A stretch of DNA of 64,000 bases, taken from the NCBI GenBank assembly GCA_040414485.1, contig JBEDUK010000027.1, positions 9,208-73,207 of the forward strand, in the 5' to 3' direction. Both the position numbers and the translations under genes were made by a program. Every line of letters begins with the position of its first letter. Positions within the stretch are counted from its first letter, which is position 1. This document shows, one piece after another, positions 1 through 64,000 of the stretch. This stretch comes from Actinomycetota bacterium. Lineage in GTDB: Bacteria; Actinomycetota; UBA4738. Under the pieces are notes generated by a model. The model was not told the origin of the DNA. It ran no database searches and saw only the letters and a list, made by a program, of their open reading frames with translations.

Positions 1-758
1 TAGCCCATGTTGTGGACGCACCGACGTCCGGGCTTGGCCCAGTTCGAGACCTCGTAGTGCTCGTAGCCGGCATCGCCGAGCGCCTCGCACGCCGCCGCGT
101 ACATCTCGGCCTGTAGGTCCGCGTCCGGAGCCGGCGTCCGGCCTGCGGCAACGGCGCGACCGAGCGGCGTGGCCGGTTCGATCGTCAACGCGTAGGCAGA
201 GACGTGCTCGGGGCCGAGCGCGATCGTCTGTTCGAGTGTGTTCATCCACGAGTCGAGCGTCTCTCCGTTCGCGCCGTAGATCAGGTCCAGGTTCACGTCG
301 TCGAACCCGGCCGCGCGGGCCGCCGAGAACGCCCGCCGAACCGACTCGGGCGAGTGGATGCGCTCCAACGCGCGCAGGACGGTCGTGTCGAACGACTGAA
401 GGCCCATCGAAAGGCGCATCACGCCGGCGCTGCGGAGCGCGGCGAGGTACTCGATGTCGACGGTGTCCGGGTTCGCTTCGATGGTGATCTCAGCATCCCC
501 AAAGACGTGAAAGAGGCGGTGCAGGTCGTCAAGCATCCTTACCATCTGCTCCGGCGGGAGGATCGTCGGGGTTCCGCCTCCGAAGAAGACCGAGACGAAC
601 TCCTCGTCGTTCCATTCGGACGAGTTGAGCGCAGCCTCTCGCGTGAGCGCATCCACGTATGGCGACTTCAGCTCGTCCAGTCCGGCGTAGGTGTTGAAGT
701 CGCAATATCCGCACCGCGTGAGACAGAACGGGATGTGGACGTACAGCCCGGCGCTCAT
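1..758 (-). CDS. hemW: Radical SAM heme chaperone HemW (3' part runs off the window)
   Basis: Not in the ORF track. ATG at 758 overlaps the lepA stop (ATGA) and translates [24 protein letters not shown] (CxxxCxxC), later FFGGGTPT and ITIEANP. Usual position after lepA. Confidence 0.93.
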
Positions 759-2572
759 CGCTTCTCGCTCCCGACCGAGCTCGTGTCCACGCGGAGCGCC
801 GCGATGAACGCCTCCTGCGGGACGTCCACCCGACCCACGCGGCGCATGCGGCGCTTTCCCTCCTTCTGCTTCTCGAGCAGCTTCCTCTTGCGCGTGATGT
901 CCCCGCCATAGCACTTGGCCAGCACGTCCTTGCGCTTCGCCCTCACCGTCTCCCGCGCGATGACCCGAGAGCCGATGGTGGCCTGGATGGCGACCTCGAA
1001 CAGTTGGCGCGGGATGAGCTCGCGCAGGCGATGCGTGAGCGCCCGTCCGTACTGGTATGCCTTGTCCTTGTGCACGACCGCGGAGAACGCGTCCACCGAT
1101 TCCCCCTGGAGCATGATGTCGACCCGCACCAGGTCGGCCGGTTCGTATCCCCAGTGCTCGTAGTCGAGTGAGGCATAGCCGCGCGTCCTGGACTTCAGTT
1201 GGTCGAAGAAGTCGAAGATGATCTCGGCCAGCGGCAACAGATAGTGAATCTCGGCCCGCGCCGGCGTGAGATACCGCATGTCCACAAGCGTCCCGCGCCG
1301 CTGCTCGCACAGTTCGAGCACGGGCCCGATGTAGTCGGAGGGCGTGACGACCGTCGCCAGCTCGTACGGCTCCTGCACCTCGTCGTACGTGCCCGGCACC
1401 GGCATCTCCGACGGGTTGTGCACCATGAATTCCTCGTCGCCGCGCTTCACCTTGAACTCGACGTTGGGTGCGGTGGCGATCAATTCCAGGCCGAATTCGC
1501 GCTCGAGGCGCTCCTTGACGATCTCCATGTGCAGCAGTCCGAGAAATCCGCATCGAAATCCGAACCCGAGTGCGAGCGACGACTCGGGCTCGTACACAAG
1601 AGCCGCGTCGGAAAGCCGCAATTTGTCGAGGGCGTCGCGCAGCAGCCCGTAGTCCTCGCCGGCCGCGGGATACAGGCCGCTCCACACCATCGGCTTCGGC
1701 TCCTGATAGCCGTGCAGCGCCTCGGTCGCCGGGTCGCCGGCGAGCGTGATCGTGTCCCCGACCTTCGCCTGCCGAACGTCCTTGACGCCGGTCACCAGGT
1801 AGCCGACGTCCCCCGCGTCGAGCGACGGCAGGACCGTCGCCTCGGGCGCGAAGGCTCCCACCTCCTCGGACTCGAGCGTCATGCCGTTCGACATGAAGCG
1901 GATCTTCGAACGACCGCTCAACGCGCCGTCCACGACGCGGAGGTACGCGATCACGCCACGGTACGGGTCGTAGGACGAGTCGAAGATCAGCGCGCGGAGC
2001 GCCGCGTCGGGGTCGCCCCGCGGCTGCGGCACGCGCTGGATCACGGCGCGGAGCAGGTCCTCGACGCCGGTTCCGGTCTTCGCGGAGACCCGCAGCACGT
2101 CCTGATCCGAGACGCCGACCAGTTCGGCGACCTCCGCGATCGTCTCGTCCACAGTCGCCTGCGGGAGGTCGATCTTGTTCACCACCGGGACGATCGTGAG
2201 CCCGGCGTCGCGGGCCAGGTGGAAGTTCGCGAGCGTCTGCGCCTCGATCCCCTGCGCGGCATCGACCAGGAGCACCGCGCCCTCGCAGGCCGCCAGCGAC
2301 CGGGACACCTCGTAGGAGAAGTCCACGTGGCCGGGCGTGTCGATCAGGTTCAATTCGAACTCCCTGCCGTCCAGTTCGTGACGGAGCCGGACGGCCTGGG
2401 CCTTGATCGTGATGCCGCGTTCGCGTTCGAGATCCATGCGGTCGAGGTACTGCGCCCGCATGTCGCGTTCGGCGACCGAATGGGTCAGTTCGAGCACGCG
2501 GTCCGCCAGCGTGGACTTGCCGTGGTCGATGTGCGCCACGATGCAGAAATTGCGGATGCGTGCCTGGTCCAT
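755..2572 (-). CDS. lepA: Translation elongation factor 4 (LepA)
   Basis: [32 protein letters not shown] and C-terminal [18 protein letters not shown]. Confidence 0.98.
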
Positions 2573-2668
2573 CGCGCGGCTAGCGTACGCGACGGCGGCG
2601 TCCGCGCTGCTAGAGCGCGCCTTCGCGGGCAGGGTCTCCCGCGGGGGCTGGTAGACTCGGCCGCCGAT

Positions 2669-2935
2669 ATGGCGAACATCAAGTCACAGATCAAGCGCAA
2701 CCGGCAGAACGAGACCGCCCGCGTCCGGAACAAGTCCGTGCGGACGGCGCTCAAGACCGACGCGAAGAAGGTTCGCGGAGCGGCCGCCGACGGCGACCAG
2801 CAGGCCTCGGACGAGGCGCTCCGGCACGCGGCCCGCCAGCTGGACAAGGCGGCGTCGAAGGGCGTGATCCACAAGCGGACGGCAGCCAGGCGGAAGGCTC
2901 GGCTCGCCCACGCGGCGACGCAGGCTTCGGCCTAA
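2669..2935 (+). CDS. rpsT: 30S ribosomal protein S20
   Basis: [15 protein letters not shown]...[16 protein letters not shown], 88 aa. TAGACT -10 box at 2652-2657. Divergent from lepA. Confidence 0.97.
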
Positions 2936-3007
2936 GCCACACTCCGTCGCGACTCCCGGACTTCCTTCTGGCCCCACGGCCGGTCTGCTGTCGGTCCACG
3001 ACCGGAT

Positions 3008-4018
3008 TCAACGGCTCGAGCGGATCTCCACGTCCAGCGCGGCGTCGGGGTTGCCGGCCATGGCCGCGACCAGCGTGGGAAGCAGGACCGAACCGGGCAC
3101 GCCACCCTTCAGTGCACGGTCGGCCTCGACCACCCGCGCATGGAGCGCCGCAAGCTCATCAGGGCTGAACCGGCCCGCCTGTTCCCGGTAGCGGCGGACC
3201 TGCCAGTCGAATCGAAGCCCGGCCCGTTTCGCCGCTTCGGCCTGCGGCAGGCGTTCGGGGAGCGCCCGCACGCGGATCAGGTCGCGGATCCGGGACGCGA
3301 TGCCGCCGAGGATCACCAGGGCGTCCTCGCGCTCGTCGAGCATTCCGCGCAGCGTGATCAGCGCCTCGCCCAAGCGGCCGGCGAACGCGCGATCGCACAG
3401 GTCCCAGACCCGCTGCTCACCGAGGCCTTCGAACTGGGCCCGCACCTGCGGAGGACCGATCGGCTCGGGCGAGGCGCCGCCTCCGAACGCGGACGCAAGC
3501 TGATCCAGCGCCTGGTCGAGCGTGGCGGGATCCTCCCCGAGGATCGATGTGAGCGCGTTCAGACCTGCCGGGGTCACGCTCAGGTGACGGGCGGTGGCAC
3601 GTTCGGCGAGCCATCGGGCCAGGTCCTGCCGGCGGGGCGGCGCGATCTGCCGCACCGTCCCGCCGCACTCGGTGACCGCCGCGGACCATTTCGGCGGCTT
3701 CCCGGCGCGCGGCATGGCGGTGATGACCAGCGCCGCGTCGGCAGCCGGTGCCGAAAGGTAGGACTGCAGCTCCCGCACGCCGTGATCCGGCAACGCGTGC
3801 GCACCGTGGACGAACAGCGCCCGGCGCTCTCCCCACAGCGAGGGTGTGGACAGGTCGGAGGTCTCCCCGCCGCGCCATTCGGCGCCGTCCACCTCCACCG
3901 CGTGCGCGCCGAAGTCGTCGAGGAACGCCCTCGCGGCGTTTCGGAGCATGAACTCGTCCTCGCCCCAGAACAGCGCGACCGGGACCGCGGGGCCACCGTG
4001 GGAACCCCTGCGCGTCAC
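3008..4018 (-). CDS. holA: DNA polymerase III delta subunit
   Basis: LFWGEDEFML, VWDLCDRAF...A, EADRALKGG. Conserved comEC-holA-rpsT context. GTG 4018 chosen for its GAAGGG RBS; the ORF track starts at 4093. Confidence 0.88.
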   Translation of the reverse strand: MTRRGSHGGPAVPVALFWGEDEFMLRNAARAFLDDFGAHAVEVDGAEWRGGETSDLSTPSLWGERRALFVHGAHALPDHGVRELQSYLSAPAADAALVITAMPRAGKPPKWSAAVTECGGTVRQIAPPRRQDLARWLAERATARHLSVTPAGLNALTSILGEDPATLDQALDQLASAFGGGASPEPIGPPQVRAQFEGLGEQRVWDLCDRAFAGRLGEALITLRGMLDEREDALVILGGIASRIRDLIRVRALPERLPQAEAAKRAGLRFDWQVRRYREQAGRFSPDELAALHARVVEADRALKGGVPGSVLLPTLVAAMAGNPDAALDVEIRSSR

Positions 4019-4055
4019 GGCGCCCTTCGGACCCGACGTTCCTTCGTCGTTCGGA

Positions 4056-6440
4056 TCAGCCAATGTGGCTCGATCGTATCTCGACCCTCCCACGCTGGAA
4101 GACCACGGTGATGTCCCCGGAGCGGTCGGTGCGGAAGAGCCGCATCCCGTCGCGGGCGAGCAGCGCCAGCACGCCCGGATTCGGGTGCCCGTACCGGTTC
4201 GGCTGGCCGACGCTGACCACGGCGATCCGCGCGTGGACGGCCGCGAAGAACCCGGGAAGGGACGTGGCCCCGCCGTGGTGCGGCACCTTCAGGACGGTCG
4301 CGTGCAGGTACGGCCGCTCGTGGGCGAGGAGATCGTTCTGGTTCTCCTGTTGCGCGTCGCCGGTGAACAGCACGGAGGCGTCGCCCTCGTGCACCAGCAG
4401 CACCAGCGAGTCGTTGTTCGGGTCGGATTCGGTTCCACCCCAGCAGTGTCCCGGCCCAAGCACGTCGACCCGAACGTCGGCCACGCGAAGCTCGGCGCCC
4501 GGCCGCGGATGCCGGAACGGCACGCCGCTCGCCGCGATCGCCCGAAGGAACTCCGCGTAATAGGGCGACGAGCCGTTGCAGCCTGGGTCGATGGCCAGCG
4601 CGACCGGGATGCGGGCGAGCACCACGGGCAGCCCGGCCACGTGATCCGCGTGCTGATGGGTCGCCACCAACAGGTCAAGCCGGTGGACGCCGAGCGCCGC
4701 GAGCTTCGTGGCCACCTGCGACGGATCGGGTCCGCCGTCGATGAGGATCTGCGCGCCGGCCGGCGAGCGGATCAGCGCCGAGTCCCCCTGCCCGACGTCG
4801 AAGAAGGTCACGGTGAGCGTCCCCGGCGCGCCGGCGGCGAACGCGCGTCCCCAGACCAGGACCGGAAGGAGCAACGCGGCGCCCACCACGACGCGCCTGG
4901 ACACGGTTCGGGCCGACGCGAACCACCAGCCCGCAACGCTCACCAGCGCCAGGCCGAGCAGCAGCGGAAGCACCCGGCCGGTGGTCGCGGTGATCGTCGG
5001 CAGCGGCGCCTTCGCCAGGCGGTGCGCCAGACCTTCGAGGTACCCGAGCGGCACCATCGCCAGGCGAGCTACCAGGAATCCTGCGGCGTGCCAGACGAGC
5101 CCGACGGCGGCGGCCAGGAGCCCGAGGAGCATCCCGGGCCCGACGGCCGGGTACGCCAGGACGTTCGCTGCGAGCGTGACCGTCGGCACCCAGCCGAAGT
5201 AATAGAGCAGCAGGGGCGTGACGCCGATCTGCGCCGCAATCGTGGTTCCCGCGGCGAGCGCGATGCCGCGGGGCATGAATCGAAGGCGGTCCGCGATCGG
5301 ATTCGCCATCAACGCCATGCCGGCGGTGGCCGCGACCGACAGTTGGAAGCCGATCGCGTACACGAGGGTCGGGTTGATGGCGAGCAGCGCCAGGACCGCA
5401 CCGCCCATGATGGCACCGACCGATCGCGGACGGCCCAGGAAGATCCCGAGCATGGTCAGCAGCGCCATGGCTGAGGCGCGCAGGACAGACGGTTCCGCGC
5501 GGGTAAGCAGTGCGAAGAAGACCACGCCGCCGACGCCGACGACGAGTCGGGCGCGCCTGCCGGCACCGAGCCAGAGGGCGAACCCGAGGACCGGCGCGAG
5601 GAACATGGCCAGGTTCTCGCCGGAGACGGCCAGCAGGTGCGTGAGACCCGTCGCCTTGAAGTCCTCTTCGACACCGGGGTCGAGCCGCGAGGTGTCGCCC
5701 AGGGTCAAACCCATCATCAGCCCCGCCTCCTTCGGAGGGAACACCCGCTGCAGCGAACCGCGGAACGCTCGACGCACAGCTTCCGCGACGCGAACCACGA
5801 ATCCCGACGGTGGTCCGATGTACCGAAACGTGCTCGCCGACATGGACGCGGCGAATCCCCGGTGCGTGAGGTAGACGCCGAAGTCGCCCTCGGGAAGGCT
5901 GAGCAGGCCTTCCGCGCGGATCCGATCGCCTGCGTGGAGGTGCGGGGGCGGACCCTGACCCTCCATCCAGACGGCGTCATGGACGCGGACTTCGGCGGGC
6001 CAGCCCGAAGTGGACGGCTCGACCCCCGCGACGTCGACGGGAACGGTCCAGCCGAGCGCCCCCGGCGACGGGTCGCCGGCCAGGGATCCGGTGATCTCCA
6101 CGGAACGGCCCGCCAGTCGATGCAGCGGCGATGCGAACAGGTGCACCTCGTGGATCAGGCCGTCGGCGGCGCCGAGGAGCCCGAACCCGACGACCGCCGC
6201 GCCGCCGACGGCGACCCGGCGGGCCAGGGTGGCCGAGCCGCCCCCACGGCTCCGGACTTGGCCGGGCACGGGGCGGACCGGCCGACGGGCGGCGAGCACG
6301 AGCAGCACGAGGCCGCCGGCGCCCAACGCTCCGGCGGCGACCAACGCTCCGGCGGCGACCAGCGACGCCGGCAGCCGTTGCGTGGCGAGGATCCCGACCC
6401 AGAAGCCCGCGGCCACGACCGCCAGGAACCATCCACCCAT
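4056..6440 (-). CDS. comEC: ComEC/Rec2 DNA-uptake channel with metallo-beta-lactamase domain
   Basis: Multiple TM segments, GLTHLLAVSGEN, FDVGQGD, LIDGG, THQHADH (HxHxDH), KVPHHG. Confidence 0.95.
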   Translation of the reverse strand: MGGWFLAVVAAGFWVGILATQRLPASLVAAGALVAAGALGAGGLVLLVLAARRPVRPVPGQVRSRGGGSATLARRVAVGGAAVVGFGLLGAADGLIHEVHLFASPLHRLAGRSVEITGSLAGDPSPGALGWTVPVDVAGVEPSTSGWPAEVRVHDAVWMEGQGPPPHLHAGDRIRAEGLLSLPEGDFGVYLTHRGFAASMSASTFRYIGPPSGFVVRVAEAVRRAFRGSLQRVFPPKEAGLMMGLTLGDTSRLDPGVEEDFKATGLTHLLAVSGENLAMFLAPVLGFALWLGAGRRARLVVGVGGVVFFALLTRAEPSVLRASAMALLTMLGIFLGRPRSVGAIMGGAVLALLAINPTLVYAIGFQLSVAATAGMALMANPIADRLRFMPRGIALAAGTTIAAQIGVTPLLLYYFGWVPTVTLAANVLAYPAVGPGMLLGLLAAAVGLVWHAAGFLVARLAMVPLGYLEGLAHRLAKAPLPTITATTGRVLPLLLGLALVSVAGWWFASARTVSRRVVVGAALLLPVLVWGRAFAAGAPGTLTVTFFDVGQGDSALIRSPAGAQILIDGGPDPSQVATKLAALGVHRLDLLVATHQHADHVAGLPVVLARIPVALAIDPGCNGSSPYYAEFLRAIAASGVPFRHPRPGAELRVADVRVDVLGPGHCWGGTESDPNNDSLVLLVHEGDASVLFTGDAQQENQNDLLAHERPYLHATVLKVPHHGGATSLPGFFAAVHARIAVVSVGQPNRYGHPNPGVLALLARDGMRLFRTDRSGDITVVFQRGRVEIRSSHIG
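6323..6358. repeat. 18-bp perfect tandem duplication inside comEC
   Basis: ccaacgctccggcggcga x2, in frame, in the repetitive LVAAGA-LVAAGA-LGAGG stretch. Confidence 0.85.
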
Positions 6441-6459
6441 GGCGACCTGACGCCCGCCG

Positions 6460-7116
6460 TCAGACGGTGATGAGCGGTTCCAGGTCCGCCATGTGCGACG
6501 GCCCGATCCCCGGCACGTTGTCGATGTCCTTGACCGACCGGAACGGGCCGTGCTGCTCGCGGTAGGTGATGATCCGTTGGGCCAGCGCCGGTCCGATCCC
6601 TGGAAGCGCGACGAGCTGGTCGAGGGTGGCGGTGTTGATGTTCACCTTCGCGTCGGAGCCGTCGCCGGTCCCTCCTCCGCCGCCGGTGCTGGTCCCGCTC
6701 GTCGAGCCGCCCGCGCCCGCCTTTCCGACGACGATCTGCTCGGCGTCCGACAGCGTGGCCGCCAGGTTCAGACTGGTCAGGTCCGACCCGGGGAGCGCCC
6801 CGCCGGCGCGCTCGATCGCATCGACGACCCGGTCGCCCAGATGGAACGTGTACACACCCGGATGCCGAACCCGGCCGGCGACGTCGACCACGATCTCGGC
6901 AGGGCTCGCGCTGGGCCCCGGCCGCGGACCGGCCGACGCGACACCGCCGGCCCGATGCGACCCGTTCGCGAATTCGTCGACGTGCACCGCCGAGGGAAGC
7001 GACCGGACGTACCAGACGACGGCACCCGCGACGACCAGCGCGCCGATCACCGCCAGCCCGATCTTCTCGCGGCGTTCGAGTCCGGCGATCCGTTCGCGGA
7101 GGCCGCCACTCTCCAC
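6460..7116 (-). CDS. comEA: ComEA DNA-binding protein (SLBB + helix-hairpin-helix)
   Basis: N-terminal TM anchor, VDVAGRVRHPGVY, KVNINTAT, LPGIGPALA and VPGIG HhH motifs. GTG 7116 follows a GAGGGG RBS. Confidence 0.93.
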   Translation of the reverse strand: MESGGLRERIAGLERREKIGLAVIGALVVAGAVVWYVRSLPSAVHVDEFANGSHRAGGVASAGPRPGPSASPAEIVVDVAGRVRHPGVYTFHLGDRVVDAIERAGGALPGSDLTSLNLAATLSDAEQIVVGKAGAGGSTSGTSTGGGGGTGDGSDAKVNINTATLDQLVALPGIGPALAQRIITYREQHGPFRSVKDIDNVPGIGPSHMADLEPLITV

Positions 7117-7248
7117 CGCCGACCCCCTCAACCAACTCGACGCTCCGGCGCCCAATGCGGGCACACATCCGGAGGAGAGAGAGGCGATCAGTTCAGCGCG
7201 TCACACCGCGAAACGAGCCGCACCATGTTCGCGACGCGCGTTCCACTG

Positions 7249-7270
7249 ACGATACCAACGGGCACCGACA
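7249..7270 (-). promoter_or_regulatory. PafBC/RecA-NDp-type promoter upstream of comEA
   Basis: Minus strand reads TGTCGG-tgcccgttgg-TATCGT, an exact match to TGTCGG-N10-TA-N3-T. Confidence 0.6.
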
Positions 7271-7405
7271 CTGGAGCCGGCGGCCGGCTACCGGTCGATC
7301 GTGGCGCCCCACACCGATTCTGGGCACCCGGGTGCGATCCGGTCAAACCGCAACCGTTACCCGGCGGGCCTTGGGGTTGGGAACTCGCCGGGAACCTGAT
7401 CGGTC

Positions 7406-7822
7406 TCAGCCCTCTTCAGAGCCGTGGCAGACGACCTCGAGCATGATGCCGTGGGGATCGAGGAAGTACGTGGCGTAATGCTCTCCGTACTCGGGGAATT
7501 CACGGGGTGCATGTATCACCTCGGCCTCTCGCGCGACGGCCCACTCGTGGGACTCGCGCACGATCGCGCGGCTGGACACCATGAAGGAAAGGTGCTGCAG
7601 GCCGGTTCCATGGCGTGAATACGGTCCCGGTTCGAGGGCCTGGTAGAAGAAGATCTGCGTTCCGAGCGCGCCATCCGGCCCGTAGTTGAACTCACCGCTC
7701 GGCGTCGTCGGGAACCATTCCCGGAGCCCGAGCATCGGCATGAGCTCGTCGTAGTAGCGCTTCGCGGCCGCGAGATCCGGAACGCCGATGCCGATGTGGT
7801 CGATGAGCCCGGTCCGCGTCAT
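7406..7822 (-). CDS. VOC/glyoxalase family protein
   Basis: IDHIGIGVPDL, LQHLSF, YATYFLDPHGIMLEVV. ATG 7822 follows a GAGGAG RBS. Confidence 0.9.
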   Translation of the reverse strand: MTRTGLIDHIGIGVPDLAAAKRYYDELMPMLGLREWFPTTPSGEFNYGPDGALGTQIFFYQALEPGPYSRHGTGLQHLSFMVSSRAIVRESHEWAVAREAEVIHAPREFPEYGEHYATYFLDPHGIMLEVVCHGSEEG

Positions 7823-7870
7823 GGCTCCTCCTCTCGATGGCACGACGACGTCGTCGCGAGGACGGCGGTT

Positions 7871-10333
7871 TCAGCTGCCGGTGACGATGTTCACCAGGCG
7901 CGGCGGGCGCACGATCACGCGCGCAGGCTCACTCCCGTTCAGGAATGCGCGGACCTTCGGCGACCCCAGCGCCGCGCTGCGGCAGTCCTCCTCGGACGCG
8001 TCGGCGGCAACCTCCAGGCGGTCGCGCACCTTGCCGTCGACCTGCACGACCAACGTCGCCGTGTCCTCGGCCGCCAGCGCAGGATCGAACGACGGCCACC
8101 TGGACACGTGCACCGACGTCGGCTCGGCGAAGTCGACCCGCCACAGCTCCTCCGCGGCGAACGGTGCGAACGGCGCGAGCATCTGCACCAGCGCCCGCGA
8201 CGCCGCCAGTGCGCCGCCGCCGGCGTCCAGCGCCGCGCGGATCTCGTTCGTCAGGACCATCAGCTTCGAGATGGCCACGTTGAACCGGAACCGCTCCAGG
8301 TCACGGGTGACCCCCTTGACGGTCCGATGCATGAGCCGCACCAGTGACTCCGGCTGGGCGGCGCCCGATCCACGTTCGACGGCGTCACCGACGGCGGCGA
8401 ACACCCGGCTCATCCAGGAGGAGACGCCCGGACGGTGGCTCATGTCCTCCTGGATCAGCGCCCAGTCGATGTCGTCGCCGAACGGGTTCGCGAACAGGAT
8501 CATCAGGCGCATCACGTCCGAGCCCCACCGCTCGATGAACGGCAGGGGCTCGACGATGTTGCCCTTCGTCTTCGACATCGACGCGCCGCCGTAGATGACC
8601 TGGCCCTGGTTCATCAGGCGCAGCATGGGCTCGGTGAACCCCACCATGCCCATGTCGTAGAGCACCTTCGTGAAGAACCGGCAGTACATCAGGTGCAGGA
8701 TCGCGTGCTCGACGCCGCCGATGTACTGCTCCGCCGGCATCCACCGGTCCACGTCCTCGCGACGGAACGGTCCGTCCTCATAGCCGGGCGAGCAGTACCG
8801 GAAGAAGTACCAGGACGAGTCGACGAACGTGTCCAGCGTGTCCGTGTCCCGCTGGGCCTCGCCGCCGCACCGTGGGCACGCGACGAACTTCCACGATGGG
8901 TGCCGGGCCAGGGGCGACTCGCCGCCCGGCTGGAAGTCGACGTCCTCGGGCAGCCGGACGGGCAGTTCCTCGTCCGGGACCGGGACCTCGCCGCACGCCG
9001 GGCAATGCACGATGGGGATCGGAGGGCCCCAATAGCGCTGCCGACTGATCAGCCAGTCATGCAGGCGGAAGGTGACGGCGGGACGGCCGTAGCCCTGCTC
9101 GGGTTCGGCCAGCCAGTCGGCCACGCGTCCGATCGATTCGGGCGAGGGCGTTCCGTCGAACGGCCCCGAACGGATCATCACGCCCTCGTGCGGATCGGCC
9201 GCCTCCATCTGGTCCGGGTCGGGCGGCTCCGCCCCCGAGGGGGCGATCACCACACGGATCGGCAGCCCGTGGGCCCGCGCGAATTCGAAGTCCCGCTGGT
9301 CGTGCGCCGGCACGCCCATGACCGCGCCGGTCCCGTACTCCATCAGCACGTAGGGCGCGACGAAGGCCGGCACCCGCTCGCCGTTCACGGGATTGACGAC
9401 GTGGACACCCAGCGGGACGCCCTCCCGGGTGTCTGCCGCCTCGCGGGAGGTCAGGGGGGTGTGCCGAACCTTGTCGAGCAGGGGTTCGACGTCGGCCCAC
9501 GAGCCGCCCATGCTCGCCAGGTCCGGCACCATCGGATGCTCCACGGCGAAGACGAAGAACGTGACGCCCCACAGCGTGTCGGGCCGGGTCGTGAACACCG
9601 TCACCCGGTCGCCGGTCTCCTCGACGGTGAACTCGACCTCGGCACCCTCCGACCTGCCGATCCAGTGACGCTGCATGGTGATCACGCGCTCGGGCCACTC
9701 GACAAGCTCGTCCATGTCGTCCAGCAGACGCTCCGCGTAGTCGGTGACGCGGAAGAACCATTGGGTCAGGTCGCGCCGTTCGACCAGCGTGCCGCAGCGC
9801 TCGCACGCGCCGGCGATCACCTGCTCGTTCGCCAGGACCGTCATGTCCTTCGGGCACCAGTTCACCGGCGCGTTCTTGCGGTACGCCAGGCCCTTCTCGA
9901 ACAACCGGAGGAACAGCCATTGGGTCCAGCGGTAGTACTCGGGGTCGCACGTGCGCACGACGCGCGTCCAGTCGAACGACATGCCCATGCGCTTGAACGA
10001 CGCGGCCTGCTGCTCGATGTTCGCGTAGGTCCATTCCTTCGGGTCGACCCCGCGCTTGATCGCCGCGTTCTCGGCGTTCAGGCCGAACGCGTCCCAGCCG
10101 ATCGGGTGCAACACGTTGAAGCCCCGCATCCAGTGGAACCGCGCGATGACGTCGCCGCCGGAGAACGCCTCGGCGTGCCCCATGTGCAGATCGCCCGAGG
10201 GGTACGGGAACATGTCGAGCGAGTAGTACGTGGGCCTCGGATCGTCCGGGTCGTCGGAGGCCCGATACAGGTCCTCCTCCTGCCAGACCCCCTGCCACTT
10301 CGTCTCGAAGTCCTGCGGCTGGTAGCGGCGCAT
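7871..10333 (-). CDS. leuS: Leucine--tRNA ligase
   Basis: MFPYPSGDLHMGH (HIGH), TTRPDTLWG and GTGAVMGVPAHDQRD editing domain, DWLISRQRYWG, SMSKT (KMSKS variant). Start ATG at MRRYQPQDFETKWQ. Confidence 0.97.
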   Translation of the reverse strand: MRRYQPQDFETKWQGVWQEEDLYRASDDPDDPRPTYYSLDMFPYPSGDLHMGHAEAFSGGDVIARFHWMRGFNVLHPIGWDAFGLNAENAAIKRGVDPKEWTYANIEQQAASFKRMGMSFDWTRVVRTCDPEYYRWTQWLFLRLFEKGLAYRKNAPVNWCPKDMTVLANEQVIAGACERCGTLVERRDLTQWFFRVTDYAERLLDDMDELVEWPERVITMQRHWIGRSEGAEVEFTVEETGDRVTVFTTRPDTLWGVTFFVFAVEHPMVPDLASMGGSWADVEPLLDKVRHTPLTSREAADTREGVPLGVHVVNPVNGERVPAFVAPYVLMEYGTGAVMGVPAHDQRDFEFARAHGLPIRVVIAPSGAEPPDPDQMEAADPHEGVMIRSGPFDGTPSPESIGRVADWLAEPEQGYGRPAVTFRLHDWLISRQRYWGPPIPIVHCPACGEVPVPDEELPVRLPEDVDFQPGGESPLARHPSWKFVACPRCGGEAQRDTDTLDTFVDSSWYFFRYCSPGYEDGPFRREDVDRWMPAEQYIGGVEHAILHLMYCRFFTKVLYDMGMVGFTEPMLRLMNQGQVIYGGASMSKTKGNIVEPLPFIERWGSDVMRLMILFANPFGDDIDWALIQEDMSHRPGVSSWMSRVFAAVGDAVERGSGAAQPESLVRLMHRTVKGVTRDLERFRFNVAISKLMVLTNEIRAALDAGGGALAASRALVQMLAPFAPFAAEELWRVDFAEPTSVHVSRWPSFDPALAAEDTATLVVQVDGKVRDRLEVAADASEEDCRSAALGSPKVRAFLNGSEPARVIVRPPRLVNIVTGS

Positions 10334-10517
10334 GGTCGCACGATGGTAGCGGGTCGCTCGCGCGCGCTGCGGTTCGTGCCGCGGAGTTCGAGAGCGACGC
10401 CCGGCCCAGACCGCAATGAGCAGTTTGATAGACGAAAAGGAGCTGGAACTCTTACCTTTTTCGGCACCGTGCTCTACAGTCGGGCGTTCCTCGCCAGCGA
10501 CTGAAGGGAGGCATCCG

Positions 10518-11822
10518 ATGGCCACGTCCGATGCCGGAGGCTCGCGCCGCCTGCTCGCCCTGCTTCCGCTCCTCCTCGCGGCACTGACGGTGGCCGCCAT
10601 CGCCACGCCCGCGTACGCGGCGCCGGGCGACCTCGACCCGTCGTTCGGCAACAGCGGAAAGGTCAAGACGTCGTTCACGCCCGGCTGGGACAGCGGGTTC
10701 GGCGTGGCGATCCAGAAGGACGGCAAGATTCTCGTGGCGGGCCAGACCGATGGCGACACGTTCGCCGTGGCGCGATATCTGAGCAACGGAAACCTGGATT
10801 CGGCATTCGGCAACGGAGGCCTCAGGACGGTGGCCGGCGTCGGCTCCGGCGACGCCGTGTATGCCACCGCGGTCGCGCTGCAGGGCGACGGCAAGATCCT
10901 GGTCGCGGGGCAGGGAGACGCAGGTGCAGTGCTGGTCCGACTGGAATCGAACGGCACGCTGGACGGCGGGTTCGGCAGCGGAGGCATCGCCTCGGCCGCG
11001 TTCCTCGAACACGGAGCGGGCGCGAACAGCGTCGCCGCGCAGAGCAACGGACGGATCGTGATCGCCGGCTACACCTACAACCAGGCACGGAAGGAATACT
11101 TCGCGATCGCCCGGTTCACCAGTTCCGGCCATCTGGACACCAGCTTCAGCTCGAACGGGATGCAGAGCATCGGATTCGCCTCGGGGGACTCCTGGGCCGG
11201 TTCCGTGCTGATCCAGCCGAGCGATCAGAAGGTCGTCGCGATCGGAACGGTGGAGAACACGGCGAAGGGAACCGCCGCCATCGGCATCCTGAGACTGAAC
11301 ACGGACGGCACGCTCGACCCGACCTTCAGCGGGAACGGCGCGGGAATCTACTCGGACGGCAGCGGCTTCGGCGAGGCCGGCGCGCTCACGAGCGGCGGGA
11401 GCATCATCGCCGCGGGATGGGGGGTCGTGAACGGCAACAGCGACTTCGCACTCATCGAAGTCGGGCCGCTCGGGAATCTGAACGGGAACTTCGGCACCGG
11501 TGGCAAGGTCTTGACGGACTTCGGCACCGACTACGACTACGGCAGCGCCGTCGCCCTGTCGTCCGACGGCAAGATCGTCGTGGCCGGCTCCACGTATCCG
11601 AGCAAGAAGCACTCCTACGACTTCGCGCTGGCCCGCTACCAGTCGAACGGCGCCCTCGACAAGACATTCGGCACGAAGGGTCGGGTCGTCACCTCGTTCG
11701 GCGCCGACGACTCCGGCAACGGCGTCGCGATCCAGAGCGACGGCAAGATCGTCGTTGCCGGGAACACTCAGAAGGACTCCAAGCACACGGCGAAGTTCGC
11801 GATCGCCCGGTACCTCGCCTGA
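10518..11822 (+). CDS. Secreted delta-60 repeat (beta-propeller) protein
   Basis: Signal peptide ending AYA-APGD. Repeated LD.SFG.gG and Q.DGKIvVAG units. GAAGGGAGG RBS before ATG 10518. Confidence 0.85.
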   Translation: MATSDAGGSRRLLALLPLLLAALTVAAIATPAYAAPGDLDPSFGNSGKVKTSFTPGWDSGFGVAIQKDGKILVAGQTDGDTFAVARYLSNGNLDSAFGNGGLRTVAGVGSGDAVYATAVALQGDGKILVAGQGDAGAVLVRLESNGTLDGGFGSGGIASAAFLEHGAGANSVAAQSNGRIVIAGYTYNQARKEYFAIARFTSSGHLDTSFSSNGMQSIGFASGDSWAGSVLIQPSDQKVVAIGTVENTAKGTAAIGILRLNTDGTLDPTFSGNGAGIYSDGSGFGEAGALTSGGSIIAAGWGVVNGNSDFALIEVGPLGNLNGNFGTGGKVLTDFGTDYDYGSAVALSSDGKIVVAGSTYPSKKHSYDFALARYQSNGALDKTFGTKGRVVTSFGADDSGNGVAIQSDGKIVVAGNTQKDSKHTAKFAIARYLA

Positions 11823-11856
11823 CGGCGCATCCGAGCCACTTCCGGCAGACGTTCGG

Positions 11857-12786
11857 TCAGACCTTCAGGAGCAGCGGCGCCGGGATCACTTCGAACGCCG
11901 CTGGCGTGGTTCCGAGCAACTCGCCGTCGGCCTCGATCGGCAGCGCCGGTTCGGCTTCGATCCCGACCCGCGCGGCGGACAGCTCGACGATGTCGGCGTC
12001 GGGGAGGTGCGTGCCCCGGTACACCTTCGGCGTGAACGTGAACGACTGGGACTTCGGACCCTTGAACGCCAGCACCTCGAACTCCCCGTCGTCCGGTACC
12101 GACTTCGGCGACACCTGCATCCCGCCGCCGAAGTACCGGCAGTTCGCCACGACCACGTTGTGGACGCGGCCGCCGAACGCACGACCGTCGACCTCCAGCC
12201 GGATCCGGGCGGGACGGAATCCGGGGAGCACCATCCAGAGCGCCGCCAGGTAGCGCGAACGCCCCGCCGACCGCGGGAGGCGAGCCGCGCGGTCGACCAC
12301 CGCAGCGCCGATCCCGGCCTCCGCGATGTTCGCGAAGAACGCCGTCGCCGGTTCATCCGCCGAATGGTCAACATACGTTACTTTCCCGATGTCGAGCGGC
12401 CTGGTCGCCTCGCCGGTCAGTCGTGCGCACGCCGCCACCGAATCGCCCGGAAGGTCGAAGGTCCGAACGAAGTCAGAACCCGATCCGGCCGCGATCACGC
12501 CCAGGACGGCGCCCTCCCGGCGTGGCCGCCCGTCGGGCGTCAGCATGCCGTTCACCACCTCGTGAATGGTCCCGTCGCCGCCGACGGCGACGATGAACCG
12601 CCCGCCCGCCTCCATCGCGGCCCGCGCCGCCCTCGTCGCGTCGCCGGCGCCGCGCGTGACGGCCATCCCGTAGGCCAGATCCGCGTCGCGAAGGGCGGCT
12701 TCGATCCGCGGCAATGCCGCCGCGACCCGGCCGCGGCCCGCCACCGGGTTCACGATCAGCGTCAACGGTCCGAACGAACTGGCCAT
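11857..12786 (-). CDS. Diacylglycerol-kinase family (YegS/Rv2252-like) lipid kinase
   Basis: IVNPVAG, AVGGDGTIHEVVNG, GSGSDF, NCRYFGGGM, EADGELLG. Confidence 0.9.
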   Translation of the reverse strand: MASSFGPLTLIVNPVAGRGRVAAALPRIEAALRDADLAYGMAVTRGAGDATRAARAAMEAGGRFIVAVGGDGTIHEVVNGMLTPDGRPRREGAVLGVIAAGSGSDFVRTFDLPGDSVAACARLTGEATRPLDIGKVTYVDHSADEPATAFFANIAEAGIGAAVVDRAARLPRSAGRSRYLAALWMVLPGFRPARIRLEVDGRAFGGRVHNVVVANCRYFGGGMQVSPKSVPDDGEFEVLAFKGPKSQSFTFTPKVYRGTHLPDADIVELSAARVGIEAEPALPIEADGELLGTTPAAFEVIPAPLLLKV

Positions 12787-12808
12787 CCCCCGCCCTCCGC
12801 GGCGGACT

Positions 12809-13849
12809 CTAGACGAGGATGCAGGCGGCCTCGTGCCCCGGCGCGGCGCCCTCGGGCACGTGCAACGCGGGGTCGATGCTCGGGCACCGCTCCACCGCCA
12901 CCGGGCATCTCGGGTGGAACCGGCAGCCCGACGGGATGCGGACCGCGTTCGGCGTCTCGCCTCGGAGGATCTCCGGCCGCGACCGGTCCCGCGGATCGCG
13001 CTTCGGCACCACCGAGAGCAGGGCACGCGTGTACGGATGCCGCGGGCTTCGAACGACCTCCTGCGCCGGACCCTCCTCGACGATCCGGCCCAGGTACATC
13101 ACCGCGATCCGGTCGGCGAAGTGCGCCGCCGTGGACAGGTCGTGGGTGATCATCAGGATTCCCATACCGCCGGTTCGGCGCAGACCGTCGAGCAGGCCGA
13201 GGATCTCCGCGCGGACCGAGACGTCGAGCATCGAGACCGGCTCGTCGGCCACCAGCAGCTGCGGCTCCAGCACGAGCGCTGCGGCGATCGCCACGCGCTG
13301 CCGCTGGCCGCCGGACAGTTCGTGCGGGAACCGGTCGACGAACAGATCGGCGGGCGCGAGGCCGGCCCGCTCGAGCGCCTCCACGACGCGCAGCCGCCGT
13401 TCGTTCGCGGAGCCGAGCCCGTGGACCAGCAGCGGCTCCTCGACCGTCTGCAGCACGCGGAACCTCGGATCGAGCGAGTCGTAGGGGTCCTGGTAGATCA
13501 GCTGCATCGAACGCCGCAGCGGCCGGAGGTCGGCGGCTCGAAGGCCGGTCACCTCGCGCCCCTGGAACCGGATCACACCCGAATCTGGTTCGACCAGCCG
13601 CATGACCGCCTGCGCCGTGGTCGTCTTTCCGCAGCCGGACTCTCCGACCAGCGCCACCATCTCGCCGGCGCGGAGCGAGAACGACACACCGTCCACCGCG
13701 CGAGCCATCAGGCGCGGCGCCCGCCTGGCGGCGCCGACGATCCCTCGGGGGATCGGGTACGTGACGACCAGGTCCTCGACCTCGAGCAGCGGTGCCGGCC
13801 CGGCGTCGGCGGGCCGGCCGCCCGACTCGAGCGCGTCCCGAACGCTCAC
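12809..13849 (-). CDS. Oligopeptide/dipeptide ABC transporter ATPase (DppF-like)
   Basis: GESGCGKTT, LSGGQRQR, VADEP, C-terminal GCRFHPRC. GTG overlaps the upstream stop (GTGA). Confidence 0.92.
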   Translation of the reverse strand: MSVRDALESGGRPADAGPAPLLEVEDLVVTYPIPRGIVGAARRAPRLMARAVDGVSFSLRAGEMVALVGESGCGKTTTAQAVMRLVEPDSGVIRFQGREVTGLRAADLRPLRRSMQLIYQDPYDSLDPRFRVLQTVEEPLLVHGLGSANERRLRVVEALERAGLAPADLFVDRFPHELSGGQRQRVAIAAALVLEPQLLVADEPVSMLDVSVRAEILGLLDGLRRTGGMGILMITHDLSTAAHFADRIAVMYLGRIVEEGPAQEVVRSPRHPYTRALLSVVPKRDPRDRSRPEILRGETPNAVRIPSGCRFHPRCPVAVERCPSIDPALHVPEGAAPGHEAACILV

Positions 13850-14823
13850 GAGGCGCTCCGGACCGATGGATCGTTCAGATGACAGCGGGCGAGGTGCGCC
13901 GGCCCGACCGCGAGGGTCTCCGGCGTCACGACCCGGCACGGGTCGAAGGCGGAGTCGCACCGGGGGGCGAACGGGCACCCGACGATCTCGCGGTCAAGGC
14001 GCGGAGGCGTGCCCGGGATCGAAACCACGTCGCCCCGCCCGTACAGGTCGGGCGCCGCCCCGAAGAGCATCCGCGTGTACGGATGACGGGGATCGTGAAA
14101 GAGCGTCTCCATCGCACCCGCCTCGGCGACCGTGCCGGCGTACATCACGGCGGCCCGTTCGCAGACCTGGGCCACGATCAGCAGGTCGTGGGTGACCAAC
14201 AGCAGCGACAGGTCGAGCTCGGCCGTCAATCCGACGAGCAGTTCCAGCACCTGTGCCTGGATCATCACGTCGAGCGCGGTGGTCGGTTCGTCCGCGAGCA
14301 GCACCTTCGGGTTGCACGCGAGCGCCATCGCGATGGCCGCGCGCTGCCGCATGCCGCCGGAGAACTCGTGCGGATACGAGCGCGCCCGCGCCGCCGGGAT
14401 GCCGACCAGTTCCAGGAGCTCGCGGGCACGGCGTTCGGCTGCCTTGCCTTCGGCAACCTCGTGCAGCTCCATCGGCTCGACGATCTGGTCCACGATGCGC
14501 CGGACGGGATTGAACGCGTTCATGGCGCCCTGGAACACCATGGCCACGTCGCGCCACCGGTGCTGTCGCATGCTCTCCTCGCCGCCGGCGAGGATCTCCC
14601 GGCCGCCCAGGACGATGCTTCCTGCGACCGACGCCGATGGGGGCAGGAGGCCCATGAGGGCGAGGATCGCCGTCGTCTTTCCGCACCCCGATTCCCCGAT
14701 CAGGCCCATCCGTTCGCCCGCGCCGAGGTCGAACCCGATCCCCTGAACCGCGTGGAGCGAACGGCCACCCTGAAGGTCGAACCACACGTGCAGGTCGCGG
14801 ACCTGGAGGTACGGCTCGATCAA
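13846..14823 (-). CDS. Oligopeptide/dipeptide ABC transporter ATPase (DppD-like)
   Basis: GESGCGKTT, FSGGMRQR, LADEPTTALD, GCPFAPRC. TTG start overlaps the permease stop (TTGA). Confidence 0.9.
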   Translation of the reverse strand: MIEPYLQVRDLHVWFDLQGGRSLHAVQGIGFDLGAGERMGLIGESGCGKTTAILALMGLLPPSASVAGSIVLGGREILAGGEESMRQHRWRDVAMVFQGAMNAFNPVRRIVDQIVEPMELHEVAEGKAAERRARELLELVGIPAARARSYPHEFSGGMRQRAAIAMALACNPKVLLADEPTTALDVMIQAQVLELLVGLTAELDLSLLLVTHDLLIVAQVCERAAVMYAGTVAEAGAMETLFHDPRHPYTRMLFGAAPDLYGRGDVVSIPGTPPRLDREIVGCPFAPRCDSAFDPCRVVTPETLAVGPAHLARCHLNDPSVRSAS

Positions 14824-15863
14824 GGCGCCGCCTTCTCGCGCTTCGACCCCTTCGACCCCTTCGACGCCTTCGACGCCTCGGCGTGAATCGCAGCGTCCCT
14901 GGCGGCGCGGTCTCCAAGCGGCGCCGGCAGGACCCGGAACCGGCGCACCGAAACGTGCCCGACGCGCAGCCGTGGGTTCAGCGCATCCTCCATCGACTGC
15001 CCGAGCATCGTGCAGGCCAGCACCACGAGCGCCACGCACACGCCCGGCGGGACGATCGCCCACCAGGCGCCGTTCAGGACGGCGTCGCCCCTGAACGCGT
15101 TCTCGATCAGCTTGCCCCATGAGATGAGGCTCGGGTCGCCCAGGCCGAGGAACGTGATGTACGTCTCGGCGAAGATCGCGATCGCCACCATCAGGACCGT
15201 GTTGGCGATGATGAGCGGCGTCACCTGCGGGAGGATGTGGCGCCAGATCAGCCGGTTGTTCCCGGCCCCCACCGCGCGCACCCGTTTGACGTACGTTCGC
15301 TCCCGGACGCTCTTGGCCTGCGCGCGAACCAGCCGGGCGGTGCTCGTCCAGTAGATGATCCCGATGATCAGGATGATGTTTCCCAGCCGCCGCCCGAACA
15401 GGGCGGCGATCACGATCATCAGCGGGATGTCGGGGATCACCAGCACGTAGTCGGTGATCCGCATCAGCACGTTGTCGGTCCGGCCGCCGAAGAAGCCCGA
15501 GGCCAGGCCCACCGTGCCGCCGATGATCATCGCCACGAAGGCCGCCGCGAACCCGACGATCAACGAGACGCGCGACCCGGCGATGATCAGCGAGAGCATG
15601 TCGGCGCCCGAGTCGTCGGTACCGAGCCAATGGGCCGCCGAGGGCGGCTCGAACACCGCGCCGGTCTTCGCCCGCGGGTCGTACGGCTCGAGCCACGGCG
15701 CGAAGATGGCGATGAGGACGAACGCGACCAGGACGCAGAGCCCCACGATGGTGGCCGGCTTCCGCAGCGCGGGCGAACGAAGGAACCGGAACCGCGACCG
15801 GGTCGTCACGGTCTCGTGAAGCGCCGCGTCCTCCGCGAGCGCGGTGGGAGGGGTCCCGCTCAC
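14820..15863 (-). CDS. Oligopeptide ABC permease (DppC-like)
   Basis: HWLGTD, GSRVSL, hydrophobic helices, RHILP, ITFLGLG, SWG. Confidence 0.92.
   Translation of the reverse strand: MSGTPPTALAEDAALHETVTTRSRFRFLRSPALRKPATIVGLCVLVAFVLIAIFAPWLEPYDPRAKTGAVFEPPSAAHWLGTDDSGADMLSLIIAGSRVSLIVGFAAAFVAMIIGGTVGLASGFFGGRTDNVLMRITDYVLVIPDIPLMIVIAALFGRRLGNIILIIGIIYWTSTARLVRAQAKSVRERTYVKRVRAVGAGNNRLIWRHILPQVTPLIIANTVLMVAIAIFAETYITFLGLGDPSLISWGKLIENAFRGDAVLNGAWWAIVPPGVCVALVVLACTMLGQSMEDALNPRLRVGHVSVRRFRVLPAPLGDRAARDAAIHAEASKASKGSKGSKREKAAP
14842..14877. repeat. 9-bp tandem repeat x4 in the permease tail
   Basis: ttcgacccc ttcgacccc ttcgacgcc ttcgacgcc, encoding the ASK/GSK repeat (ASKASKGSKGSK). Confidence 0.85.
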
Positions 15864-15891
15864 GGGTTCACCCCCCGGCTCGTCGCGCGGT

Positions 15892-16866
15892 TCATTCCTC
15901 CACCACCCGCGGGTCGAGCTTCACGTAGAGCAGGTCCGCGATCAGGTTGAAGAAGATCACCGACAGGGTGAGCAGCAGGAAGATCGCCTGGAGCGTCGGC
16001 CAGTCACGCTGATCGATCGCCTCCACGGTGGCCAGCCCGATCCCCGGATACGAGAACACGTACTCGATCGTGATGGCCCCGCCGATGATGAAGCCGAGCG
16101 AGAGCGCCACCAGCGTCACGATCGGCAGGAGCGCGTTTCGGAACCCATGGGTGCGCACGATGGTGAGCGTCTTCAGACCCTTGGCGCGCGCCGTGAGGAT
16201 GTAGTCCTCACCGAGCGTCTCGAGCATCGCCGAGCGAACGATCAGCGCGTATTCGCCGTACAGCACCAGCCCGAGCGTCAGCGCGGGCAGCACCATGTGC
16301 TTGAGGCGGTCGGCCGCGACGGTGGCGAACGACGGCGTGGTCAGCACGCCGAGCGTCGGGTCCTTGATCCCGGAGGTGGGGAGCCCCACGGCGGAGGCCA
16401 CGAACAGCACCATCAGCAGGCCGAGCCATTGCGTCGGCATCGAATAGAACCCCAGCGCCGTGTACAGGCCGGCCTTGTCCGTGAAGGTGTCGCGGCGCCA
16501 CGCGGAGAGCACCCCGACGATGATGCCGAACACGATCGAGAACAGCGTGCCGAGGGCGATCATGGGCACGGTGTTCCAGATGTCCGGCCACAGTTCGGTC
16601 AATACCGACTGCTGCGTGCGCAGCGAGCGCCCCATGTCGCCGTGCAGCAGGTTCCCGATGTACAGCAGGTACTGCTGATACAGCGGCCTGTCCAGGCCGA
16701 GCTCACGGCGTTCGATCTCCTTGAACTGCACCGTGCACTGCCGGCATCGCAGGGCCGAGACGGCGTCGCCGGGAACGGCGCGGAACAGCACGAAGTTGAG
16801 GGTGACCGCGATGAAGACCGTGACGATCGCGAACGCGATCCGTTTGATGATGTAGTCGGCCTTCAC
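15892..16866 (-). CDS. Oligopeptide ABC permease (DppB-like)
   Basis: LGLDRPLYQQY, GDMGRSL, HMVLPALTL, EDYILTARAKG, LLYVKLDPRV. Confidence 0.93.
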   Translation of the reverse strand: MKADYIIKRIAFAIVTVFIAVTLNFVLFRAVPGDAVSALRCRQCTVQFKEIERRELGLDRPLYQQYLLYIGNLLHGDMGRSLRTQQSVLTELWPDIWNTVPMIALGTLFSIVFGIIVGVLSAWRRDTFTDKAGLYTALGFYSMPTQWLGLLMVLFVASAVGLPTSGIKDPTLGVLTTPSFATVAADRLKHMVLPALTLGLVLYGEYALIVRSAMLETLGEDYILTARAKGLKTLTIVRTHGFRNALLPIVTLVALSLGFIIGGAITIEYVFSYPGIGLATVEAIDQRDWPTLQAIFLLLTLSVIFFNLIADLLYVKLDPRVVEE

Positions 16867-16918
16867 CGCCCGACTCCGCTCCTCCCGTCCGGTCGGTCAC
16901 CCACCCGGCCGCTCACGT

Positions 16919-18682
16919 TCATCCGGTCTGGTGCGGGCCCGTGTAGAAGACCTTCGAATAGGCGCTGAGATTCGAGTCGATGTTCGTCCACAGCTTCGTG
17001 TGCGCGTCGAGCAGTTCCTCGTTGACCAGCTGCGTGTAGCAGAACTGGTCGTAGACCATCTGCTGCATCCGGTTGACGAGGTCCTGCCGCGCGGTCGCGT
17101 CCGGGGTGGCGCCCTGCTGCTTGTAGAGCTGGTCGTACTGCGGGTTGTCCCAGCCGGTGTCGCTCCAGGAGCACCACTGCGCCTTCGTCACGACCGAGAG
17201 CATGAAGTCCGGGTCGACGTAGCCGGCCCAGTCCCACATGGCGATGTCGAACTTCGAATACCCCGTCGACGTCGAGGGGTCGCAGTTGTCGTCCGTCTCC
17301 AGCGCGTAGGTCGCGGTCGAGTCGCCCCCCACCTTCTGTGTGACCTGGACGCCCGCGGCGGCGAACCCGTCCCTGACGATCTCGAACTCCCGATCGACGT
17401 TGAAGTCGGTCGAGGTCGGCGTCAGGATCTCGTACTTCATCGGGTGCGCCGGCTGGGCGTACTGGCCGGTGGTGGCCGGAACCATCCGGATGTCGTCGGA
17501 GCCCTTCGTGTAGCCGAGCTGGTCGAGCATCGCGTTGCCTGCCGCGCAGTCGTACTGCAGCGGCCCGAGGTTCTTGTTCTCCATCGGCGAGATGTGCCCG
17601 ACGATGCTCTCGACCGTGTCCGCGTAGCCGCTGAAGACCACGTCGATGATGCGCTGGCGGTCGATGCACATCGACAGGGCCTTCTTGACGCGGGGATCGA
17701 GCAGCTCGCGATTCTGGAGCTTGCGAGGGTTCGAATTCCACGTCACGTTCGTCGTCTCCGAGCCCGCGATCTTGTCGATGATCAGGCTCGTGTCCTTCTC
17801 GACGGCCTTGACGGCGTCGAACGGCACCTGGTCGACGAAGTCCAGCTGGCCGTGCTCCAGGTCTGCCAGCATGGAGTCGGCGTTGGTGTAGTAGGTGAGC
17901 GTGACCGCCTGGGCGTGGGACTTCGGGCCGTAGAAGTTTGGCAGCGGGATGAAGACCGTGGTGCCCTTCTTGACATACGTCTTGATGTTGTAGGCGCCCC
18001 CGGCCACCATCGGCAGGTGCTGCTCGGGGTGGAACGTCTTGAGCCCCTTGCCGTTGCCCGCCGCGAGCGGCGCCCACGCGTGCTCCGGCAGGATGAACAG
18101 CTGCTCCAGCTGGGCGAGCGCGTTGCCGACCGGCGCGTCGTAGGTGATGACGAGCGTGTTCGGGTCGCTCGCAACGGCGCTCTTGACGTGGCCAAGGGCG
18201 GGCGCCATCTCGGCCGTCGGTCCATTCTGGAACTTGAGCGTCGTCGCGATCGTCCAGGCAGCGTCGTCGGCGGTGATCGGCTTCCCGTCCGACCACGTCG
18301 CGCCCGCGATCAGGTGGAAGGTGTAGACCTTGCCGTCGGGTGAGACGTCCCAGGATTTCGCCCAGTCGCCTTCGATCTGGAACCCGTCCGCCTTGCTGTA
18401 CTTGTACTGGACCAGCTGCGGGTAGACCATGATCATGGCGTTCGTCGCCTGGCTCTCGATGTAGTTGTACGGGTTCAGGGAGTCGATGTAGTCGATCGTC
18501 CCCACTCGGAAGATCCCGCCCTCCTTGACCGGCGCGGACGACGACGAGCCGGGGGTCGAGTTCGCGCCCGAGGGAGGCGACGCCTGGCCGCCGCTCTTGC
18601 ACGCGGCCCCCAGGAGGGCGACGGCTGTGAGGACGCCGAGCGCCTTCGCCCATCGAACGCTTCGATCCGAACGGTGTTCCAT
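16919..18682 (-). CDS. ABC substrate-binding lipoprotein, family 5
   Basis: Lipobox LGAAC, SLNPY, WDVSPDGKVYTFHL, TWSDGKPITADD. Confidence 0.92.
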   Translation of the reverse strand: MEHRSDRSVRWAKALGVLTAVALLGAACKSGGQASPPSGANSTPGSSSSAPVKEGGIFRVGTIDYIDSLNPYNYIESQATNAMIMVYPQLVQYKYSKADGFQIEGDWAKSWDVSPDGKVYTFHLIAGATWSDGKPITADDAAWTIATTLKFQNGPTAEMAPALGHVKSAVASDPNTLVITYDAPVGNALAQLEQLFILPEHAWAPLAAGNGKGLKTFHPEQHLPMVAGGAYNIKTYVKKGTTVFIPLPNFYGPKSHAQAVTLTYYTNADSMLADLEHGQLDFVDQVPFDAVKAVEKDTSLIIDKIAGSETTNVTWNSNPRKLQNRELLDPRVKKALSMCIDRQRIIDVVFSGYADTVESIVGHISPMENKNLGPLQYDCAAGNAMLDQLGYTKGSDDIRMVPATTGQYAQPAHPMKYEILTPTSTDFNVDREFEIVRDGFAAAGVQVTQKVGGDSTATYALETDDNCDPSTSTGYSKFDIAMWDWAGYVDPDFMLSVVTKAQWCSWSDTGWDNPQYDQLYKQQGATPDATARQDLVNRMQQMVYDQFCYTQLVNEELLDAHTKLWTNIDSNLSAYSKVFYTGPHQTG

Positions 18683-18734
18683 AGATCGCCCCCGGTTTCG
18701 TCAACGAGCCGACCCGAACGGCTCGCGTCGCCTC

Positions 18735-18763
18735 ATCCTGAACGGCGGTTCAGGGTTTGTCAT
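18735..18763 (-). promoter_or_regulatory. Putative promoter of the peptide ABC operon overlapped by a 7-bp inverted repeat
   Basis: ATGACA-N17-CAGGAT on the minus strand; CCTGAAC-ggcg-GTTCAGG at 18737-18754. Confidence 0.5.
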
Positions 18764-18819
18764 CTTCGGTGTACGGCAGCGGAGCGCTTCCGGGTGGCCT
18801 CGTCGTGGCGCGGATCGGA

Positions 18820-19998
18820 TCAGATCAGGAACGAGCGCGGGCTGTCCGGGTCCGTGAGCGCGGGCCGATCCGGTTCGAACCCGCCGATCTCATGGCGCGT
18901 CCGGCCGTCCACGGCCAGGTCCGCCAGGATGCTGCCGAACAACGACGCGAACTTGAAACCGTGCGCGGCTCCCAGGCCGACCAGCACGTTCGGATGCCCG
19001 GGCACCGCGCCGATCACGAAGTCGCGGTCGGGCGGCATGGTGTACAGGCACGTCTTGACGAGCAACTCGGGGCCGCGCGCGCTCGGAAGGTGCTCGTCGA
19101 CGAACGACCGCACGCGCGCGAGGGCGTCCGGGTCCGGGTCGAACGTCCTCGTGGCGGGCGTGACCTCGCGGCCTCCGACGTCCTGCGCGACCTTCGGCCC
19201 GGGCTCCCCGAACGCCGGGAACCCGTAGAACGACGGATCGTCCATCCAGATCCAGACCGGGAACCGTTCGGGCGCGAACGCGTCGGGGTTCGGCGCGTCG
19301 AAGTACACGACCTGCTCCAGCGTGATCGTCAGCGGAAGGGTGACGCCGAAAGGACCGAGGAGGTCGTTCGTCCATGCATCGGCCGCGAGGATCACGGTCC
19401 CGCACCTGACCGGGGTGCCGTCTTCGACGTGGACCTCGAGCTCTCCGTCGGCGTCGCGGATCCGGGTGACGCGGCTGTTGCCGCGAAGTTCCGCGCCGTG
19501 GTCTTCGGCGAGACGGCGGTGCGCGTTGTTGCACCTGGACGCCGGTGCGATGCCCGTATCCGATTGGTAAAGTACCCTTACCGATTCGTCGAGCCGCCAC
19601 TGGGGCCACCGGCGCATCGCCTCGGCCGCGTCCAGTTCGTCGAACGGAACCTCGGCCGCACGCATGCTCTCCCGGTAGTCGTCGATGGGTATCGCCGCGC
19701 CCGCGGGGAACAGATCAAGGCCGCCGGTCCGAACGATCAGGGGTTCACCGAGATCGTCTTCGACCTCCGACCAGGCGCGGTACGCCTCGCCGGCCAGCCG
19801 CACGTACCGCGGCGTGTGATACGAGCGGCGGATGATGCGCGAATGGTCCTCGGAGGCGCCGTTGGAATGGCCGATCTCGAACTGCTCCAGGCCGAGCACT
19901 CCGCCCGTTCCGCCGGTGCGACGGGCCAGCCGGTACGCGGCCGCGCTCCCGATCCCTCCCAGTCCGACGACGACGTGGTCGAACTCCGCGCGGGTCAC
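18820..19998 (-). CDS. Monomeric sarcosine / N-methyl-amino-acid oxidase family flavoenzyme (SolA-like)
   Basis: VVVGLGGIG, SRIIRRSY, KTCLYT (covalent-FAD Cys position), HGFKFAS. GTG overlaps the upstream stop. Confidence 0.88.
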   Translation of the reverse strand: MTRAEFDHVVVGLGGIGSAAAYRLARRTGGTGGVLGLEQFEIGHSNGASEDHSRIIRRSYHTPRYVRLAGEAYRAWSEVEDDLGEPLIVRTGGLDLFPAGAAIPIDDYRESMRAAEVPFDELDAAEAMRRWPQWRLDESVRVLYQSDTGIAPASRCNNAHRRLAEDHGAELRGNSRVTRIRDADGELEVHVEDGTPVRCGTVILAADAWTNDLLGPFGVTLPLTITLEQVVYFDAPNPDAFAPERFPVWIWMDDPSFYGFPAFGEPGPKVAQDVGGREVTPATRTFDPDPDALARVRSFVDEHLPSARGPELLVKTCLYTMPPDRDFVIGAVPGHPNVLVGLGAAHGFKFASLFGSILADLAVDGRTRHEIGGFEPDRPALTDPDSPRSFLI

Positions 19999-21038
19999 GT
20001 TTCGGCCGTCTCGGCCGAGCCCGCCGTCTCGGCTGCGCCGGAGGAGTCGCCGACGCCGTCGTGCCCGTAGTACTCGAAGGCCGACATGGGCTTGCCCGTC
20101 CGGCTTCGCCACTCCCGCTCCGCGGGCTCCCCTTTGCCGAGCGCCCTCGCCATGGCCTTCACGTGCTCGGCGACCGCGCCGCAGCACGAGCCGATGTAGC
20201 CGACGCCGCCATCCTCTGCCGAGCCGGCGAAGGCAGCCATCTCGCCCCGCGTTACCTGCATGGGGTCGAGCGAATAGGGAAAGGCGTCGAACGCGGTGAA
20301 GTCGGGCCTGTCGTTCGTGGTCCGGTACGCGACCGGCTGCGCGGCCACGTGGCACGCGACCGCCCGTCGCATGTCGAGCGCGATCGGCATCTGCTGTTCG
20401 GGGCCGTTCAGGCAGTTCACACCCACCACGTCAGCGCCCGCCTGCTCGAGCCGAGCGGCGCACTCGGAGGGCGTGAGCCCTTCGTAGGAACGCGGTTCGG
20501 GCTGCTCGAAGCACATCGTGGCCATGACCGGGAGGGCGGTTCGCGTCGCCCGTTCGACGAACAGGAGCGCCTCGCCGAGCCACGAGAACGTCTCACCGAT
20601 CCAGAAGTCGGGCGGACCGGCCTCCAGTTGATCCGAGAGCTGACGGTCGAACAACCCGCGGACCCGGTCCGCCGACGCCGCGTCGTCCGGCTCGAACGCC
20701 CAGGTGAGCGACAGGTTGCCCGCGACCAGGGCGTCGCCCTCGGACGCGACCTTCCTGGCAACCTGCACGGCGGTCCGGTTGATGTCGTCGACCCGGTCGC
20801 CGAGCCCGACGGTGGCGAGCTTGTCGTCGCTGGCGTAGAAGGTCATGGTCTGGAGCACCTCGGCGCCGGCGAGCAGGAACTCGCGATGCAACTGGGCCAG
20901 GGCGTCGGGGTGTTCGATCACCACCTCCGGCGTGAACGGACCGGCCTGGACGTACCCACGCTTCTCCAGCTCGAGCAGATAGCCGCCGTCGCCCAGCACG
21001 GGACCGTCGGCCAGCCGCTCCAGGATGCCCTTCGCCAC
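19995..21038 (-). CDS. Homocysteine S-methyltransferase family, BHMT-like
   Basis: GILERL...GDGGY..ELEKRGYVQAGPFTPE...QLHREFL.AG...TFYAS closely follows the BHMT N-terminus. Zn ligands GVNC and GSCCG. Confidence 0.9.
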   Translation of the reverse strand: MAKGILERLADGPVLGDGGYLLELEKRGYVQAGPFTPEVVIEHPDALAQLHREFLLAGAEVLQTMTFYASDDKLATVGLGDRVDDINRTAVQVARKVASEGDALVAGNLSLTWAFEPDDAASADRVRGLFDRQLSDQLEAGPPDFWIGETFSWLGEALLFVERATRTALPVMATMCFEQPEPRSYEGLTPSECAARLEQAGADVVGVNCLNGPEQQMPIALDMRRAVACHVAAQPVAYRTTNDRPDFTAFDAFPYSLDPMQVTRGEMAAFAGSAEDGGVGYIGSCCGAVAEHVKAMARALGKGEPAEREWRSRTGKPMSAFEYYGHDGVGDSSGAAETAGSAETAET

Positions 21039-21064
21039 GTCGCCCCCTCGTCCGGGGCGCCATG

Positions 21065-22999
21065 CTACCCGGCGCCGCGAGGGATCCGTTCCTGCCATTC
21101 GCGCTCGCGGATGCGCTCGTCGTTCAACCACAGCTCCCGGCGGTAGCGGTAGTCGAATGCCGACTCGTCGCTCGAGATGTCGAGGAGGCCGATCCAGCGG
21201 ATCCGGCGGTCGCCCGCGCTCACGTTCACGGTCGTCTCAGACTCGCCGTGGACGCGCGCGTCGGCCGGATCGAGGTCGTCCACCCGCCATTCGAGCGACT
21301 CCCGGTAGTCCGACCGTCCCCAGGGCGCTTCGGACCACGAGGATCCGCTCCACCGGACTGCTGCCTTCGTCCCGTCCCGGCTGGCCTGCCACTCGCCGGG
21401 AAGCATCTCGCCCCCGCTCTTCCACCCGGACGCCTGGACATGGGGTTCGGGCTCGTCGAAGCGTGGGCTGGCGCGTTCCGCGAACGGCACGACCGGAAGT
21501 TCGAGCCTCGATCCCGAGTCACCCCCGACCGTGAGCGACGCCGTCATGGGGTCAGGAGTGGGCCAGATCATCGGCCACAGTGCGTTCGACACGGCGAGCC
21601 GGATGCGGTGGCCGCGCTCGAAGGTCCACGAGGTCACGTGAAGGTCCAACGTCACCGGACCCTCGCCCTGGGCGGGTGATCCCGCGCCCGTCACCAGCAC
21701 GACGGACCCGTCCGGGGCGACGTCACACAGCCGTGCGAACCAGTTGGCGGATGGCGCGTCCACGGTCGCGTCGAGCGCCACGCGAGGAAATCCGAGGATT
21801 TCCATTTCTTGGTCGAGCGGCGCCGAATCGTAAATCAGGCTGACCGCATCGAGCGGAGCCTGGTCCGGCTGGAGGTCTCCCCACCACATCCCCGCCTCGA
21901 GGCCGGCCGACGGCACGTAGGCCAACGTGTGCTCCGTCCGGACGCCCGCGTCGCCTCCCAGCGCGTTGTCGCCGCGCAGGAGCAGCGCCACGCTCCTGGT
22001 TCGCTCGGGCGGCCATCCTTCCTCGAGCCGCCATTCGCCCGGGATCTCCACCACTTCACGTCCCGGTGGGTGCCATCGCCGCACGTAGACGGCGAGTTTC
22101 GGTTCGTCCTCCACGCCGTTCGGCGCGTCGCGCAGCCACCGGTCGAACCACCGGACGACCTCGGCCCGATGCTCGAACGCAGGCCCCGGCGATCCCCGAT
22201 GCGGGAACGAATGGTCGTGCGGGGCGAGGATCCCCTTCACCGGCGCTGACCCGCAGTGCTCGAGCATGCGCGGAACGCTGTCCCGGTAGCCGTCGTACCA
22301 CCCACCGATCAGGAGCGCCGGCACGCGGAGCCGGTCGTACTCCGGCCTGAGTGAGGCGCAGCGCCAGAATTCCCCGTCGCGCTGGTGGCGTAACCACGCC
22401 AATTTCCACGGCGGCTGATCGAAGCGGGCTTGCAGGATCGCTTCGTCGAACGAATAATCCGGTGCGCCGCTGCGCGCGTTCTCCAGGTCGATCAGCACGT
22501 CGTACTCGTCGACGTGGAACATCCCGTCGATGTTGTGGATGTCGTCGCGGAACAGATCGTCGGACGCGTCGATCGCCACGATCGCCCTGAGCGCCTCCGG
22601 CGTCTGCCGGCGGGACGCCATCTGGATCGCGTTGAAGCCGCCCCAGGAGATCCCCCACAGGGCGACCGCGCCCGTGCACCAGGGCTGCCGGGCGAGCCAT
22701 TCGATTACAACGTCGCCGTCGGCATGCTCCACGTCGCTGTATTCGCGGTCCGGCAGCACGCCCTGGCTGCGGCCCGTGCCGCGGATGTCGACCTTCACGC
22801 ACGCGTACCCGCGCCCGGTCATGTACGAGTACAGGTCCCAGTCGCGCTCGAACAGCCCGTCGTCCTTGCGGTAGGGCAGGTACTCCAGAATGACGGGAAG
22901 CCGGTCGCCGGCGCCGTCTCCCTGGGGCCGGAAGCGATTCGCCGCCAGACTGACACCGTCCGGCATCGGGATCCAGATCTCGTCGAGCCGCATGCTCAT
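21065..22999 (-). CDS. CocE/NonD family serine hydrolase (peptidase S15-like)
   Basis: PVILEYLPYRKDD, VDIRGTGRSQG, WGISWGG nucleophile elbow, GWYDGY, C-terminal PepX-like domain. ATGA overlap with pfkB. Confidence 0.88.
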   Translation of the reverse strand: MSMRLDEIWIPMPDGVSLAANRFRPQGDGAGDRLPVILEYLPYRKDDGLFERDWDLYSYMTGRGYACVKVDIRGTGRSQGVLPDREYSDVEHADGDVVIEWLARQPWCTGAVALWGISWGGFNAIQMASRRQTPEALRAIVAIDASDDLFRDDIHNIDGMFHVDEYDVLIDLENARSGAPDYSFDEAILQARFDQPPWKLAWLRHQRDGEFWRCASLRPEYDRLRVPALLIGGWYDGYRDSVPRMLEHCGSAPVKGILAPHDHSFPHRGSPGPAFEHRAEVVRWFDRWLRDAPNGVEDEPKLAVYVRRWHPPGREVVEIPGEWRLEEGWPPERTRSVALLLRGDNALGGDAGVRTEHTLAYVPSAGLEAGMWWGDLQPDQAPLDAVSLIYDSAPLDQEMEILGFPRVALDATVDAPSANWFARLCDVAPDGSVVLVTGAGSPAQGEGPVTLDLHVTSWTFERGHRIRLAVSNALWPMIWPTPDPMTASLTVGGDSGSRLELPVVPFAERASPRFDEPEPHVQASGWKSGGEMLPGEWQASRDGTKAAVRWSGSSWSEAPWGRSDYRESLEWRVDDLDPADARVHGESETTVNVSAGDRRIRWIGLLDISSDESAFDYRYRRELWLNDERIREREWQERIPRGAG

Positions 23000-23961
23000 G
23001 GTTCCGGCCGGGGGGCGGGCACGAGATCCCCGGGATCCGGCGCCGTGTCGATCGCCCCGATCCACTTCGGCCGCGGGCCACGGGCCACCGCGGCCAGCGC
23101 GCCGGCCCGGTTGCCCGTAGCGCACGCCGCCTCGAGCGAGGCGCCCCGCAGACGGGCCGCGATGAACGCCGCGTCGAACGCGTCGCCGGCACCCGTCGAA
23201 TCGCCGCCCGAGGCTCGGCCGGCGGCCGGGACGCAGGTGATGACACTCGCGTCGATCAGGACGCAGCCGTCGGCGCCGGCCTTGACGACGAGGGCCTCGG
23301 TCGCGTTCGCGCGGGCCGCAGCGAGCGCCGCCGGTTCGCTCGTGCCGAAGCACGCTTCGCATTCGGCTGCGTTGCCGAGCACCACGACTCGGTCGAGCGC
23401 CGTGGAGAGGCTCCCCGCTCGGCCGCCCTCCAGGTCGACCGAACAAGGGATCCCGCGCGCGATCGCTCCCGCAAGGAGCGCCTCGCACCGGCCGGCCATG
23501 CGCTCGTCCAGGAGCACGTAGCCGGAGACGTGCACCCAGGACGGCGCGGCCGCCTGGCCGGCCAGCAGCGCGAGCGGATCGAATTCGAATTGCTCCGACG
23601 CCCCCCTCGTTCCCACCATCGTGCGCTCACCGTCCGGTTCGACCATCACCACCATGGATCCGGTCGTCGCGCCCGGCACGCACATGACGCCGGCGGTGTC
23701 GACACCGCCGGCCCGCAGTTCGGAGACGATGCGGTCGCCCAGCGCATCCTCCCCCACGGCGCTCACCAGCGTCACGTCCACACCGAGGGCGACGAGGTCC
23801 AGCGCGACGTTCGCGCCGACGCCGCTGACATGGACGGACGCGTCGCGGAGCACGACGTTCTCTCCCGGCTCGGGCATGCGTTCGACTCCGCCCAGGGTCA
23901 CGATCATGAGGTCGCCCACCACCAGGATTCGATGGCGCGCGATGGGCTCGGCGCGGCTCAC
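22996..23961 (-). CDS. PfkB family carbohydrate kinase
   Basis: GVGANVA, VVKAGADG, DSTGAGDAFDAAF. Confidence 0.9.
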   Translation of the reverse strand: MSRAEPIARHRILVVGDLMIVTLGGVERMPEPGENVVLRDASVHVSGVGANVALDLVALGVDVTLVSAVGEDALGDRIVSELRAGGVDTAGVMCVPGATTGSMVVMVEPDGERTMVGTRGASEQFEFDPLALLAGQAAAPSWVHVSGYVLLDERMAGRCEALLAGAIARGIPCSVDLEGGRAGSLSTALDRVVVLGNAAECEACFGTSEPAALAAARANATEALVVKAGADGCVLIDASVITCVPAAGRASGGDSTGAGDAFDAAFIAARLRGASLEAACATGNRAGALAAVARGPRPKWIGAIDTAPDPGDLVPAPRPEP

Positions 23962-24776
23962 CCGCGTGCGTCTCGAACGCCGCCGACGACGGCCATGAAC
24001 CGCTCGACCATGGTCCGGTCGACCCGCTTCGACAGATCGCCGCCGGGCCGGAACGCCGACGCGACGACCGCGCCGTCGGCGGTCGTGAGCATCGCGACCG
24101 CGTTGGACGGGCCGACGCCGCTGCCCAGGACCACGTCCGCACCGAGGCCACGCAGCGCCCTGACGTCACCCAGGTCGGCGGCCGAACCCGTCCGGGCGCC
24201 GCTCACCACCAGCACGTCCGCGCCGCCGCGTTCCAGCATGTCCAGCGCAGACTCCCGGATGGGCCGCTGCAGCAACGGTGCCGCGTGCTTGACGTGCACG
24301 TCCGCGAGGATCGCCACCGACTCCGCTCCCATCAGGCGGCGTGCCCGCAGCAGTTCGGCCGCCGCACCTTCGATCAAACCCTGATCGGTCACGAACGCCT
24401 CGGTCAGGACGTTCACGCGGATGAACGAACCGCCGTGCGCATGCGCGATGGCAAGCGACGCGCGCGCCGCGTTCCGAAGGACGTTCACGCCCAGCGGCAG
24501 CGAAGGCGCGGCCGCCCGCACCTCGCCGGCCACCCTGGCCATCGACGCGACGGTCTCGGGCGGGACCTCGCCGGCGAAGAACGGCGCGTCGCCCATGTTC
24601 TCCAGGATGAGGCCGTCGACGCCGCCGGCGGCCAGTGACCGCGCGTCCTCGACCGCAGCATCCACCACGGCGTCCACGCTCCCACCGAACCCGGGCGCGC
24701 CGGGAAGCGGCAGCAACTGGACCGGCCCGATGATGGGCTTCGGCGCGGCGAACAGATCGGCGAGGCGCACCGCCAT
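23958..24776 (-). CDS. BtpA/SgcQ family TIM-barrel protein
   Basis: LLPLPGAP, DGLILENMGDAPF, GVNVLRN, ADVHVKHA, VSGARTG. Confidence 0.9.
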   Translation of the reverse strand: MAVRLADLFAAPKPIIGPVQLLPLPGAPGFGGSVDAVVDAAVEDARSLAAGGVDGLILENMGDAPFFAGEVPPETVASMARVAGEVRAAAPSLPLGVNVLRNAARASLAIAHAHGGSFIRVNVLTEAFVTDQGLIEGAAAELLRARRLMGAESVAILADVHVKHAAPLLQRPIRESALDMLERGGADVLVVSGARTGSAADLGDVRALRGLGADVVLGSGVGPSNAVAMLTTADGAVVASAFRPGGDLSKRVDRTMVERFMAVVGGVRDARG

Positions 24777-24825
24777 GGCAGGGCGAAGCCTACCGGCCCG
24801 CCGGCCGAGCAGGCCGCGAGCGTGC

Positions 24826-26154
24826 CTATCGGGCGCCTGCGTCCGGGGTCCGCGGGATGACGAACCAGAACGTGGCGCCCGTGGCTTCGTCTCCGGCGCC
24901 TTCGTCTGCGACGGCGGCGCCGCCCCGGTTGCGGGCGCCGATCGTGCCTCCGTGGGCCTCGACGAGCGACTTCGCGATCGCGAGCCCCAGGCCCGCTCCG
25001 CGCGATTCGGGCGACTTCGCGAACCGGTCGAACACGCTGTCCAGGCGGTCGGGGGGGATCCCGCTCCCGGTGTCGGAGACGGTGAACCGAACCCCGGCGC
25101 CCGGGTCGGCCGGGCCGGCCGGCTCGGCCGCTCCCACAGGTTCGACCCCGACCCTCACGCTCCCTCCGGGTGGCGTGTGCCGGATGGCGTTCGCGATGAG
25201 GTTCGACAGGACTTCGCGGATCCTGACCCGGTCCACCTCGATCTCGCCCGCCGGGCCGCCTGGCCCGACGGCCAGCGCGACCCTCGCGGCCGCCGCTTCC
25301 GGCCCGTGCGCCGCGACCGCGTCCTCGGCCAGTTCGCGCGGATCGGTCGGCTCCAGCCGGAGCCTCAGCGCGCCGCTCTCCGCCATCGCCAGCATCGAGA
25401 GGTCCTCGAGCAGACGGGACATCACGCGCGTCTCCTCGAGCGCCGGCTCCAGGTGCCCGGCATCGGCGACGTAGACGCCGTCGAGGATCCCTTCGATGTT
25501 CGCCTGGATGATCGTGAGCGGCGTCCGCAGCTCGTGCGCCACGTCGGCGAAGAGCTGACGACGGACGTGCTCGTTCGCCTCGAGCCGTTCGGCCATCGCG
25601 TTGAACGACCGGGCGAGCGACCGCACCTCGCGCGGGCCGCCCGGCTGGACGCGCGCCGAATAATCGCCGGACGCGACGCGCTCGGCCGCGCCCATCACGT
25701 CGTCGATCGGGCGCGCGGTGCGCCTGGCTCCGCGCGCCGCGATGACCACCAGCACGATGATCACCACGAAGATGGCGAAGCCGAACGGCGGGCCGCCTGT
25801 CCACCGATGGGGCGGGTTCGCGCCGGAGCCATGCCAGATGGTGCTGCCGATCCAGAACAGGAACCCGCCGGCGACGAACGCCAGGCCGAACAGCGCCAGA
25901 AGGAACAGGGCGATCCTGCGGGCGAAGTGCCTGGGAACGCCCTGCCAGCCCTCACGGCCCTGCGGAGGCCACGGTTCGGATTCGGGCCACCACGGAGGGG
26001 GCCCGCCGCGCCAGGGGGGACCGCCGCGGTAGCGCCGGCCGCGCGGGGGCGAAGGCGATGGTGCGGCCGGCTCCGCCGCCGGCTCCGGCTCCGACCCCGG
26101 CTTCGACACCGGTGCCGGGTCCCCTTCGGCCCTGTCCCCCGGATCCTCAGTCAT
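24826..26154 (-). CDS. HAMP-domain sensor histidine kinase (BaeS-like)
   Basis: Two TM helices, HAMP, ADVAHELRTPL, NLIANAIRH, DTGSGI, GLGLAI. Confidence 0.93.
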   Translation of the reverse strand: MTEDPGDRAEGDPAPVSKPGSEPEPAAEPAAPSPSPPRGRRYRGGPPWRGGPPPWWPESEPWPPQGREGWQGVPRHFARRIALFLLALFGLAFVAGGFLFWIGSTIWHGSGANPPHRWTGGPPFGFAIFVVIIVLVVIAARGARRTARPIDDVMGAAERVASGDYSARVQPGGPREVRSLARSFNAMAERLEANEHVRRQLFADVAHELRTPLTIIQANIEGILDGVYVADAGHLEPALEETRVMSRLLEDLSMLAMAESGALRLRLEPTDPRELAEDAVAAHGPEAAAARVALAVGPGGPAGEIEVDRVRIREVLSNLIANAIRHTPPGGSVRVGVEPVGAAEPAGPADPGAGVRFTVSDTGSGIPPDRLDSVFDRFAKSPESRGAGLGLAIAKSLVEAHGGTIGARNRGGAAVADEGAGDEATGATFWFVIPRTPDAGAR

Positions 26155-26839
26155 CGGCGAACCGGTACCCCACGCCGTGAACGGTCAGCACGTACCGCGG
26201 GCGCTTCGGATCGGGCTCGAGCTTGCGCCGGATGTTCTTGACGTGGGCGTCGATGGCGCGCTCGTACGACTCGAAGGCGACCCCATGGACTGCGTCGAGC
26301 AGCTGCGATCTGGTGAACACGCGGCCGGGCTGCGCCGCCAGCGTGGCGACGAGCTCGAACTCCGTCGGCGTCAGTTGCACGTTCCTGCCGTCGACCGACG
26401 CCCGCATGCGCGTCATGTCGAGCGTCACACCCGCCGCGCGGATGACCTCGGGCCTGGCCACGGAGACCACTTCGCTGCGCCGAAGGACCGCGCGAACGCG
26501 AGCCACCAACTCCTTCGGGCTGAACGGCTTGACCACGTAGTCGTCGGCGCCCAGTTCCAGCCCGACGATCCGGTCCGATTCGTCCGCGCGCGCCGTCAGC
26601 ATCACGATCGGGACGTTCGACGAACGCCGGATCTCCCGCGTGACATCGAGCCCGTCGCGCCCGGGAAGGCCGAGGTCCAGGACGATCAGGTCCGGCTTCG
26701 CCGAACGCGCGCTCGACAGGCCCGCGTCGCCATCGGCCGCCACGATCACGTCGTAGCCCGCGTGCTCGAGGTAGTCGCGGGCGACCCGGGCGATCGCCAT
26801 CTCGTCCTCAACGACCAGGATCGTCTTCATTCGCGTCAC
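26147..26839 (-). CDS. OmpR-family response regulator
   Basis: ILVVEDE, VLDLGLP, GADDYVVKPF, LTPTEFEL, TVHGVGYRF. Alternative start ATG 26830. Confidence 0.95.
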   Translation of the reverse strand: MTRMKTILVVEDEMAIARVARDYLEHAGYDVIVAADGDAGLSSARSAKPDLIVLDLGLPGRDGLDVTREIRRSSNVPIVMLTARADESDRIVGLELGADDYVVKPFSPKELVARVRAVLRRSEVVSVARPEVIRAAGVTLDMTRMRASVDGRNVQLTPTEFELVATLAAQPGRVFTRSQLLDAVHGVAFESYERAIDAHVKNIRRKLEPDPKRPRYVLTVHGVGYRFADD

Positions 26840-26939
26840 CTACCTGATCCAACGTCGGTCCGTCTGTCAGCGTGGCGGACGGCAGCGGCGGTGGCAAGGC
26901 TTGTCGCCCGCCACCGCCGCTGCCGCCGTCGGTCCGTGC

Positions 26940-27335
26940 TCAGGCGCTGGACGCCGGCGGCGACGTCTCGCCTTCACGCTCGTGGGCCTCACGGTGCCAC
27001 GCCTCCATCCGCTCCCGCGGCCCGCCGGAACCCCACGGTCCCGGGCCACCGGGTCCGTACGCGCCCCAGCCCGGGCCGCCCCACCCGAGCCGCCTGGGTG
27101 CGAACGCGGCCCGCAGCAGCACGAAGACGAGGATCAGGAACAGCGGGAACAGGAACAGGCCGAACGGGAAGAAGCCCCACCCGCCGTAGTGCGGTCCCGC
27201 GTAGACGATGCGGGCACCGTGCGCCACCGCGCCGTGCGCGAATCCCGCGTGGTAGGCGCCGACGGCGATGCCGATGCCCGCGCCCACGATCAACAGCGTG
27301 AGCAGCAGGATCGCCGCCCATTTGCGATTCGACAT
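26940..27335 (-). CDS. Small Gly/Pro/Trp-rich membrane protein heading the two-component operon
   Basis: MSNRKWAAILLLTLL..., two hydrophobic segments, GGGGAG RBS, 131 aa. Confidence 0.75.
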   Translation of the reverse strand: MSNRKWAAILLLTLLIVGAGIGIAVGAYHAGFAHGAVAHGARIVYAGPHYGGWGFFPFGLFLFPLFLILVFVLLRAAFAPRRLGWGGPGWGAYGPGGPGPWGSGGPRERMEAWHREAHEREGETSPPASSA

Positions 27336-27413
27336 CTCGTACCACTCCCCTCGTCGCTCTCGGCGATCCCCCGAGGGATCGCTCATCGACACTCCCGAGG
27401 CTCGGCGCGCGCC

Positions 27414-27429
27414 GTGAACGAGCTGTGAA
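27414..27429 (-). promoter_or_regulatory. Candidate OmpR-type tandem binding site
   Basis: TTCAC-agctcg-TTCAC on the minus strand (11-bp period), about 80 nt upstream of the operon. Confidence 0.4.
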
Positions 27430-27476
27430 GGCGTCGTGGAGGTGTTCGGACCGCCCGCGGTACGATCCTGTTCGGC

Positions 27477-28706
27477 ATGATCGAACCCGAACCGGTAAGC
27501 CTGGCTGACCGATTCGCGCCCACAGATCCCGCGTTCATCGAGGACCCCTACCCCGTCTACACGGAGATGCGGGAGCGGGCGCCGCTGCTGTACCACGAGG
27601 CGACCGACCACTGGCTCGTGTCCCGCTATCGGGACGTGAACGCGCTGCTCAGGGACCGGCGCCTCGGCCGAACGTACCTCCACATGGCCTCGCACGCGGA
27701 CATGGGCCACCCCGACCCACCCGCCTTGCAGGACCCGTTCTGGTGGCTGATCAACAACGGCATCCTGGACATGGAGCCGCCGGAGCACACCCGCGTCCGG
27801 CGACTGGTGTCGAAGGCATTCACGCCGCGCACCGTCGAGCGGCTTCGGCCCACGATCCAGACGATCACCGACGAGCTGATCGACGGCGTGTCGGGCGGCG
27901 GGGAGTTCGACCTGATCGCCGACATCGCCGAGCCCCTGCCCGTGACGGTGATCGCCGAGCTGCTCGGAATCCCCGGATCGGATCGCGGCCTCCTTCGTCC
28001 GTGGTCGGCCGAGATCTGTCTGATGTACGAGCTCAATCCTTCAGAGGACTATCAGCGCCGTGCGGCCACGGCGAGCACGGAATTCTCCGAATATCTGCGG
28101 AGGCTGCTCGGCGAACGGCGGGATCGACCCGGAACGGATCTGATCAGCGAGCTCGCGCAGGTGGTCGACGAAGGAGAGCGGCTGACCGAGGGCGAGCTGA
28201 TCGGGACGTGCGCGCTGCTGCTCAACGCGGGGCACGAGGCCACGGTCAACGCGACCGGCCTGGGCTGGTGGACGCTGTTCAGACACCCGGCCGATCTCAC
28301 GCGGATGCGCGCCGATCCCGAAGCGCTCCTACCGACGGCGGTCGAGGAGCTCCTGCGATTCGATACGCCGCTGCAGATGTTCGAACGATGGGTGCTCGAG
28401 GACATCGAGCTGTACGGGCAGCGGATCGCGCGCGGCGCGGAGCTCGGGCTGATCTTCGGTTCGGCGAACCACGACCCGGCGGTGTTCGAAAAGCCCGAGG
28501 AATTGCACCTGACGCGCAAGCCGAACGAGCACCTGACGTTCGGCGCGGGCCTTCATTTCTGCCTCGGTGCGCCGCTGGCGCGGGCCGAACTGCAGGTCTC
28601 CTTCGGAACGCTGCTCAGGCGGTTCCCACACTTGGAGCCCGCCGGGACGCCTCCATGGAAGCCGAACTACATCCTGCGCGGCCTCGAGTCACTGCCGGTG
28701 CGCTAG
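27477..28706 (+). CDS. Cytochrome P450
   Basis: I-helix LNAGHEAT, EELLR (ExxR), FGAGLHFCLG heme motif. Confidence 0.96.
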   Translation: MIEPEPVSLADRFAPTDPAFIEDPYPVYTEMRERAPLLYHEATDHWLVSRYRDVNALLRDRRLGRTYLHMASHADMGHPDPPALQDPFWWLINNGILDMEPPEHTRVRRLVSKAFTPRTVERLRPTIQTITDELIDGVSGGGEFDLIADIAEPLPVTVIAELLGIPGSDRGLLRPWSAEICLMYELNPSEDYQRRAATASTEFSEYLRRLLGERRDRPGTDLISELAQVVDEGERLTEGELIGTCALLLNAGHEATVNATGLGWWTLFRHPADLTRMRADPEALLPTAVEELLRFDTPLQMFERWVLEDIELYGQRIARGAELGLIFGSANHDPAVFEKPEELHLTRKPNEHLTFGAGLHFCLGAPLARAELQVSFGTLLRRFPHLEPAGTPPWKPNYILRGLESLPVR

Positions 28707-28791
28707 GACCCGCGCCCTCTACGTCTCTTCAGGCTCCTCGTGGTCGTGGTCGTGGGACGCGTCCTCACTCTCCATGTGATGGTGCTCGCCG

Positions 28792-28809
28792 CGGGCCCGA
28801 CCGGGCCCG
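28792..28809 (-). other. Hairpin 14 nt downstream of an in-frame UGA (SECIS-like or terminator-like)
   Basis: CGGGCCC-GGUC-GGGCCCG in the minus-strand transcript. Confidence 0.45.
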
Positions 28810-28823
28810 TCAGGTGCGCGCCG

Positions 28824-29009
28824 TCAACAGCCGGGCTCGCCCGGGTGCCCGCAGCACCCCTTCCCGACGGTGAACGCCCGGGCACGGTTCTTCGCGGTCA
28901 GCGCGAGCTTCTCCCCCACGGAGGCGTCGAACGAACTCCAGTTCAGGTAGAAGTGCTCGATGTGGGAGCGGAGCGAGTGCCCGCCCTCCTCTTCCTTCCG
29001 GTGCGTCAT
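28824..29009 (-). CDS. Small Cys-rich protein ending CCGHPGEPGC, with possible UGA read-through to 28719
   Basis: 61-aa ORF 11 nt downstream of thrC on the same strand. The frame stays open for 34 more codons after the UGA. Confidence 0.7.
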   Translation of the reverse strand: MTHRKEEEGGHSLRSHIEHFYLNWSSFDASVGEKLALTAKNRARAFTVGKGCCGHPGEPGC

Positions 29010-29019
29010 GCGTCCGACT

Positions 29020-30087
29020 CTATCTGGCCGCCAGGCCCAGGTGCTGTGCGATGGCTGCCGCGTCGGCTCGGAGCGTCGCCGTCGGCTCGGCGTCGCGGTT
29101 GCCCCACTGCGGATCCTTCAGGCCGTGCCCCGTCAGGACGCACACGACCGTCGCGTCGGCAGGCAGAGAGCCGCGGCCGTGCAGCGTCAGCAATCCGGCC
29201 ACGGACGCGGCCGACGCGGGTTCGACGAACAGCCCTTCCTCGCGCATCAGTCGCCGCTGTGCCGCCAGGATCTCCTCGTCCGTCACGGCCGCGATCCCCC
29301 CACCGGAGTCGGCCGCCGCATGGAGGGCACCGTCCCACGACGCCGGGTTCCCGATCCGGATCGCCGTCGCGACCGTCTCCGGATCCGCGATCGGCGCACC
29401 GTGCACGAGCGGCGCGGCGCCCGCGGCTTGGAAGCCGAACATCCGCGGCGTCGCCGCGACCACCTCGTCGTCGGCGTATTCGCGGTAGCCCATCCAGTGG
29501 CTCGTGATGTTCCCGGCGTTCCCCACCGGCACCAGGTGCAGGTCGGGCGCCCGGCCGAGCATGTCGCACACTTCGAATGCCAGCGACTTCTGGCCCTGCA
29601 GCCGGTAGGGATTGACCGAATTGACCAGTGCCACGTCGAAGCGCGACGCGAGATCCCGCACCGCGCCGAAGGCCATGTCGAAATTCCCGTCCACCTCGAT
29701 CACCGCCGCGCCGTGCGCGAGCGTCTGCGCCATCTTTCCCGGCGCGATCCTGCCCTTCGGCACAATCACCGCGCAGGTCAGGCCGGCCTTCGCCGCATAG
29801 GCTGCCGCCGACGCGCTGGTGTTGCCGGTCGAGGCGCACACGACGGCGGCCGCCCCCTCCTCGCACGCCTTCGACACCGCCACGGTCATCCCACGGTCCT
29901 TGAACGAACCGGTCGGGTTCGCGCCTTCGAACTTCAGGTGGACCTCGCATCCGGTCTCGGCCGACAGGCGCTCGCTGAAGATGAGCGGCGTGCCGCCCTC
30001 GCGGAGCGTGACGACCGGCGTCGCGGCATCGACCGGGAGGCGGTCCGAATACTCGGTGATCACGCCGCGCCACTGGTGCGCCGTCAC
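29020..30087 (-). CDS. thrC: Threonine synthase
   Basis: EGANPTGSFKDRG (PLP lysine), CASTGNTSAS, PVGNAGN, ATAIRIGNP, LTGHGLKDP. Confidence 0.95.
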   Translation of the reverse strand: MTAHQWRGVITEYSDRLPVDAATPVVTLREGGTPLIFSERLSAETGCEVHLKFEGANPTGSFKDRGMTVAVSKACEEGAAAVVCASTGNTSASAAAYAAKAGLTCAVIVPKGRIAPGKMAQTLAHGAAVIEVDGNFDMAFGAVRDLASRFDVALVNSVNPYRLQGQKSLAFEVCDMLGRAPDLHLVPVGNAGNITSHWMGYREYADDEVVAATPRMFGFQAAGAAPLVHGAPIADPETVATAIRIGNPASWDGALHAAADSGGGIAAVTDEEILAAQRRLMREEGLFVEPASAASVAGLLTLHGRGSLPADATVVCVLTGHGLKDPQWGNRDAEPTATLRADAAAIAQHLGLAAR

Positions 30088-31373
30088 GGTTCGCCCGCCT
30101 CCACGCGGATGACCGACGCGACGCTTCGAACCACGTCCAGCCCGTCAAGCCGGTCGCGGCACGCGGCCAGCCGCCGCTCCGTGGCACGGTGCGTGATGAC
30201 CACGAGCTGCGCCTCGTCGCCGTGGCCGTCCTGCCACACCGACTTGATGGACACCTGATGTTCGGCGAACGCCGACGCGATCTCCGCGAGCACCCCTGGG
30301 CGATCGTCCACCCGAAGGAGGAAGTAGTACTGCGCGGGCAGGTCGTCCATGGGCAGGATCGCCCGGGATCGCGCCCGGGCGGCGCCCGCGGAACGCCCGC
30401 CGTGGCGCAGGTTCCGCGCCGCCTCGATCAGGTCACCCACCACGGACGTGGCCGTGGGGTCGCCGCCGGCTCCCCTGCCGGTGAGCATCAGGTCGCCGAC
30501 CCGCTCGCCGGTGATCAGGACGGCGTTGAAGCTGTGCCGAACGTCGGCCAGCGGATTGTCCAGCGGGATCATCGCGGGGTGGACCCGGACGGACACCGAT
30601 CCGTCCACGATCTCCGCGACGGCGAGCGGTTTGACGGCGTAACCGAGCCGGCGTGCATTCGCGATGTCCTCGGCGGTGACGCCCGCGATGCCCTCCCGAT
30701 GGACGTCGGCGGCCACGACCCGCGCGTCGAACGCGATCGCGGCGAGGATCGCGGCCTTCGCGGCGGCGTCGAACCCCTCGACGTCGGCGGTGGGGTCGGC
30801 CTCGGCGTAGCCGAGCTCCTGCGCCTCCGCGAGGGCGTCGGCAAGGCTCAGGCCGTCCTCCGTCATGCGGGTGAGGATGTAGTTCGTCGTCCCGTTCACG
30901 ATGCCCATCACCCGGACGATGCGCTCGCCGGCGAGGCTCTCCAGGAGCGGGCGGACCAGCGGGATGCCCCCGCCGACGCTCGCCTCGTAGAGCAGGTCCA
31001 CGTCGTTCGCGGCCGCCGCGTCCAGGAGGTCGGCGCCGTGCGTGGCCAGCAGCTCCTTGTTCGCCGTGACGACCGGCTTGCCCGACGCGAACGCCTTCAG
31101 GACCAGATCGTGCGCGGGGCGCACGCCGCCCATGACCTCCGCCACCACGTCGACGTCGCTCGCGCCGACCACGGCGTACGGGTCGTCGGTGAAGGCCGAT
31201 CCGGGAACCGGCACGTCCCGGTCGCGGCCGAGGTCACGCACCGCGACGCGGGTGACCTCCAGACGGACACCGGTTCGTAGTTCGATGTCCTGGGCATGGT
31301 CGTGGAGCATCCGCGCCACCGCCGCGCCGACGTTGCCGCACCCGAGGAGCCCCACGCGGACCGCATTCGTCAT
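30084..31373 (-). CDS. hom: Homoserine dehydrogenase with ACT domain
   Basis: GLLGCGNVG, VTANKELL, YEASVGGGIP, NGTTNYIL, EADPTADVEG, DRPGVLA. Confidence 0.96.
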   Translation of the reverse strand: MTNAVRVGLLGCGNVGAAVARMLHDHAQDIELRTGVRLEVTRVAVRDLGRDRDVPVPGSAFTDDPYAVVGASDVDVVAEVMGGVRPAHDLVLKAFASGKPVVTANKELLATHGADLLDAAAANDVDLLYEASVGGGIPLVRPLLESLAGERIVRVMGIVNGTTNYILTRMTEDGLSLADALAEAQELGYAEADPTADVEGFDAAAKAAILAAIAFDARVVAADVHREGIAGVTAEDIANARRLGYAVKPLAVAEIVDGSVSVRVHPAMIPLDNPLADVRHSFNAVLITGERVGDLMLTGRGAGGDPTATSVVGDLIEAARNLRHGGRSAGAARARSRAILPMDDLPAQYYFLLRVDDRPGVLAEIASAFAEHQVSIKSVWQDGHGDEAQLVVITHRATERRLAACRDRLDGLDVVRSVASVIRVEAGEP

Positions 31374-31421
31374 CCGGAAGATGCTATCCGGGGCCGACCG
31401 GGGTCCTGACCGCTCCGGACC

Positions 31422-31616
31422 TCAGGCGCGATCGGTGGCTTGGCGCTCGGACCCGCCGGAGGCGCCGACGGCGGCACCGGCGCGTCGAAGCAGGCCTTCG
31501 ATCCGCTCGAGCTCCTCCGCCCGGCGGCGGCCCTCGGCGACCCAGGTCCCCAGCAGCACGAGTCCCACGGCGAGCTCGAGCATCAGCACCGCCAGGATCC
31601 AGACGACCGCCCCCAT
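31422..31616 (-). CDS. 64-aa single-TM hypothetical protein
   Basis: GGAGG RBS 8 nt before the ATG. Hydrophobic N-terminus followed by a charged helix. Directly follows the OscA-like gene. Confidence 0.55.
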   Translation of the reverse strand: MGAVVWILAVLMLELAVGLVLLGTWVAEGRRRAEELERIEGLLRRAGAAVGASGGSERQATDRA

Positions 31617-31620
31617 GTCG

Positions 31621-31863
31621 CTAGCCTCCGCCGGGCGGCCGCCCCGGCCGCGCCGGCCGCCCCGACGGCGTGCCGGGCGGCTCCCGCAGCCGGAGCCTCT
31701 CCGCCACGTCGATCTGGACGACCTTGCCGTCGTGGACCAGCACCTGGACGCTGCCGAACCGGATCCCTCGCAGCGCTTCGATCACGCGGAACGCGAGCGT
31801 CAGCTCGTCGCGCGTTATGTCCTTCGGGACTCCGGTGATGGGCGTCCCCTCCCGTCCAGCCAT
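31621..31863 (-). CDS. DUF2292/YezD (OscA-like) sulfur-starvation small protein
   Basis: IRFGSVQVLVHDGKVVQID.AERLR signature. GAGGGAG RBS. Located after cysA. Confidence 0.8.
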   Translation of the reverse strand: MAGREGTPITGVPKDITRDELTLAFRVIEALRGIRFGSVQVLVHDGKVVQIDVAERLRLREPPGTPSGRPARPGRPPGGG

Positions 31864-31900
31864 CGCGCGCGCTCCCTCGGCCAATGCCACCCCTCCCGTC

Positions 31901-33043
31901 CTACGCCACGATCGCCGGCTCCGCGGAGCCGCCGTCAGCCGATTCCGGGGCGGCGCCATTCGCGCCGACGCCCGCGTAATGCCCCGGCCGGTCCTCCACC
32001 TCGAACACCTTCGCGTTCCGAAGGTCGAGGTGGACGCGATCCCCTTCGCCCACCGGCGGCACCGGCAGCTCGTCGTTCGAGACGTCCGCCGTCAGGTCCT
32101 GGCCGTCGGTGAGCCGAAGCCGGAGCTTCGAGGCCCATCCGAGGTTCGTGATCCGTTCGATCACCGCACTGGTGGACCCCAGCCGCGTCTGCTCGCCGGC
32201 GATCGAGATCTGGTGCGGACGCACGTACGCGTGCACGCGCACACCCTCAGCCAGGTCGTCGCCGCCGTCGCCACTGGTCCATCCGTCGGCCACCCGGACC
32301 CGGCCGCCATCCATGCGGCCCTCAAGGACGTTCGCGGCGCCGACGAAGCCGGCGACGAATCGCGTCGCCGGGCGGTTGTAGACGTCGTCCGGCGTGCCGA
32401 CCTGCTCGACCCGCCCCTGGTGCATGACCACGACCTCGTTCGCCAGTTCGAGCGCCTCCTCCTGGTCGTGGGTGACCAGCAGGCTCGTCACGCCGAGCTC
32501 GCTGTGCAGGTCGTCCAGCCAGCGTCGAAGGTCCTGCCGGACCCGCGCGTCCAGCGCCCCGAACGGCTCGTCCAGCAACAGCACGGTCGGCCGGGGCGCC
32601 AGCGCCCGCGCCAGCGCGACCCGCTGGCGCTGCCCACCCGACAGCTGGTCCGGATACCGGTCGGCCCACGGCGCCAGTTGCACCAGCCTCAACAGTTCGT
32701 CAACCCGCTTTACCGTTTCATCCTTGCCGACCTTTCGCACGCGAAGGCCGAAGGCCACGTTCTGGCGCACGGTCATGTGACGGAACAGCGCGTAGTGCTG
32801 GAAGACGAACCCGACCCGCCGCTCCTGGACGGGCGCGTTCGTCTGCTCCTCGCCGGCCAGCGAGATGCGCCCGGTGTCGGGCCGTTCGAGCCCCGCGATC
32901 ATGCGGAGGACGGTCGACTTCCCCGATCCGGACGGCCCGAGGATCGCGGTGATCTTCCCCTCTTCGGCCTCGAAGGAGACGTCCGCCACTGCGCGGAACG
33001 ATCCGAAGCTCTTGTTCAACCCCTCGACGACGATCCCGGTCAT
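31901..33043 (-). CDS. cysA: Sulfate/thiosulfate ABC ATPase
   Basis: GPSGSGKST, FVFQHYALFRHMTV, LSGGQRQR, LLDEPFGALD, TOBE-like C-terminus. Confidence 0.93.
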   Translation of the reverse strand: MTGIVVEGLNKSFGSFRAVADVSFEAEEGKITAILGPSGSGKSTVLRMIAGLERPDTGRISLAGEEQTNAPVQERRVGFVFQHYALFRHMTVRQNVAFGLRVRKVGKDETVKRVDELLRLVQLAPWADRYPDQLSGGQRQRVALARALAPRPTVLLLDEPFGALDARVRQDLRRWLDDLHSELGVTSLLVTHDQEEALELANEVVVMHQGRVEQVGTPDDVYNRPATRFVAGFVGAANVLEGRMDGGRVRVADGWTSGDGGDDLAEGVRVHAYVRPHQISIAGEQTRLGSTSAVIERITNLGWASKLRLRLTDGQDLTADVSNDELPVPPVGEGDRVHLDLRNAKVFEVEDRPGHYAGVGANGAAPESADGGSAEPAIVA

Positions 33044-33924
33044 GACGCGAGCTTCCTTTCCCCTCGGTGCTTGAGGATCTCGATGCCGGACAGCAGCAGC
33101 ACCGAGACCAGGGCGAGGGTCGTGGCCACGATGTAGCCCTGCGCGTCCCTGCCCTCGTCGAACGCGCGCAGGATGAACAGGGTCGCGGTTTCGGTGTGGC
33201 CGGTGATCTGGCCGCTCACCACCAGCACCGCGCCGATCTCACCGATCGCCCGCGCCGTGGTCAGCGCGATGCCGTAGAGCAGCGCCCAACGGATGTTCGG
33301 CAGCGTCACCTTGAAGAACGTCTGCAGGCTGGAGGCACCGAGCGTCCGCGCGGCCTCCTCCTCCTCGGTCCCCAGCTCGCCGAGGAGCGGCGCCACCTCG
33401 CGGATCACGAACGGGATGCAGATGAAGATCGTGACGAGCACCATCGACGGGAGCGCGAAGATGATCTGGATGCCGTGCGCGTCGAACCACGGCTTGAACC
33501 ACCCCCCGGTGCCGAACATGAGCACGCACGCGAGCCCGACGATCACCGGCGAAACGGCGAGCGGGAGGTCGACGAACGCGCTGACCAGCGCGCGCCCGGG
33601 GAAGGGGTCGCGCGCGAGCATCAGGGCGACCACCACGCCCAGGACGGCGGTGACCACGACCGTGGTCGCGGTGATGATCAACGTCAGGTAGAACGCATGG
33701 CGGACGTCGGGCTGCGAGAACGTCTCGACCCACGCGTGCCCGCCGGCCTTGATCGCGGCCCAGATGATCCCGGCGAGCGGCGCGATGAGCAGCACCGCGG
33801 CGTAGACCAGCGCGATGCCCGTGAGGCTTCCGTGGATGAGGCGACGCCTGCGAAGGATCGCCGCATCGGATCGCGGGGCGGTCGCGTTCGGCGCCACGGG
33901 CGGAGCGGCCGTCCGCGCGCTCAT
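33040..33924 (-). CDS. cysW: Sulfate ABC permease CysW
   Basis: FVDLPLAVSPVIVG, PFVIREVAP, EEAARTLGA, ARAIGEIGAV. ATGA overlap with cysT. Confidence 0.9.
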   Translation of the reverse strand: MSARTAAPPVAPNATAPRSDAAILRRRRLIHGSLTGIALVYAAVLLIAPLAGIIWAAIKAGGHAWVETFSQPDVRHAFYLTLIITATTVVVTAVLGVVVALMLARDPFPGRALVSAFVDLPLAVSPVIVGLACVLMFGTGGWFKPWFDAHGIQIIFALPSMVLVTIFICIPFVIREVAPLLGELGTEEEEAARTLGASSLQTFFKVTLPNIRWALLYGIALTTARAIGEIGAVLVVSGQITGHTETATLFILRAFDEGRDAQGYIVATTLALVSVLLLSGIEILKHRGERKLAS

Positions 33925-34832
33925 TCCTCCGGCTCCTTCGCCGGTCGCCGCGCCACCAGCCGCTCGGTTACGAGCACCAGCACGAAGGACAGCCCGAACA
34001 GGAGCGAAGCGACCGCGGCGGCCTGCTCGGGCTTGAACTGGCTGATCAAGCCGAAGATGAACACGGGCGCGGTGAGCGTCTTGCCGATGATGTTGCCGGA
34101 GACGATCACGACGGCGCCGAACTCGCCGATCGCCCGGGCGAACACGAGGAGCATGCCCGCGGCGATCGGCGGCCGAAGATGCGGCAGGACGACGCTTCGT
34201 GCCGTCCGGATCCGTCCGGCGCCCAGGACGTGCGCGGCCTCCTCCTCGGACCGGTCCAGCTCGAGCATCACCGGCTGGACGGTCCGGACGACAAGCGGCA
34301 GCGTCACGAACAGCAGCGCGAGCAGGATCCCGGCCGGCGCGAAGATCACGTGGACGCCGTGCCTCTCCAGGAACGAACCGACCGGCGAGGCCGGGCCGTA
34401 CAACGCCCGCAGCATGACGCCGGTGACCAGCGTGGGAATGGCGAACGGGATGTCGACGATCGTCGACAGGGCCGCCCGCCCGGGGAACCGATAGCGAACC
34501 AGCACGTACGCGATCAGTGTTCCGAACACCCCGTTGATCACCGCGGTCAGCGCCGCGAGCACCAGCGTGAGCTCGACCGCCTTCCACGCGCCGGGCGCGG
34601 CGAACGCATCCTTCAGCGCACCGAAGCCGTTGCCGAAGCCGCGCGTGAGCACCGCGACGATCGGCAGCGCGACCATGACGGCCAGGTACAGCAGCGCCGT
34701 GGCGCGGAGCCCCCACCGGCCCCACGGGGGGCGCCGGCGGGGGCGGGGGGCCGCGCCCCCTCCCGCGCCGGGGTCGAGGCGCGGGAGGGGTGGGCGGGGA
34801 GGTGCGTCGAGTGAGCCGGTCCGTGTCGCCAT
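33921..34832 (-). CDS. cysT: Sulfate ABC permease CysT
   Basis: VDIPFAIPTLVTG, FVTLPLVVRTVQP, EEAAHVLGA, ARAIGEFG. Confidence 0.9.
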   Translation of the reverse strand: MATRTGSLDAPPRPPLPRLDPGAGGGAAPRPRRRPPWGRWGLRATALLYLAVMVALPIVAVLTRGFGNGFGALKDAFAAPGAWKAVELTLVLAALTAVINGVFGTLIAYVLVRYRFPGRAALSTIVDIPFAIPTLVTGVMLRALYGPASPVGSFLERHGVHVIFAPAGILLALLFVTLPLVVRTVQPVMLELDRSEEEAAHVLGAGRIRTARSVVLPHLRPPIAAGMLLVFARAIGEFGAVVIVSGNIIGKTLTAPVFIFGLISQFKPEQAAAVASLLFGLSFVLVLVTERLVARRPAKEPEE

Positions 34833-34840
34833 CGGTGCGG

Positions 34841-35899
34841 TCAGCCCTTCGCCGCCTTCAGGGCGTTCGTGAACACGCCGTTCGTGCCGAACACGTCCGT
34901 GTCGATCTTGTTCCAGCCGCCCAGGTCGGCCGCCGTGAAGGCGTCCTTCAGCGCGGGCAGGTCACCGTTCGACGCGACCGCCTGGGTCGGGTCGTTCGGG
35001 CGGAACAAGCCGGTGCCGGCGAAGATCGCCTGGGCGTCGGCCGAGTGCAGATACGCGACGAAGGCGTTTGCCACGTTCGTCACGCAGTCCGAGGCGGCGT
35101 TCTTGTCGACCACGACGGTCGGGTTCTGGATCAGGATCGTCGATGACGGATAGACGATCGTGTCGTCCTTGCCGGCCGCCTGGGCCAGCACGACCTGGTT
35201 CTCGTAGGTGATGGCGACATCGCCGTTGCCGGACTCGAAGTTCTTGAGCGAGTCGTTGGCGCTCTTGTCCATCACGGTGACGTTCCTGAAGATGTTCGTG
35301 AGCAGGGACTGGGCGCCGCCGGCGTCCGCGCTGTAACCGGAGACCTTGCCGCGGATCGCCGCGCCGTACGCGCCCAGGATGTTCCAGCGGGCTCCGCCGC
35401 TCTGAGCCGGGTCGGGCGTCAGGATCTGCGTGCCGGACTTCGTCAGATCGGCCCAGTCGTGGATGCCCTTCGGGTTGTTCGGCCTGACGTCGAACACGAC
35501 AGAGGTCGTGGACACGATGCTGCTGTCCGTCACCGGCCTGGTGATCAGGCCGGCCTTCTGGATCAGCTGGACGTCCGGGACCAGCGAGAGCGCCACCACG
35601 TCGGCCTTGAAGCCGTTGACCACGTTCTGGGCCTGGGTGGTGCTGCCGCCGAACGAGGTCTGGAAGATGACCTGCTGCCCGTCGTGGGCGTCCTTCCACT
35701 TCGACTGGAAGTCGGTGATCAGCTTGCCGTAGACGTCGTAGACGGTGCTGTAGGCGGCGAGCGTGATGACCGGGGAACTTGCCGGCTTGCAGGGCCCGCG
35801 GCGGGTGTTCGTCGCGGCGTTCGAGGTGCCGCAGGCGGCCGCGAGGCCGGCGATGGCCAGGCCCGCCACCAGGGCTTTCGGGATGGTGCGACGACGCAT
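34841..35899 (-). CDS. sbp: Sulfate-binding lipoprotein
   Basis: Lipobox LAAAC, SFGGSTTQAQNV, NPKGIHDWADL, TPDPAQSGGARWN, GDVAITYEN. Confidence 0.9.
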   Translation of the reverse strand: MRRRTIPKALVAGLAIAGLAAACGTSNAATNTRRGPCKPASSPVITLAAYSTVYDVYGKLITDFQSKWKDAHDGQQVIFQTSFGGSTTQAQNVVNGFKADVVALSLVPDVQLIQKAGLITRPVTDSSIVSTTSVVFDVRPNNPKGIHDWADLTKSGTQILTPDPAQSGGARWNILGAYGAAIRGKVSGYSADAGGAQSLLTNIFRNVTVMDKSANDSLKNFESGNGDVAITYENQVVLAQAAGKDDTIVYPSSTILIQNPTVVVDKNAASDCVTNVANAFVAYLHSADAQAIFAGTGLFRPNDPTQAVASNGDLPALKDAFTAADLGGWNKIDTDVFGTNGVFTNALKAAKG

Positions 35900-35967
35900 C
35901 CGGGGACTCCTCCCTTCGAAGCACGAGCCCGCGCGTCACAGCGCCGCAGGTCGTGGGTCGGTGGATC

Positions 35968-36073
35968 GGTCTCCGGGTGGTCCGGTCAACCGAAGGACTT
36001 CGGGATGGTCTCCGGTGGTCCGGTCAACCGTCGGTGGTGGAATCTGCCGGTCTCCGGGTGTTCCGGTCGATCG
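35968..36073. repeat. Three 24-25 nt direct repeats in the sulfate-operon leader
   Basis: ggtctccgggtggtccggtcaaccg (35968-35992), ggtctccggtggtccggtcaaccg (36007-36030), ggtctccgggtgttccggtcgatcg (36049-36073); unique spacers of 14 and 18 nt. Confidence 0.9.
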
Positions 36074-36081
36074 GTGCGCCA

Positions 36082-36112
36082 ACTGTATACGAGTCACTCC
36101 GCGGGGTGTCAA
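36082..36112 (-). promoter_or_regulatory. Sigma70/SigA-type promoter of the sulfate operon
   Basis: TTGACA (36112-36107), 17 nt, TATACA; an overlapping TACAGT -10 is also possible. Confidence 0.75.
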
Positions 36113-36159
36113 CGATCCTTCGGCGGAATCACATGTTCGGCACCGCGCTGCGGGCCGTC

Positions 36160-36894
36160 CTACCGGCCGAGAACGACCGGGCTTCCAAGGAGGCCGACCA
36201 CCAGCGCCACCTGTCCGACGTGATAGGTCACCATGATCGCGATCGGTCCGCCGCGGATGGTCCGGACGAAGCGCGTCCATCCGATCAGCGCGTCGGAGGT
36301 CACGAACAGGACGGCCCCGGCGATCGCGAACGCGCGACCCTGCGCCGACCACTCGGGCCTGCCGAGGGTGGCGATGGCGCTCGCGGCCATGGCGCTGATC
36401 GCGACGACGTAGAGGGTGACGGGGACGACGAGTTCGCGCCGCCGCTGACGCAGGATCCCCGCCCGCAGGCCGCGGAACAGCGGAACCGTCACGGCCAGGG
36501 TGACGGCGGCGCCGACCAGCAACGGAAGCAGGGGCGGCGATGTCGTGTTGAACGCGGCGACGTAGGCGAGGTGCGCGAAGAGGAACGACGCGAGGCCCGC
36601 GACGAACAGATCCTTCGGCAGCATGAGGAACACGTCGCCGGCCAGCGACAGGCAGAGCGCGGCGAGGGTGAACGCCCAGCGCGCATCGGGGAGCGGCGGT
36701 CGCCGGTAGGCGACCGCCGCGGCGATGAGCACCATGAGGGTGAGCGGCTTGCAGACGTACTCGACGCGCTTCGCGTGGCGTGCGACCGCCATCCAGTCGC
36801 ATGCCGCCACCACGAGCGAGGCGACGACAAGCGCGGTGCCGGTGCTCAGCGCGGCCCGTCCAGGCGTTCGCGGAGCGTCATCGTCACGGACCAC
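36160..36894 (-). CDS. Lysoplasmalogenase / YhhN family membrane protein
   Basis: KPLTL, LSLAGDVFL, GLASFLFAHLAY, LFVTSD, TYHVGQ. Start uncertain (ORF track gives 36954). Confidence 0.85.
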   Translation of the reverse strand: MVRDDDAPRTPGRAALSTGTALVVASLVVAACDWMAVARHAKRVEYVCKPLTLMVLIAAAVAYRRPPLPDARWAFTLAALCLSLAGDVFLMLPKDLFVAGLASFLFAHLAYVAAFNTTSPPLLPLLVGAAVTLAVTVPLFRGLRAGILRQRRRELVVPVTLYVVAISAMAASAIATLGRPEWSAQGRAFAIAGAVLFVTSDALIGWTRFVRTIRGGPIAIMVTYHVGQVALVVGLLGSPVVLGR

Positions 36895-36986
36895 AGGATC
36901 CAGCGGTTCACCGCGGGATGATCGCATGGCCCGTTTCAGGCTCGGAGTGGGCAACAGCCGGCGCGTCGGGTAGAACTTGCGGTCTC

Positions 36987-37802
36987 ATGGCGAGCGAATC
37001 CAGCATCCGGGACGAGGTCGTAAAGCGACTTTACCAAGTGCCGCCGGAGCAGTTCGTCGCCGAGCGGACCCGGTTGGTGAAGGAGTCCAAGGACGCCGGT
37101 GAACGCGACCAGGCGGCCGCGCTCGGTCGGCTTCGCCGGCCCGCCGCGCCGGCCTGGGCGCTGGCGCGGATCGCGGCCGATGATCCCGACGCCGTCGATG
37201 AGTTGCTCGCGGCGAACTCGCGTCTCCGTGACGCGATGGCCGGCGGCGGACGGGTTGGCGGCGAGCGCTTCCGTCAGGCGTCCGACGAACGCCTGCGTGT
37301 CGTCGCGCGACTCACCGACCGCGCGGGCAAGGTCCTCGAGGAGGCCGGCATCAGCGCCGGGCGGCCGGTTCTCGAACGGATCGAGACCACCCTGATGGCG
37401 ACGGCGACCGACGACGCCGGCGCGGACCTGCTACGACGCGGGGTGCTCGACCACGACCTGGCGGCCGGCGGGTTCGCGGACCTGCTCGGGGGGGCCGAAT
37501 CCACCGTCTCCGAGTCCCCGCCGGGCGGCGCCGGCGCCAAGAAGGACGCGGACGGCGCCGTCAGCAGGAAGCGCCGCGAGCGGCTCGAGCGAGAAGCGAG
37601 GGAGCGGCAGGACGAGGCACGGGCCGCCGAGGATGCGGCGGCGGCCGCCGAGCGCGACGCCCAGGTGGCCCAGCGGGCAGCGGAGGCGGCCGTCAAGGCC
37701 GCCTCCGTCAAGCGCAAGGACGCCGAGCGGCTGGCGAAGGACGCCTCGCGGGCCCACGAGCGGGCGCGAACCGCGGTCGACCGTCTGGAGGCCGAGAGCT
37801 AG
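36987..37802 (+). CDS. Hypothetical alpha-helical / coiled-coil protein
   Basis: LYQVPPEQFVAER...LRRPAAPAWAL N-terminal domain and an Ala/Glu/Arg-rich coiled-coil tail. Confidence 0.75.
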   Translation: MASESSIRDEVVKRLYQVPPEQFVAERTRLVKESKDAGERDQAAALGRLRRPAAPAWALARIAADDPDAVDELLAANSRLRDAMAGGGRVGGERFRQASDERLRVVARLTDRAGKVLEEAGISAGRPVLERIETTLMATATDDAGADLLRRGVLDHDLAAGGFADLLGGAESTVSESPPGGAGAKKDADGAVSRKRRERLEREARERQDEARAAEDAAAAAERDAQVAQRAAEAAVKAASVKRKDAERLAKDASRAHERARTAVDRLEAES

Positions 37803-37855
37803 ACCGGCGTCTCGCCCTGTTCACCACGACGGCGTCCGCTCGCCGTGACCGAATG

Positions 37856-39199
37856 TCAGCATGCAGGTGCCTCGCCCTCCGCGTGCGTGACACCGGACCG
37901 GAACGGTTGGGTTCGGAGCACGCGCAGCACCGCGGCGCCGCAGAGGTACAGGAGCACGCCAACCCACGGGATGCCGGTCGGGCCGTGGTAGCTGGGACCG
38001 GACACGGCAACGGCGAGGAGCCCGGCCACCACCGCGGCCATTCCGACCACGGTCGCTCCGTCGCGCAACAGCCCAGGCTCGACGGGACGCAGCACCGACC
38101 GGCGCAGTTCGATCCGGGCGAAAAGGGCGACCAGAACGGCGAGGATGACGGCGCAGGACGCGATCCACGGCACCCGCCACAGCAACCACGCTCCGGAGTG
38201 GATCGGGGGCTGCGCCATGACACCGGTCGGGAACAGCACGACGGCCGCGATCGCAGCCGCCGTCATGTGCCAGAGGAACACGGTCAGGATGACCGCATTG
38301 GCCGCGATGACCGCGGTCCACGGCCGGGTCCGGCGAAGCCATCGGTTGGCCGCGGGCTGCAGGGCCAGAACCACGCCGACCTGCGTGGCGGCGAGCGCCA
38401 TCAGTGCCAGGGTCGGTGGGGCCGTGTTGTCGCTCCCGACCATGGGGATCTCGTACGGGCCCACCACGGTCAGCCCGATCAGGACGATCAGACTGCCGGC
38501 CGCGAACGCGAGTGCCTGCCAAGGGCTCAGCCGCAGGAGCCCGTCCCGCCAGCAGAAACCGAGCTGGTAGACCGCCAGCCAGGCGAACAGGTAGCTGCTC
38601 TCGCCCACGATCGGCACGTCCAGGCCCATCCGCAGCAGGTCGGCGAGGGCGACGAGGACCACCATCGCCACCGGGACGGCCAGCCCAGCCCGGCGGTGAA
38701 GCGCATACAGCCACGGCGTGAGCACCACCATGGCGAGGTAGGCCACCAGGAACCAGAGCGGAATGGAGGCCAGCCAGGCCGCGGTGCCGAGGAGCTTCCT
38801 GTCCACCCCGGCCGCGCGCGCGATCAGCGTCACCACGGGCAGCACCACGAAGAGCGCAGTCGTCGGCCGAAGGAGGCGATCGGTCCGCCGCAACACCCAG
38901 CCGATGCCGTCGCCTCCCCGGGTGCGGTGCGACGCCATCGAGGCAGCGCTGGCGTACCCACCGACGAAGAAGAAGATCGGCATGACCTGGAACAGCCAGG
39001 TGAACGGGTCGATCCAGGTCAGAACGCCGAGCGCGTTGTACCCGGACAGGTGACCGTCCCGATAGACCACGGCGACGACGAACCAGTGCCCGAGCACCAC
39101 CAGGCAGATCGCGACCGCGCGCCACATGTCGGCGCTGCGTTCGCGACTCTCCGGCGTCCGCAACGCCAGGTTACGCACCGTCGACGTCAACCCGCTCAT
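37856..39199 (-). CDS. Acyltransferase-3 family membrane protein
   Basis: D.WRAVAICLVVLGHW, QVMPIFFFVGG, PLWFL.AYL, many TM helices. Confidence 0.88.
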   Translation of the reverse strand: MSGLTSTVRNLALRTPESRERSADMWRAVAICLVVLGHWFVVAVVYRDGHLSGYNALGVLTWIDPFTWLFQVMPIFFFVGGYASAASMASHRTRGGDGIGWVLRRTDRLLRPTTALFVVLPVVTLIARAAGVDRKLLGTAAWLASIPLWFLVAYLAMVVLTPWLYALHRRAGLAVPVAMVVLVALADLLRMGLDVPIVGESSYLFAWLAVYQLGFCWRDGLLRLSPWQALAFAAGSLIVLIGLTVVGPYEIPMVGSDNTAPPTLALMALAATQVGVVLALQPAANRWLRRTRPWTAVIAANAVILTVFLWHMTAAAIAAVVLFPTGVMAQPPIHSGAWLLWRVPWIASCAVILAVLVALFARIELRRSVLRPVEPGLLRDGATVVGMAAVVAGLLAVAVSGPSYHGPTGIPWVGVLLYLCGAAVLRVLRTQPFRSGVTHAEGEAPAC

Positions 39200-39407
39200 G
39201 ACATCAACCCCTGTCGATCCTGGCGCGCACAGGTCGCGACCGGGTCGAAGGCCGTACTGAGCCTATATCCCGGCCCCACCATGAGGTGAACGTGAGGCGA
39301 TTCGCGCGCTTTGGCACCGGCCCAATCGCCGCAAGGCGGCGACGCGGGCAGCGACAAAGCCGTGACCCCGCCGTCATGTTCGCCATCGGGCATGCCGAAA
39401 GAGTCGG

Positions 39408-39845
39408 ATGACCATGTGGGCCGAACGGCACATCGAGGGCCGAACCGGCGCCGGGACCGTCCTTGTGGCCGACGACGACGGCTTTTCAGCCGAGGCCCTG
39501 GCCGACCTGCTGGAGGACGAGGGCTTCTCCGTGATCGGGGTCGCCGTCGACGGGGAGCATGCGGTCGACGCGGCGCTTCGGCTCGCGCCCGATCTCGTGC
39601 TCATGGATCTTCGGATGCCGGGGATGGACGGCATCGAGGCGACGCGCAGGATCACGTCCCGCTCGCCGTCGCCGTGCGTGGTGATGCTCTCCGCATACGA
39701 CGAACTCATCCTGCGGCAGGAGGCCCGCCGCAGCGGCGCCACCGACTACCTGGTCAAGGGCTGTCGTCCCGAGGCGTTGTTCGACACCATGCGTCGCGCG
39801 ATCGCGGAGCGGAACTGCGCGCGGCCGGAGGCCGAATCGGCCTGA
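39408..39845 (+). CDS. Stand-alone response-regulator receiver
   Basis: VLVADDD, PDLVLMDLRMP, VMLS, YLVKG; no output domain. Confidence 0.85.
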   Translation: MTMWAERHIEGRTGAGTVLVADDDGFSAEALADLLEDEGFSVIGVAVDGEHAVDAALRLAPDLVLMDLRMPGMDGIEATRRITSRSPSPCVVMLSAYDELILRQEARRSGATDYLVKGCRPEALFDTMRRAIAERNCARPEAESA

Positions 39846-39984
39846 GCCTGCCGCTGGTGTGGAACGAGGACAGCTGGACGTTGCCCAGGTTGCGCCGACC
39901 CCGTGGGCCAGCGTCCCGCCAGGAAGCGCAAGGCCCCACACCCCGGACGGAGCTCACCATGGCGTGCTTCCGCACCCGGAAGCA

Positions 39985-40016
39985 GCGGCCGGCTCCCCTT
40001 TCGGAGAGCCGGCCGC
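39985..40016. terminator. Probable bidirectional terminator between convergent genes
   Basis: GCGGCCGGCTC-ccctttcgga-GAGCCGGCCGC (11-bp stem). A second 8-bp hairpin lies at 39965-39984. Confidence 0.6.
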
Positions 40017-40057
40017 CACCGGCTGGTCACGGTCGCGGCGAAGCCGCGCCCGCTGGA

Positions 40058-41251
40058 TCAGAAGTCGCCGATCCCGTTCGGTGTCCCGAGGCCCGTCGGG
40101 CCGTCATACCCGACACCGGCGGTGCAGACGTAGGAACCGCCGCAGCTGCCGTTCGATCCGGACGTGACGTCGAAGAGCTTGTCGGGGTCCTGGTAGACCC
40201 GCTTGCCGTACGTGACCGAGTCACCGGCGAGCGCGAACACCGACGCGATGATCGGCGATGCCTCGCTCGTCCCGCCGACCACCAGCCATCCGCCGTAATT
40301 GAACGTGTCATACACCGCCGCGCCGCTGGTCGGTGAGGCGTCGGCCGCCACGTCGGAGTAGGTCCGACCGTCGCACCCCTTGTCCGTCTGCCACTTCTGC
40401 TTCGCGAACTGGGCGGAACAGCCGCTCCCGGTTCCGGCCCACGCCGTCTCGGTCCATCCGCGCTTGCTGGAATCCCGCCGGAGATACGTCCCGCCGACGG
40501 AGATCACCCATTGGGACGACGTCGGGAACGTGTGGTAGTCGTTGTAGCCCCAGTCACCGGACGCCACCGTGATGGCCACACCGGGATGCTTGTAGTACTT
40601 CTCGTTGATGTGGACGTTGCGGTCCTTCGTCCTGTTGTCATAGGAATTGCTGACCGCGTCGGCGCCCATCGCGACCGCCCGGTTGACGGCCTCGCCGAGA
40701 TGTTCGATCCCGCCACTGTAGGCGTCCACCAGCAGGATCTTGCAGTTCGGGCAGATGGCCGAGACCATGTCCAGGTCGAGCGAGGTCTCGAGGCCCCAGC
40801 CCACGTTCGTCGGCGGCCAATTGTGGTCGCCGGCCGAGGTGACCTCGGTGAAGCAGCCGTTCCCCGTGGTGCACTTCGAGAGGCCGTATGTCTGGCGGTA
40901 GACGGCCAGGTCGGCTTCTGCGTTCGGGTCGTGCCAGGCATCGACGATGCCGACGGTCATCCCCTGCCCGTGGTCCGAGGAAGGCAGTTTGTACGCGTCC
41001 TGCAGGTCGGCCGGCCCCAGCCCGCTCGGCGCGGGGGTCGTGAACGGCCGGTTCTTGCTGTCGACCAGGACGAGCGACATGCAATGGGCGATACCGTTCG
41101 GCAGGTCCGCGCAGACCCGCTGCGCGTGCAGCCCCGCCGGCCTCGGCCACGTCGCCAGCCCGTGCGAGCTTGGCGCGGCGCTGGCACTGGCCGACTCGAC
41201 ACCGGTCACGAGCAGGCCGACGCTCGCAAGGAGCATCAGGAATTTCTTCAT
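40058..41251 (-). CDS. Secreted S53 (sedolisin-like) serine peptidase
   Basis: Signal peptide, ETSLD (ExxxD), VASGD, GGTSEASP, GYDGPTGLGTP. ATG 41251 lies 9 nt after an AAGGAG RBS. Confidence 0.88.
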   Translation of the reverse strand: MKKFLMLLASVGLLVTGVESASASAAPSSHGLATWPRPAGLHAQRVCADLPNGIAHCMSLVLVDSKNRPFTTPAPSGLGPADLQDAYKLPSSDHGQGMTVGIVDAWHDPNAEADLAVYRQTYGLSKCTTGNGCFTEVTSAGDHNWPPTNVGWGLETSLDLDMVSAICPNCKILLVDAYSGGIEHLGEAVNRAVAMGADAVSNSYDNRTKDRNVHINEKYYKHPGVAITVASGDWGYNDYHTFPTSSQWVISVGGTYLRRDSSKRGWTETAWAGTGSGCSAQFAKQKWQTDKGCDGRTYSDVAADASPTSGAAVYDTFNYGGWLVVGGTSEASPIIASVFALAGDSVTYGKRVYQDPDKLFDVTSGSNGSCGGSYVCTAGVGYDGPTGLGTPNGIGDF

Positions 41252-41532
41252 CGACACCGACTCCTTTCACCTACTCCCGCGACGGCCCGCGCCCGCGGGC
41301 CTCCTCCCGACGGCGGGGATCGCGGCTCCCCCCGGATGCCGCGAGACGGCGCCGGTGGATGCTCCGGCCGCCCCGACCGTCGGCGTAGCATATGCCCTTT
41401 CCGGGACGGGTTCGCTCCGACACGCAATCCGGCACGAAGAGGGGCGAACGTGATCAACGTCGCACACCCCTGATGCGCGGGCCGCCGATGCGCGAACGGC
41501 TTGATGGATTCGGCCCCGTGGTCACGTCGCTA

Positions 41533-41564
41533 CGTGGCCGCGTGACCGCGTGACCACGTGACCA
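41533..41564. repeat. 8-bp tandem array x4 with an inverted copy
   Basis: cgtggccg cgtgaccg cgtgacca cgtgacca; inverted gtggtcacg at 41518-41526. Confidence 0.8.
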
Positions 41565-41605
41565 CCCCAACCGTCAGAACCGCCGGGGAGAGGAGACGCA
41601 ACGAC

Positions 41606-42976
41606 ATGAGCACATCCACCATGGACGCCGGCGCGGATGCGACGGCTGAGGTCACCGAGCTCCTGCAAGCGCTCATCCGCAACGCCTGTGTGAACGACGG
41701 CTCCGCGGAATCCGGGCAGGAGGTCCGCAGCGCGGACGTCATCGCCGCCTATCTGGAGGGCTCCGGGCTGGATCTGCAGGGCTACGAGGCAGTACCCGGC
41801 AGGGCCAACCTGGTCGGCAGGATCGAGGGCAGCGATCCCGACGCGCCGACGCTGTTGCTGATGGGTCACACCGACGTCGTGCCCGTCAATCCCGCGAGCT
41901 GGCGCCATGACCCGTTCGGCGGAGAGCTGATCGACGGCGAAATCTGGGGCCGCGGTGCCGTCGACATGCTGAACGAGACCGCCTCGATGGCGGTGGCCTT
42001 CAAGCGGCTGGCGAAGTCCGGCTTCGCGCCGAAGGGCACGCTCGTGTATCTGGCCGTCGCGGACGAGGAGGCGCTCGGAACCTACGGCGCGGACTGGATG
42101 CTGCAGCACGAGACCGACGCCGTGCGAGCGGACTACGTCATCACCGAATCCGGCGGTTTCGCGATGCCCCTGCCCACCGCCGGGGGGCCGAAGCTCCCCG
42201 TGATGGTCGGCGAGAAGGGCGCGTTCTGGGCCCGCATCACCGTCACGGGCACGCCTGGGCACGGTTCGATGCCGCTTCGAACCGACAACGCGCTGGTCAA
42301 GGCGGCCCGCGTCGTCGAACGCCTCGCGGCACACCAGCCGGAGACGCAGATCGACGGCATCTGGCGGCGCTTCGTCGAATCGGTAAGGCTCCCCGACGAG
42401 ATCTCGAACGTCCTGCTCGACCCCGACTCGCTGAACGCCTTCTGCCGGAGCGAGTCGACCGATCTGGGTCTGGCGCGGATGGTCCACGCGGCGACGCACA
42501 CGACGATCGCGCCCACGATCGGGCACGGCGGCGTGAAGACGAACGTCATCCCGGATCGTGTCGACCTCGAGGTGGACGTCAGGACCCTCCCGGGGCAGTC
42601 CGACGCCGACGTGCTGGCGATCCTCACCGAGGCCATCGGACCCGACCTGATGCGCGACGTCGAGATCACGACGTCGACATCGAACGAGGCGACGGCCTCC
42701 GCGATGGACACACCGCTGTGGGACTCGCTGGCGAGGGTCTCGAACGCCCTGGTGCCGGGCGCCGAGACGGTGCCGTTCATGATCGTCGGCGCCACGGACG
42801 CGCGCTTCTTCCGCCGCGCCGGGTCGGTCGCGTACGGATACGGCCTGTTCAGCGACCGGATCTCATTCAAGGACTACGGCTCGATGTTCCACGGCAATGA
42901 CGAGCGCATCGACCAGGAGTCACTTCGGCTCGCCGAAGCGCTCTGGGAGGCCGTGGCCCGGGACTTTCTGGGGTAG
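41606..42976 (+). CDS. M20/M25/M40 family metallopeptidase/amidohydrolase
   Basis: GHTDVVP, WGRGAVDM, ADEE, GTPGHGS, HGNDE. GAGGAG RBS. Confidence 0.92.
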   Translation: MSTSTMDAGADATAEVTELLQALIRNACVNDGSAESGQEVRSADVIAAYLEGSGLDLQGYEAVPGRANLVGRIEGSDPDAPTLLLMGHTDVVPVNPASWRHDPFGGELIDGEIWGRGAVDMLNETASMAVAFKRLAKSGFAPKGTLVYLAVADEEALGTYGADWMLQHETDAVRADYVITESGGFAMPLPTAGGPKLPVMVGEKGAFWARITVTGTPGHGSMPLRTDNALVKAARVVERLAAHQPETQIDGIWRRFVESVRLPDEISNVLLDPDSLNAFCRSESTDLGLARMVHAATHTTIAPTIGHGGVKTNVIPDRVDLEVDVRTLPGQSDADVLAILTEAIGPDLMRDVEITTSTSNEATASAMDTPLWDSLARVSNALVPGAETVPFMIVGATDARFFRRAGSVAYGYGLFSDRISFKDYGSMFHGNDERIDQESLRLAEALWEAVARDFLG

Positions 42977-43043
42977 GGCGACCTCGAATCCCCGCCGGCG
43001 GCTTCAGTCGGCACCACGGCCGGGCCGATGCTTGATATCGAAT

Positions 43044-45410
43044 GTGACCACGCACCCGGACCGCCGGCTCGGGCCGTCGCCGTCCGGCGACGCGCCCCGG
43101 ATGCTCGCCGCGCTCATGGCGGGCACGCACGAGGCCGTCTCGTTCTGGGAACGCGGTGAGGACCGCAGCCTCCGCCTGATCGACGCCAACCCCGCGTTCA
43201 TGGACGCGATCGGCCGCGGAGACCAGGCCGTTCCGGTCGGCGGCGCGATCGAGGACCTCATCGAGCGAATTCCGCCCGAAGGTCTGGCGCTGGCGCAGCA
43301 TGTCCTGGACACCGGCCGGCCGTTCTCGCTCGAGAACTACTCGGTTCGCGCATCCACCGGACACCGGCGCTGGGACATCACGCTCACGCCGCTCGACGGC
43401 TCGGTTCCTCAGCAGGTGCTGGTGAGCATCCTCGACGTGACGGCGAAGACCGATGCGGAAGAACGCCTGGCCGGCTCCACCGGCGCGGTGAGGGAGGCGG
43501 CCGACCTGGGCGCGTGCGTGCTGGAGTCCGTCGGTGGGGTGGTTCGCGCCCTGTCGGACGACGGCGGGCTCGACGACGTCATGGCGTCCGCCGCCGCCGG
43601 GATCCGCTTGGCGTTCGGACTGGAGGCGGTCGCGCTGGTGCTCAACGAGGCGGACCACATCTACGAGGTCCGCGCAACGGTGCCGGACGCGGCCGGGGCG
43701 AGTCCGGGCGGCTGGTACCCGGACGGGACGGTCGAAGCGTTTCTGGACCGGCCGTTCGAGGTGTGCCCCGACGTCTACTTCGTCCCGCACGATCATGAGG
43801 AACCCGCGTGGTGGCGCCAGGGCCGCCCCGCGGCGCTGGGCGACCTCGGATGGGATGGACCGGGATCGTGGCATCCCCACGACGCGTGCTTCGTACGACT
43901 GCGGACATCGCACGGACACCGGATCGGTCTGCTCTGGCTTGGTTCGGGTGAGAACCGGACGCTTCCGACCCAGGCGGAGTTCCGGATGATCGGCACCTAC
44001 GCGGCCGTGGCGGCGAGCGTCGCCGAGGCGGCGCACCGCGCCCGGGATCTCGCCACCTCACGCGGCGAACGCCAGATGACCGCGCTGCACCACGACCTCA
44101 TGGAGGAGCTGATGCTCCACCGGCACCTGGTGGAGATCGGCGGCAAGCTCGGGGGGAAGGACGCCGCGACGTCGCCCGCAGCCGTGTTCGACCTGCTGGC
44201 GCAGCGCCTGCAGGAGGTGCTGCCGATCAAGTCGCTGACGATCAACCGCGTCGACCACGTGACGGGGACCTACCGGCCGATCTACCACTCCGAGCCCGGC
44301 CCGGTGGCCGACGCGATCCTCCGGTTCGAGGCGCCGATCGGCGCCGGCGCGACGGGACTGGCCGCGCAGACGGCGCAGCACGTCATCGAGAACGCCGGGC
44401 CCGACCAGGCCGCCGTCGAGGTTCCCGGGACGCCCGACGACGACGAGCACCTGTTGGCCGCGCCGGTCGTGATCGACGACAGGGTCCGCGCGGTCCTCAC
44501 CCTTCGTCGCTCCTGGCGCGCGAACCCGTTCACGCCGGCCGACGCGCGCCGGGCGGAGCTCTTCTCCCAGCACATCGCCGCCGCCATCCTCCTGGTCGAA
44601 CTGGCCGAGGCCGGCGAGGAGCTCGCGGGCAACCGGCTGGTTTTGGCCGAACAGGTGAAGAGGCTCGAAGCCCTGAACCGCATCAAGGACGAATTCATCG
44701 CGAACGTCTCCCACGAGTTGCGAACGCCGCTGACCGCCGTCCTGGGCAACCTCGCCACGGTGACCGGAACGGCGGACATACCTCCGGAGATCAAGGAGGA
44801 GCTCCTGGAGGCGGCGGAGCGCCAGGCCCGGCGGCTGGGCGAGCTGCTCGAGAACCTCCTGGCGGCGTCCCGCCTGGCGGGCGAGGAGCCGGCCGTGGTG
44901 GTCGAGGAGATCGACGTGCGGAGTTTCGTGAACGAGATAGCCTCGGTGCTCCGCTCCCGCGCGCCGCGGCGTTCGATCGCCGTTCGCGTCCGCGGGACGC
45001 CGGTCGTGCAGAGCGATCCGACCCTCCTCTACCGGATCCTGTACAACCTCGGCGACAACGCGCTGAAGTACTCCGACGACCGAGTCTCGCTCGCAGCGGG
45101 GTTGCGCGACGGCCGCGTCCATATCGACGTGACCGATCACGGCGTCGGGATCGATCCCGCCGACCTTCCGAGGGTGTTCGACCGCTTCCAGCAACTCGAG
45201 GCGGCGGCGACCCGCCGGGTCGGCGGCGTCGGCCTCGGCCTGTACCTGTCCAGCCGCCTGGCCATCGCGCTCGGGGGGCGGATCGACGTTCGCAGCGAAC
45301 CGGGCCGCGGTTCGACGTTCACGCTCATGCTGCCGGTGCACCCGCAGATGAGCCTGATGGACCGCACGGCGGGTGCCGATTCGGACGACCTCGATCGGCC
45401 CACCGCGTAG
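43044..45410 (+). CDS. Cytoplasmic PAS/GAF sensor histidine kinase
   Basis: PAS-like N-terminus (LIDANPAF), two GAF-like regions, NVSHELRTPL, NLGDNALKY, DHGVGI, GVGLGL. Start approximate. Confidence 0.88.
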   Translation: MTTHPDRRLGPSPSGDAPRMLAALMAGTHEAVSFWERGEDRSLRLIDANPAFMDAIGRGDQAVPVGGAIEDLIERIPPEGLALAQHVLDTGRPFSLENYSVRASTGHRRWDITLTPLDGSVPQQVLVSILDVTAKTDAEERLAGSTGAVREAADLGACVLESVGGVVRALSDDGGLDDVMASAAAGIRLAFGLEAVALVLNEADHIYEVRATVPDAAGASPGGWYPDGTVEAFLDRPFEVCPDVYFVPHDHEEPAWWRQGRPAALGDLGWDGPGSWHPHDACFVRLRTSHGHRIGLLWLGSGENRTLPTQAEFRMIGTYAAVAASVAEAAHRARDLATSRGERQMTALHHDLMEELMLHRHLVEIGGKLGGKDAATSPAAVFDLLAQRLQEVLPIKSLTINRVDHVTGTYRPIYHSEPGPVADAILRFEAPIGAGATGLAAQTAQHVIENAGPDQAAVEVPGTPDDDEHLLAAPVVIDDRVRAVLTLRRSWRANPFTPADARRAELFSQHIAAAILLVELAEAGEELAGNRLVLAEQVKRLEALNRIKDEFIANVSHELRTPLTAVLGNLATVTGTADIPPEIKEELLEAAERQARRLGELLENLLAASRLAGEEPAVVVEEIDVRSFVNEIASVLRSRAPRRSIAVRVRGTPVVQSDPTLLYRILYNLGDNALKYSDDRVSLAAGLRDGRVHIDVTDHGVGIDPADLPRVFDRFQQLEAAATRRVGGVGLGLYLSSRLAIALGGRIDVRSEPGRGSTFTLMLPVHPQMSLMDRTAGADSDDLDRPTA

Positions 45411-45439
45411 CCCCCGGGCTCGCGGTTCCCGGTTGGGGA

Positions 45440-46426
45440 CTACACGGCGAATCGAACGTGCAGCACGTCGCCCTCGCGGACCACGTAGTCCTTTCCCTCC
45501 ACCCGAAGAAGGCCCTTCGCCTTCGCCGCGTCCCAGCCTCCGGTCGCGACCAGGTCGTCGTACCCGACCACTTCCGCGCGGATGAAGCCCCGCTGGAGGT
45601 CCGAATGGATCGCGCCGGCGGCCTCGGGGGCGAGCGCCCCCGAGCGGACCTCCCATGCACGGGTCTCGTCCTCCCCCGTCGTCAGGAACGTGATCAGGTC
45701 GAGCGCCCGGTAGCACGCGGCGACGACGGAATGCAGGCCCGGCTCGTGGACGCCGAACTCGTCGAGGAGCGCCCGCGCCTCGGCCTCGTCCATCCCCGCG
45801 GTCTCGGCTTCGATCTCGGCCCAGACGCCGACGGTTCCCGGCGGCAGGTCCGAAGGAACATCCTCCCCCTCCTCCAGATTGGCGACGACGACGAGCGGCT
45901 TCAGCGTCAGCGGAGCGATCCCCTTGAGAGCACGTCGGCCGGATTCGTCCAGGTCGGCGTCGCGCAGCGGCCGCTCGGCCACGAGCTCGGCCTGCGCGTG
46001 CTCGAGGATCGCGACCTCCTCCGACGCCTCCTTCTGCCCACGGCCCTTGGCCCGTCTGCGCGCGCCCTCGAGCGCGGACTCGACCACGGCCATGTCCGCC
46101 AGCAGAAGGTCGGCCCCGACCTCGGCCAGGTCGGCGGCCGGGTGACGGTCGCCGCCGAACGCGCGAAGGACCGCGCAGAGCGCGTCGGATTCACGCAGCG
46201 CCGCCAGCGACTGCGCCCCCGCGCCGCCGGGTGGATCGGTGAACCGAACCTGCGCGTGCACGCGCTTGCGCGAGCGTTCGAGATCGGACAGCACGTCGAC
46301 GCGGGGGTCGGGCACCGGGACGACGGCCTGATTCGCCCGACCGCCGGCGCTTCCTGCATGCGTGAGGGCGGTGAACAGCGTGGACTTGCCCGCGTACGGC
46401 AGCCCGACCAGTCCGATGTCCTTCAC
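45440..46426 (-). CDS. ychF: YchF/Obg-like ATPase with TGS (DUF933) domain, shortened
   Basis: GLPYAGKST, VVPVPDPR, TRAWEV...APEAAGAIHSDLQRGFIRAEV, EGKDYVVREGD. Confidence 0.82.
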   Translation of the reverse strand: MKDIGLVGLPYAGKSTLFTALTHAGSAGGRANQAVVPVPDPRVDVLSDLERSRKRVHAQVRFTDPPGGAGAQSLAALRESDALCAVLRAFGGDRHPAADLAEVGADLLLADMAVVESALEGARRRAKGRGQKEASEEVAILEHAQAELVAERPLRDADLDESGRRALKGIAPLTLKPLVVVANLEEGEDVPSDLPPGTVGVWAEIEAETAGMDEAEARALLDEFGVHEPGLHSVVAACYRALDLITFLTTGEDETRAWEVRSGALAPEAAGAIHSDLQRGFIRAEVVGYDDLVATGGWDAAKAKGLLRVEGKDYVVREGDVLHVRFAV

Positions 46427-46523
46427 GCGTCCCCTTTCCGTCCGCTCCGTCCGGCGTCGGTGCGCGGCCGGTCACGGCGCCCGGTCGCCGCGTCCTGGCG
46501 CCGCGAGGGTACGATGATGGCGT

Positions 46524-47057
46524 ATGAGCACGCGCCCGTGCGCCCGATGCGGAACCAGGATCCCGACCGACCAGTACCTCTGTGCGGATTGCCGCGAGGA
46601 GCGGCCGGTCGCCACCCAGGTCGCCGATCCCGGGCAGGAGTCGACGACGCCGGCCCAGACGCGTCCCATGTGGCGTGGCCGGCCGCTCGCGCGTGGCATG
46701 GTGCTCCCCAGCCGCACGCAGTACCACGGCACGATGTTCGCCTTCATCGCCGCGGCCGTTGCGGTGACCATGGCCGCCGCAGTGCTCATCAACAAGGGCG
46801 CCGGCCCGTTCACGGTCTCCGGCACGCGCGCAAGCGAGACGGGCGGGGTGGTGAAGGTCAGCGGCATCGTGCTGAACTCCGGGACCCGGGCCGGGCGTGC
46901 GCGGTGCGTGGCCACGTGGACCACCACGGACGGCGGTCGCCAGCAGTCGGGCGTGGTGCAGACGCCGGTGATCCTGGCGCAGGCGACCTACACGATCACG
47001 ATCCCGCTCACCGAGGTCACCGTGCTTCCGTCCGACCTGGGGATCGACTGCGCCTGA
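46524..47057 (+). CDS. Zinc-ribbon, single-TM hypothetical protein
   Basis: CARC...CADC, one hydrophobic helix, beta-rich C-terminal domain with two Cys. Confidence 0.72.
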   Translation: MSTRPCARCGTRIPTDQYLCADCREERPVATQVADPGQESTTPAQTRPMWRGRPLARGMVLPSRTQYHGTMFAFIAAAVAVTMAAAVLINKGAGPFTVSGTRASETGGVVKVSGIVLNSGTRAGRARCVATWTTTDGGRQQSGVVQTPVILAQATYTITIPLTEVTVLPSDLGIDCA

Positions 47058-47125
47058 CGCCCGACGCCTGACACCTGCCCGCCGACCTGTCGCCGCGCCG
47101 TCCCGACGCGCCGGCGCGGGCCCAG

Positions 47126-49918
47126 TCAGTGCCGGTGGAAGTGGATCTTGCCCGCGCGATGCAGTTCGACGAAGGCCGCCACCACGTTCGGATCGAACTG
47201 CGTCCCCGCCGCCAGCTTCATCCGGCGGATCGCCTCACCTTCGGCGAGGGCGGCCCGGTAGGGCCGGTCGGTGGTCATGGCGTGGAAGGCGTCGCAGACG
47301 AACACGATCCGCGCCTCCAGCGGGATCGCCTCGTGGGCGAGGCCGTCCGGATACCCCTTTCCGTCCCAGCGCTCGTGGCAGGCCCGGATGATCGGGCGGA
47401 TCGGCTGCAGGAACGGCACGGGCGCCAGGATCTCCTCCCCGATCTCCGGATGGCGGTTCATGATCCGGCGCTCCTCGGCCGTGAGCGGGCCGGGCTTGCG
47501 GATGATCTCGCTCGGCACCCCGATCTTGCCGATGTCGTGGAACAGCGCGGAGATCTCCAGGCGCTTGAGCGCCGCACCCTCCAGGCCCTGCGCGACGCCG
47601 ACCGTGATCGCCATCTCGGCGAGCGCTCGAGCATGGTCGCTCGTGTACTCGTCCTGGGCCTCGAGGGCGTTCGCCAGCGCCTCGATCGTGGAGAGGTAGG
47701 TGCGCTCGAGTTCCGCGAAACGCTCGGCGTTGCCCATGGCCAGTGAGGCGATGTCGGCGATGCCCCTGGCCAGACGAAGTTCGCGCGGCGTGAACCGGTG
47801 CCGCGGCTCCAACCCGACCACGGCGATGGCGCCGAGGCCGTCGGGCTCCCAGCGGACCGGGGCGACGAGCGTGGCCCGCGGAGGGTTGAACGTCCTGTAG
47901 CGCCTGGGAAGCTTCCGAAGGGACGAGGCGGGCATCACGAAGGGTTCGGTCGTCGAGCGGAACAGCGGCTCGACCAGTTCCGCGGGGACGCTCATGGCCG
48001 CCATCTCGCCGTGGAGATGCTCCGGGTAGCCCAGATGGTCCGCCATGCGGAACCTCCCGTCCGGTCCCCGGACCCAGGCGTCGACGGCGGCGGACCTGAT
48101 CAGACCGGGAATGGTCGCGAGCACGACGGACCAGATGGCGCCGGCATCGGTCGCCAGCGTCAAGGCCTGCGAGAGCGCGAGCAGCGAACCCGACACCTCG
48201 GCGGATTCGCGTTCGGTCTGGAACAGCCGCGCGTTCTCGAACGCCACCGCCGCGTGCGAGGCGAGGACCTCCAGCAGGCGAAGATCGCTGCCGTCGAACT
48301 GGTCGATGCCGAGCTTCGACAGCGTCACCGTGCCGGTCACGCGGTCGCCGAAGCGCATGGGGACGCACAGGATCGATTCGTCGATGTCGGTCGTGCCCGG
48401 GAGCAGCACGGAGAAGTCGCACGTGGTGGCGTTCGGCGTGTAGAACGACTCGCCTGTGACGGCCACGCGTCCCGTGATGCCCTCCCCGAGCTTGGTCACC
48501 AGCGCGTCGAACGTCTCGCCCTGGTATTCGAGCAGCTCGCCCCGGAACGCGATCGGCAGCAGTGTGTCCCCGTCCGGCTGGAGGAGGTGGATGCGGCAGT
48601 TGTGGTAGTCGATGAGGCTCCGCAGCTCCGCCGTGATCGTCTCGCCGATCCCGTCGACGTCGTTCAGCCGATTGAGCTTCTGAGACAGGCTCTGCAGCAT
48701 CTTGAGGTGGGCGACCGAACGGACCTCGTCGCCGAGCGCCAGGTCCGCGGGCCTGGTGCCGAACCCCGCGGACGGCACCGAGTGACCGGCGCGTCGAGAC
48801 GGTGTCTGGTCGTCGGCGCGGGCGGGGTGGCTCCAGACCGCCACCCGATCCTTGCCGAGGCCCTTCGCCTCGCGCAGCGCCGCATCGGCGCACGCGATCA
48901 GGTCGCGCGCGGCGGTGGCCTGCGCGGGTCCCTCGGCGACACCGGCGCTCACGGTCACGTGGCGCCCGTCGGACACGGCGACCGTCGCCACGAACCGCCG
49001 GAGGCGATCCGCCAGCGCCGCAGCCTGTTCGGCGGTTCGACCGGGAAGGATGATCGCGAATTCCTCGCCGCCCACGCGACAGGGGATGTCGTCGTCGCCG
49101 CAGAGTTCGCGCGTGGCGCCGGCGATCGATTGCAGCACCTGGTCCCCGGCGACATGCCCGAACGACGCGTTCACCCTGCTGAAGTCGTCGATGTCGTACA
49201 GCACGAGGCTCACCCGCGAGCGCAGCAGCGATGCACGGCGAAGCTCTTCGGCCATCCGCTCGTGGAAATGCCGGTGATTGAACAGGGCGGTCAGGTGGTC
49301 GGTGACGATCTCGGCCTCCAGCCGCTCGCGGATCTCGGCGTTGTCCATCGCGAGGGCCGCGACGCCGGCGAATCGAACGGCGCGGCGGAACTCGTCCTCG
49401 TCGAAGACGTTCTCCGGACCGCGACGCTGAAGGCAGAGCACGCCCTTCAACTCCTCGCGCGCGATCAGGGGGACGCTGATGATCGATTCGCGGCCCTCCG
49501 GCCGGCCGTCGATCGCCGTCGCGCGCGGATGGCGCCACATGTCGTCCACGATCTGCGGCGAGGCCGTCTCCGCGGTCCAGCCGATGATGCCCTGACCGAA
49601 CGCGAACGGCCCCGCCGCGAGGATCTCCTCCGACCACCGATCCCTCACCAGCACCGGCCGCAGGACCCGCATCGGCAGATCCGCGCGGTAGACCCGGAGC
49701 GTCTGGTACGGGACGATCTCGCGGAGCGCGTCGCCGATCGCGTCCAGGACGCGGTCGAGCGAACCTTCCGACACCAGCAGGTGCGTGATGTCACCGAGCA
49801 GGCGGTCAACCGCACCGTCCTCGAGCGGGACGAGCCGAACGACCTCGCCGGTGCCGCGCACCGCGCGCAATGGATGGACCTCGGCCGCGCCCGTGGGCGC
49901 GGTGCGACGTTGCCCCAC
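47126..49918 (-). CDS. GAF-GGDEF-GAF-GAF-HD-GYP cyclic-dinucleotide enzyme
   Basis: DHLTALFN, YDIDDF, RVGGEEF; FHDIGK, HERWDGKGYP, RPYR; GAF-like segments before and after the GGDEF domain. Confidence 0.9.
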   Translation of the reverse strand: MGQRRTAPTGAAEVHPLRAVRGTGEVVRLVPLEDGAVDRLLGDITHLLVSEGSLDRVLDAIGDALREIVPYQTLRVYRADLPMRVLRPVLVRDRWSEEILAAGPFAFGQGIIGWTAETASPQIVDDMWRHPRATAIDGRPEGRESIISVPLIAREELKGVLCLQRRGPENVFDEDEFRRAVRFAGVAALAMDNAEIRERLEAEIVTDHLTALFNHRHFHERMAEELRRASLLRSRVSLVLYDIDDFSRVNASFGHVAGDQVLQSIAGATRELCGDDDIPCRVGGEEFAIILPGRTAEQAAALADRLRRFVATVAVSDGRHVTVSAGVAEGPAQATAARDLIACADAALREAKGLGKDRVAVWSHPARADDQTPSRRAGHSVPSAGFGTRPADLALGDEVRSVAHLKMLQSLSQKLNRLNDVDGIGETITAELRSLIDYHNCRIHLLQPDGDTLLPIAFRGELLEYQGETFDALVTKLGEGITGRVAVTGESFYTPNATTCDFSVLLPGTTDIDESILCVPMRFGDRVTGTVTLSKLGIDQFDGSDLRLLEVLASHAAVAFENARLFQTERESAEVSGSLLALSQALTLATDAGAIWSVVLATIPGLIRSAAVDAWVRGPDGRFRMADHLGYPEHLHGEMAAMSVPAELVEPLFRSTTEPFVMPASSLRKLPRRYRTFNPPRATLVAPVRWEPDGLGAIAVVGLEPRHRFTPRELRLARGIADIASLAMGNAERFAELERTYLSTIEALANALEAQDEYTSDHARALAEMAITVGVAQGLEGAALKRLEISALFHDIGKIGVPSEIIRKPGPLTAEERRIMNRHPEIGEEILAPVPFLQPIRPIIRACHERWDGKGYPDGLAHEAIPLEARIVFVCDAFHAMTTDRPYRAALAEGEAIRRMKLAAGTQFDPNVVAAFVELHRAGKIHFHRH

Positions 49919-50172
49919 CTTCGCCTCTCCTCCATGAGGCGTCGGCCGCCCGCGGGGGGAAGAGCCGACGGACCTGGGACCTAAGGACGCTTATTACATC
50001 GGCCGCATTCACCCGGTTCAAGCAGCGAATCGAGGCGAAAGTTCGAGCGGATTTCGGCATGAATCGGACGAATAGGACTGTCGGTCGCGGCGGAGCCCGC
50101 TTCGGAGCGCATTCGAGGCGCGCCGGACAGGTCGGCCGAGCCATCGCGCACGGCTGCGATAGGCTCCCCGAG

Positions 50173-51099
50173 ATGGACGGACACGTGCGATTCGACGCCC
50201 GGCCCCATCTGGAGCACCCGGCGCTGGTGTGCGCATTCGAGGGATGGAACGACGGCGGCGAGGCCGCCTCGGTCGCGAACCGGTACCTCATGGAACGGTG
50301 GGAGGCGGTCCGGTTCGGCTCGATCGACGGCGAGGAGTTCTACGACTTCCAGGTGAACCGTCCGACGGTTCGGCTGGAGGGGGGCGTGAGCCGGGTCATC
50401 GACTGGCCCGGTCCGGCATTCGCCGCGGCGTCGCCGCCCGGCCGCGACGTGGTCTTCCTGAGCGCGCCGGAGCCGAGCGTCCGGTGGCGCACGTTCTCCG
50501 AGGCGGTCCTGGATGCCTGCCGCGAGCTCGGCGTCGACCTGGTCGTCACCCTGGGCGGCTTCCTGACCGATGTTCCGCACGGTCGCGACGTCCCCGTCGT
50601 GGGCTCGGCGCGAACCGATGCGGAGGCCGACCGGCTGGGGCTGTCGCATTCGAGGTACGAAGGCCCGACCGGGATCGTCGGTGTGCTGCACGATGCGGCG
50701 AACCGGGCGGGCCTTTCCTCCGTGAGCCTGTGGGCCGCCGTGCCCCATTACCTGTCGGTGGCGCCCAACCCGAAGGCGGCCCTGGCATTGGTCGACCGGG
50801 CCTGCGGAGTACTCGGCACCTCGGTGGATCGCGCCGCGCTGACCCGCGCGGTCGAGCGGTGGGAGCGGGGCGTCGCCCGGCTTCTGGAGGAGAACGAGGA
50901 GCTCGGCGAATACGCCTCGAGGCTGGAACGCGGCGACGAGTCGGATGACGGCTCGGACGCGGAGTCGGCGGAGTCCGCGCTCGAGGACGTGATGGACGAG
51001 CCGTCGATCCCGTCGGGTGAGGCGATCGCGGCGGAGTTCGAGCGATTCCTCCGGCAACAGGCCCCGGACGCCACGGACGACCCGGGGCCCGATCAATGA
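50173..51099 (+). CDS. PAC2 family (proteasome assembly chaperone-like) protein
   Basis: AFEGWNDGGEAAS, EFYDFQVNRP, EPSVRWR, YEGPTGIVG, WAAVPHY. Confidence 0.88.
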   Translation: MDGHVRFDARPHLEHPALVCAFEGWNDGGEAASVANRYLMERWEAVRFGSIDGEEFYDFQVNRPTVRLEGGVSRVIDWPGPAFAAASPPGRDVVFLSAPEPSVRWRTFSEAVLDACRELGVDLVVTLGGFLTDVPHGRDVPVVGSARTDAEADRLGLSHSRYEGPTGIVGVLHDAANRAGLSSVSLWAAVPHYLSVAPNPKAALALVDRACGVLGTSVDRAALTRAVERWERGVARLLEENEELGEYASRLERGDESDDGSDAESAESALEDVMDEPSIPSGEAIAAEFERFLRQQAPDATDDPGPDQ

Positions 51100-51905
51100 G
51101 CGACGATCCAGACCAACGCGAAGGGCAGCGGGTCGTCTCGCTCGCGCGGCGGTTCGGTGGCGCCGGTGGGCACGGTGGCATCCGCCCGCACCGCGGGTCG
51201 ATCCAGGACGCGGACCGGGCGACGCCGAACGCGAAGAGCGGCGCGCTGCGCGCGGGCATCTTCGGGGTCAACGACGGCCTGCTCTCGAATCTCTCGCTGA
51301 TCATGGGCTTCGCCGGCGCCGCGGTGCAGAACCACGTGGTGGTGCTCGCCGGCGTCGCCGGACTGCTCGCGGGGGCGTTCTCCATGGGCGCGGGTGAGTA
51401 CGTGTCGATGAGCGTGCAGCGCGAGCTGTTCGAACGACTGCTGCACATCGAAGCCCACGAGCTGGCCACGATCCCCGAGGAGGAGACCGACGAACTGGCG
51501 GCGATCTACGAGCGGAAGGGGTTCCCGAAGGATCTCGCCCGTCAGGCGGCGGAGGTCGTCATGCAGAATCCCGACGTCGCGCTCGAGACGCACGCGCGCG
51601 AGGAGCTCGGGCTGGACCCGGACGAGCTGGGCTCCCCGTGGGGCGCGGCCATCTCGTCGTTCCTCACGTTCTCGGTCGGGGCGCTGATCCCGCTCATCCC
51701 GTTCCTGATCGGATCCGGAACCGCCGCCGTGATCGCGGCGGTCGTGGCCAGTGCGGTGGCGATCTTCTCCGTCGGCGCCGCTATGTCGCTCCTGACCGGC
51801 CGGTCCCCACTGTGGTCGGGGGCCCGCATGCTGATCGTGGGGACGCTCGCCGCGGGCATCACCTTCGGTGTGGGGCGGTTGCTCCACGTCACGACGACCG
51901 TCTGA
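51096..51905 (+). CDS. VIT1/CCC1 family Fe/Mn transporter
   Basis: GIFGVNDGL, AFSMGAGEYVS, HAREELG, SFLTFSVGALIPL. Confidence 0.92.
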   Translation: MSDDPDQREGQRVVSLARRFGGAGGHGGIRPHRGSIQDADRATPNAKSGALRAGIFGVNDGLLSNLSLIMGFAGAAVQNHVVVLAGVAGLLAGAFSMGAGEYVSMSVQRELFERLLHIEAHELATIPEEETDELAAIYERKGFPKDLARQAAEVVMQNPDVALETHAREELGLDPDELGSPWGAAISSFLTFSVGALIPLIPFLIGSGTAAVIAAVVASAVAIFSVGAAMSLLTGRSPLWSGARMLIVGTLAAGITFGVGRLLHVTTTV

Positions 51906-51941
51906 TCCACCGGTCGCGCGGAAATCCGCCTGATTTTCGGC

Positions 51942-52625
51942 TCAGGCGGGCGCGGCCGCACGATCACAGAGGATCAACAGCCGCGACGGGCGCATCAGCG
52001 CCGCGGGGATGTCCTCGCCGGCAAGCAGCCGCCCCAATGCCTCGCGTTTCGACGAGCCCGCGACCAGGAACGCACCGACCCTCGCCGCCGACAGCGCCGG
52101 CGCCGTCATGGTCACCCGCGGCACGAACGGCTCCAGTCCCGCCTCCGGCACGTGCACGACCCAGCGCGACCGCTCCTCGACGGCGGGCTTCCCTGGGAAC
52201 AGCGAGGCCGTGTGGCCGTCCGGTCCAAGTCCGTAGACGGCGAAGTCGAACGAAGGCAAAGGCGCGCCCCCGAACCGAGCGCGCAGGTCTCGTTCATACC
52301 CGTCGGCGTCACATTCGGCGCCGTCCATCGGATACACGCGCGCGGGTATCTGATCCAGCAACGCAAGCCGCGCCGTCCGCAGGTTCGACCGATCGTCGGA
52401 CTCCGGCACGCACCGGTCGTCGCCGAAGAAGAACTCGGCTTCGGCCCATTTGTAGGAGATCCCGGTGAGGCCCCGGTAGAACGCTTCCGGCGTGCTGCCC
52501 CCCGAAAGCACGATCGTCCTCGGGCCCGCTTCGACGAACAGCTCGACGGCCGCCGCGACCAGCGCATCGACGTCGTCGAGCACCCGGAGTTCCGGCGACG
52601 GCGAGCCTTCGGCGTTCGACTTCAC
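51942..52625 (-). CDS. pgl: 6-phosphogluconolactonase
   Basis: LSGGSTP, FFGDDRCVP, GLGPDGHTASLFP, RVTMT. Start uncertain (GTG 52625 or TTG 52664). Confidence 0.88.
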   Translation of the reverse strand: MKSNAEGSPSPELRVLDDVDALVAAAVELFVEAGPRTIVLSGGSTPEAFYRGLTGISYKWAEAEFFFGDDRCVPESDDRSNLRTARLALLDQIPARVYPMDGAECDADGYERDLRARFGGAPLPSFDFAVYGLGPDGHTASLFPGKPAVEERSRWVVHVPEAGLEPFVPRVTMTAPALSAARVGAFLVAGSSKREALGRLLAGEDIPAALMRPSRLLILCDRAAAPA

Positions 52626-52676
52626 GACGTTATGAACCGTTACCCGGGAACCGCCCGATCCCAACCGGCCGAACGA

Positions 52677-53093
52677 TTACCCGATCAGCGTGGCGAGCGT
52701 CGCGCGCAGGGCCTCGTACCGATCCGGCCCGAGCCTGCGGCGAACCTTCTGCTCCGCGGACGAAACGGCCTTCGAGGCCTCCGCGCGCTCCTTCTGGCCC
52801 TTCGCCGTCAAGTTGACGGTCTTCGCGCGGGCGTCGTTCGGGTCCTTCGACCGTGTCACCAGGCCGAAGCGGGCGAGATCGTTCACCACCTGCATCATGG
52901 CCTGCTTGGTGATCCCCGCCCGGGCCGCAAGGTCGGTCAGGCGGATCCCCTTCTTGTCGATCAGCACGAGCGCCGTCGCGTGGCGGGGGCTCAGATTCGA
53001 CGAGCCACGCGCCTCCAGCGCCGCGTCGACCTGCCGGTCCACGGCACGGAACGCGTCGAGCAACATCCGGTTGAGGTGCTCTGTCTCTGCCAT
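52677..53093 (-). CDS. MarR family transcriptional regulator
   Basis: GIRLTDLA..AGITKQAM..VVNDL..GLVTR..DPNDARAK.V.LT.KG. Confidence 0.9.
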   Translation of the reverse strand: MAETEHLNRMLLDAFRAVDRQVDAALEARGSSNLSPRHATALVLIDKKGIRLTDLAARAGITKQAMMQVVNDLARFGLVTRSKDPNDARAKTVNLTAKGQKERAEASKAVSSAEQKVRRRLGPDRYEALRATLATLIG

Positions 53094-53178
53094 GGGCGCA
53101 ATCCTGACGCGGGGGCGCCTGTTTCGTCAATCGCCTTTACCGAATCCCGCTGTCGTGCCCGTCCGTTAGCCTCGGAGC

Positions 53179-53712
53179 GTGGCCAGTGCGGAGATCGCCG
53201 AATCCATCCTCGTCCGTGCCGTCCGGCCGGAGGAGTACGAAGAGGCCGGCCGGATCACGGCGCTCGCGTACGAGGAGTTCGTCTGGCCGGGCGACGACGA
53301 AGCGGACTGGCGCGACTACCTGGCGCAGATCGCGGACGTCGCGGGCCGGGTCGATCGGACCGTCGTGCTCGTCGCGGTCGAGGAGCCGGCCGGGCGGATC
53401 CTGGGGTGCGTCACGATCGAGGAGGACGGCGTCATCGGGGACGACGATGTCGAACCCGAGCCCGACGCCAGCCAGATCCGGATGCTCGGGGTCGACCCGT
53501 CCGCGCGCGGCCGCGGGATCGGACGGGCGCTGATGGAATCGTCCATCGCCCGGGCGCGGGACCTGGGGAAGCGTTTCGTGACGCTTCGCACCACCGAACG
53601 GATGCTCCCGGCGCAGGCCATGTACCGGGCCATGGGGTTCGAACCGGACCCGGACCACGACATCGTGTTCGACAACGACTTCAGGCTGATCGCGTACCGG
53701 CTGGCGCTGTAG
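53179..53712 (+). CDS. GNAT family N-acetyltransferase
   Basis: IRMLGVDPSARGRGIG, AQAMYRAMGF. Confidence 0.9.
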   Translation: MASAEIAESILVRAVRPEEYEEAGRITALAYEEFVWPGDDEADWRDYLAQIADVAGRVDRTVVLVAVEEPAGRILGCVTIEEDGVIGDDDVEPEPDASQIRMLGVDPSARGRGIGRALMESSIARARDLGKRFVTLRTTERMLPAQAMYRAMGFEPDPDHDIVFDNDFRLIAYRLAL

Positions 53713-53731
53713 CCGACCCGGCCAGCAAAGG

Positions 53732-55819
53732 TCAGGCGCTTCGGATCACGTGGCCGTCGCGCAGGACCACGCCGTCCTCGCATTCGGCCTCCACCTCTCC
53801 CCCCTGGAACTGTTGCTGGTAGAGCTGCGCGTACAGCCCGCCGCGGGCAAGCAGTTCGGCGTGCGTCCCCCGTTCGACGATGCGGCCGCGGTCCACCACG
53901 AAGATCATGTCGGCGGACAGGATCGTCGACAGCCGGTGTGCGATGGCGATGGTCGTCCGGCCCTTCATCAACGGATCGAGCGCCGCCTGCACCAGCCGCT
54001 CGGACGTGGTGTCGAGCGACGATGTCGCCTCGTCCAGGATGAGGATCCGCGGGTTCTTCAACACGACCCGCGCGATGGCCAGGCGCTGCTTCTCCCCACC
54101 GGAGAGACGGTACCCCCGCTCCCCCACGATGGTGTCGTAGCCGTCCGGCATCTCCATGATCCGGTCGTGGATGAACGCCGCCCGCGCGGCGGCCTCCAGC
54201 TCCTCCTGGGTGGCGTCCGGCTTTCCGTACAGAAGGTTCTGCCGCACGGTGGTGTGGAACAGGTACGTCTCCTGGGTGACCATCCCGATGACGTCGCCGA
54301 GCGACTCGAGCTTGATGGATCGAACGTCGAAGTCGTCGATCTCGACGGCGCCCTCGGTGACGTCGTACAGGCGGGGAACGAGGTACGTCATGGTGGTCTT
54401 GCCGGCACCGCTCGGGCCGACCAGCGCCGCGAGCTGGCCCGACTGGATCTCCAGATCGACGTCCTCCAGGTTCCACTCGCGCGGCCGTTCGTTCTGGAGG
54501 GCGAGCTCGGTGGTGCCGCCCAGGGCCGTCAGCGCGGGCTCGTCGGCCGGCGACTCGTCGGCGGAATCGACCGCGGCCTTCCCGTTTCCGCCGGCGGCCG
54601 CACCGTCGACGACGCCGCCGTTCACCTGGCCGTTCGGCGCGAGCGCCGGGTCGTACCTGAAGAAGACGTCGCGGAACCGGACCTTCCCCGCGACCGCGTC
54701 TGGCCGAAGGTCCCGCGCGTCGGAGGCATCCTCGATCTCGTGCGGCATGTCGAGGTATTCGAAGATGCGCGAGAACAACGCGAGCGAGGACTGCACCTCG
54801 ACCCCCACCTGCAGCATCGAGCCGATCGGGAAGAACAGGCGGCTCTGGAGGGTGGTGAACGCCACGATGGTGCCGGCGGAGATCGCCGCCGCCGGATTGT
54901 TGTAGATCACGATGCCCGCGATCAGATAGACGAGCGCCGGCGTGATCGAGAAGAACACGCCGACCACCGCGAAGAACGAACGCCCGATCATCTGCTGGCG
55001 GATCTGGAGTTCGGCGAGCTTCGCGTTCTCCTTCCTGTAGCGATCGATCTCGTAGGCCTGCCGTCCGAACGCCTTCGTGAGCAGCACGCCGGACACCGAA
55101 AGCGTCTCCTCGGCGATCGCCGACAGGTCCGCCAGCGACTCCTGGGTTCGGGCTGCGACCACCTGTCGGGCGCGCCCCACTTTGCGCTGGAGCACGACGA
55201 AGATCGGCGTGAGCGCCAGCGACAGCAGCGTGAGCTGCCAGGAGAGGATGAACATCGCGATCAGCGTGCTGGCGATTGTGACGACGTTCGACAGGATGCC
55301 GCTCGCCGTGTCGGTCACCACGGACTGCACCCCGCCGATGTCGTTCGAAAGGCGCGACTGGATCTCGCCGGTGCGCGTCGCCGTGAAGAACCGAAGCGGC
55401 ATGTGCTGGAGGTGCCGGTACAGGGTGTTTCGGAAATCCTGCATCACCCGCTGGCCGACCACGTTGGCCATGTACGTCTGCCCGATGCCGACGGTTGAGG
55501 TGACGATCGGGATCAGCACCATGAGCCCGACCAGCAGGTACAGGCGCTGCAGATCGATCTGGCCGCCGCCCGCCGGGAACAGCGTCTCGAAGACGGGCTT
55601 GATCAGCAGCGGGTTGACCACCCCGAGAACGGATGTGGTGACGATGGCGGTCGCGACGATCCCGACCTTGCCCTTGTACGGCCGGAACGACCCGACGACG
55701 CGCTTGACGGTCCCCTTGTCGACGGGCGGCGCATCCGGGTCGGGCATGGGTGGGAACCAGCTGCCGTGCGGCCCACGCACGCCGGTCGCACGCCTGACGC
55801 TTCGCCCTCCGGATGCCAT
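53732..55819 (-). CDS. Fused permease/ATPase ABC exporter (MsbA-like)
   Basis: TM domain, GPSGAGKTT, LSGGEKQR, LDEATSSLD, IAHRLST. TATGCT -10 box 7 nt before ATG 55819. Confidence 0.92.
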   Translation of the reverse strand: MASGGRSVRRATGVRGPHGSWFPPMPDPDAPPVDKGTVKRVVGSFRPYKGKVGIVATAIVTTSVLGVVNPLLIKPVFETLFPAGGGQIDLQRLYLLVGLMVLIPIVTSTVGIGQTYMANVVGQRVMQDFRNTLYRHLQHMPLRFFTATRTGEIQSRLSNDIGGVQSVVTDTASGILSNVVTIASTLIAMFILSWQLTLLSLALTPIFVVLQRKVGRARQVVAARTQESLADLSAIAEETLSVSGVLLTKAFGRQAYEIDRYRKENAKLAELQIRQQMIGRSFFAVVGVFFSITPALVYLIAGIVIYNNPAAAISAGTIVAFTTLQSRLFFPIGSMLQVGVEVQSSLALFSRIFEYLDMPHEIEDASDARDLRPDAVAGKVRFRDVFFRYDPALAPNGQVNGGVVDGAAAGGNGKAAVDSADESPADEPALTALGGTTELALQNERPREWNLEDVDLEIQSGQLAALVGPSGAGKTTMTYLVPRLYDVTEGAVEIDDFDVRSIKLESLGDVIGMVTQETYLFHTTVRQNLLYGKPDATQEELEAAARAAFIHDRIMEMPDGYDTIVGERGYRLSGGEKQRLAIARVVLKNPRILILDEATSSLDTTSERLVQAALDPLMKGRTTIAIAHRLSTILSADMIFVVDRGRIVERGTHAELLARGGLYAQLYQQQFQGGEVEAECEDGVVLRDGHVIRSA

Positions 55820-55911
55820 CGCGCCAAGCATACGCACGCTTGCAGACACGAAGTAACCCGCCGCGCCGGTGCCGGCGCACAGGCTGCGGCGCGGCGTCCG
55901 CGACCGTTCCG

Positions 55912-57825
55912 TCAGGCCGTCAGCGGCCGCAGAGACCCGAGCTCCATCGCCTCGTCGCCCCCCTGGGCGCGGATGATGTGGAGCACGGCGTTGATGAGCG
56001 CCAGGTGCGTGAACGCCTGGGGGAAGTTCCCGAGGTGGCGTCCGTTCCGCGCATCGAGCTCCTCGGCGAAGAGCCCCAGAGGACTCGCATAGGAGAGGAG
56101 CTTTTCCAGCAGGTGGTTCGCCCGATGCACCTCGCCGATCTCGGCCAGCGCCGAAACCAGCCAGAACGAGCAGATCGTGAACGTTCCTTCCGTTCCTTCG
56201 AGGCCGTCGTCGGTGTCCTCGGGCCGGTACCGCATCACGAGATCGTCGACCGTGAGCTCGTCGGCGATGGCCAGGACGGTGGCCCGGAGGCGTTCGTCGT
56301 CGTGGGGCAGGAACCGGAACAGCGGGGCGAGGAGCAACGAGGCGTCGAGCGCCTTCGACCCGTAGGACTGGGTGAGCACGCCGCGCTCGTCGACGCCCTT
56401 GGCCAGGACGTCCGCCTGGATCCGTTCCGCCTCGCGGCCCCAGCGGGCTGCGAGATCCGCGCGCCCGAGCTTGTCCGCCAGTCGAGCGCCACGGTCGCAC
56501 GCCACCCAGCACATGATCTTCGACGAGGTGAAGTGCCGGGGCTCGCCCCGGATCTCCCAGATCCCGCGGTCCGGTTCCTGCCAGTGCGCGATCGCGTCGT
56601 CGACCTGCCGCTCCACCACGCCCCAGATCCGCTCCGGCAGGTACTCCTTCGATCGCGCATGGAGCCACACCGAGTCGAGCAGCGCCCCCCAGACGTCGAG
56701 CTGGACCTGCGAATAGGCGTCGTTCCCGACCCGAACAGGAAGCGAGCCCCGGTACCCAGTGAGGTGGTCGAGCGTCCGCTCGGTGAGCACCCGCTCGCCG
56801 CCGACGCCGTACATGACCTGCAGGTCGCCCTCGGCCGCCACGTCCGCGATGAAGTTCAGGAAGCTGTCGGCTTCGAAGTCGAAGCCCAGCGTGTAGAGCG
56901 CCCAGAGGGCGAATGTCGAGTCTCGCACCCACGTGTACCGGTAGTCCCAGTTGCGCCCGCCGCCGGGCGACTCCGGAAGCGAGGTGGTCGGGGCCGCGAT
57001 CAGCGCGCCCGTCGGCGCATACGTCAACCCCTTGAGGGTCAGAGCGCTGCGCTGGAGGTGACTTCTCCACGGATGATCCGGGAACTGCCCCTGCGTCAGC
57101 CAGCGCCGCCAGTAGTTCGCCGTCCGTCGGAGCCGGTCACGCGCTTCCTCCAGCGTGTCGGGGCACTCGTGCCGCCCCCATCGAAGCGCGACGAACGCGT
57201 CGTCGCCCTCCTGCATCGTCGTATAGGCCTGCGCCGAGCGCCCCTCGAAACCGATCCGGAGGTTCGTCCTCAGCCGCAGGACCGGGTCGGCAGAGCCGCC
57301 GTGCACGGCGGCGCTGAGATAGCCCTCCTCCTCGTACTCCCATCGCCCGTTCGTGGCCCCGTAATCGAAGACGGGCTCGCAGCCCATGAGGACGTCGACG
57401 TGGCCGGTCATGCACCGCACGGTTCGCAGCAGAACGTGCTCGGCCAGGTAGTCGGTCGGCGGCCGCCGATACCCTTCGAGCCGGTGGTCCTCGTTCCACG
57501 GTCCGACCAGGAGCGCATCCCGGACCACGATCCATCCCGTCACCGTCTGCCAGGTGGTCTCCAGGACCATCGTGCCCGGCAGGTACCTCCGCCCAGCCGG
57601 GACGGCCTGGCCGGCGGCGGCGAGACGGAACGACCCAGCCCTGCGGTCGAGGATCGCCCCGAAGACGCTCGGCGAGTCCGGGCGGGGCAGGCAGAGCCAT
57701 TCGACGCTGCCGTCCGGCGCAACCAGCGCCATGGTTTCACGGTCGGACAGGAACCCGTATTCGCCGATGAGCGGGAAGGGACCACGCCCCAGATCGTGAT
57801 CGTCAAGTTCCACCCAGTCGGACAT
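55912..57825 (-). CDS. Glycoside hydrolase family 15 (trehalase/glucoamylase-like)
   Basis: WLCLPRPDSPS, AAPTTSLPE..GG.RNWDYRYTWVRD, GIWEIRG, LFAEE, GNFPQAFTH. Confidence 0.92.
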   Translation of the reverse strand: MSDWVELDDHDLGRGPFPLIGEYGFLSDRETMALVAPDGSVEWLCLPRPDSPSVFGAILDRRAGSFRLAAAGQAVPAGRRYLPGTMVLETTWQTVTGWIVVRDALLVGPWNEDHRLEGYRRPPTDYLAEHVLLRTVRCMTGHVDVLMGCEPVFDYGATNGRWEYEEEGYLSAAVHGGSADPVLRLRTNLRIGFEGRSAQAYTTMQEGDDAFVALRWGRHECPDTLEEARDRLRRTANYWRRWLTQGQFPDHPWRSHLQRSALTLKGLTYAPTGALIAAPTTSLPESPGGGRNWDYRYTWVRDSTFALWALYTLGFDFEADSFLNFIADVAAEGDLQVMYGVGGERVLTERTLDHLTGYRGSLPVRVGNDAYSQVQLDVWGALLDSVWLHARSKEYLPERIWGVVERQVDDAIAHWQEPDRGIWEIRGEPRHFTSSKIMCWVACDRGARLADKLGRADLAARWGREAERIQADVLAKGVDERGVLTQSYGSKALDASLLLAPLFRFLPHDDERLRATVLAIADELTVDDLVMRYRPEDTDDGLEGTEGTFTICSFWLVSALAEIGEVHRANHLLEKLLSYASPLGLFAEELDARNGRHLGNFPQAFTHLALINAVLHIIRAQGGDEAMELGSLRPLTA

Positions 57826-57878
57826 CCCAACCTCGCGTCGCATGCCGTTACCTCACCACACTCTGAGTACGGGTGGCA

Positions 57879-58652
57879 TCAACGATCCGCTCGCGTCGCC
57901 GCGTCGCCGGCGCCGCCGCCCCGTCCTTCAGCCGCCATCGCGACGGCGCGGTGCAGCGCCGCGTCGAGCATCTCCGGGGTCAGCCGCCCTGTGAAGGTGT
58001 TCTGCTGGCTCGGATGGAACGACCCGATCACCCGCAGCGGCCCGACGGCCGTCTCGAACCCGTGGCCGAACCGCGGACGCGGCCGCGGCGCCGGCCACCC
58101 GGCCGCCTCGCCCGTGCGGAAGACCCCGTCCCAGGCGAACGATCCCAGCGCGACCGCAACGCGCAGACCGGACAGGAGCGCCATCTCCCGCGCCAGATAC
58201 GGCAAGCAGGTATCCCGCTCGACGGGCGTGGGACGGTTTGCCGGCGGCGCACAGCGAACGACCGCGGCGATGTACGCGTTGCGAAGACGCAGCCCATCGT
58301 GCCTGCCGACGGACGTGGGCTGGTTCGCCAGTCCGACCCGATGCAGTGAAGCGAAGAGGAAGTCGCCCGACCGGTCGCCGGTGAAGATCCGGCCCGTCCG
58401 GTTGCCGCCGTGGGCCGCGGGCGCGAGCCCCACGATCAGGATCGCGGCTTCGGGATCGCCGAACCCGGGCACCGGCCGCCCCCAGTAGTCCTGGTCGGCG
58501 AACGCGGCGCGTTTCTCGGCCGCGACCCGCTCCCTCCAGGCGACCAGGCGCGGACACAGCCTGCAGTGGACGACCTCTTCGGTCAGGGCTTCGAGCCGCA
58601 TGGCCGGCCCGCCCCCGGGGTCCGAGCGCGCCACCCCCTGGAGATCGTCCAT
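57879..58652 (-). CDS. udgB: Uracil-DNA glycosylase, family 5 (UdgB-like, Fe-S)
   Basis: CRLCPRL, GLAPAAHGGNRTGRIFTGDRSG, RCAPPANRP, FHPSQQN. Alternative start ATG 58601. Confidence 0.88.
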   Translation of the reverse strand: MDDLQGVARSDPGGGPAMRLEALTEEVVHCRLCPRLVAWRERVAAEKRAAFADQDYWGRPVPGFGDPEAAILIVGLAPAAHGGNRTGRIFTGDRSGDFLFASLHRVGLANQPTSVGRHDGLRLRNAYIAAVVRCAPPANRPTPVERDTCLPYLAREMALLSGLRVAVALGSFAWDGVFRTGEAAGWPAPRPRPRFGHGFETAVGPLRVIGSFHPSQQNTFTGRLTPEMLDAALHRAVAMAAEGRGGGAGDAATRADR

Positions 58653-58764
58653 CGGGTGCGGATGCTACAGATACGCTGCTCCAAGGCCGATGCCGAATGC
58701 GACATCGGTGACGGATGCTCGTTGCCCCACCTGGTTCGAGAGGCTGCACGCTATCGCGACGAAG

Positions 58765-59859
58765 ATGGGTGAACCGATCCGCGTGCTCGTGGTCGACGAC
58801 ATGGCGGTCACGCGCGCGATGCTGCGCGAGGCGCTCGACCTCGCGGGCGGTTTCGACGTCGTGGGCGAAGCGGGCGACGGGAAGCGCGCCGTCGAGGTGG
58901 CAGCCGAACTCCAGCCGGACGTCGTGTTGATGGATGTCCGGATGCCGGAGGGCGGCGGTGTCCAGGCGGCTCGGACCATCACCTCCCAGAATCCCTCCAC
59001 CAGGATCGTCGCGCTGACGTGGCACGACGACGCCCAGACCGTCCGCGACATGATCGCCGCGGGCGCCATGAACTACGTCATCAAGGGCGGGACGATCGAC
59101 GAACTGGTCGCAAAGATCCGGCGCGCCCGTGAGGGCGAGCCCGAGCTCGACCAGAAGGTGCTCCCGGCCGCCGTGGAGGACCTTCGCCGGCTGCTCGAGG
59201 AGGAGGTGTCGCGGCGCGAGGAGGTCGAACGCCTGTCCCGGGCGCGGGCGGAGTTCGTGCAGGTGCTCTCGCACGAGCTCCGTACGCCGCTCACGGTCAT
59301 CAGCGGCGCGCTTCACATGCTCGGCGACGTCGATCTCACCGAGGAGCAGGCGTCGATCCGGGCGAGCGCTGTGCGCCGTTCGGAACAGCTCGAATTCATG
59401 GCACAGGGCCTCGAGCTCGTGGCGACCACGCCCGCGGACGATGACCTCGCATCTCCCAGCGAGGCGATCCGGGGCGCGGCGCGGCGCCTGGCGACCCCGC
59501 CCGAGGGATCGTTCGACGACGACGACCAGTGGACGGGCGTTCCGCAACAGTATGTCGAACGCGTCGCCTACGAGCTGCTCACGAACGCCGAGCGCCACGG
59601 ACAGCCGCCGGTCGAGGTGCGGGCGTTCCGCGGCGACGGGTATGGCGTGGTCGAGGTCCGCGACGCTGGCGGCTGGTCGGCGAGGATCGAGGACTTCGGG
59701 GCGTTCTTCCAGCAGGACATGTCCGGCACCCGCCGCGTGAGCGGGTTCGGGCTGGGACTGTTCGTGTGCACGCGTCTGTGCGAAGCATGCGGCGGCGGCC
59801 TGACGATCCGTGAAGAGGACGGCAGGACGGTCGCCGAAGCGCGATTCAGGTTGCGGTAG
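58765..59859 (+). CDS. Hybrid REC-HisKA-HATPase protein without a sensor domain
   Basis: VLVVDD, VLMDVRMP, YVIK, then LSHELRTPL, LLTNAERHG, RDAGGW, GFGLGL. Confidence 0.82.
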   Translation: MGEPIRVLVVDDMAVTRAMLREALDLAGGFDVVGEAGDGKRAVEVAAELQPDVVLMDVRMPEGGGVQAARTITSQNPSTRIVALTWHDDAQTVRDMIAAGAMNYVIKGGTIDELVAKIRRAREGEPELDQKVLPAAVEDLRRLLEEEVSRREEVERLSRARAEFVQVLSHELRTPLTVISGALHMLGDVDLTEEQASIRASAVRRSEQLEFMAQGLELVATTPADDDLASPSEAIRGAARRLATPPEGSFDDDDQWTGVPQQYVERVAYELLTNAERHGQPPVEVRAFRGDGYGVVEVRDAGGWSARIEDFGAFFQQDMSGTRRVSGFGLGLFVCTRLCEACGGGLTIREEDGRTVAEARFRLR

Positions 59860-60472
59860 TCGCCGGAGGCCCCGCCGCGACCGAGAGCAGCATCTGCATG
59901 GCCTGCGCTGCGACGCGGTTGTGATCGACGCCGCGCGGATCCAGCGCCGCGTGGACCGCAAGCCCATCCGCGGTCGCGAGCAGCAGCGTCGCCATCGCGT
60001 CGGGCTCGACCCACGCGGGCAGAAACCTCGCGGAGCGCAGGGACTCGATCTGTTCGGTGAGCAACGCACGCAGCTCGGCGAGCGTTTCGTGAACCCCGGC
60101 CCGAAGCGTGTCGTTCCGGTTCGCCTGCACCAGCGCCTCGAGGTACGCCGAACGAAGCGGGCCACTTCGCTCGAACGCGTCCTGAAGCGCCTGCACGGCG
60201 CCGACCATCCGCGGTATCGGGTCGAGACCGGATCGAAGGCGCTCGACGGCGGGCTCGATCCAGCCGCGGAATGCTTGGAGGAGGGCCTGCGCGGCCAGTT
60301 CGTCCTTCGAGCCGAAGTGGTACGTGATCGCCTGAAGGTTCGTGCCCGCGCGGCGTGCGATGTCGCGTGAGGTGGCCCCGGCCAGGCCGTGCTCGGCGAT
60401 GCTTTCGAGTGCCGCCGCGAGAAGCCGGGCCGGCGTGCCGGACTCGGGGACGGTCCCGAGGTCGTCATTCAT
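59846..60472 (-). CDS. TetR/AcrR family regulator
   Basis: LLAAALESIAEHG..GATSRDIARRAG.NLQAITYHFGSKDEL. Confidence 0.92.
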   Translation of the reverse strand: MNDDLGTVPESGTPARLLAAALESIAEHGLAGATSRDIARRAGTNLQAITYHFGSKDELAAQALLQAFRGWIEPAVERLRSGLDPIPRMVGAVQALQDAFERSGPLRSAYLEALVQANRNDTLRAGVHETLAELRALLTEQIESLRSARFLPAWVEPDAMATLLLATADGLAVHAALDPRGVDHNRVAAQAMQMLLSVAAGPPATTAT

Positions 60473-60486
60473 ACGTTCGTATGATA
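60469..60486. promoter_or_regulatory. TetR operator with overlapping divergent -10 boxes
   Basis: TCATACG-tt-CGTATGA perfect inverted repeat (60469-60484); TATGAT (+, 60480-60485) and TATCAT (-, 60486-60481). Confidence 0.75.
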
Positions 60487-60497
60487 GCGTCCGTCCC

Positions 60498-60944
60498 ATG
60501 ATGGGTGCGTCAACGAACGTCGAACCCCGCGCAGGACGGAGCGTCAGGCTCGCGGCGTGGATCCTTGCAGCGGTGGCCGTCGCCTGCGACATCGGCTACG
60601 TGACGGTCATCGTGCAGCAGGGCAACCTATCGTTCGGCTGGCCCGTCGTCGTGTTCGTCGCCGCCTACGCCGCGGCGCTGGCCTTCGCCGCCCTTGCCGG
60701 CAGCCTTGCGGCGGATGTCGGACGGCGCTCCGCGCTCCTCTCCTGGGCCGCCGCCGGCTCGATGGCCACCGGACTGGCAGGCGCGTTCTCGCTGGTCTTC
60801 GTGCCGCTGCTCCCGGTCGGAGCGGTGCTGTTGGTCGTCACGTCCCGGTCGGAGGGAGTGCGCGTGTCGCCTGTCTGGGCCGTTCTCGCCGTGGTGGTTC
60901 TAATCGCCGGCCTGGTCGCGGCGAACCTCCTCGAGGCGCAGTAG
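60498..60944 (+). CDS. Small multi-pass membrane protein, probable TetR target
   Basis: About four hydrophobic segments; divergent from tetR. Confidence 0.65.
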   Translation: MMGASTNVEPRAGRSVRLAAWILAAVAVACDIGYVTVIVQQGNLSFGWPVVVFVAAYAAALAFAALAGSLAADVGRRSALLSWAAAGSMATGLAGAFSLVFVPLLPVGAVLLVVTSRSEGVRVSPVWAVLAVVVLIAGLVAANLLEAQ

Positions 60945-60959
60945 TGGGCTGAACCGGTC

Positions 60960-61469
60960 TCAGTCTGGTTCGCGAGGTTCGGGACGGCCGGGCTGCTCCC
61001 CCACGCTGCCGCGCTTCGGCACCATGACCTTGCGGCGGAAGTACAGGACCTCGACGCCCTCCTGGTTGTAGCCCCGCGTCTCCACGGTCACGATCCCGCG
61101 ATCCGGCTTCGACGAGGACTCCTTCACGTCCAGCACGGTCGTCTGGGCGTACAGGGTGTCGCCGTGGAACATCGGCGCCGTGTGCTTGAGGGACTCCACC
61201 TCCAGGTTCGCGATCGCCTTGCCGGACACGTCGGGCACGGACATGCCGAGCGCCAGCGAATACACGAGGTTGCCGACGACGACGTTCCGTCCGAACTGGG
61301 TCTGGGTCTCGGCGTAGTGCGCGTTCGTGTGCAGCGGATGGTGGTTCATCGTGATCATGCAGAACAGGTGGTCGTCGTATTCGGTGATCGTCTTGCCCGG
61401 CCAGTGCTTGTAGACGTCGCCGACCTCGAAGTCCTCCAGGTACCGCCCGAACGGCCGCGCCTCGCCCAT
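60960..61469 (-). CDS. MaoC family (hot-dog fold) dehydratase
   Basis: GRYLEDFEVGD, TMNHHPLH, GDTLYAQT.V, GIVTV. Confidence 0.9.
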   Translation of the reverse strand: MGEARPFGRYLEDFEVGDVYKHWPGKTITEYDDHLFCMITMNHHPLHTNAHYAETQTQFGRNVVVGNLVYSLALGMSVPDVSGKAIANLEVESLKHTAPMFHGDTLYAQTTVLDVKESSSKPDRGIVTVETRGYNQEGVEVLYFRRKVMVPKRGSVGEQPGRPEPREPD

Positions 61470-61608
61470 GTCGCCTCGTCTCCTCCGATACCCGTCAAGT
61501 TCGGTTCCTTGGCATCCCGGGGAACCCGCCAGAGCGTACCCGTCGTCGGAGGGCACGTTCGGCTCGGGAGACGAAGGTACGAAGATGGACCTGCGGAAGG
61601 AGGGGACC

Positions 61609-62580
61609 ATGCATCGCACGAGCGTGCGAGCGATGGGAGCCACGGTGCTGACGTTGGCGTCGCTGCTGCTGATCGGATCGCCGGCGCAGGCCGCGCCGCA
61701 GGCGCTTTCGTGGCACAAGATCGCGTCGCGCGACGTCCAGATCGGCGCGGGAATGTCCATGGCCTACGGGTCGGCGGTGGGCACGGTGGCCTTCGGCGGC
61801 TACCTCGGGGGCGGCTCGTACAACGGGTTGACGGCCGTGTGGACCGGTACGGGCTGGGCCATGCAGGTCCCCGGGACATCTCCGTCGCCGAGAGCCGGCG
61901 CGGGCATGGCGTACGACGCCCCGAGCGGGCGGATGGTCCTGTTCGGCGGCTTCAACGGTTCGAAGCACCTGGGCGACACGTGGACCTACGGCACCGACGG
62001 GTGGCGGCACGAGCAGCCCGCCCATGGACCGCACCGCCTCTCCGGCGCGATGATGTTCCCCGACCCGCTGAACGGCCACACCGACCTGTTCGGCGGGTTC
62101 GACGGGCAGTTCTACCAGTACGCGACCTGGCAGTGGAGGGGGTCTGACTGGAAGCGCGTGAAGACCTTTCAGTTCCCCCAGGCGCGCGCGTCGGGCGTCT
62201 GCGCGCTCGACGAGGCGACCGGCCAGGTGGTCCTGTTCGGGGGGATCGGCGACCTTCGCACCGAGAACACCTGGACGTTCGACGGCACCGATTGGACGCC
62301 GCAGTCGCCGCTGCATCAGCCGCCTCAACGGTTCGAGACGGGAGCCGCGTACGACCCGGACCTCGAGGCGGTCGTTGTGTTCGGTGGCGGCAGTCCCGAT
62401 GGAGAACTGGGCGACACGTGGGCGTGGACCGGCTCGGACTGGGTGCAGCTCACCCCGACGCGATCGCCGTCCGTTCGCGAGTCGGACGGGTTGGCGTTCG
62501 ATCCGGGCACGGGCCTGATGCTCCTGGGCGGCCAGCACGGTCACCGGATCAAGTCGGATACGTGGAGGCTGTCCGGCTGA
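61609..62580 (+). CDS. Secreted Kelch-like beta-propeller protein
   Basis: AAGGAGGGG RBS, signal peptide (AQA-AP), repeats of vLFGG...DTW.....W. Confidence 0.82.
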   Translation: MHRTSVRAMGATVLTLASLLLIGSPAQAAPQALSWHKIASRDVQIGAGMSMAYGSAVGTVAFGGYLGGGSYNGLTAVWTGTGWAMQVPGTSPSPRAGAGMAYDAPSGRMVLFGGFNGSKHLGDTWTYGTDGWRHEQPAHGPHRLSGAMMFPDPLNGHTDLFGGFDGQFYQYATWQWRGSDWKRVKTFQFPQARASGVCALDEATGQVVLFGGIGDLRTENTWTFDGTDWTPQSPLHQPPQRFETGAAYDPDLEAVVVFGGGSPDGELGDTWAWTGSDWVQLTPTRSPSVRESDGLAFDPGTGLMLLGGQHGHRIKSDTWRLSG

Positions 62581-62607
62581 CGGGCGACGAACGGGGACCG
62601 ACGCTGA

Positions 62608-63315
62608 TCAGCCGAGCAGCGGGAACCTCTTAGACAGCCGGACGCCAAGCTTCTTCCGCTCCGCTTCCGAGAGCGGACGGCGGCCGGTGCCGGCTTCGAT
62701 GAAGTCCACCACGTCCCAATCGAGCGTCCGGGGCGGTTCGGTCCCAAGGAGCCCGACGAGGATGTCGTCGATGATGCTCACGGCCGAATCCGTCCCCCAG
62801 CCGCGTTCGCCGAGGGCGTCCTGCAGGTCCATGCGATGCACCGTGACCTCCAGCACGCGGGTCCTGAGGTATTCGTCGAGCGTCAGCACCGGGCCGAACG
62901 TCACGACGGGCCGGTTGCGGTCGGCGGCCACGGCGCGCTCGAGCGTTCGGGGCCAGAGGTCGTTCCACGCGTCCCGGAGGGAGGGGCCGTCCGGGAACCG
63001 TGCGGCGAGTTCCTTCGACCGCTCCGCCACGCCGGCCGCGGCGGCGCCGCCGGGAGTCCCGTCGTAGGAGCCGAAGTACGAGACGGCGTCGTGCGTCACC
63101 CGCTCCGGCGCGGGGTTGTCCAGTGCAGCGTTGATGCGGTCGACGTCCCGAACCACGTGCGCGAACAGTTCCTTGAGATTCCACTCGGGGCAGCGCGTCG
63201 GCCGGGCGAAGTCCGATTCGTCAAGTACCTTTACGATCTCGGAGACGGCCTCGCACTCCTCGCGGAGCGCGACGATCGGATCGGTGTCGGGCGGCACCGC
63301 GCCCAGGTCGTCCAC
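62608..63315 (-). CDS. Maleylpyruvate-isomerase (MDMPI)/DinB family protein
   Basis: PTRCPEWNLKELFAHV, RVLEVTVHRMDL. Confidence 0.82.
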   Translation of the reverse strand: MDDLGAVPPDTDPIVALREECEAVSEIVKVLDESDFARPTRCPEWNLKELFAHVVRDVDRINAALDNPAPERVTHDAVSYFGSYDGTPGGAAAAGVAERSKELAARFPDGPSLRDAWNDLWPRTLERAVAADRNRPVVTFGPVLTLDEYLRTRVLEVTVHRMDLQDALGERGWGTDSAVSIIDDILVGLLGTEPPRTLDWDVVDFIEAGTGRRPLSEAERKKLGVRLSKRFPLLG

Positions 63316-63328
63316 GGCAGCCGGCCCG

Positions 63329-64000
63329 CTACCGCTTGTACCGTTCGAGCAACTGGCGCGCGATCACCAGTTTCTGGATCTCGCTCGTTCCCTCGCCGAT
63401 CAGCAGGAACGGCGCGTCGCGATAGAGGCGCTCGATCGTGTATTCGGCCGAATATCCGTAGCCGCCGTGGATCCGGAGCGCCTCGGTCACGATCTCGTGA
63501 CACGCCTCGGTGCAGAAGTACTTCGCCATCCCGGCCTCGAGGTCCGCGCGCACGCCGGCCGACTTCTTGCGGGCCGCCTGCACGAGCATGAGCCGGGACG
63601 CCTCGAGCTTCGTGCCCATGTCGGCCAGCTTCTCCTGGATCATCTGGTGCTGCGCGATCGGCTTGCCGAACGCGACGCGCTCCTGCGCGTAGGCGATGGC
63701 CTCCTCGAACGCCCGGGTGGCCAGGCCGACGGCGCGCGCGCTCACGTTCACGCGGCCGACCTCGATGCCGTCCATGATCTGCCGGAACCCGTCGCCTTCC
63801 TCGCCGAGGCGGTTGGCGACCGGAACGCGGTGGTCCTCGAAGACCAGCTCGGTGGTCTCGACGCCGTGGTAGCCCATCTTCTCGATGCTCGGCGGAACCG
63901 TGATCCCACCGTCGCTGCGCGCATCCGGCTCCTTTTCGACATACAGCACGGTCATCCCACGGTGCGGCGGATCGGCGGTCGGATCGGTCTTGCACAGCAA
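63329..64000 (-). CDS. Acyl-CoA dehydrogenase (5' end outside the window)
   Basis: GRVNVSARAVG, ER.AFGKPIAQHQ, AGMAK, IHGGYGY, IGEGTSEIQ. Confidence 0.93.
   Translation of the reverse strand: MLCKTDPTADPPHRGMTVLYVEKEPDARSDGGITVPPSIEKMGYHGVETTELVFEDHRVPVANRLGEEGDGFRQIMDGIEVGRVNVSARAVGLATRAFEEAIAYAQERVAFGKPIAQHQMIQEKLADMGTKLEASRLMLVQAARKKSAGVRADLEAGMAKYFCTEACHEIVTEALRIHGGYGYSAEYTIERLYRDAPFLLIGEGTSEIQKLVIARQLLERYKR

Follow-up and report, generated by a model that had tools for sequence, protein, structure and literature searches.

Which signal switches on the DNA-uptake genes comEA and comEC in an uncultured soil actinobacterium? The question arises from a 22-nucleotide block upstream of comEA in the window (the whole stretch of 64,000 nucleotides that was analyzed), which an earlier sequence-only reading had matched to the promoters activated by PafBC in the LexA-independent DNA damage response of mycobacteria, suggesting that the competence machinery and a clamp-loader subunit of DNA polymerase III may be damage-inducible in this lineage. 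Comparative analysis makes the assignment of this block to the PafBC/RecA-NDp promoter class well supported and points to comEA-comEC as a new predicted member of the PafBC regulon, the promoter class itself being already known.

The comEA locus and its promoter motif

The genes of this neighborhood, namely leuS, a VOC/glyoxalase-family gene, comEA, comEC, holA and lepA, all lie on the minus strand. In the direction of transcription the features are:

11047/10333 to 7871, minus strand: leuS
7822 to 7406, minus strand: VOC/glyoxalase-family gene, recognized by domain search, between leuS and comEA
7346 to 7317, minus strand: weak sigma-70-like match, TTGACC-18-CAGAAT
7270 to 7249, minus strand: PafBC-type (RecA-NDp) promoter, assigned from sequence, spacing-specific enrichment and matrix score
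7270 to 7265, minus strand: -26 element TGTCGG of this promoter, extending as TGTCGGTG to 7263
7254 to 7249, minus strand: -10 element TATCGT, separated from the -26 element by a spacer of 10 nt
7243 to 7241, minus strand: predicted transcription start, placed 6-8 nt past the -10 element by promoter geometry
7205 to 7190, minus strand: decayed CRP-type box, TGTGA-CGCGCT-GAACT, with a broken right half-site
7116 to 6460, minus strand: comEA, 218 aa, with a membrane anchor, an SLBB domain and a helix-hairpin-helix DNA-binding domain (HHH_3, 1.6e-21)
6440 to 4056, minus strand: comEC/rec2, 794 aa (Competence, 2.1e-51; Lactamase_B), beginning 19 nt past comEA
4093 to 3008, minus strand: holA, DNA polymerase III delta (TIGR01128, 149.7 bits against a cut-off of 80)
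2572 to 755, minus strand: lepA

The identities of the two uptake genes are supported by family-specific models, with comEA scoring 64.7 bits against TIGR00426 (cut-off 53.1) and comEC 197.1 bits against TIGR00361 (cut-off 190.05). The most likely start of comEA is the GTG at 7116, which has a GAGGGGG ribosome-binding site ahead of it and agrees with the starts of the orthologues. If holA begins at 4093 it overlaps the end of comEC, and an alternative start at 4018 would leave a gap of 37 nt; no terminator-like sites above chance were found between comEA, comEC and holA, and the arrangement suggests that holA is probably co-transcribed with comEA-comEC. Among the comEA loci examined, the VOC/glyoxalase-family gene stands between leuS and comEA only in this genome, and in most relatives (families f1-f7) the end of leuS directly adjoins the comEA promoter region. 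The motif under study sits between the VOC/glyoxalase-family gene and comEA.

On the minus strand, positions 7270-7249 read TGTCGG TGCCCGTTGG TATCGT, which bears out the TGTCGG-N10-TATCGT block originally noticed, with 132 nt separating the end of its -10 element from the comEA start. The block fits the ChIP-seq consensus of PafBC, tGTCgg(N10)tA(N3)T, exactly, including the invariant GTC triplet (PMC8635444), and also matches the longer RecA-NDp form TGTCGGTG-N8-TAnnnT, with TATCGT as the -10. Seventeen nucleotides upstream of the -10 stands GCTCCA, a hexamer that shares only 2 of 6 positions with TTGACA, so that there is no -35 element; a sigma-70 scan of the comEA upstream region found no promoter that uses the TATCGT -10, and a search for an SOS box between 7100 and 7420 found none. 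No paralogous copy of the promoter block was detected in the genome, nor any similarity between it and the comEA loci of relatives. Shuffling of the window yields 0.14 expected matches to TGTCGG-N10-TANNNT against the one observed, in agreement with the prior rough estimate of about 0.15. The window count by itself proves little; the genome-wide case is strong.

The weak sigma-70-like match upstream of the PafBC-type promoter is a possible constitutive rival to it. This match agrees with its consensus at 9 of 12 positions (1 found versus 0.2 expected in the region), and its -10, CAGAAT, does not begin with the T of the actinobacterial TANNNT. Either this site at 7346-7317 or read-through from leuS and the VOC/glyoxalase-family gene could supply basal expression of comEA.

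The PafBC regulator and its predicted regulon in this genome

The sequence-only reading had called for PafBC-like WYL regulators, and these are encoded on contig C16 as two adjacent WYL-domain genes, pafB and pafC, in the canonical gene order dop-pup-prcB-prcA...pafA-pafB-pafC-(small ORF)-tatA-tatC-helY. The best match of PafB among solved structures is M. smegmatis PafB in the RNA polymerase-PafBC complex (7p5x chain AY), which it covers end-to-end with an E-value of 2.2e-36. In M. smegmatis PafB the residues R46 and R50 read the GTC triplet of the motif (PMC8635444). The recognition helix, RMFERDK, is identical in the two proteins, and both GTC-reading arginines are thus retained. NCBIfam offered no model naming the two WYL genes.

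A scan of the complete 3.58 Mb genome recovered 22 matches to TGTCRG-N10-TANNNT, as against 1, 3, 1 and 0 matches for the same hexamers at spacings of 7, 9, 11 and 13, and 3 for the reversed pattern. Seventeen of the 22 strict matches are followed within 200 nt by the start of a same-strand gene, in a genome that is only 9.5% intergenic. The genes concerned include recA, lhr, recN, dinB, rmuC, dnaX, comFC, comM (followed by dprA) and those for a PD-(D/E)XK nuclease and an ssb-like protein, and a relaxed form of the motif, allowing any base around GTC, adds uvrA, uvrB, two uvrD-like helicases, polA, ligA, recF and lexA. Hence the enrichment at repair genes that the PafBC assignment would lead one to expect is strong, covering recA, uvrA/B, the uvrD-like genes, lhr, recN, dinB, polA, ligA, recF and lexA. 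In this genome the regulon members mostly have no leader or next to none, their start codons following the -10 at a distance of 4-11 nt. Across the clade the motif is commoner than its reversed control in 41 of the 41 genomes sampled.

For a quantitative comparison we used a 32-column matrix whose 52 training sites stand before lhr and comM in relatives only. The comEA site scores 16.1 bits, ranking 31st among about 7.2 million positions in the genome and falling among sites of rmuC (16.8), polA (15.9), dinB (15.7), lexA (15.0) and uvrA (13.7); it is below both the median (23.5 bits) and the lower quartile (20.4 bits) of the training sites, and is the third-weakest of the PafBC-type comEA sites. 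The 31 matches of at least 16 bits are distributed very unevenly, with 7 in the coding 90% of the genome and 24 in the non-coding 10%, a split from which about one chance match would be expected in all intergenic DNA.

Many actinobacterial SigA promoters function with a TANNNT -10 element alone. It is accordingly conceivable that TATCGT is a real, PafBC-independent promoter driving constitutive transcription, to which TGTCGG at -26 is coincidental; the hexamer does fit the general actinobacterial -10 consensus (PMC8635444), and the link of PafBC to the site is predicted only. We regard this as unlikely, although it fares best among the alternatives, given that TGTCGG (and TGTCGGTG) would occur by chance at the right distance from a given -10 in less than 1 in 1000 cases, that the spacing controls confine the hexamer pair essentially to N10, and that the same architecture precedes the canonical repair genes of this genome.

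The reading that we prefer, in which the site acts through PafBC, gains from the other genes for DNA uptake and processing. In relatives with enough upstream sequence, comFC has a PafBC-type leaderless promoter in 28 of 28 cases, and comM, which overlaps dprA, has a PafBC-type promoter in 27 of 30, proportions that may be set beside the 27 of 29 genomes for lhr, our yardstick gene. In the present genome the corresponding motif matches are:

C9:39562-39583, plus strand: comFC promoter
C50:3712-3733, minus strand: comM-dprA promoter

Based on these frequencies comFC and comM-dprA seem to belong to the core of the damage regulon throughout the class. Together with the site before comEA-comEC, they place all recognizable uptake and processing genes of this genome behind PafBC-type promoters. 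Here and at loci L152-L216 of relatives, the comFC and comM-dprA motifs were observed 6-10 nt ahead of a leaderless start codon.

Several further observations emerged from the genome-wide scan. A strict motif lies 37 nt upstream of dnaX (C62:5070-5091, minus strand), and dnaN and dnaB have relaxed matches (C61:53863 and C74:25225), raising the possibility that replisome genes other than holA may belong to the PafBC regulon. In the uvrA promoter (C114:8822-8851) the PafBC -26 element TGTCAC shares bases with a perfect CRP-like palindrome, TGTGAGCCTTGTCACA; the right half of this palindrome is at the same time the GTC element, and its distance suits the geometry of PafBC rather than that of a class II CRP site. 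In the relatives G027, G028, G031, G034 and G037 many motif matches share a longer, near-identical 5' part, TGTCAGACCC(C/T)..., unlike the TGTCGGTG type, and these may represent a promoter sub-class or a repeated or mobile element carrying a promoter.

Promoter turnover before comEA across the class

All 120 genomes sampled from the class of the window fall in one order, which indicates that the class is a single-order, wholly uncultured group of Actinomycetota. Its genomes are mostly 2-4 Mb in size (range about 1.3-4.7 Mb), and the public records matched by the comEA search derive from soil, groundwater and similar environmental metagenomes. Orthologues of comEA were recovered in 38 of 41 relatives, and most of these present a different promoter architecture: a palindrome NGTGA-N6-[TG]CAC (typically TGTGAC....TCACT) followed at exactly 21 nt by a TAGCGT-like TANNNT, the gap being 22 nt in a single locus. 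The palindrome is centered at -41.5, the position of a class II activator, overlapping the -35 position. Such a CRP-type box precedes comEA in about 40 of 53 loci and, in a further set taken from families f5 and f7, in 12 of 13; the block was seen at loci L004-L032, L064-L070, L071-L101 and L224-L236. Its presence in most genomes of the class predicts control of the DNA-uptake genes by a protein of the cAMP-receptor type. In the genome of the window 4-5 proteins belong to the Crp/Fnr family (five HTH_Crp_2 matches above cut-off), and GTGA-N6-TCAC occurs 92 times, versus 21-31 times at other spacings.

The window itself preserves a relic of this architecture, about 45 nt closer to comEA than the PafBC-type promoter. 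Not only is the right half-site of the relic box broken, but the position 21 nt past it has ATGTGT where relatives have TAGCGT, leaving no -10. By these marks the ancestral CRP-type promoter is probably dead in the window, and as a result the PafBC-type promoter is the only good promoter adjoining comEA.

The distribution of PafBC-type promoters before comEA in the families of the class is as follows:

f1: 1 of 20, in this genome alone
f2: 0 of 3, CRP-type
f3: 0 of 2, CRP-type
f4: 1 of 1, 24.1 bits
f5: 0 of 15, with 14 CRP-type and one with neither motif
f6: 2 of 2, 23.4 and 23.9 bits
f7: 0 of 4, CRP-type
f8: 9 of 9, spanning 7 genera, 13.3-24.4 bits

To these may be added L095, a MAG of unassigned family, with a PafBC-type site of 18.3 bits before comEA, and the MAG L085, in which a CRP box and a PafBC-type match of 14.9 bits occur together. 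None of the remaining comEA loci in the 53-locus set reaches 10 bits, and the opposite strand, used as a control, was positive in 1 of 53. PafBC-type comEA promoters occur mostly where the CRP box is missing, and their conservation throughout f8 speaks for a functional role of PafBC-type control at comEA in the class. In these other cases between 9 and about 90 nt separate the promoter from the start codon. Around 20 comEA loci of other Actinomycetota, including Gaiellaceae, Jatrophihabitans, Pseudonocardiaceae, Nocardioidaceae, Micromonosporaceae and Microbacteriaceae, showed neither motif upstream, a weak negative in that their start codons were extrapolated. One f5 genome (G095:C2:1433479-1434117) has a comEA homologue with 2-3 in-frame TGA codons and shifted pieces, which is probably a pseudogene.

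Closer to the window, conservation of the motif before comEA fails: it is absent from the genome of the same genus (best score -2.5 bits) and from all 19 of the other f1 members examined, which instead have the CRP-type box or a weakened form of it. The initial suggestion of damage control "in this lineage" was consequently too broad, and the absence of the site from the genus mate and the 19 other f1 genomes points to a gain at the species level. On this phylogenetic pattern the PafBC-type promoter of the window is an independent and recent gain of that species.

Sequence of this region was found in soil DNA runs only, and variant strains could be drawn from soil metagenome contigs of two other studies, X8 and X11. 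The X11 contig aligns over 155 nt with 6 differences and has both hexamers intact, its changes falling at 7255 (in the spacer), 7247, 7275, 7228 and 7192 (in the right half of the old CRP box); this otherwise near-identical strain diverges completely upstream of 7313, which places the edge of a recombination or insertion event about 43 nt ahead of the -26 element. X8 retains the -10, with listed changes at 7255 and 7259 in the spacer, and its -26 element is too near the contig end for changes there to be listed. These variants fit a picture in which the hexamers are under selection and the relic drifts, and by themselves are not significant, as an absence of changes across the 12 hexamer positions is expected about 60% of the time at this level of divergence.

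A recent gain invites the question of whether the 22-mer simply drifted up in a remodelled intergenic region, with the operon being read through from leuS and the VOC/glyoxalase-family gene or transcribed from some other start. The site is indeed unique to this species within its family, its score is moderate, its long leader is atypical of the regulon and 13 of 100 shuffles of the window contain at least one such match. Against this, 24 intergenic matches of such quality are observed genome-wide where about one is expected, and the site is correctly oriented before an operon that lost its ancestral promoter. Three other families share this promoter type at comEA, the present genome also has it at comFC and comM-dprA, and X11, the variant in which the whole motif is readable, keeps both hexamers. 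We therefore judge a chance match to be improbable, marginally more so than the constitutive promoter considered above.

A predicted damage-inducible uptake operon and its known counterparts

Taking these observations together, we propose that the site is likely to be a functional PafBC-dependent promoter for comEA-comEC, and probably for holA as well. By analogy with the mycobacterial system, DNA damage would give rise to single-stranded DNA, which would bind the WYL domains of a PafB-PafC heterodimer; the helix-turn-helix of PafB would then read the GTC of the -26 element (7270-7265), with PafC holding region 4 of sigma-A, so that the housekeeping RNA polymerase could start at a promoter with a good -10 (TATCGT) and no -35. 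Transcription would begin near 7242 and reach comEA after a leader of about 126 nt. Both PafBC binding at 7270-7249 and this start are inferred from motif and geometry, and damage induction of comEA-comEC, and still more that of holA, is likewise predicted. In this species the PafBC-type promoter would replace the CRP-type class II promoter of nearly all relatives, and with the class-wide promoters of comFC and comM-dprA the whole uptake and processing set would here be switched on by DNA damage. That DNA uptake is damage-inducible is hence a reasonable expectation with a good likelihood of being correct.

A feature that sits uneasily with this proposal is the leader of about 126 nt (counted from the predicted start near 7242), since most regulon members are leaderless or nearly so. 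A small leaderless ORF directly behind the promoter was considered as a candidate and rejected, its GTG at 7246 being too near the -10 and the predicted transcription start having no start codon. It is also very improbable that the PafBC-type promoter serves something other than comEA, such as a short non-coding RNA or a leader transcript that stops ahead of 7116: the distance of 132 nt from the -10 to the start codon and the relic of another promoter inside the leader would allow for one, but the leader showed no terminator-like site, matched no family in an Rfam scan and folds in no unusual way (z = 0.12), there is no start codon at the predicted transcription start, and the range of 9 to about 90 nt between the other PafBC-type comEA promoters of the class and their start codons implies that leaders of varying length are tolerated.

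Returning to PafBC control of comEA, a more general hypothesis is that the genes for DNA uptake and processing form a module of the PafBC regulon in this class, with comEA-comEC(-holA) having switched between CRP-type and PafBC-type promoters at least twice, once in the species of the window and once or more in f4, f6 and f8. We put this forward tentatively, at slightly below even confidence. If it holds, DNA import would be part of the damage response, supplying repair templates or nucleotides, and competence genes in Actinomycetota would gain from the elements described here their first defined transcriptional inputs, along with a clean natural example of one operon rewired from a nutritional to a genotoxic signal. 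Co-transcription of holA, together with the motif at dnaX, would mean that clamp-loader subunits may be damage-inducible too. Testable promoter elements of both types, PafBC and CRP, are now given for comEA-comEC, comFC and comM-dprA. They would carry the PafBC/RecA-NDp regulon, so far studied chiefly in mycobacteria, into a deep uncultured lineage and add genes for DNA uptake to it, and they suggest that a single operon has changed during evolution between two promoter types, each dependent on an activator.

The closest known counterpart is the mycobacterial PafBC system. Mycobacterial RecA-NDp/PafBC-dependent promoters, including recA P1, are reportedly the subject of Gamulin 2004 and Mueller 2018. 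For mycobacteria, earlier work has established the promoter class, its regulator, the "sigma adaptation" mechanism and ssDNA as the signal (PMC8635444, PMC11804915, PMC6789036); RecA-NDp reportedly reaches other Actinobacteria (PMC8223512), and a search for the motif in Streptomyces venezuelae was negative (PMC9380542). The system described here shares with the mycobacterial one the tGTCgg-N10-tAnnnT architecture with no -35, the location of pafB and pafC beside pafA and the Pup-proteasome genes, the identical PafB helix RMFERDK and a regulon centered on recA, uvrABD, lhr, recN and dinB. It differs in that its host belongs to an uncultured, single-order class of soil Actinomycetota and is known here from sequence alone, and in that comEA-comEC-holA is no reported member of the mycobacterial regulon in the accessible texts, the site being a recent species-level gain. 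Our literature search, in whose scope the primary M. smegmatis regulon tables did not fall, found no text tying PafBC/RecA-NDp to comEA, comEC, comFC, comM or dprA and nothing relevant on Rv2897c and DNA damage; for Rv2413c-2415c, a study of mitomycin C in M. tuberculosis had only an uninformative proteomics row.

Induction of competence by DNA damage occurs in Streptococcus pneumoniae, Legionella pneumophila and Helicobacter pylori, through competence-specific regulators. The present case resembles these in its logic, by which genotoxic stress would prompt the cell to express its DNA-uptake machinery, and is unlike them in that a WYL-domain sensor of ssDNA is proposed to act directly at the comEA promoter. 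Among Actinomycetota, in which the regulation of comEA/EC has been described as poorly understood (PMC12849477), the only transformation model is Micrococcus luteus, whose comEA/comEC genes are induced by stress and nutrient limitation, with amino-acid limitation and (p)ppGpp as inputs and no transcription factor or promoter element defined (PMC6667448, PMC12849477). The operon under study is the same late-competence operon within the same phylum. In Haemophilus influenzae and Vibrio cholerae, competence genes are under CRP control (CRP-S/Sxy-TfoX; PMC8467076), to which the TGTGA-N6-TCAC box at -41.5 before comEA in the relatives offers a parallel; unlike in those species, no Sxy/TfoX partner is known here, and the box of the window itself is decayed and probably non-functional. 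The two predicted inputs in this class, one of the cAMP-receptor type and one of the DNA-damage type, would thus mirror the two kinds of competence signal found in other phyla.

Follow-up and report, generated by a model that had tools for sequence, protein, structure and literature searches.

In mammals, glycine betaine is demethylated through betaine-homocysteine S-methyltransferase (BHMT), dimethylglycine (DMG) dehydrogenase/oxidase and sarcosine oxidase. The same route has been proposed for SAR11, together with the proposal that a stand-alone Bhmt is used by SAR11 only (PMC12478193). The 64,000-nucleotide stretch of DNA analysed here (the window) resembles that route in carrying a single-subunit, Zn-dependent, human-type BHMT homologue (HMT) followed by an MSOX-family oxidase (DAO), and in eight relatives of the window a DMG dehydrogenase (DMGDH)-type gene lies directly after HMT. 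It differs in that Trp44 and Tyr160 of BHMT are replaced family-wide by Phe and Thr (87/87 HMT sequences), MSOX His269 is Asp in the oxidase (35/35 HMT-linked homologues), and HMT-DAO has a CocE hydrolase and an importer of the peptide type among its linked genes. The window also holds no DMGDH-type gene, as a first-pass annotation of this DNA had stated and as a tblastn search with the DMGDH-like HMT neighbour from L039 bore out; its absence is a genuine gap. The hosts of window-type HMT are uncultured soil Actinomycetota, in contrast to SAR11 (PMC12478193).

The other genes of the locus also have described counterparts. The importer matches the Dpp/Opp/Nik family-5 systems in its five-gene architecture, oligo_HPY ATPases and lipoprotein solute-binding protein (SBP). 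The hydrolase shares alpha/beta-hydrolase and PepX_C jelly-roll domains with Rhodococcus cocaine esterase CocE and the S15 X-Pro dipeptidyl peptidases, but it matches Rhodococcus CocE with only 76 bits and, unlike these enzymes, has about 160 additional C-terminal residues without a Pfam match. The oxidase has the fold and size of E. coli SolA and Bacillus monomeric sarcosine oxidase (MSOX). BtpA belongs to the family of SgcQ from the E. coli sgc operon and of cyanobacterial BtpA, known from BtpA/SgcQ-PfkB pairs, and passes TIGR00259; btpA and pfkB are coupled through a 4-nt overlap, as in L167, L087 and L088. Against the photosystem-I BtpA equivalog, BtpA scores 236 bits, below the cut-off of 400.

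Gene content and layout of the run

The locus contains a run of eleven real minus-strand genes, whose families were assigned by Pfam and NCBIfam (Table 1). The first-pass annotation had counted the same eleven, although the same-strand run really comprises 13 genes, with a response regulator (RR) and a histidine kinase (HK) preceding btpA; this pair overlaps by ATGA and lies 49 nt upstream of btpA. The annotation's 4-nt overlaps are all present in the sequence, as GTGA at btpA/pfkB, ATGA at pfkB/cocE and GTGA at HMT/DAO, and its 26-nt spacing between cocE and HMT is likewise correct; DAO and SBP are separated by 137 nt. Further 4-nt overlaps occur at permease C/ATPase D (TTGA) and ATPase D/ATPase F (GTGA). 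Since such overlaps are frequent in the run, they are weak evidence for common function. We read the run, with slightly better than even confidence, as a mosaic of at least three same-strand units, the first of which is an eight-gene uptake-and-demethylation module.

Table 1 Features of the run and its flanks (positions in the window)
Feature	Position	Strand	Remarks
YegS/DAGK-family lipid kinase	11857..12786	-	TIGR00147 144 bits, cut-off 119; neighbour
oligo_HPY ABC ATPase F	12809..13849	-	GTG start at 13849, picked by comparison with L167; 86% identical in L167
oligo_HPY ABC ATPase D	13846..14823	-	TTG start at 14823; 93% identical in L167
Dpp/Opp-type permease C	14820..15863	-	Pfam/NCBIfam; 92% identical in L167
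Dpp/Opp-type permease B	15892..16866	-	Pfam/NCBIfam; 94% identical in L167
Family-5 solute-binding lipoprotein (SBP), lipobox LLGAAC	16919..18682	-	PF00496 194 bits; 88% identical in L167; core module
Palindrome TGAAC-N4-GTTCA, candidate operator	18739..18752	.	DAO-SBP gap, ~57 nt upstream of SBP start
MSOX-family FAD amine oxidase (DAO), 392 aa	18820..19998	-	Core module
Animal-type betaine-homocysteine S-methyltransferase homologue (HMT), 347 aa	19995..21038	-	Vertebrate BHMT1 is best solved relative; core module
CocE/NonD-family (S15) serine hydrolase, 644 aa	21065..22999	-	TIGR00976 208 bits, cut-off 66; core module
PfkB-family sugar kinase	22996..23961	-	PF00294 145 bits; no equivalog model reached; outside core
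BtpA/SgcQ-family TIM barrel	23958..24776	-	PF03437 257 bits; TIGR00259 247 bits, cut-off 153; outside core
Histidine kinase	24826..26154	-	ORF; Pfam label via collinear L167 gene, 80% identical
OmpR-type response regulator	26147..26839	-	ORF; Pfam label via collinear L167 gene, 93% identical

Conservation of the putative uptake and demethylation genes

The full gene order of the window is kept in L167, and L085 and L086 match it as far as their contigs reach. Collinearity between L167 and the window spans about 20 kb between hom and the lipid kinase, with thrC included, and p450 is shared too; because it runs far beyond the cluster, the synteny reflects descent and is uninformative on function. 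In deeper relatives the cluster splits into modules. HMT itself is 73-87% identical across 80 species-level Actinomycetota genomes, and its partners were counted in the 75 usable loci with sufficient downstream DNA. Directly downstream of HMT we found an MSOX-like DAO in 32 loci, a DMGDH-like gene (DAO+FAO_M+GCV_T) in 8 and neither in 35, and the two types of partner never co-occur within 10 kb. As the DMGDH-type gene occupies the exact position of the oxidase in those 8 relatives, we infer that the oxidase would use the BHMT product itself.

CocE adjoins HMT in the window, L167, L085, L086, L002, L005, L172 and L173. The CocE-linked HMTs form one clade (support 100/96, six rows), which comprises eight sequences when L167, L172 and L173 are added (SH-like 91), with L048 outside. 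Three gene orders were observed: CocE-HMT-DAO-SBP-BCDF in the window, L167 and L085, and in L086 up to permease C at the contig end; CocE-SBP-BCDF-HMT-DAO in L173, with opposite-strand genes on both flanks; and SBP divergent from CocE-HMT-DAO in L002 and L172. In L048, CocE and HMT are accompanied by a Dpp system in convergent orientation. The SBPs of the different arrangements are non-orthologous, being only 26-41% identical. The palindrome has one exact copy in the whole window, and its position upstream of SBP is kept in L167, L085 and L086. It recurs in the divergent SBP/CocE promoter region, exactly in L002 and with one mismatch in L172, and there it also precedes CocE-HMT-DAO; there are 25 exact sites in 1.22 Mb of HMT loci, whereas 0.60 Mb of BtpA loci contain none. 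That CocE and the importer are joined to HMT-DAO in three orders, with non-orthologous SBPs and a conserved palindrome, supports a real eight-gene unit made up of a CocE/NonD hydrolase, an animal-type BHMT, an MSOX-family oxidase and a five-gene family-5 ABC importer. The link between importer, CocE and two demethylating enzymes, first proposed from the window alone, is strengthened to this extent. Independent CocE-linkage events are few, about 3-4, mostly within one HMT clade. With the palindrome placed in the DAO-SBP gap and cocE overlapping pfkB, enzymes and importer may be transcribed separately in the window.

A narrower reading is that HMT-DAO alone works as a unit, in ordinary glycine-betaine/sarcosine demethylation, while CocE and the Dpp system, serving generic peptide uptake and peptidase functions, sit beside it by chance. 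S15 enzymes and Dpp systems are classically peptide handlers, and CocE homologues of 54-57% identity sit in unrelated contexts (L169, L170). Most HMT loci, moreover, have no CocE nearby (present in 2/61) and no Dpp-type permease (a background of 1-3/84). The active site of the CocE-linked HMT clade is unchanged from that of the rest, position 321 being the one near-diagnostic site, so CocE and Dpp mark no new HMT specificity. We nonetheless consider chance neighbourhood rather unlikely: the linkage survives both rearrangement and replacement of the SBP type, L173 presents a single strand-bounded operon, and SBP and CocE-HMT-DAO have a candidate operator in common in L002 and L172.

The BtpA-PfkB pair and the flanking genes

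Co-location of all eleven genes was not found in non-collinear relatives, where only CocE, HMT, DAO and SBP/Dpp travel together. The neighbourhood is thus co-conserved for these genes, but not for BtpA/PfkB or the lipid kinase, and here the first-pass annotation fared less well. It had placed all eleven genes in one pathway, in which PfkB and BtpA process a sugar moiety of an imported conjugate. The tight packing, the ATGA overlap of pfkB with cocE and the order kept in L167 speak for such a scheme, as do an additional GlcD-like FAD oxidase between pfkB and cocE in L167 and the FAD-oxidase C-terminal fragment with which the L085 contig begins, immediately upstream of CocE. However, the L167 synteny is a matter of descent, being collinear past the cluster (hom, thrC, p450), and 4-nt overlaps are common here, at RR/HK and within the importer (permease C/ATPase D, ATPase D/ATPase F) as well. 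BtpA or PfkB occurred in none of 80 HMT genome loci, and CocE, HMT, DAO or a Dpp system in none of 80 BtpA loci. Both genes are missing from the L002, L005, L172 and L173 loci, the eight genes of L173 form a complete unit on their own, and the adjacency of BtpA/PfkB to the core survives solely in collinear L167. Weakened by this absence of co-conservation, a single pathway for all eleven genes appears very unlikely to us.

In the mosaic reading, BtpA-PfkB is the second unit, an independent, recurrent pair of a kinase and a phosphate-binding barrel for some sugar phosphate. PfkB is encoded directly downstream of BtpA in L167, L087 and L088, and in the last two, the nearest outside relatives (BtpA identity 58-60%), the pair stands alone with its 4-nt overlap. 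Most of the wider BtpA relatives lie downstream of RNase III with no kinase alongside. The AF2 model of BtpA (pLDDT 94.8) has its nearest folds among the phosphate-binding barrels TrpA, thiamin-phosphate synthase, RPE and NanE (TM 0.5-0.6). The third unit consists of the lipid kinase and the two-component system, neighbours retained by recent common descent alone. The lipid kinase, which had been listed as a cluster member, is syntenic only in the close relatives L167 and L085 and is missing from L173, L172, L002 and L005.

Active sites and a proposed route

HMT aligns with vertebrate BHMT1 over residues 3-301 (226 bits among solved structures). Its GVNC and GSCCG motifs correspond to the Zn-site motifs of human BHMT, and the Zn-ligand equivalents Cys217, Cys299 and Cys300 (human numbering) are invariant in 87 HMT homologues. 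The GDGGY and GETF motifs align as well, with the DGG motif, D26 and Glu159 invariant in the same set; from the BHMT structure literature we take the DGG motif and Glu159 to be homocysteine-binding elements. The Tyr77 equivalent is also kept in all 87 sequences, in contrast to Trp44 and Tyr160, which are presumably betaine contacts in human BHMT. An identity with the bacterial 'BHMT' of S. meliloti type (PRK07534, now read as MtgE) was considered and rejected, as HMT reaches 101 bits against a curated cut-off of 338; it is of the human/SAR11-like type instead.

The label "SolA" given to the oxidase in the first-pass annotation is probably a misnomer, judging from sequence similarity, with MSOX being closer: pairwise comparison with solved structures gave 190 bits for Bacillus MSOX and 127 bits for E. 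coli MTOX, though the MTOX model NF008425 (NCBIfam) is passed (289 bits, cut-off 257) and the MSOX model TIGR01377 (soxA_mon) is not (224 bits, cut-off 480). Alignment to 1el5/1l9c showed that all 35 HMT-linked oxidases carry the equivalents of Cys315, Lys265, Tyr317, Arg49, Arg52, His345 and Lys348. Among these, the window enzyme shares with SolA/MSOX the Cys that binds FAD covalently, Lys265, Tyr317, and Arg52 and Lys348, which bind the carboxylate. Position 45 varies between Glu, Gln and His in the 35 homologues. With Trp44 and Tyr160 replaced in HMT and Asp in place of MSOX His269, known specificities are not simply transferable.

In the hydrolase, the Ser-Asp-His triad and the oxyanion Tyr align with those of Rhodococcus CocE (GISWGG, GWYDG, HDHS, LPYRK). 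The enzyme is one of a 650-aa orthologue group of wide distribution, with members of at least 50% identity in Acidobacteriota and other phyla, among which we found none that is characterised. The importer proteins fall below every NCBIfam equivalog cut-off. The best solved relative of the SBP is AapF (7kz8), at merely 83 bits, and its alignment to DppA ends before the region of the dipeptide-terminus contacts, which we take to lie past that end. Family-5 SBPs are not known to bind betaines.

That HMT mainly forms methionine from a sulfonium donor (S-methylmethionine or similar), with the oxidase acting on an unrelated amine, would suit the Phe and Thr at the presumed betaine contacts and the 35/75 loci in which HMT is alone, but it is highly improbable, since an N-methyl-amino-acid oxidase or DMGDH type lies directly downstream in 40/75 loci, which agrees with an N-methyl product but not with a thioether.

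For the eight-gene module, the genomes display directly which genes are present, which catalytic residues are kept, how the genes are conserved and that a palindrome is shared; substrate, reaction order and co-transcription are inferences. Our best guess for the substrate is a betaine or N-methyl-amino-acid conjugate. The lipoprotein SBP and its ABC system would take up a small conjugate, either peptide-like or of the ester/amide kind, which the CocE-type serine hydrolase may then cleave. The freed betaine, which may be glycine betaine or a dimethyl compound like proline betaine, would pass one methyl group to homocysteine through BHMT, yielding methionine; DMGDH-type genes directly after HMT in 8/75 loci lend indirect support to glycine betaine as methyl donor. 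Whatever N-methyl groups are left could be stripped oxidatively by the MSOX-like enzyme, with the free amino acid, formaldehyde and H2O2 as products. The module recurs in uncultured soil actinobacteria and would represent an undescribed uptake-and-demethylation unit.

Organization of the gene run

The eleven minus-strand genes from BtpA to a YegS/DAGK lipid kinase, which the first-pass annotation had read as one uptake-and-demethylation pathway, were borne out by open reading frame (ORF) calls, GC content at third codon positions and profile searches. The overlaps and spacers it described also match the sequence: 4-nt junctions join btpA/pfkB (GTGA), pfkB/cocE (ATGA) and the genes of the animal-type BHMT homologue (HMT) and the MSOX-family oxidase (DAO; GTGA), and 26 nt separate cocE from HMT. 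A further 137 nt lie between DAO and the gene for the family-5 solute-binding lipoprotein (SBP) of the Dpp importer. Since a response regulator (RR) and a histidine kinase (HK) are encoded just upstream on the same strand, the run comprises 13 genes. RR/HK, PermC/DppD and DppD/DppF overlap by 4 nt as well, so such junctions are a habit of this genome; window G+C is about 70%. In high-GC genomes, close spacing and 4-nt overlaps between genes are no proof of shared function, a caution for neighbourhood inference in general.

Across 11500-27500, a promoter scan returned no promoter-like site and a terminator scan returned terminator-like sites at chance level only, while an Rfam search of 11000-27500 (E<=1) gave nothing credible and no known riboswitch. 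The locus appeared in no RNA run; only soil DNA metagenomes contain it. Upstream of the run, a 61-aa ORF is supported as a real gene by its conservation (80% identity) and identical position in L167, a close relative's locus.

Features of the gene run and its surroundings
Feature	Coordinates	Strand	Remark
BtpA	23958-24776	minus	
PfkB	22996-23961	minus	
CocE/NonD	21065-22999	minus	
Homocysteine S-methyltransferase (HMT)	19995-21038	minus	
DAO/MSOX-like oxidase	18820-19998	minus	
SBP_bac_5 lipoprotein	16919-18682	minus	
Permease B	15892-16866	minus	
Permease C	14820-15863	minus	
ATPase D	13846-14823	minus	
ATPase F	12809-13849	minus	
YegS/DAGK lipid kinase	11857-12786	minus	
Palindrome TGAAC-N4-GTTCA	18739-18752		DAO-SBP gap, upstream of SBP gene; sole exact copy in window
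61-aa ORF	28827-29009	minus	between thrC and P450 gene

Conserved and unconserved parts of the run

A contig scan with HMT yielded 80 species-level loci, nearly all from MAGs labelled Actinomycetota, with HMT identities of 69-87% (nearly all >=73%); candidate stretches encoding a relative numbered 196, and protein-collection matches ran to thousands. When these loci were searched by tblastn with all 13 window proteins, an MSOX-like DAO immediately followed HMT in 32 of 75 usable loci, CocE was present in 2 of 61 usable ones, and a Dpp-type permease occurred in 1-3 loci, the background of Dpp genes per locus being 1-4%. BtpA, PfkB and the lipid kinase were found in none of the 80. In the reverse scan of metagenomes, BtpA matched 80 loci at <=60% identity, and neither CocE, HMT, DAO nor a Dpp system occurred in any of them. 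Together these two scans speak against the proposed place of BtpA and PfkB in a demethylation pathway.

The two nearest BtpA loci (L087 and L088; 58-60% identity, 57-59% G+C) retain the 4-nt overlap of PfkB with BtpA among neighbours unrelated to the window's cluster, and in most other loci BtpA lies downstream of RNase III. In L100, L125, L129 and about 20 more BtpA loci (<=51% identity), BtpA comes directly after the genes for RNase III and for a Cys-containing protein of 214 aa, with no sugar kinase beside it. BtpA has no solved sequence relative, and its AF2 model is a (beta/alpha)8 barrel (pLDDT 94.8) whose nearest folds, at TM 0.5-0.6, are TrpA, thiamin-phosphate synthase, MJ1099, ribulose-phosphate epimerase, NanE and GGGP synthase; as modelled, it is a phosphate-binding barrel without a close solved relative. 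A literature search on BtpA/SgcQ function yielded nothing useful.

Close relatives share more of the run. L167 (CocE 76% identical) reads RR-HK-BtpA-PfkB-[GlcD-like FAD oxidase]-CocE-HMT-DAO-Dpp-lipid kinase and thus keeps BtpA-PfkB next to the other genes, but L167 and the window are collinear from hom, thrC, the 61-aa ORF, P450 and a 133-aa ORF through to the lipid kinase (63-94% identity); because collinearity extends far past the cluster, the shared order is inherited and has no bearing on function. L085 (HMT 91%) carries CocE, HMT-DAO, the five Dpp genes and the lipid kinase, and L086 (HMT 87%) carries CocE, HMT-DAO, SBP, PermB and PermC up to the contig end. In both, opposite-strand genes are inserted between CocE and HMT (a BNR-repeat protein at 2937-4847 of L085, a 204-aa ORF at 8534-9148 of L086), so that CocE is not always co-transcribed with HMT-DAO. 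The 471-aa GlcD-like FAD-linked oxidase gene lies between pfkB and cocE in L167 (8589-10004), with 4-nt overlaps at both ends, and its C-terminal part opens the L085 locus (3-866), directly before CocE; the window shows no trace of it, pfkB overlapping cocE directly at 22996-22999.

More informative are the rearranged loci. L173 (CocE 55%, HMT 71%, DAO 65%) encodes CocE-SBP-PermB-PermC-D-F-HMT-DAO in a single orientation, with opposite-strand genes as neighbours at either end; L002 and L172 (CocE 64-66%) have an SBP divergent from CocE-HMT-DAO; L005 (CocE 56%, HMT 87%) has CocE-HMT-DAO only; and L048 (CocE ~50-63% over three aligned pieces, HMT 75%) has CocE, HMT and a convergent Dpp system. 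The SBPs of these loci share only 26-41% mutual identity and therefore belong to different family 5 lineages. CocE-linked HMTs form one clade (100/96), which with L167, L172 and L173 added comprises eight members (SH-like 91), L048 falling outside. That the linkage is kept through gene-order change and SBP-type replacement, against the 1-4% Dpp background, is good evidence from gene neighbourhoods that CocE, HMT, DAO and a family-5 importer work together, although the independent events behind it are few, about 3-4. L002 and L086 both come from assembly GCA_037024515.1, a single MAG with two CocE-HMT-DAO loci (HMTs 81% and 87% identical to the window's), one with a full Dpp operon and the other with a divergent SBP only; they are either paralogous loci or the product of a mixed bin.

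The best-supported reading is that the run is a mosaic of an eight-gene uptake-hydrolysis-demethylation unit (CocE, HMT, DAO, SBP, permeases B and C, ATPases D and F), an unrelated BtpA-PfkB pair, and bystanders. The single pathway first proposed thus survives for the importer, CocE, HMT and DAO, linked across rearranged loci, but not for BtpA and PfkB, which are not co-conserved; and as far as our searches showed, the eight-gene combination is indeed not a described pathway.

Enzymes of the proposed unit and a recurrent palindrome

The closest solved structure to HMT is vertebrate BHMT1, with 226 bits across residues 3-301; MetH N-terminal domains reach <=95 bits. With 101 bits, HMT misses the 338-bit cut-off of the NCBIfam model for "BHMT" of the S. 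meliloti type, which PMC12478193 reinterprets as a split methionine synthase module. All of 87 homologues keep the DGG motif, Glu159, Tyr77 and the three cysteines of the Zn site. Human Trp44 and Tyr160, which we take to be betaine contacts of human BHMT, are replaced by Phe and Thr in all 87. Within the CocE-linked clade, only position 321 was found as a clade-specific residue, with no active-site change.

The "SolA" label of the oxidase derives from the NCBIfam MTOX model, which DAO does pass (289 bits vs 257), but Bacillus MSOX is closer (190 bits) than E. coli MTOX (127 bits). In 35 HMT-linked homologues, Cys315 (covalent FAD), Lys265, Tyr317, Arg49, Arg52, His345 and Lys348 are invariant, MSOX His269 is Asp throughout, and Glu, Gln or His stands at position 45. 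Judged from the conserved Arg52/Lys348 clamp, the likely substrate type is an N-substituted amino acid whose carboxylate is free. Pairing DAO as an amadoriase with PfkB as a fructosamine kinase was considered and dropped, since the oxidase and BtpA-PfkB are not conserved together; the oxidase also retains the MSOX carboxylate clamp and lies behind a BHMT.

Neighbour-ORF clustering revealed an 836-aa DAO+FAO_M+GCV_T gene, the architecture of dimethylglycine (DMG) dehydrogenase/oxidase, directly behind HMT in eight loci (L013, L034, L036, L039, L046, L047, L053 and L071); L084 carries the gene as well. This DMGDH-type gene and the MSOX-like gene were never found together within 10 kb, and so the two occupy the same position behind HMT. 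Such a swap fits an N-methyl HMT product, which the MSOX-like enzyme would then be expected to use.

CocE has the Ser-Asp-His triad and oxyanion Tyr (76 bits to cocaine esterase) and belongs to a widespread 650-aa group without a named function; SBP has a lipobox, and its best solved relative scores <=83 bits. Another pairing of the 650-aa group with amine or N-demethylation-type enzymes is seen at 1200-7968 of L168, where a CocE homologue (54%) behind a TetR gene diverges from genes for an amine oxidase, a 390-aa DAO and a Rieske ring-hydroxylating-type oxygenase with an AraC regulator.

The palindrome upstream of the SBP gene sits at the same place in the close relatives (L167 14228, L085 7274, L086 12236) and in the short divergent SBP/CocE region of L002 (7941, exact) and L172 (9955, one mismatch), where it could control both directions. 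Exact copies number 25 in 1.22 Mb of the 80 HMT loci, with ~0.2 expected as estimated from base composition, and 0 in 0.60 Mb of BtpA loci. In other HMT loci, at least 15 lie ~60 nt or less before the predicted start of a GSA-aminomutase-like 458-aa class-III aminotransferase, whose cluster in L001, the one locus annotated in detail, also contains an ornithine aminotransferase. The half-sites resemble the cores of both the ARG box and the LexA box, and the palindrome is probably the operator of a lineage-wide regulator. In the window, its place between importer and enzyme genes makes their separate transcription possible.

A tentative pathway and its implications

As a tentative and rather doubtful reading, the unit would be a dedicated scavenging operon of uncultured soil Actinomycetota. 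The family-5 ABC system would import a conjugated betaine or N-methyl amino acid (peptide or ester), from which the CocE-type hydrolase would free the betaine; the stand-alone, animal-type BHMT would use the first methyl group directly to make methionine, and the monomeric MSOX-family oxidase, with Asp for His269, would fill the job held elsewhere by DMGDH, with DMG or a cyclic N-methyl amino acid (N-methylproline, for example) as its substrate. For the unit as a whole, the cautious guess at a substrate is glycine betaine, because relatives carry DMGDH-type partners. Proline betaine or another dimethyl betaine would call for precisely the pair of enzymes encoded here, and the family-wide Phe44/Thr160 of HMT and Asp269 of the oxidase would be compatible with a non-glycine substrate.

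A 2025 study proposed only SAR11 to demethylate glycine betaine with a stand-alone human-type BHMT (PMC12478193), whereas we find this enzyme type strongly conserved across 80 species-level genomes of soil Actinomycetota, wired in three ways: to an MSOX-like oxidase, to a DMGDH-like enzyme, or to the MSOX-like oxidase together with a CocE hydrolase and importer. If the proposed pathway is true, it would extend stand-alone BHMT beyond SAR11 and add a new substrate class for MSOX-type enzymes. In soil, betaines rank among the main osmolytes and the main carriers of nitrogen and methyl groups. Should the eight-gene unit act on a conjugate, the 650-aa CocE/NonD group would gain its first physiological role, and betaine and C1 metabolism a new point of entry.

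Follow-up and report, generated by a model that had tools for sequence, protein, structure and literature searches.

The question raised by this locus is whether the TGA closing a small minus-strand open reading frame (ORF) in the window, that is, the whole stretch of 64,000 nucleotides analysed here, acts as a stop codon or is read as selenocysteine (Sec). The reading frame described in the first-pass annotation was recovered in full from the sequence: a 61-codon ORF opening at ATG 29009 runs into a TGA followed by C, the same frame stays open for 34 further codons (RRAPDGPGRARGEHHHMESEDASHDHDHEEPEET) up to a TAG, 16 of the 22 final residues are His, Glu or Asp, and a hairpin, CGGGCCC-GGUC-GGGCCCG, has its stem 14 nt and its loop 21 nt past the UGA (Table 1). 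Judging from this sequence and its homologues, the gene at 28719-29009 on the minus strand almost certainly encodes a 96-residue selenoprotein and not a 61-residue protein.

Table 1. Positions of the small gene, its putative recoding signals and the adjacent genes in the window.
Feature	Position	Strand	Remarks
Putative selenoprotein gene, first 61 codons	28827-29009	-	ORF opening at ATG 29009, ending GKGCCGHPGEPGC
UGA (U62)	28824-28826	-	Probably read as selenocysteine; next base C; would form a Cys61-Sec62 pair
Linker RRAPDGPGRARG, residues 63-74	28788-28823	-	Would be translated out of the SECIS region
Candidate SECIS hairpin	28792-28809	-	5' arm CGGGCCC 28809-28803, loop GGUC 28802-28799, 3' arm GGGCCCG 28798-28792
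His/Asp/Glu-rich C-terminal tail EHHHMESEDASHDHDHEEPEET, residues 75-96	28722-28787	-	Presumed metal-binding
TAG, probable true stop of the 96-codon gene	28719-28721	-	Alignment with locus L064 free of indels up to TAG, breaking down just past it
thrC	29020-30087	-	Pfam PALP match
hom	30084-31373	-	Upstream, same strand as the small gene
Cytochrome P450 gene	27477-28706	+	Pfam p450, E = 4e-25; convergent

The first 61 codons encode a polar N-terminus, a predicted two-helix hairpin (residues 13-26 and 31-48) and an invariant GCCGHPGEPGC, the conserved residues of the window protein being C52, C53, H55 and C61. The C-terminus was invariant across 20 homologues and the central helical region was conserved as well; the His at position 55 is replaced by Asn, Arg or Tyr in about 12% of representatives. 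The family comprises at least 415 clusters at 50% identity, with proteins of 47-100 residues, about 97% of them Sec forms, whose N-termini are polar or His-rich and carry no signal peptide evident by reading of the sequences. An AlphaFold2 model of the window protein reached a pLDDT of 62.7, with low confidence across the Cys/Sec region. The public copies that were looked up all bear the name "hypothetical protein"; almost all of them are cut short at the UGA, and some have W there; PGC is the exact end in about 137 of the top 150 representatives. Since gene callers cut these proteins at the UGA, the whole family is mis-annotated, and the Sec and the tail are missing from the databases. Searches with the core, the read-through and the Cys forms returned no match for the family in Pfam, NCBIfam, Rfam or PDB; the sole match in the family searches, to PsaN, was sub-threshold and was dismissed. 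The family was not found in a May 2026 catalogue of 119 selenoprotein families, and the literature search returned no paper containing the literal string GCCGHPGEPGC. It is a widespread family that was not found in the curated libraries and the recent selenoprotein catalogue searched.

The comparison set consisted of the window gene and 62 complete homologous loci, 63 in all, with locus L012 excluded as it ends at a contig edge before the stop. TGA directly follows the ...GCCGHPGEPGC terminus in every one of them (63/63; the window and 62/62 loci) across at least eight phyla, the loci spanning Actinomycetota, Chloroflexota/Dehalococcoidia, Dormibacterota, Syntrophorhabdus and its relatives, Nitrospirota and others. 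The next in-frame stop after this conserved TGA is mixed (30 TGA, 22 TAG and 11 TAA), and neighbouring ORFs terminate with TGA in 232 of 500 cases. Four protein homologues (P0026, P0133, P0140 and P0148) read ...PGCC and continue into a tail, which is His-rich in three. For two of these four the DNA was available as loci L066 and L067, both with TGC at the aligned UGA position and both without the hairpin and without a match to the family covariance model R1 introduced below. Such Cys forms are rare, and most selenoprotein families, by comparison, are said to have numerous Cys homologues; wherever the TGA is missing, the aligned residue is always Cys, which is a hallmark of what would be a Sec position. 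The first-pass annotation had proposed asking whether homologues carry Cys at the UGA or keep the UGA with hairpin and tail, and both outcomes were seen; the outcome that it had named as counting against recoding, in which homologues would stop at PGC by any of the stop codons and share no tail, was not what the comparison returned.

The hairpin was proposed at first to resemble the loose bacterial SECIS model, and this resemblance holds against a published one. The bSECIS consensus requires an apical loop of 3-9 nt, an upper stem of 4-16 bp, a G within the first two loop positions, a UGA-loop distance of 16-37 nt and a minimum free energy of -7.5 kcal/mol or lower (PMC13188914). The window hairpin passes on all counts, with 7 bp, a GGUC loop 21 nt after the UGA and -14.9 kcal/mol for the hairpin alone. 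A perfect hairpin of 4-10 bp was present in 63/63 loci, its loop mostly GGUC and starting 21 or 24 nt from the U of the UGA (24 in the window). The bSECIS model accepted 49/63 loci, compared with control rates of 11% at neighbouring stops, 16% at second stops and 9% at random sites. The 14 hairpins below its generic thresholds had mostly short, AU-richer stems. A stricter family signature was found in 40/63 loci versus 5/500 neighbouring stops, 0/62 second stops and 6/1200 random sites. The stem co-varies, with a score of 0.361 compared with 0.150 in shuffles (0/500), and 6/7 stem pairs are changed on both sides. A pair count based on the MAFFT alignment gave only 70% paired, and a slide by +1 scored nearly equal, because 3-nt and 4-nt loops are mixed in that alignment. 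The covariance model R1, trained on the family alone, scored 32.4 bits at the window hairpin and matched the expected site, once, in 60 sources; a further match at window positions 32277-32324, where the TGA lies out of frame inside an ORF, was put down to chance.

The sequence downstream of the UGA behaves as coding sequence. Over the 63 loci, His makes up 9.2% of frame 0 after the UGA and about 2% of the alternative frames; only in frame 0 are His, Glu, Asp and Gly enriched. Past codon 11, His reaches 24% of frame 0, and Leu, Phe, Trp, Tyr and Cys are absent; at least two His among the final eight residues occur in 17/63 loci in frame 0 and in none in the other two frames. The linker RRAPDGPGRARG is identical in amino acids in locus L065 and differs in L064 at residue 74 only (Gly to Asp), while the spacer from UGA to stem differs from that of L064 by two nucleotides only, both synonymous third-position changes. 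The L064 tail keeps its frame, its length and the terminal EET-TAG, and that of L065 stays in frame, runs five codons longer and holds more His. These data uphold the earlier claim that the His/acid-rich tail belongs to the recoded frame. In soil metatranscriptomes, contigs from an L065-like relative cover the ORF together with its UGA and hairpin and then enter the His tail, reaching at least 42 nt past the hairpin. The tail is dispensable within the family, since it is shorter than 10 codons past the UGA in 17/63 loci (ending within four codons in 11/63) and about half of the members have no His-rich segment at all; such a segment, at the N- or C-terminus, is present in roughly a third to a half. 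N- and C-terminal His segments look mutually exclusive, no member having both by a strict definition, in numbers too small to claim this.

We regard it as highly probable that the UGA is recoded to Sec via the downstream hairpin and that translation reads on to the TAG; the invariant TGA, the hairpin, the tail and the Cys forms strongly support what the first-pass annotation had put forward, a recoded UGA and a 96-residue product with a CC-x7-C-U motif. The mRNA hairpin would act as a bacterial SECIS recruiting SelB with Sec-tRNA(Sec), so that the UGA would be decoded as Sec, and the ribosome would then read through the hairpin sequence, producing the linker, into the His/Asp/Glu-rich tail and halt at the TAG. 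The product would consist of a short hairpin of two helices and, after it, a flexible C-terminus that holds two adjacent chalcogen pairs, CC-G-H-P-G-E-P-G-C-U, in which three thiolates, the selenolate and usually His55 may form a soft-metal site, with Cu(I), Ni, Zn, Cd and Hg as candidates, and the His-rich segment, C- or N-terminal depending on the member, may capture or store further ions. Sec recoding combined with a metal-binding product is, in our judgement, quite likely the best explanation overall.

Concerning function taken by itself, we tentatively infer a small cytoplasmic metal-binding or chaperone protein, an assignment for which the odds fall somewhat short of even; a metallochaperone role of the 96-residue protein, as first proposed, would follow from the CC-x7-CU site together with the His-rich tail. 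The other reading of the same selenoprotein, which we consider possible but rather unlikely, is a redox function, in which Cys61-Sec62 would form a reversible selenenylsulfide, by analogy with the C-terminus of mammalian thioredoxin reductase, and Cys52-Cys53 a second redox pair, so that the protein would serve as a small thiol/selenol shuttle or peroxide scavenger with the His tail as an accessory. Consistent with this, a redox function is presumed for most uncharacterised selenoproteins in a review of 119 families, the CU pair appears in the model to lie in a flexible, Gly/Pro-rich C-terminal segment, and about half of the members are devoid of a His-rich segment. Against it, CC and CU motifs in other selenoproteins were taken as heavy-metal sites by Haft and Gwadz (bioRxiv 10.1101/2022.07.06.499078). 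Further, the family has neither a thioredoxin fold nor a CxxU or UxxC motif, and His/Asp/Glu-rich tails at either end, kept in the Cys forms, suit metal binding better.

UGA followed by C is a weak terminator. The frame might accordingly be extended by hairpin-stimulated near-cognate decoding of a leaky UGA-C as Trp, Cys or Arg, giving a mixture of 61- and 96-residue proteins that contain no Sec. We consider this improbable, since the loop sequence, the spacing and the UGA-C context match the SelB-binding SECIS of fdhF, and the TGA-free homologues invariably place Cys, and no other residue, at the aligned position. The genomes also speak for Sec decoding: in two members, L018 and L030, the contig with the family gene also carries a tRNA-Sec, and the family is present in selenoprotein-rich lineages, for example Dehalococcoidia, which have 46-49 selenoprotein genes and are among the lineages known as such. 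None of the genes separating the small gene from the tRNA-Sec in L030 is a sel gene. No tRNA-Sec was found in the 64-kb window; a 93-nt "tRNA-Arg" called by ARAGORN at 4453-4545 was considered as a tRNA-Sec and is probably a false positive, as Rfam finds no tRNA there.

Some cofactor-type precursors are small, and their N-terminal part varies while the C-terminal core is invariant. The family shares this layout, and L030 has a radical SAM gene at a distance of 2 kb; the product might thus be a ribosomally made peptide precursor whose Cys/Sec-rich C-terminus is modified to a cofactor or natural product, resembling a selenium-containing RiPP. This appears very improbable, because the central helical region is conserved along with the C-terminus and the radical SAM neighbour is not conserved. 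Moreover, comparison of the neighbourhoods by crude ORF calls and all-against-all BLAST revealed no maturase or any other gene family common to more than 8/63 loci, and the absence of a conserved neighbourhood gives no functional lead to a metal or a pathway. The neighbours that do recur are unrelated housekeeping genes (isocitrate dehydrogenase type, ABC ATPase, photolyase, RpoD, DnaG, MetY and TspO).

The reading of the UGA as an ordinary stop, under which the hairpin would be a transcription terminator or a GC-rich structure arisen by chance and the open frame with its His tail an accident of composition, is highly improbable. In its favour, the window hairpin by itself is unremarkable at its GC content (z = -1.78 for the 61-nt fold), 9-16% of control sites hold a hairpin that satisfies the generic bSECIS model, gene callers terminate the protein at PGC, and the hairpin sits between convergent genes. 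The small gene begins 10 nt past the thrC stop and is probably co-transcribed with hom-thrC; the order hom-thrC-small gene-P450 is identical in L064 (with Pfam Homoserine_dh and PALP there). As the P450 gene ends 12 nt from the TAG, an arrangement kept in L064 and on the P0004 contig, the apparent "intergenic" gap would be almost wholly coding. An intrinsic (Rho-independent) terminator was rejected, because a T-tract (at least 5 T within 10 nt past the hairpin) occurs in 1/63 loci only and not after the window hairpin, leaving 62/63 with none, and the distance from the TGA is constant, at 21 or 24 nt. What carries the case far beyond chance is the comparative data, namely a TGA in 63/63 loci whereas real stops are mixed, a co-varying stem, a conserved loop at a conserved spacing and an in-frame His-rich tail whose enrichment is confined to frame 0; Cys forms that have tails and no hairpin, and transcript contigs of the L065-like relative passing through the hairpin, argue in the same direction. 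These comparative data exclude the chance and ordinary-stop alternatives that the first-pass annotation had allowed. Its other alternative, an independent 18-codon ORF encoding the His/acid-rich segment, rests on an in-frame ATG that is indeed present at 28775-28773, and can be dismissed as having next to no probability, since L064 and L065 have no ATG there and yet keep the tail in the frame of the upstream ORF, and in the Cys forms core and tail make up one uninterrupted sequence.

The present study adds a selenoprotein family not found among the 119 catalogued, unusual in being almost always Sec and in its presence in soil Actinomycetota and Dormibacterota. At roughly 50-100 residues, with CC-x7-CU and an optional His tail, the protein may offer a compact and tractable model for the contribution of selenium to metal binding or redox chemistry, and expression tests in E. 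coli should be feasible, as the SECIS loop is the same as that of E. coli fdhF. It is also possible that selenium supply, acting through the UGA, sets the ratio of the 61-residue form to the 96-residue His-tailed form. More speculatively, and on balance doubtful as a whole, this uncatalogued and nearly Sec-obligate family across the dominant soil phyla (Actinomycetota, Chloroflexota and Dormibacterota) and anaerobes might bind a specific soft metal through CC-x7-CU with an affinity beyond that of sulfur alone, and might be, with formate dehydrogenase, one of the few reasons for keeping the Sec machinery in these organisms.

Several known systems resemble parts of this family. Mammalian thioredoxin reductase ends in Gly-Cys-Sec-Gly, and its adjacent Cys-Sec pair can form a selenenylsulfide. 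The likeness lies in Gly-Cys-Sec on a flexible C-terminal extension; the reductase, however, is eukaryotic and uses a 3'-UTR SECIS of another type, whereas the present family has no flavoprotein domain and carries the motif in CC-x7-CU with His. HypB, UreE, SlyD and CooJ have His-rich metallochaperone or storage tails, and an adjacent CC pair in Cox17 binds Cu(I). With such metallochaperones and with small Cys-rich binders (bacterial metallothioneins and Cox17), the family shares a His/Asp/Glu-rich flexible tail beside a Cys-rich site, a resemblance of composition alone; unlike the HypB/UreE/SlyD type, it has no Pfam or NCBIfam match and no PDB relative. To our knowledge, none of HypB, UreE, SlyD, CooJ, the metallothioneins and Cox17 uses selenocysteine.

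A closer parallel in organisation is provided by SaoC (NF040734) and the DUF466 KCU-star protein (NF033934), which are likewise small "dark matter" proteins with Cys-Sec (or Cys-Cys) at or near the C-terminus, truncated at the UGA by gene callers and followed by a simple 7-bp hairpin with a GGU loop; their Cys-Sec pairs were interpreted as metal-interacting (bioRxiv 10.1101/2022.07.06.499078). SaoC differs in having about 158 residues, a signal or lipoprotein peptide, a conserved nine-gene SAO locus and mostly Cys forms. In contrast to both, the present family has 47-100 residues, no conserved neighbourhood, predominantly Sec forms, a further CC pair seven residues ahead of the CU pair and, often, a His-rich tail. 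No match to the NCBIfam models of SaoC, KCU-star or MbdU (NF045648) was obtained at E up to 10 for the read-through forms or, with the core, additional Sec forms and the Cys forms as queries, at E up to 1; MbdU is set apart from the family through this model only.

For the recoding signal itself, the nearest relation is to the SECIS of Sec-140 in E. coli fdhF, which has UGA followed by C, a GGUC apical loop and an element translated within the ORF. When R1 was run on the fdhF locus of E. coli K-12, the top match, although weak (10.8 bits, E = 0.09), began at the Sec-140 UGA with the GGUC loops aligned; the literature search returned no paper with GGUC alongside SelB/SECIS. The fdhF protein is unrelated, and its upper stem has a bulged U and is followed by a longer lower stem, as opposed to the simple perfect helix of 4-10 bp in the family. 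In 11 members the ORF closes no more than four codons past the UGA and ahead of the hairpin, unlike in fdhF, which would place the SECIS in the 3' UTR there. The fdhF loop lies 21 nt from the U of the UGA, compared with 24 in the window, and the same 21-nt spacing is found in 12 family members.

The results support the reading of the first-pass annotation that the UGA closing the 61-codon ORF is recoded and that translation continues into a tail, since the TGA is conserved, the hairpin behind it co-varies, the following frame is His-rich, and Sec/Cys pairs exist in the family. Its statements on the ORF, the TGA-C context, the 34-codon extension, the hairpin and the spacing were all correct on re-reading. 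The small ORF follows a homoserine dehydrogenase gene and then a threonine synthase gene.

Features of the small gene and its neighbours in the window
Feature	Position	Strand	Remark
Small ORF start	ATG 29009	-	10 nt past the threonine synthase gene stop
First 61 codons	from 29009	-	C-terminal end ...GKGCCGHPGEPGC
In-frame TGA	28826-28824	-	next base C
Post-TGA frame, 34 codons	to TAG 28721-28719	-	RRAPDGPGRARGEHHHMESEDASHDHDHEEPEET
Perfect 7-bp hairpin CGGGCCC-GGUC-GGGCCCG	28809-28792	-	stem 14 nt, loop 21 nt past the UGA
Cytochrome P450 gene, convergent	end 28706	+	
hom + thrC	29020-31373	-	4-nt mutual overlap; small gene next

A word-indexed search returned 20 homologues of 48-88 residues, every one with the invariant C-terminal GCCGHPGEPGC, and the small ORF is a real, conserved gene. 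A scan in which each prokaryotic species was represented by one genome gave 63 loci, distributed among Actinomycetota (about 24), Chloroflexota, mostly Dehalococcoidia (20), Syntrophorhabdus and other Desulfobacterota-type MAGs (7), Dormibacterota (5), Nitrospirota (3), Eubacteriales (2), Eisenbacteria (1) and Planctomycetota (1), and 415 clusters at E <= 1e-3 came out of a profile search run exhaustively against 1.84 billion representative proteins. The codon after PGC was TGA in the window and in all 62 of the 62 loci having the gene end on the contig; as the stop lies outside, and downstream of, the search pattern, the search cannot have selected for TGA. In the same 63 genes, the next in-frame stop was TGA in 30, TAG in 22 and TAA in 11, and TGA terminates 232 of 500 neighbouring ORFs. 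Since the share of TGA among real stops is therefore about 47%, its presence in 63/63 is not chance, even with only a few dozen independent lineages.

The window hairpin alone is unremarkable at such GC content, because its fold z-score is only -1.78 and hairpins at 9-16% of control sites pass the generic SECIS model. Across the family, a perfect hairpin of 4-10 bp was observed past the TGA in 63/63 members. The loop reads GGUC in 24 members, and most of the remaining ones have a variant of GGU or GU type. Counted from the U of the UGA, it begins at 21 nt in 12 loci and at 24-25 nt in 33. The stems vary in sequence while complementarity is kept: two-sided changes were present in six of seven stem pairs, and the covariation score in an unguided MAFFT alignment was 0.361 vs 0.150 in shuffles (0/500 shuffles reached 0.361). 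In this alignment, pairing holds in only 70% of the cells, and a slide by +1 gives almost the same score, because 3-nt and 4-nt loops are mixed. The published bacterial SECIS criteria (loop 3-9 nt, stem 4-16 bp, G in the first two loop positions, spacing 16-37 nt, MFE <= -7.5 kcal/mol; PMC13188914) accepted 49/63 first TGAs of the family, compared with 56/500 neighbouring-ORF stops, 10/62 second stops of the same genes and 108/1200 random positions; the corresponding counts for the strict family signature were 40/63, 5/500, 0/62 and 6/1200. The hairpins are not intrinsic terminators, as a T-tract follows in only 1/63. Furthermore, the 'PGRG'-like peptide that the hairpin encodes recurs despite a stop between TGA and hairpin (e.g., in loci L045, L048, L054, L056, L022 and L036), which shows that the RNA and not the peptide is conserved there.

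The 63 elements, the window's own among them, were used to build the covariance model R1, which gave one match at the expected site in each of 60 sources (676 kb searched) and only four off-site matches, all weak. The 60 sources include L064 and L065, which lie outside the training set but are close relatives of the window, whose element was used for training. The off-site R1 match in the window (32277-32324, minus strand, 16.5 bits, E = 0.66) is a chance match, since it rests on an out-of-frame TGA (GTC CTT GAG GGC) inside a 380-codon ORF. The Rfam search of the window hairpin element gave no match.

Among the best 150 of the 415 representatives, about 137 terminate exactly at ...PGC; these are Sec forms that gene callers cut short. 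Four others are Cys forms that continue from ...PGCC into a tail, namely P0026 (...CCEGSSAKGHHHGEEEDVEK), P0148 (...CCISSGSHASGDAHPHDHQH), P0133 and P0140. Two Cys forms seen at the DNA level have TGC at the Sec position with standard-code translation; their DNA contained no GGUC hairpin, and R1 found no match at the Cys-form loci. Three more (P0028, P0109, P0110) have W at this position, and the codon of P0110 is TGA in the DNA (L068:2001-2213), so the gene caller had used a TGA=Trp code. This locus reads through as ...GEPGCURVEHLSGSEKHEHHHPHSHK, and a hairpin UCUCCG-GUU-CGGAGA was recognized by eye. The W entries of the family are mistranslated selenoproteins, with DNA seen for L068. Both kinds of homologue that the first-pass annotation had proposed to look for, with Cys or with UGA, hairpin and tail, were thus present (TGC in two; TGA in 63/63). 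Such Sec/Cys pairs are the classical signature of a selenoprotein family, and they show that the tail belongs to the protein.

The downstream frame itself is also coding. Past the TGA, His makes up 9.2% of the frame-0 residues, whereas the two alternative frames have 2.1% and 1.9%. A frame-0 tail with two or more His among its final eight residues was found in 17/63 loci, and neither alternative frame gave a single one. The residues after codon 11 include 24% H, 16% G, 13% E and 9% D, and L, F, W, Y and C are absent. The core of L064 is 80% identical, in a syntenic hom-thrC-gene-P450 order, and its tail has the same 34 codons without indels, different in sequence, His/acid-rich and ending in EET-TAG; the alignment collapses just past the TAG, and both nucleotide substitutions that separate L064 from the window in the stretch from UGA to stem are synonymous. 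The tail of L065 has 39 codons (GEHDDGEHGHGEHEHGEHEHDHGPDSDG). An independent 18-codon ORF (ATG 28775), raised earlier as an alternative, is ruled out, since this ATG is absent in both relatives. Soil metatranscriptome contigs, obtained in three runs, span 28782-28976 (ORF core, UGA and hairpin) and continue for 42-48 nt, reading DDGEHGHGEH on the coding strand, an L065-type tail; the window also comes from a soil metagenome. Therefore, transcripts of a close relative pass through the hairpin, at the RNA level only and with DNA carry-over possible.

Concerning the Sec machinery, no tRNA-Sec was found in the 64-kb window. The only ARAGORN call in the window, a 93-nt tRNA-Arg(CCG) at 4453-4545 (minus strand, anticodon at 38) is probably a false positive of GC-rich sequence, because Rfam finds no tRNA there. 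In two Syntrophorhabdus loci, the small gene is followed at a distance of about 5.4 kb by a tRNA-Sec with the anticodon UCA (L018:11584-11678 and L030:11490-11584); the interval contains no sel genes and encodes a LysR-type HTH protein, an EF-hand protein, a radical SAM protein, a 23S rRNA IVS protein and an HD-GYP response regulator. In BSepDB, Dehalococcoidia rank among the lineages with the most selenoproteins. Both observations provide indirect support for Sec machinery.

Taken together, these comparisons show SECIS-type UGA recoding with translation into the tail. The AlphaFold2 model (49-sequence alignment; overall pLDDT 62.7) contains helices at 13-26 and 31-48 (pLDDT 70-81), with the Cys/Sec region and tail unstructured. 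In the wider family, CC, G, PGC and Sec are fixed and position 55 is H in 119/136 representatives (N, R or Y in the rest). No signal peptide was evident by reading the sequences. A His-rich stretch occurs at the N-terminus in 7-12 loci, at the C-terminus in 11-16 and rarely at both (0-3), and is absent in roughly half of the members. A soft metal ion may be bound by the CC-x7-CU site, whose two adjacent pairs supply four chalcogen ligands, in most cases together with His55; the His/acid-rich segment would add metal capacity or capture. The CC and CU motifs of other selenoproteins have also been read as metal-binding (Haft and Gwadz, bioRxiv 10.1101/2022.07.06.499078). The main functional rival is a redox role of the Cys-Sec pair instead of metal binding.

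The hom-thrC-small gene-convergent P450 order is kept in the soil relative L064 (hom-thrC at L064:436-2795), and no gene family was common to more than 8/63 neighbourhoods. In actinobacterial hom-thrC-thrB operons, thrB is expected after thrC; in the window, the small selenoprotein gene and not thrB stands there. An O-acetylhomoserine sulfhydrylase-like gene was read near the small gene in L029, L036, L048 and L054. These neighbours hint, though weakly, at a connection with Thr/Met or sulfur amino-acid metabolism. Beyond the P450, 26147-27788 holds an OmpR-type response regulator (by reading) and a Gly/Pro-rich small membrane-like ORF; the L064 counterpart regulator has Pfam Response_reg and Trans_reg_C, with a histidine kinase next.

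Neither the Sec and read-through forms nor the Cys forms had a match in Pfam, NCBIfam (June 2026 release), Rfam or PDB, all public names seen for the family are 'hypothetical protein', and the literature search did not find the motif GCCGHPGEPGC. A May 2026 catalogue lists 119 prokaryotic selenoprotein families; none of its CU-motif ones (SaoC, SaoL, SaoB, HgcA, MbdU, KCU-star and a CopZ-like form) could be matched to the window protein, and the family is apparently not described in BSepDB (111 families) or deep-Sep. As neither databases nor catalogued families gave a match, we regard the protein as representing a new family within a well-known kind of system, the selenoprotein. The family stands out in that Sec forms far outnumber Cys forms, that it occurs in soil Actinomycetota and Dormibacterota, and that its tail is encoded beyond the SECIS. 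In the E. coli K-12 fdhF locus, taken as a positive control, the top R1 match, weak at 10.8 bits (E = 0.09), starts exactly at the Sec-140 UGA, R1 aligns the apical GGUC loop of the fdhF SECIS to the family loop, and the UGA-C context is the same in both.

Follow-up and report, generated by a model that had tools for sequence, protein, structure and literature searches.

Three near-identical repeats lie in the leader of a sulfate ABC transporter operon in an actinobacterial genome, and we asked what these repeats are and whether they regulate the downstream genes. The window, the whole 64,000-nucleotide stretch of DNA that was analyzed, carries the repeats on the minus strand between a yhhN-like gene (36160-36954) and sbp (34841-35899). 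The strict pattern GACCGG-N3-6-CCGGAGACC matched at 35968-35987, 36007-36025 and 36049-36068, with start-to-start spacings of 39 and 42 nt. No match was found in 100 dinucleotide shuffles of the window. Further, these were the only three matches in the whole 3.58-Mb, 70% GC genome, and a reversed-pattern control gave none. Thus, the repeats reported in the sequence-only reading are real and lie where it placed them.

We next examined the surroundings of the repeats. A putative promoter, which was also described in the sequence-only reading, comprises TTGACA (36112-36107), a 17-nt spacer and TATACA (36089-36084; alternatively TACAGT at 36087-36082) on the minus strand, and precedes the first unit by about 10 nt. 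A simple consensus scan did not report this site because its -10 rule requires a terminal T. However, a TTGACA-spaced -10 was present just upstream of the first hairpin in orthologous leaders. The Shine-Dalgarno (SD) sequence GGGAGGAG and the ATG of sbp occupy 35897-35914, with the ATG at 35899, which gives a leader of about 178 nt. The predicted operon on the minus strand starts with sbp, encoding a sulfate ABC substrate-binding protein (Pfam SBP_bac_11, 6e-32; NCBIfam TIGR00971, 195 bits). It continues with a cysT-like permease gene (33921-34832; Pfam BPD_transp_1), a cysW-like permease gene (33040-33924; Pfam BPD_transp_1), the ATG of which at 33924 overlaps the cysT stop codon, and the ATPase gene cysA (31901-33043; Pfam ABC_tran, TOBE_2 and CysA_C_terminal). 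The last gene (31621-31884) has a start codon with an SD sequence and encodes an 87-aa protein of the DUF2292 family, which is named OscA in NCBIfam ("sulfur starvation response protein") and YezD in Bacillus subtilis. This protein and a second copy encoded in the genome matched Pfam PF10055 at 54.6 and 54.5 bits, above the 22-bit cut-off. In contrast, the score against the NCBIfam sulfur_OscA model (NF033785) was 43 bits, below its 85-bit equivalog cut-off. The protein therefore belongs to the same Pfam family but is not the equivalog that the NCBIfam model defines.

To determine whether the leader belongs to a known class of regulatory RNA, we compared it with Rfam 15. No relevant family matched window positions 35000-37000 at E<=10, and eight motif-carrying loci from four phyla gave only tRNAs at E<=1. 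SAM-I to SAM-VI, T-box and mini-ykkC families were therefore not detected, nor was sul1, if it is included in Rfam 15. This result agrees with the sequence-only reading, which saw no SAM-riboswitch core. S-box and T-box elements and the mycobacterial poly-Cys leaderless uORF attenuators provide leader-level control of sulfur assimilation genes in Gram-positive bacteria. However, three-frame translation of the leader revealed no Cys- or Met-rich ORF, no run of Cys codons and no suitable ORF at the transcription start, as the sequence-only reading had also concluded. Literature searches of 8.4 million full texts on sulfate and cysteine riboswitch candidates, orphan riboswitches, ssu leader termination and DUF2292/YezD/OscA, and under any gene-motif name that we could think of, found no description of this element. 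The candidate riboswitch motifs sul1 and dauA (PMC5737381; PMC11109978) are also orphan RNAs upstream of sulfate-transporter-type genes, but dauA is described as a three-stem junction in Streptomyces upstream of a STAS-domain protein gene, and neither motif has the hairpin described below.

The sequence-only reading had noted that each unit can fold a small CCGG/CCGG hairpin. Comparison of orthologous sbp leaders from relatives showed that this description was incomplete, because each unit extends further as 5'-[outer stem, 4-7 nt]-GA-CCGG-[loop, 4-5 nt]-CCGG-A-[outer stem]-3'. From outside in, the unit comprises an outer stem of free sequence, a U.G or C-G closing pair in which the 3' G is invariant, an asymmetric GA/A internal loop, a near-invariant CCGG/CCGG inner stem and a loop that usually starts with A. 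In the window, hairpin H1 (36047-36074) reads CCGAUC-GA-CCGG-AACAC-CCGG-A-GACCGG with one A.C mismatch in the outer stem, H2 (36005-36031) reads (AC)GGUU-GA-CCGG-ACCA-CCGG-A-GACC(AU), and the distal H3 (35966-35993) reads UCGGUU-GA-CCGG-ACCAC-CCGG-A-GACCGA. These 27-28-nt units scored 25.5, 40.8 and 35.7 bits, respectively, with a covariance model of the hairpin, and each folded alone as drawn at -10.5, -11.6 and -14.7 kcal/mol. The same-genus orthologue of H1 has a perfect CCGGUC/GACCGG outer stem. H3 was retained in the centroid fold of the whole leader and is orthologous to the most conserved, ribosome-binding site (RBS)-proximal hairpin of the order. A GC-rich stem-loop between H3 and the RBS (35917-35960) was present in both the minimum free energy (MFE) and the centroid fold.

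The outer-stem sequence differed between copies and genomes but remained complementary, for example GGUU/GACC, GAUC/GAUC, GCUC/GAGC, CGCC/GGCG, GGCU/GGCC and GACC/GGUC, and the inner stem showed the compensatory variants CCAG/CUGG and CCUG/CAGG. To quantify this covariation, we scored a model-derived alignment of 138 hits, 99 of them distinct. In the 99 distinct hairpins, 88% of cells formed a standard pair, compared with 23-54% when the 3' partners were slid. Further, 130 cells were changed on both sides, compared with 45+-8 in shuffles (0 of 500 as high), and 7 of 10 pairs showed double-sided changes, compared with a mean of 5.8 in shuffles (3 of 500 as high). An earlier 42-sequence alignment gave the same picture. 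Note that the covariance-model seed came from a fixed search pattern and that the model-derived alignment leans toward the modeled structure. However, an extraction that did not require outer-stem pairing still found complementary outer stems almost everywhere.

These results bear on the possibility that the repeats are DNA operators for a sulfur-responsive transcription factor acting as a roadblock or repressor downstream of the promoter. In the window, three direct repeats lie about four helical turns apart (39 and 42 bp) just downstream of the -10, which speaks for such a model. However, the outer-stem sequence changes freely while remaining complementary, the spacing between copies ranges from about 37 to 100 nt and the copy number from one to three, and some copies lie after stop codons inside operons. 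Further, every copy inspected is on the sense strand of the downstream gene, and one strand has an alternative RNA partner that changes in step with it, as described below. We therefore consider a DNA operator very unlikely.

We next determined how the hairpin is distributed. In the genome containing the window, the covariance model found the three sbp copies and one further leader, at positions 20469-20495 of another contig (C66). That locus has a promoter followed by the hairpin GCAGCU-GA-CCAG-UCAA-CUGG-A-GGCCGC, the 3' strand of which is the 5' arm of a GC-rich terminator with a U-tract, and it lies upstream of two TauE/SafE permease genes and the second DUF2292 gene. Other weak hits were in coding regions. 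A relaxed structural pattern was dominated by GC-rich background, with 16 hits compared with 11 in the reversed-genome control, and its two best extra hits, at the recR stop codon and inside rsmH, were rejected. A pattern with 14 specified bases was likewise too noisy across the order.

In the same order, 163 of 294 genomes had a covariance-model hit at E<=5e-4, although most genomes are metagenome-assembled genomes (MAGs) and the E-values of the model are rough. The sampled hits were sbp leaders with one to three hairpins, or terminator-type leaders upstream of SsuA-like (NMT1) binding proteins, oscA, a membrane protein and a rhodanese-like gene named by eye only. In an even sample of 391 genomes of the phylum, true hits occurred only in this order and in one further family. 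Nine other hits lay inside genes, which sets the false-positive rate at about 2.5% of genomes.

An exact-pattern scan of 185,579 species genomes was noisy in part, as about half of its 102 loci were chance hits in coding regions of GC-rich genomes such as Klenkia, Streptomyces and Nocardioides. However, the scan also recovered the same 23-nt core in AT-rich genomes, in which chance is negligible. The hairpin preceded metY in Paenibacillus, occurred as two copies within a yezD - PNPOx-like - nitrogenase-like operon in Lachnospiraceae, and preceded an ABC permease gene (Pfam BPD_transp_1; SsuC-like by eye) in Treponema, whereas no confident downstream gene was identified in Haloferula. Of 136 Paenibacillaceae genomes, 68 had hits, which lay upstream of sbp, an SsuE-like FMN reductase, TauD, luciferase-like monooxygenases, metY, an amidohydrolase and an MFS transporter. 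The element occurs in culturable Paenibacillus and Clostridium strains. The common theme of the downstream genes is sulfur acquisition. The sequence-only reading had specified that absence from orthologous leaders or scattering in the genome would count against it, and neither was observed. The possibility that the repeats are chance or selfish (REP-like) elements without a regulatory role is refuted by this conservation across an order and four phyla in the same gene context, even though GC-rich genomes carry many short CCGG-containing hairpins.

To examine how the hairpin might act, we asked whether its strands have alternative partners. In 23 of 27 Paenibacillaceae hairpins and in 7 of 9 candidates from Lachnospiraceae, Treponema and Haloferula, the sequence GG-A-[outer stem 3' strand] is also the 5' arm of a canonical intrinsic terminator. 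The actinobacterial terminator-type leaders do the same with GGCCGC...GCGGCC stems, although their U-tracts were often too short for our criterion. In contrast, in about 40 of 48 actinobacterial sbp leaders, the 5' flank plus 5' half of the RBS-proximal hairpin (CCUUUCGGUUGACCGG) is complementary over up to 16 bp to the region ending in the SD (CCGGUCGAUCGAAAGG-AG). The mean duplex energy was -21.6 kcal/mol, compared with -11.3 for shuffles (median z -4.2), and there were matched changes such as CCUUCG/CGAAGG.

In the leader of the window, the pairing of the 5' half of H3 with the SD region was no better than chance, and the fold of the whole leader was not unusually stable (z -1.3). Instead, the 3' half of H2 plus its 3' flank (CCGGAGACCAUCCCGAAGUC; 35996-36015, minus strand) is complementary to the SD/start region and is the candidate anti-SD strand in this genus. 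The duplex energy was -21.9 kcal/mol, compared with -12.9+-3.1 for 300 shuffles (none as good), and the same-genus leader gave -24.7, compared with -13.5+-3.3, despite sequence differences. This pairing also appeared in the MFE fold of the whole leader.

Taken together, the analysis supports the sequence-only interpretation of an array of sites for a sulfur-responsive regulator or a new cis-regulatory RNA, in its RNA-level versions, while leaving both a protein and a small ligand as candidate partners. The structure of the hairpin, its conservation, the competing structures, the gene associations and the co-distribution with OscA described below are direct results of the sequence comparisons, whereas transcription of the leader from the putative promoter, the sign of regulation in vivo, the sulfur signal and the binding of OscA or of a ligand are inferences. 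We are highly confident that the unit is a functional cis-regulatory RNA hairpin, and consider it likely that the folded hairpin is the ON state. In this view, the folded hairpin leaves the gene expressible in all three designs. The competing helix is the more stable, so something would have to hold the hairpin closed, probably during transcription, to allow translation or read-through. Because the controlled genes are scavenging genes, the holder should be present under sulfur limitation. We suggest that this is a trans factor, most likely OscA, acting as an antiterminator or anti-sequestrator, and that the extra hairpins would add avidity. We assign this overall reading a probability of roughly 0.5, and the identification of OscA as the partner is itself tentative.

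The proposal of OscA rests on co-distribution. In the order, 158 genomes had both the hairpin and DUF2292, 5 had the hairpin only, 24 had DUF2292 only and 107 had neither (odds ratio 141, p 3e-49, not corrected for phylogeny). The five hairpin-only genomes are incomplete MAGs or probable false hits. In the phylum sample of 391 genomes, DUF2292 was present in only 24, and all 18 true hairpin genomes were among them. In Paenibacillaceae, 68 of 68 hairpin genomes had DUF2292, but the family is near-universal there (131 of 136), and about half of the genomes showed no hairpin at our thresholds. Within the family to which the window belongs, genomes in which the sbp leader carries an AT-rich element instead of the hairpin also lacked DUF2292. 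Further, the gene is physically adjacent in all four phyla. In Paenibacillaceae and Lachnospiraceae, it is the first cistron, followed by hairpin and terminator, and no hairpin lies upstream of it. In the actinobacterial genomes, it is divergent from, directly upstream of, or inside the regulated operons, in the last case as the final gene.

The layouts oscA-hairpin-terminator-ssuE in Paenibacillaceae and yezD-hairpin-terminator in Lachnospiraceae mirror the hut operon of B. subtilis, in which the small regulator gene hutP is the first cistron and is followed by an intercistronic terminator that HutP overrides by binding the RNA. However, HutP binds spaced UAG triplets as a hexamer and needs histidine and Mg2+, whereas the putative site here is a structured hairpin and OscA is unrelated to HutP in sequence. 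The element also resembles the RAT antiterminators of BglG, SacY and LicT, in which a hairpin of roughly 27-29 nt with an internal loop overlaps the 5' arm of an intrinsic terminator and is held closed by a protein to give read-through. Such overlap was found in the Paenibacillaceae and other leaders counted above and at the C66 locus. No PRD/CAT-domain protein was noticed by inspection of the loci. The RAT systems serve sugar use rather than sulfur scavenging, and in Actinomycetota the present hairpin would also control SD access. The anatomy did not fit ANTAR-regulated dual-hairpin leaders, which have two adjacent hairpins with hexaloops carrying A at position 1 and G at position 4, the second overlapping a terminator. 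Overlap with a terminator was found, but the loops here are 4-5 nt (up to 7) without that pattern, and single hairpins are common. A kink-turn bound by L7Ae or YbxF requires a 3-nt bulge followed by tandem sheared G.A/A.G pairs, whereas the internal loop here is only 2+1 nt (GA opposite A), in which no tandem G.A pair is possible.

Several findings count against OscA as an RNA-binding partner. AlphaFold2 predicted a helix plus a beta-hairpin at pLDDT 73 without a recognizable RNA-binding fold, Foldseek against the PDB found no significant structural relative, and no hit was obtained against PDB sequences. Further, the N-terminal tail is acidic. Another trans factor, such as a conserved housekeeping RNA-binding protein, a moonlighting sulfur enzyme or a small RNA, might bind the hairpin while OscA merely travels with the regulon, because the sequence-specific helical core (C-G, C-G, the GA/A loop and an invariant GGAG) looks like a macromolecule recognition site and nothing directly ties OscA to RNA. 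However, no other gene was seen to accompany the hairpin across the four phyla in the loci inspected by eye rather than by a systematic phylogenetic-profile screen, and we regard this alternative as unlikely.

The main rival is a minimal metabolite- or ion-sensing riboswitch, in which a ligand that accumulates under sulfur limitation would bind the GA/A loop and stabilize the hairpin. O-acetylserine, N-acetylserine and O-acetylhomoserine are guesses for such a ligand. The element has the classic riboswitch architecture of a conserved core, covarying stems and expression platforms of two kinds, the sulfur-acquisition gene context is coherent across phyla, and tandem copies occur, as in the glycine and guanidine-II riboswitches. 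In addition, in several actinobacterial loci oscA itself sits behind a hairpin plus terminator, and the co-distribution is equally expected if oscA is simply the most faithful member of a riboswitch regulon. However, only 3-4 conserved unpaired nucleotides are available to build a pocket, which would be smaller than any natural single-hairpin aptamer known to us, and the loops vary outside Actinomycetota. The near-absolute dependence on the presence of OscA, including regulatory swaps within one family, also goes beyond what a riboswitch needs. The guanidine-II (mini-ykkC) riboswitch likewise consists of very small GC-rich hairpins in tandem with a variable linker and is an ON switch in which the 3' hairpin competes with SD sequestration. 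It is, however, defined by ACGR tetraloops that kiss, whereas the loops are ACCA, ACCAC and AACAC here and AAAA, AUUU, UACC, ACAU and others elsewhere. A single copy suffices in many leaders, so that a ligand-bridged hairpin dimer of the guanidine-II type is not required, and the downstream genes are sulfur-acquisition genes rather than guanidine exporters or carboxylases. A small-ligand riboswitch therefore remains a serious rival, although on present evidence we consider it doubtful.

Control of sulfur assimilation at the RNA level is known only through SAM riboswitches, T-boxes and, in mycobacteria, Cys-rich uORFs, and to our knowledge no RNA element responding to sulfate or cysteine-precursor limitation has been described. 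The hairpin would define a widespread, undescribed leader switch for sulfate, sulfonate, taurine and organosulfur scavenging genes, working like the protein-dependent antiterminators or the small tandem-hairpin riboswitches but lacking defining features of those families that could be compared. If OscA is the partner, DUF2292 would found a new family of hairpin-binding antiterminators and translation activators. If a metabolite such as O-acetylserine is sensed directly, which is less likely, the hairpin would be the smallest natural single-hairpin riboswitch and the first riboswitch class reporting inorganic-sulfur or cysteine-precursor status. The former reading would offer a testable function for DUF2292/OscA/YezD, a small protein that is induced by sulfur starvation and the role of which has stayed unknown; B. 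subtilis yezD is reported as CymR- and Spx-repressed and uncharacterized (PMC3479203). Many Paenibacillus leaders also carried ATAGGAAT-like sequences near their promoters, which resemble CymR boxes and, if they are such boxes, would suggest, speculatively, two-layer control and a CymR -> OscA -> hairpin feed-forward loop.

A second hairpin-controlled operon was found in the window's own genome (contig C66:16500-20800; locus L221). This operon consists of a promoter, a CCAG/CUGG-type hairpin overlapping a terminator, two TauE/SafE permease genes and a second DUF2292 paralogue. Within the window, a homoserine dehydrogenase gene (30084-31373; PF00742 with an ACT domain) and a gene for a PALP-family enzyme, probably threonine synthase (29020-30087), lie directly downstream of oscA on the same (minus) strand, together spanning 29020-31373. 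Further, a weak hit to the ZTP riboswitch (22 bits compared with a gathering score of 39; E = 0.69) was detected at 35130-35192 on the plus strand, inside the sbp coding region but on the opposite strand, and we consider this hit to be due to chance.

In contrast, the sbp leaders of several genomes of the same family and the same order (loci L007, L008, L010, L011, L012, L015 and L016) lacked the hairpin, and these genomes also lacked DUF2292. Instead, these leaders carried an AT-rich element of about 45 nt immediately after the promoter (for example AACTCGATCAACATAGTGTTGTCAATCAACTCAGTAGAC). This element resembles a protein operator, and the regulatory system therefore appears to have been swapped within one family. 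In Amycolatopsis spp. (loci L021, L022, L041, L047, L073, L093, L113 and L120), a conserved intergenic GGTTGACCGGGGTAACCGGAGACC was followed by a complementary GGAGGTCTCC upstream of a Peripla_BP_4 binding-protein gene. This arrangement could represent a diverged member of the motif family in a cultured actinomycete.

In Anaerocolumna, Clostridium sp. KNHs205 and Lachnoclostridium (loci L026, L039 and L059), the operon was arranged in the order promoter, yezD/DUF2292, hairpin plus terminator, PNPOx-like gene, hairpin plus terminator, and nitrogenase-like (Oxidored_nitro) genes, which may represent an organosulfur-salvage reductase system under the control of the same switch. Further, ATAGGAAT-like sequences recurred near the promoters of hairpin-controlled operons and of oscA in loci L133, L134 and L039 and in the Paenibacillaceae loci L151-L178. 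These sequences appear to resemble the CymR box of B. subtilis, which, if so, would hint at dual control at the DNA and RNA levels. Two tandem terminator-type hairpins were also found at positions 2587-2647 of another locus carrying the motif (L070), upstream of a gene that, as judged by eye only, is rhodanese-like (thiosulfate sulfurtransferase).
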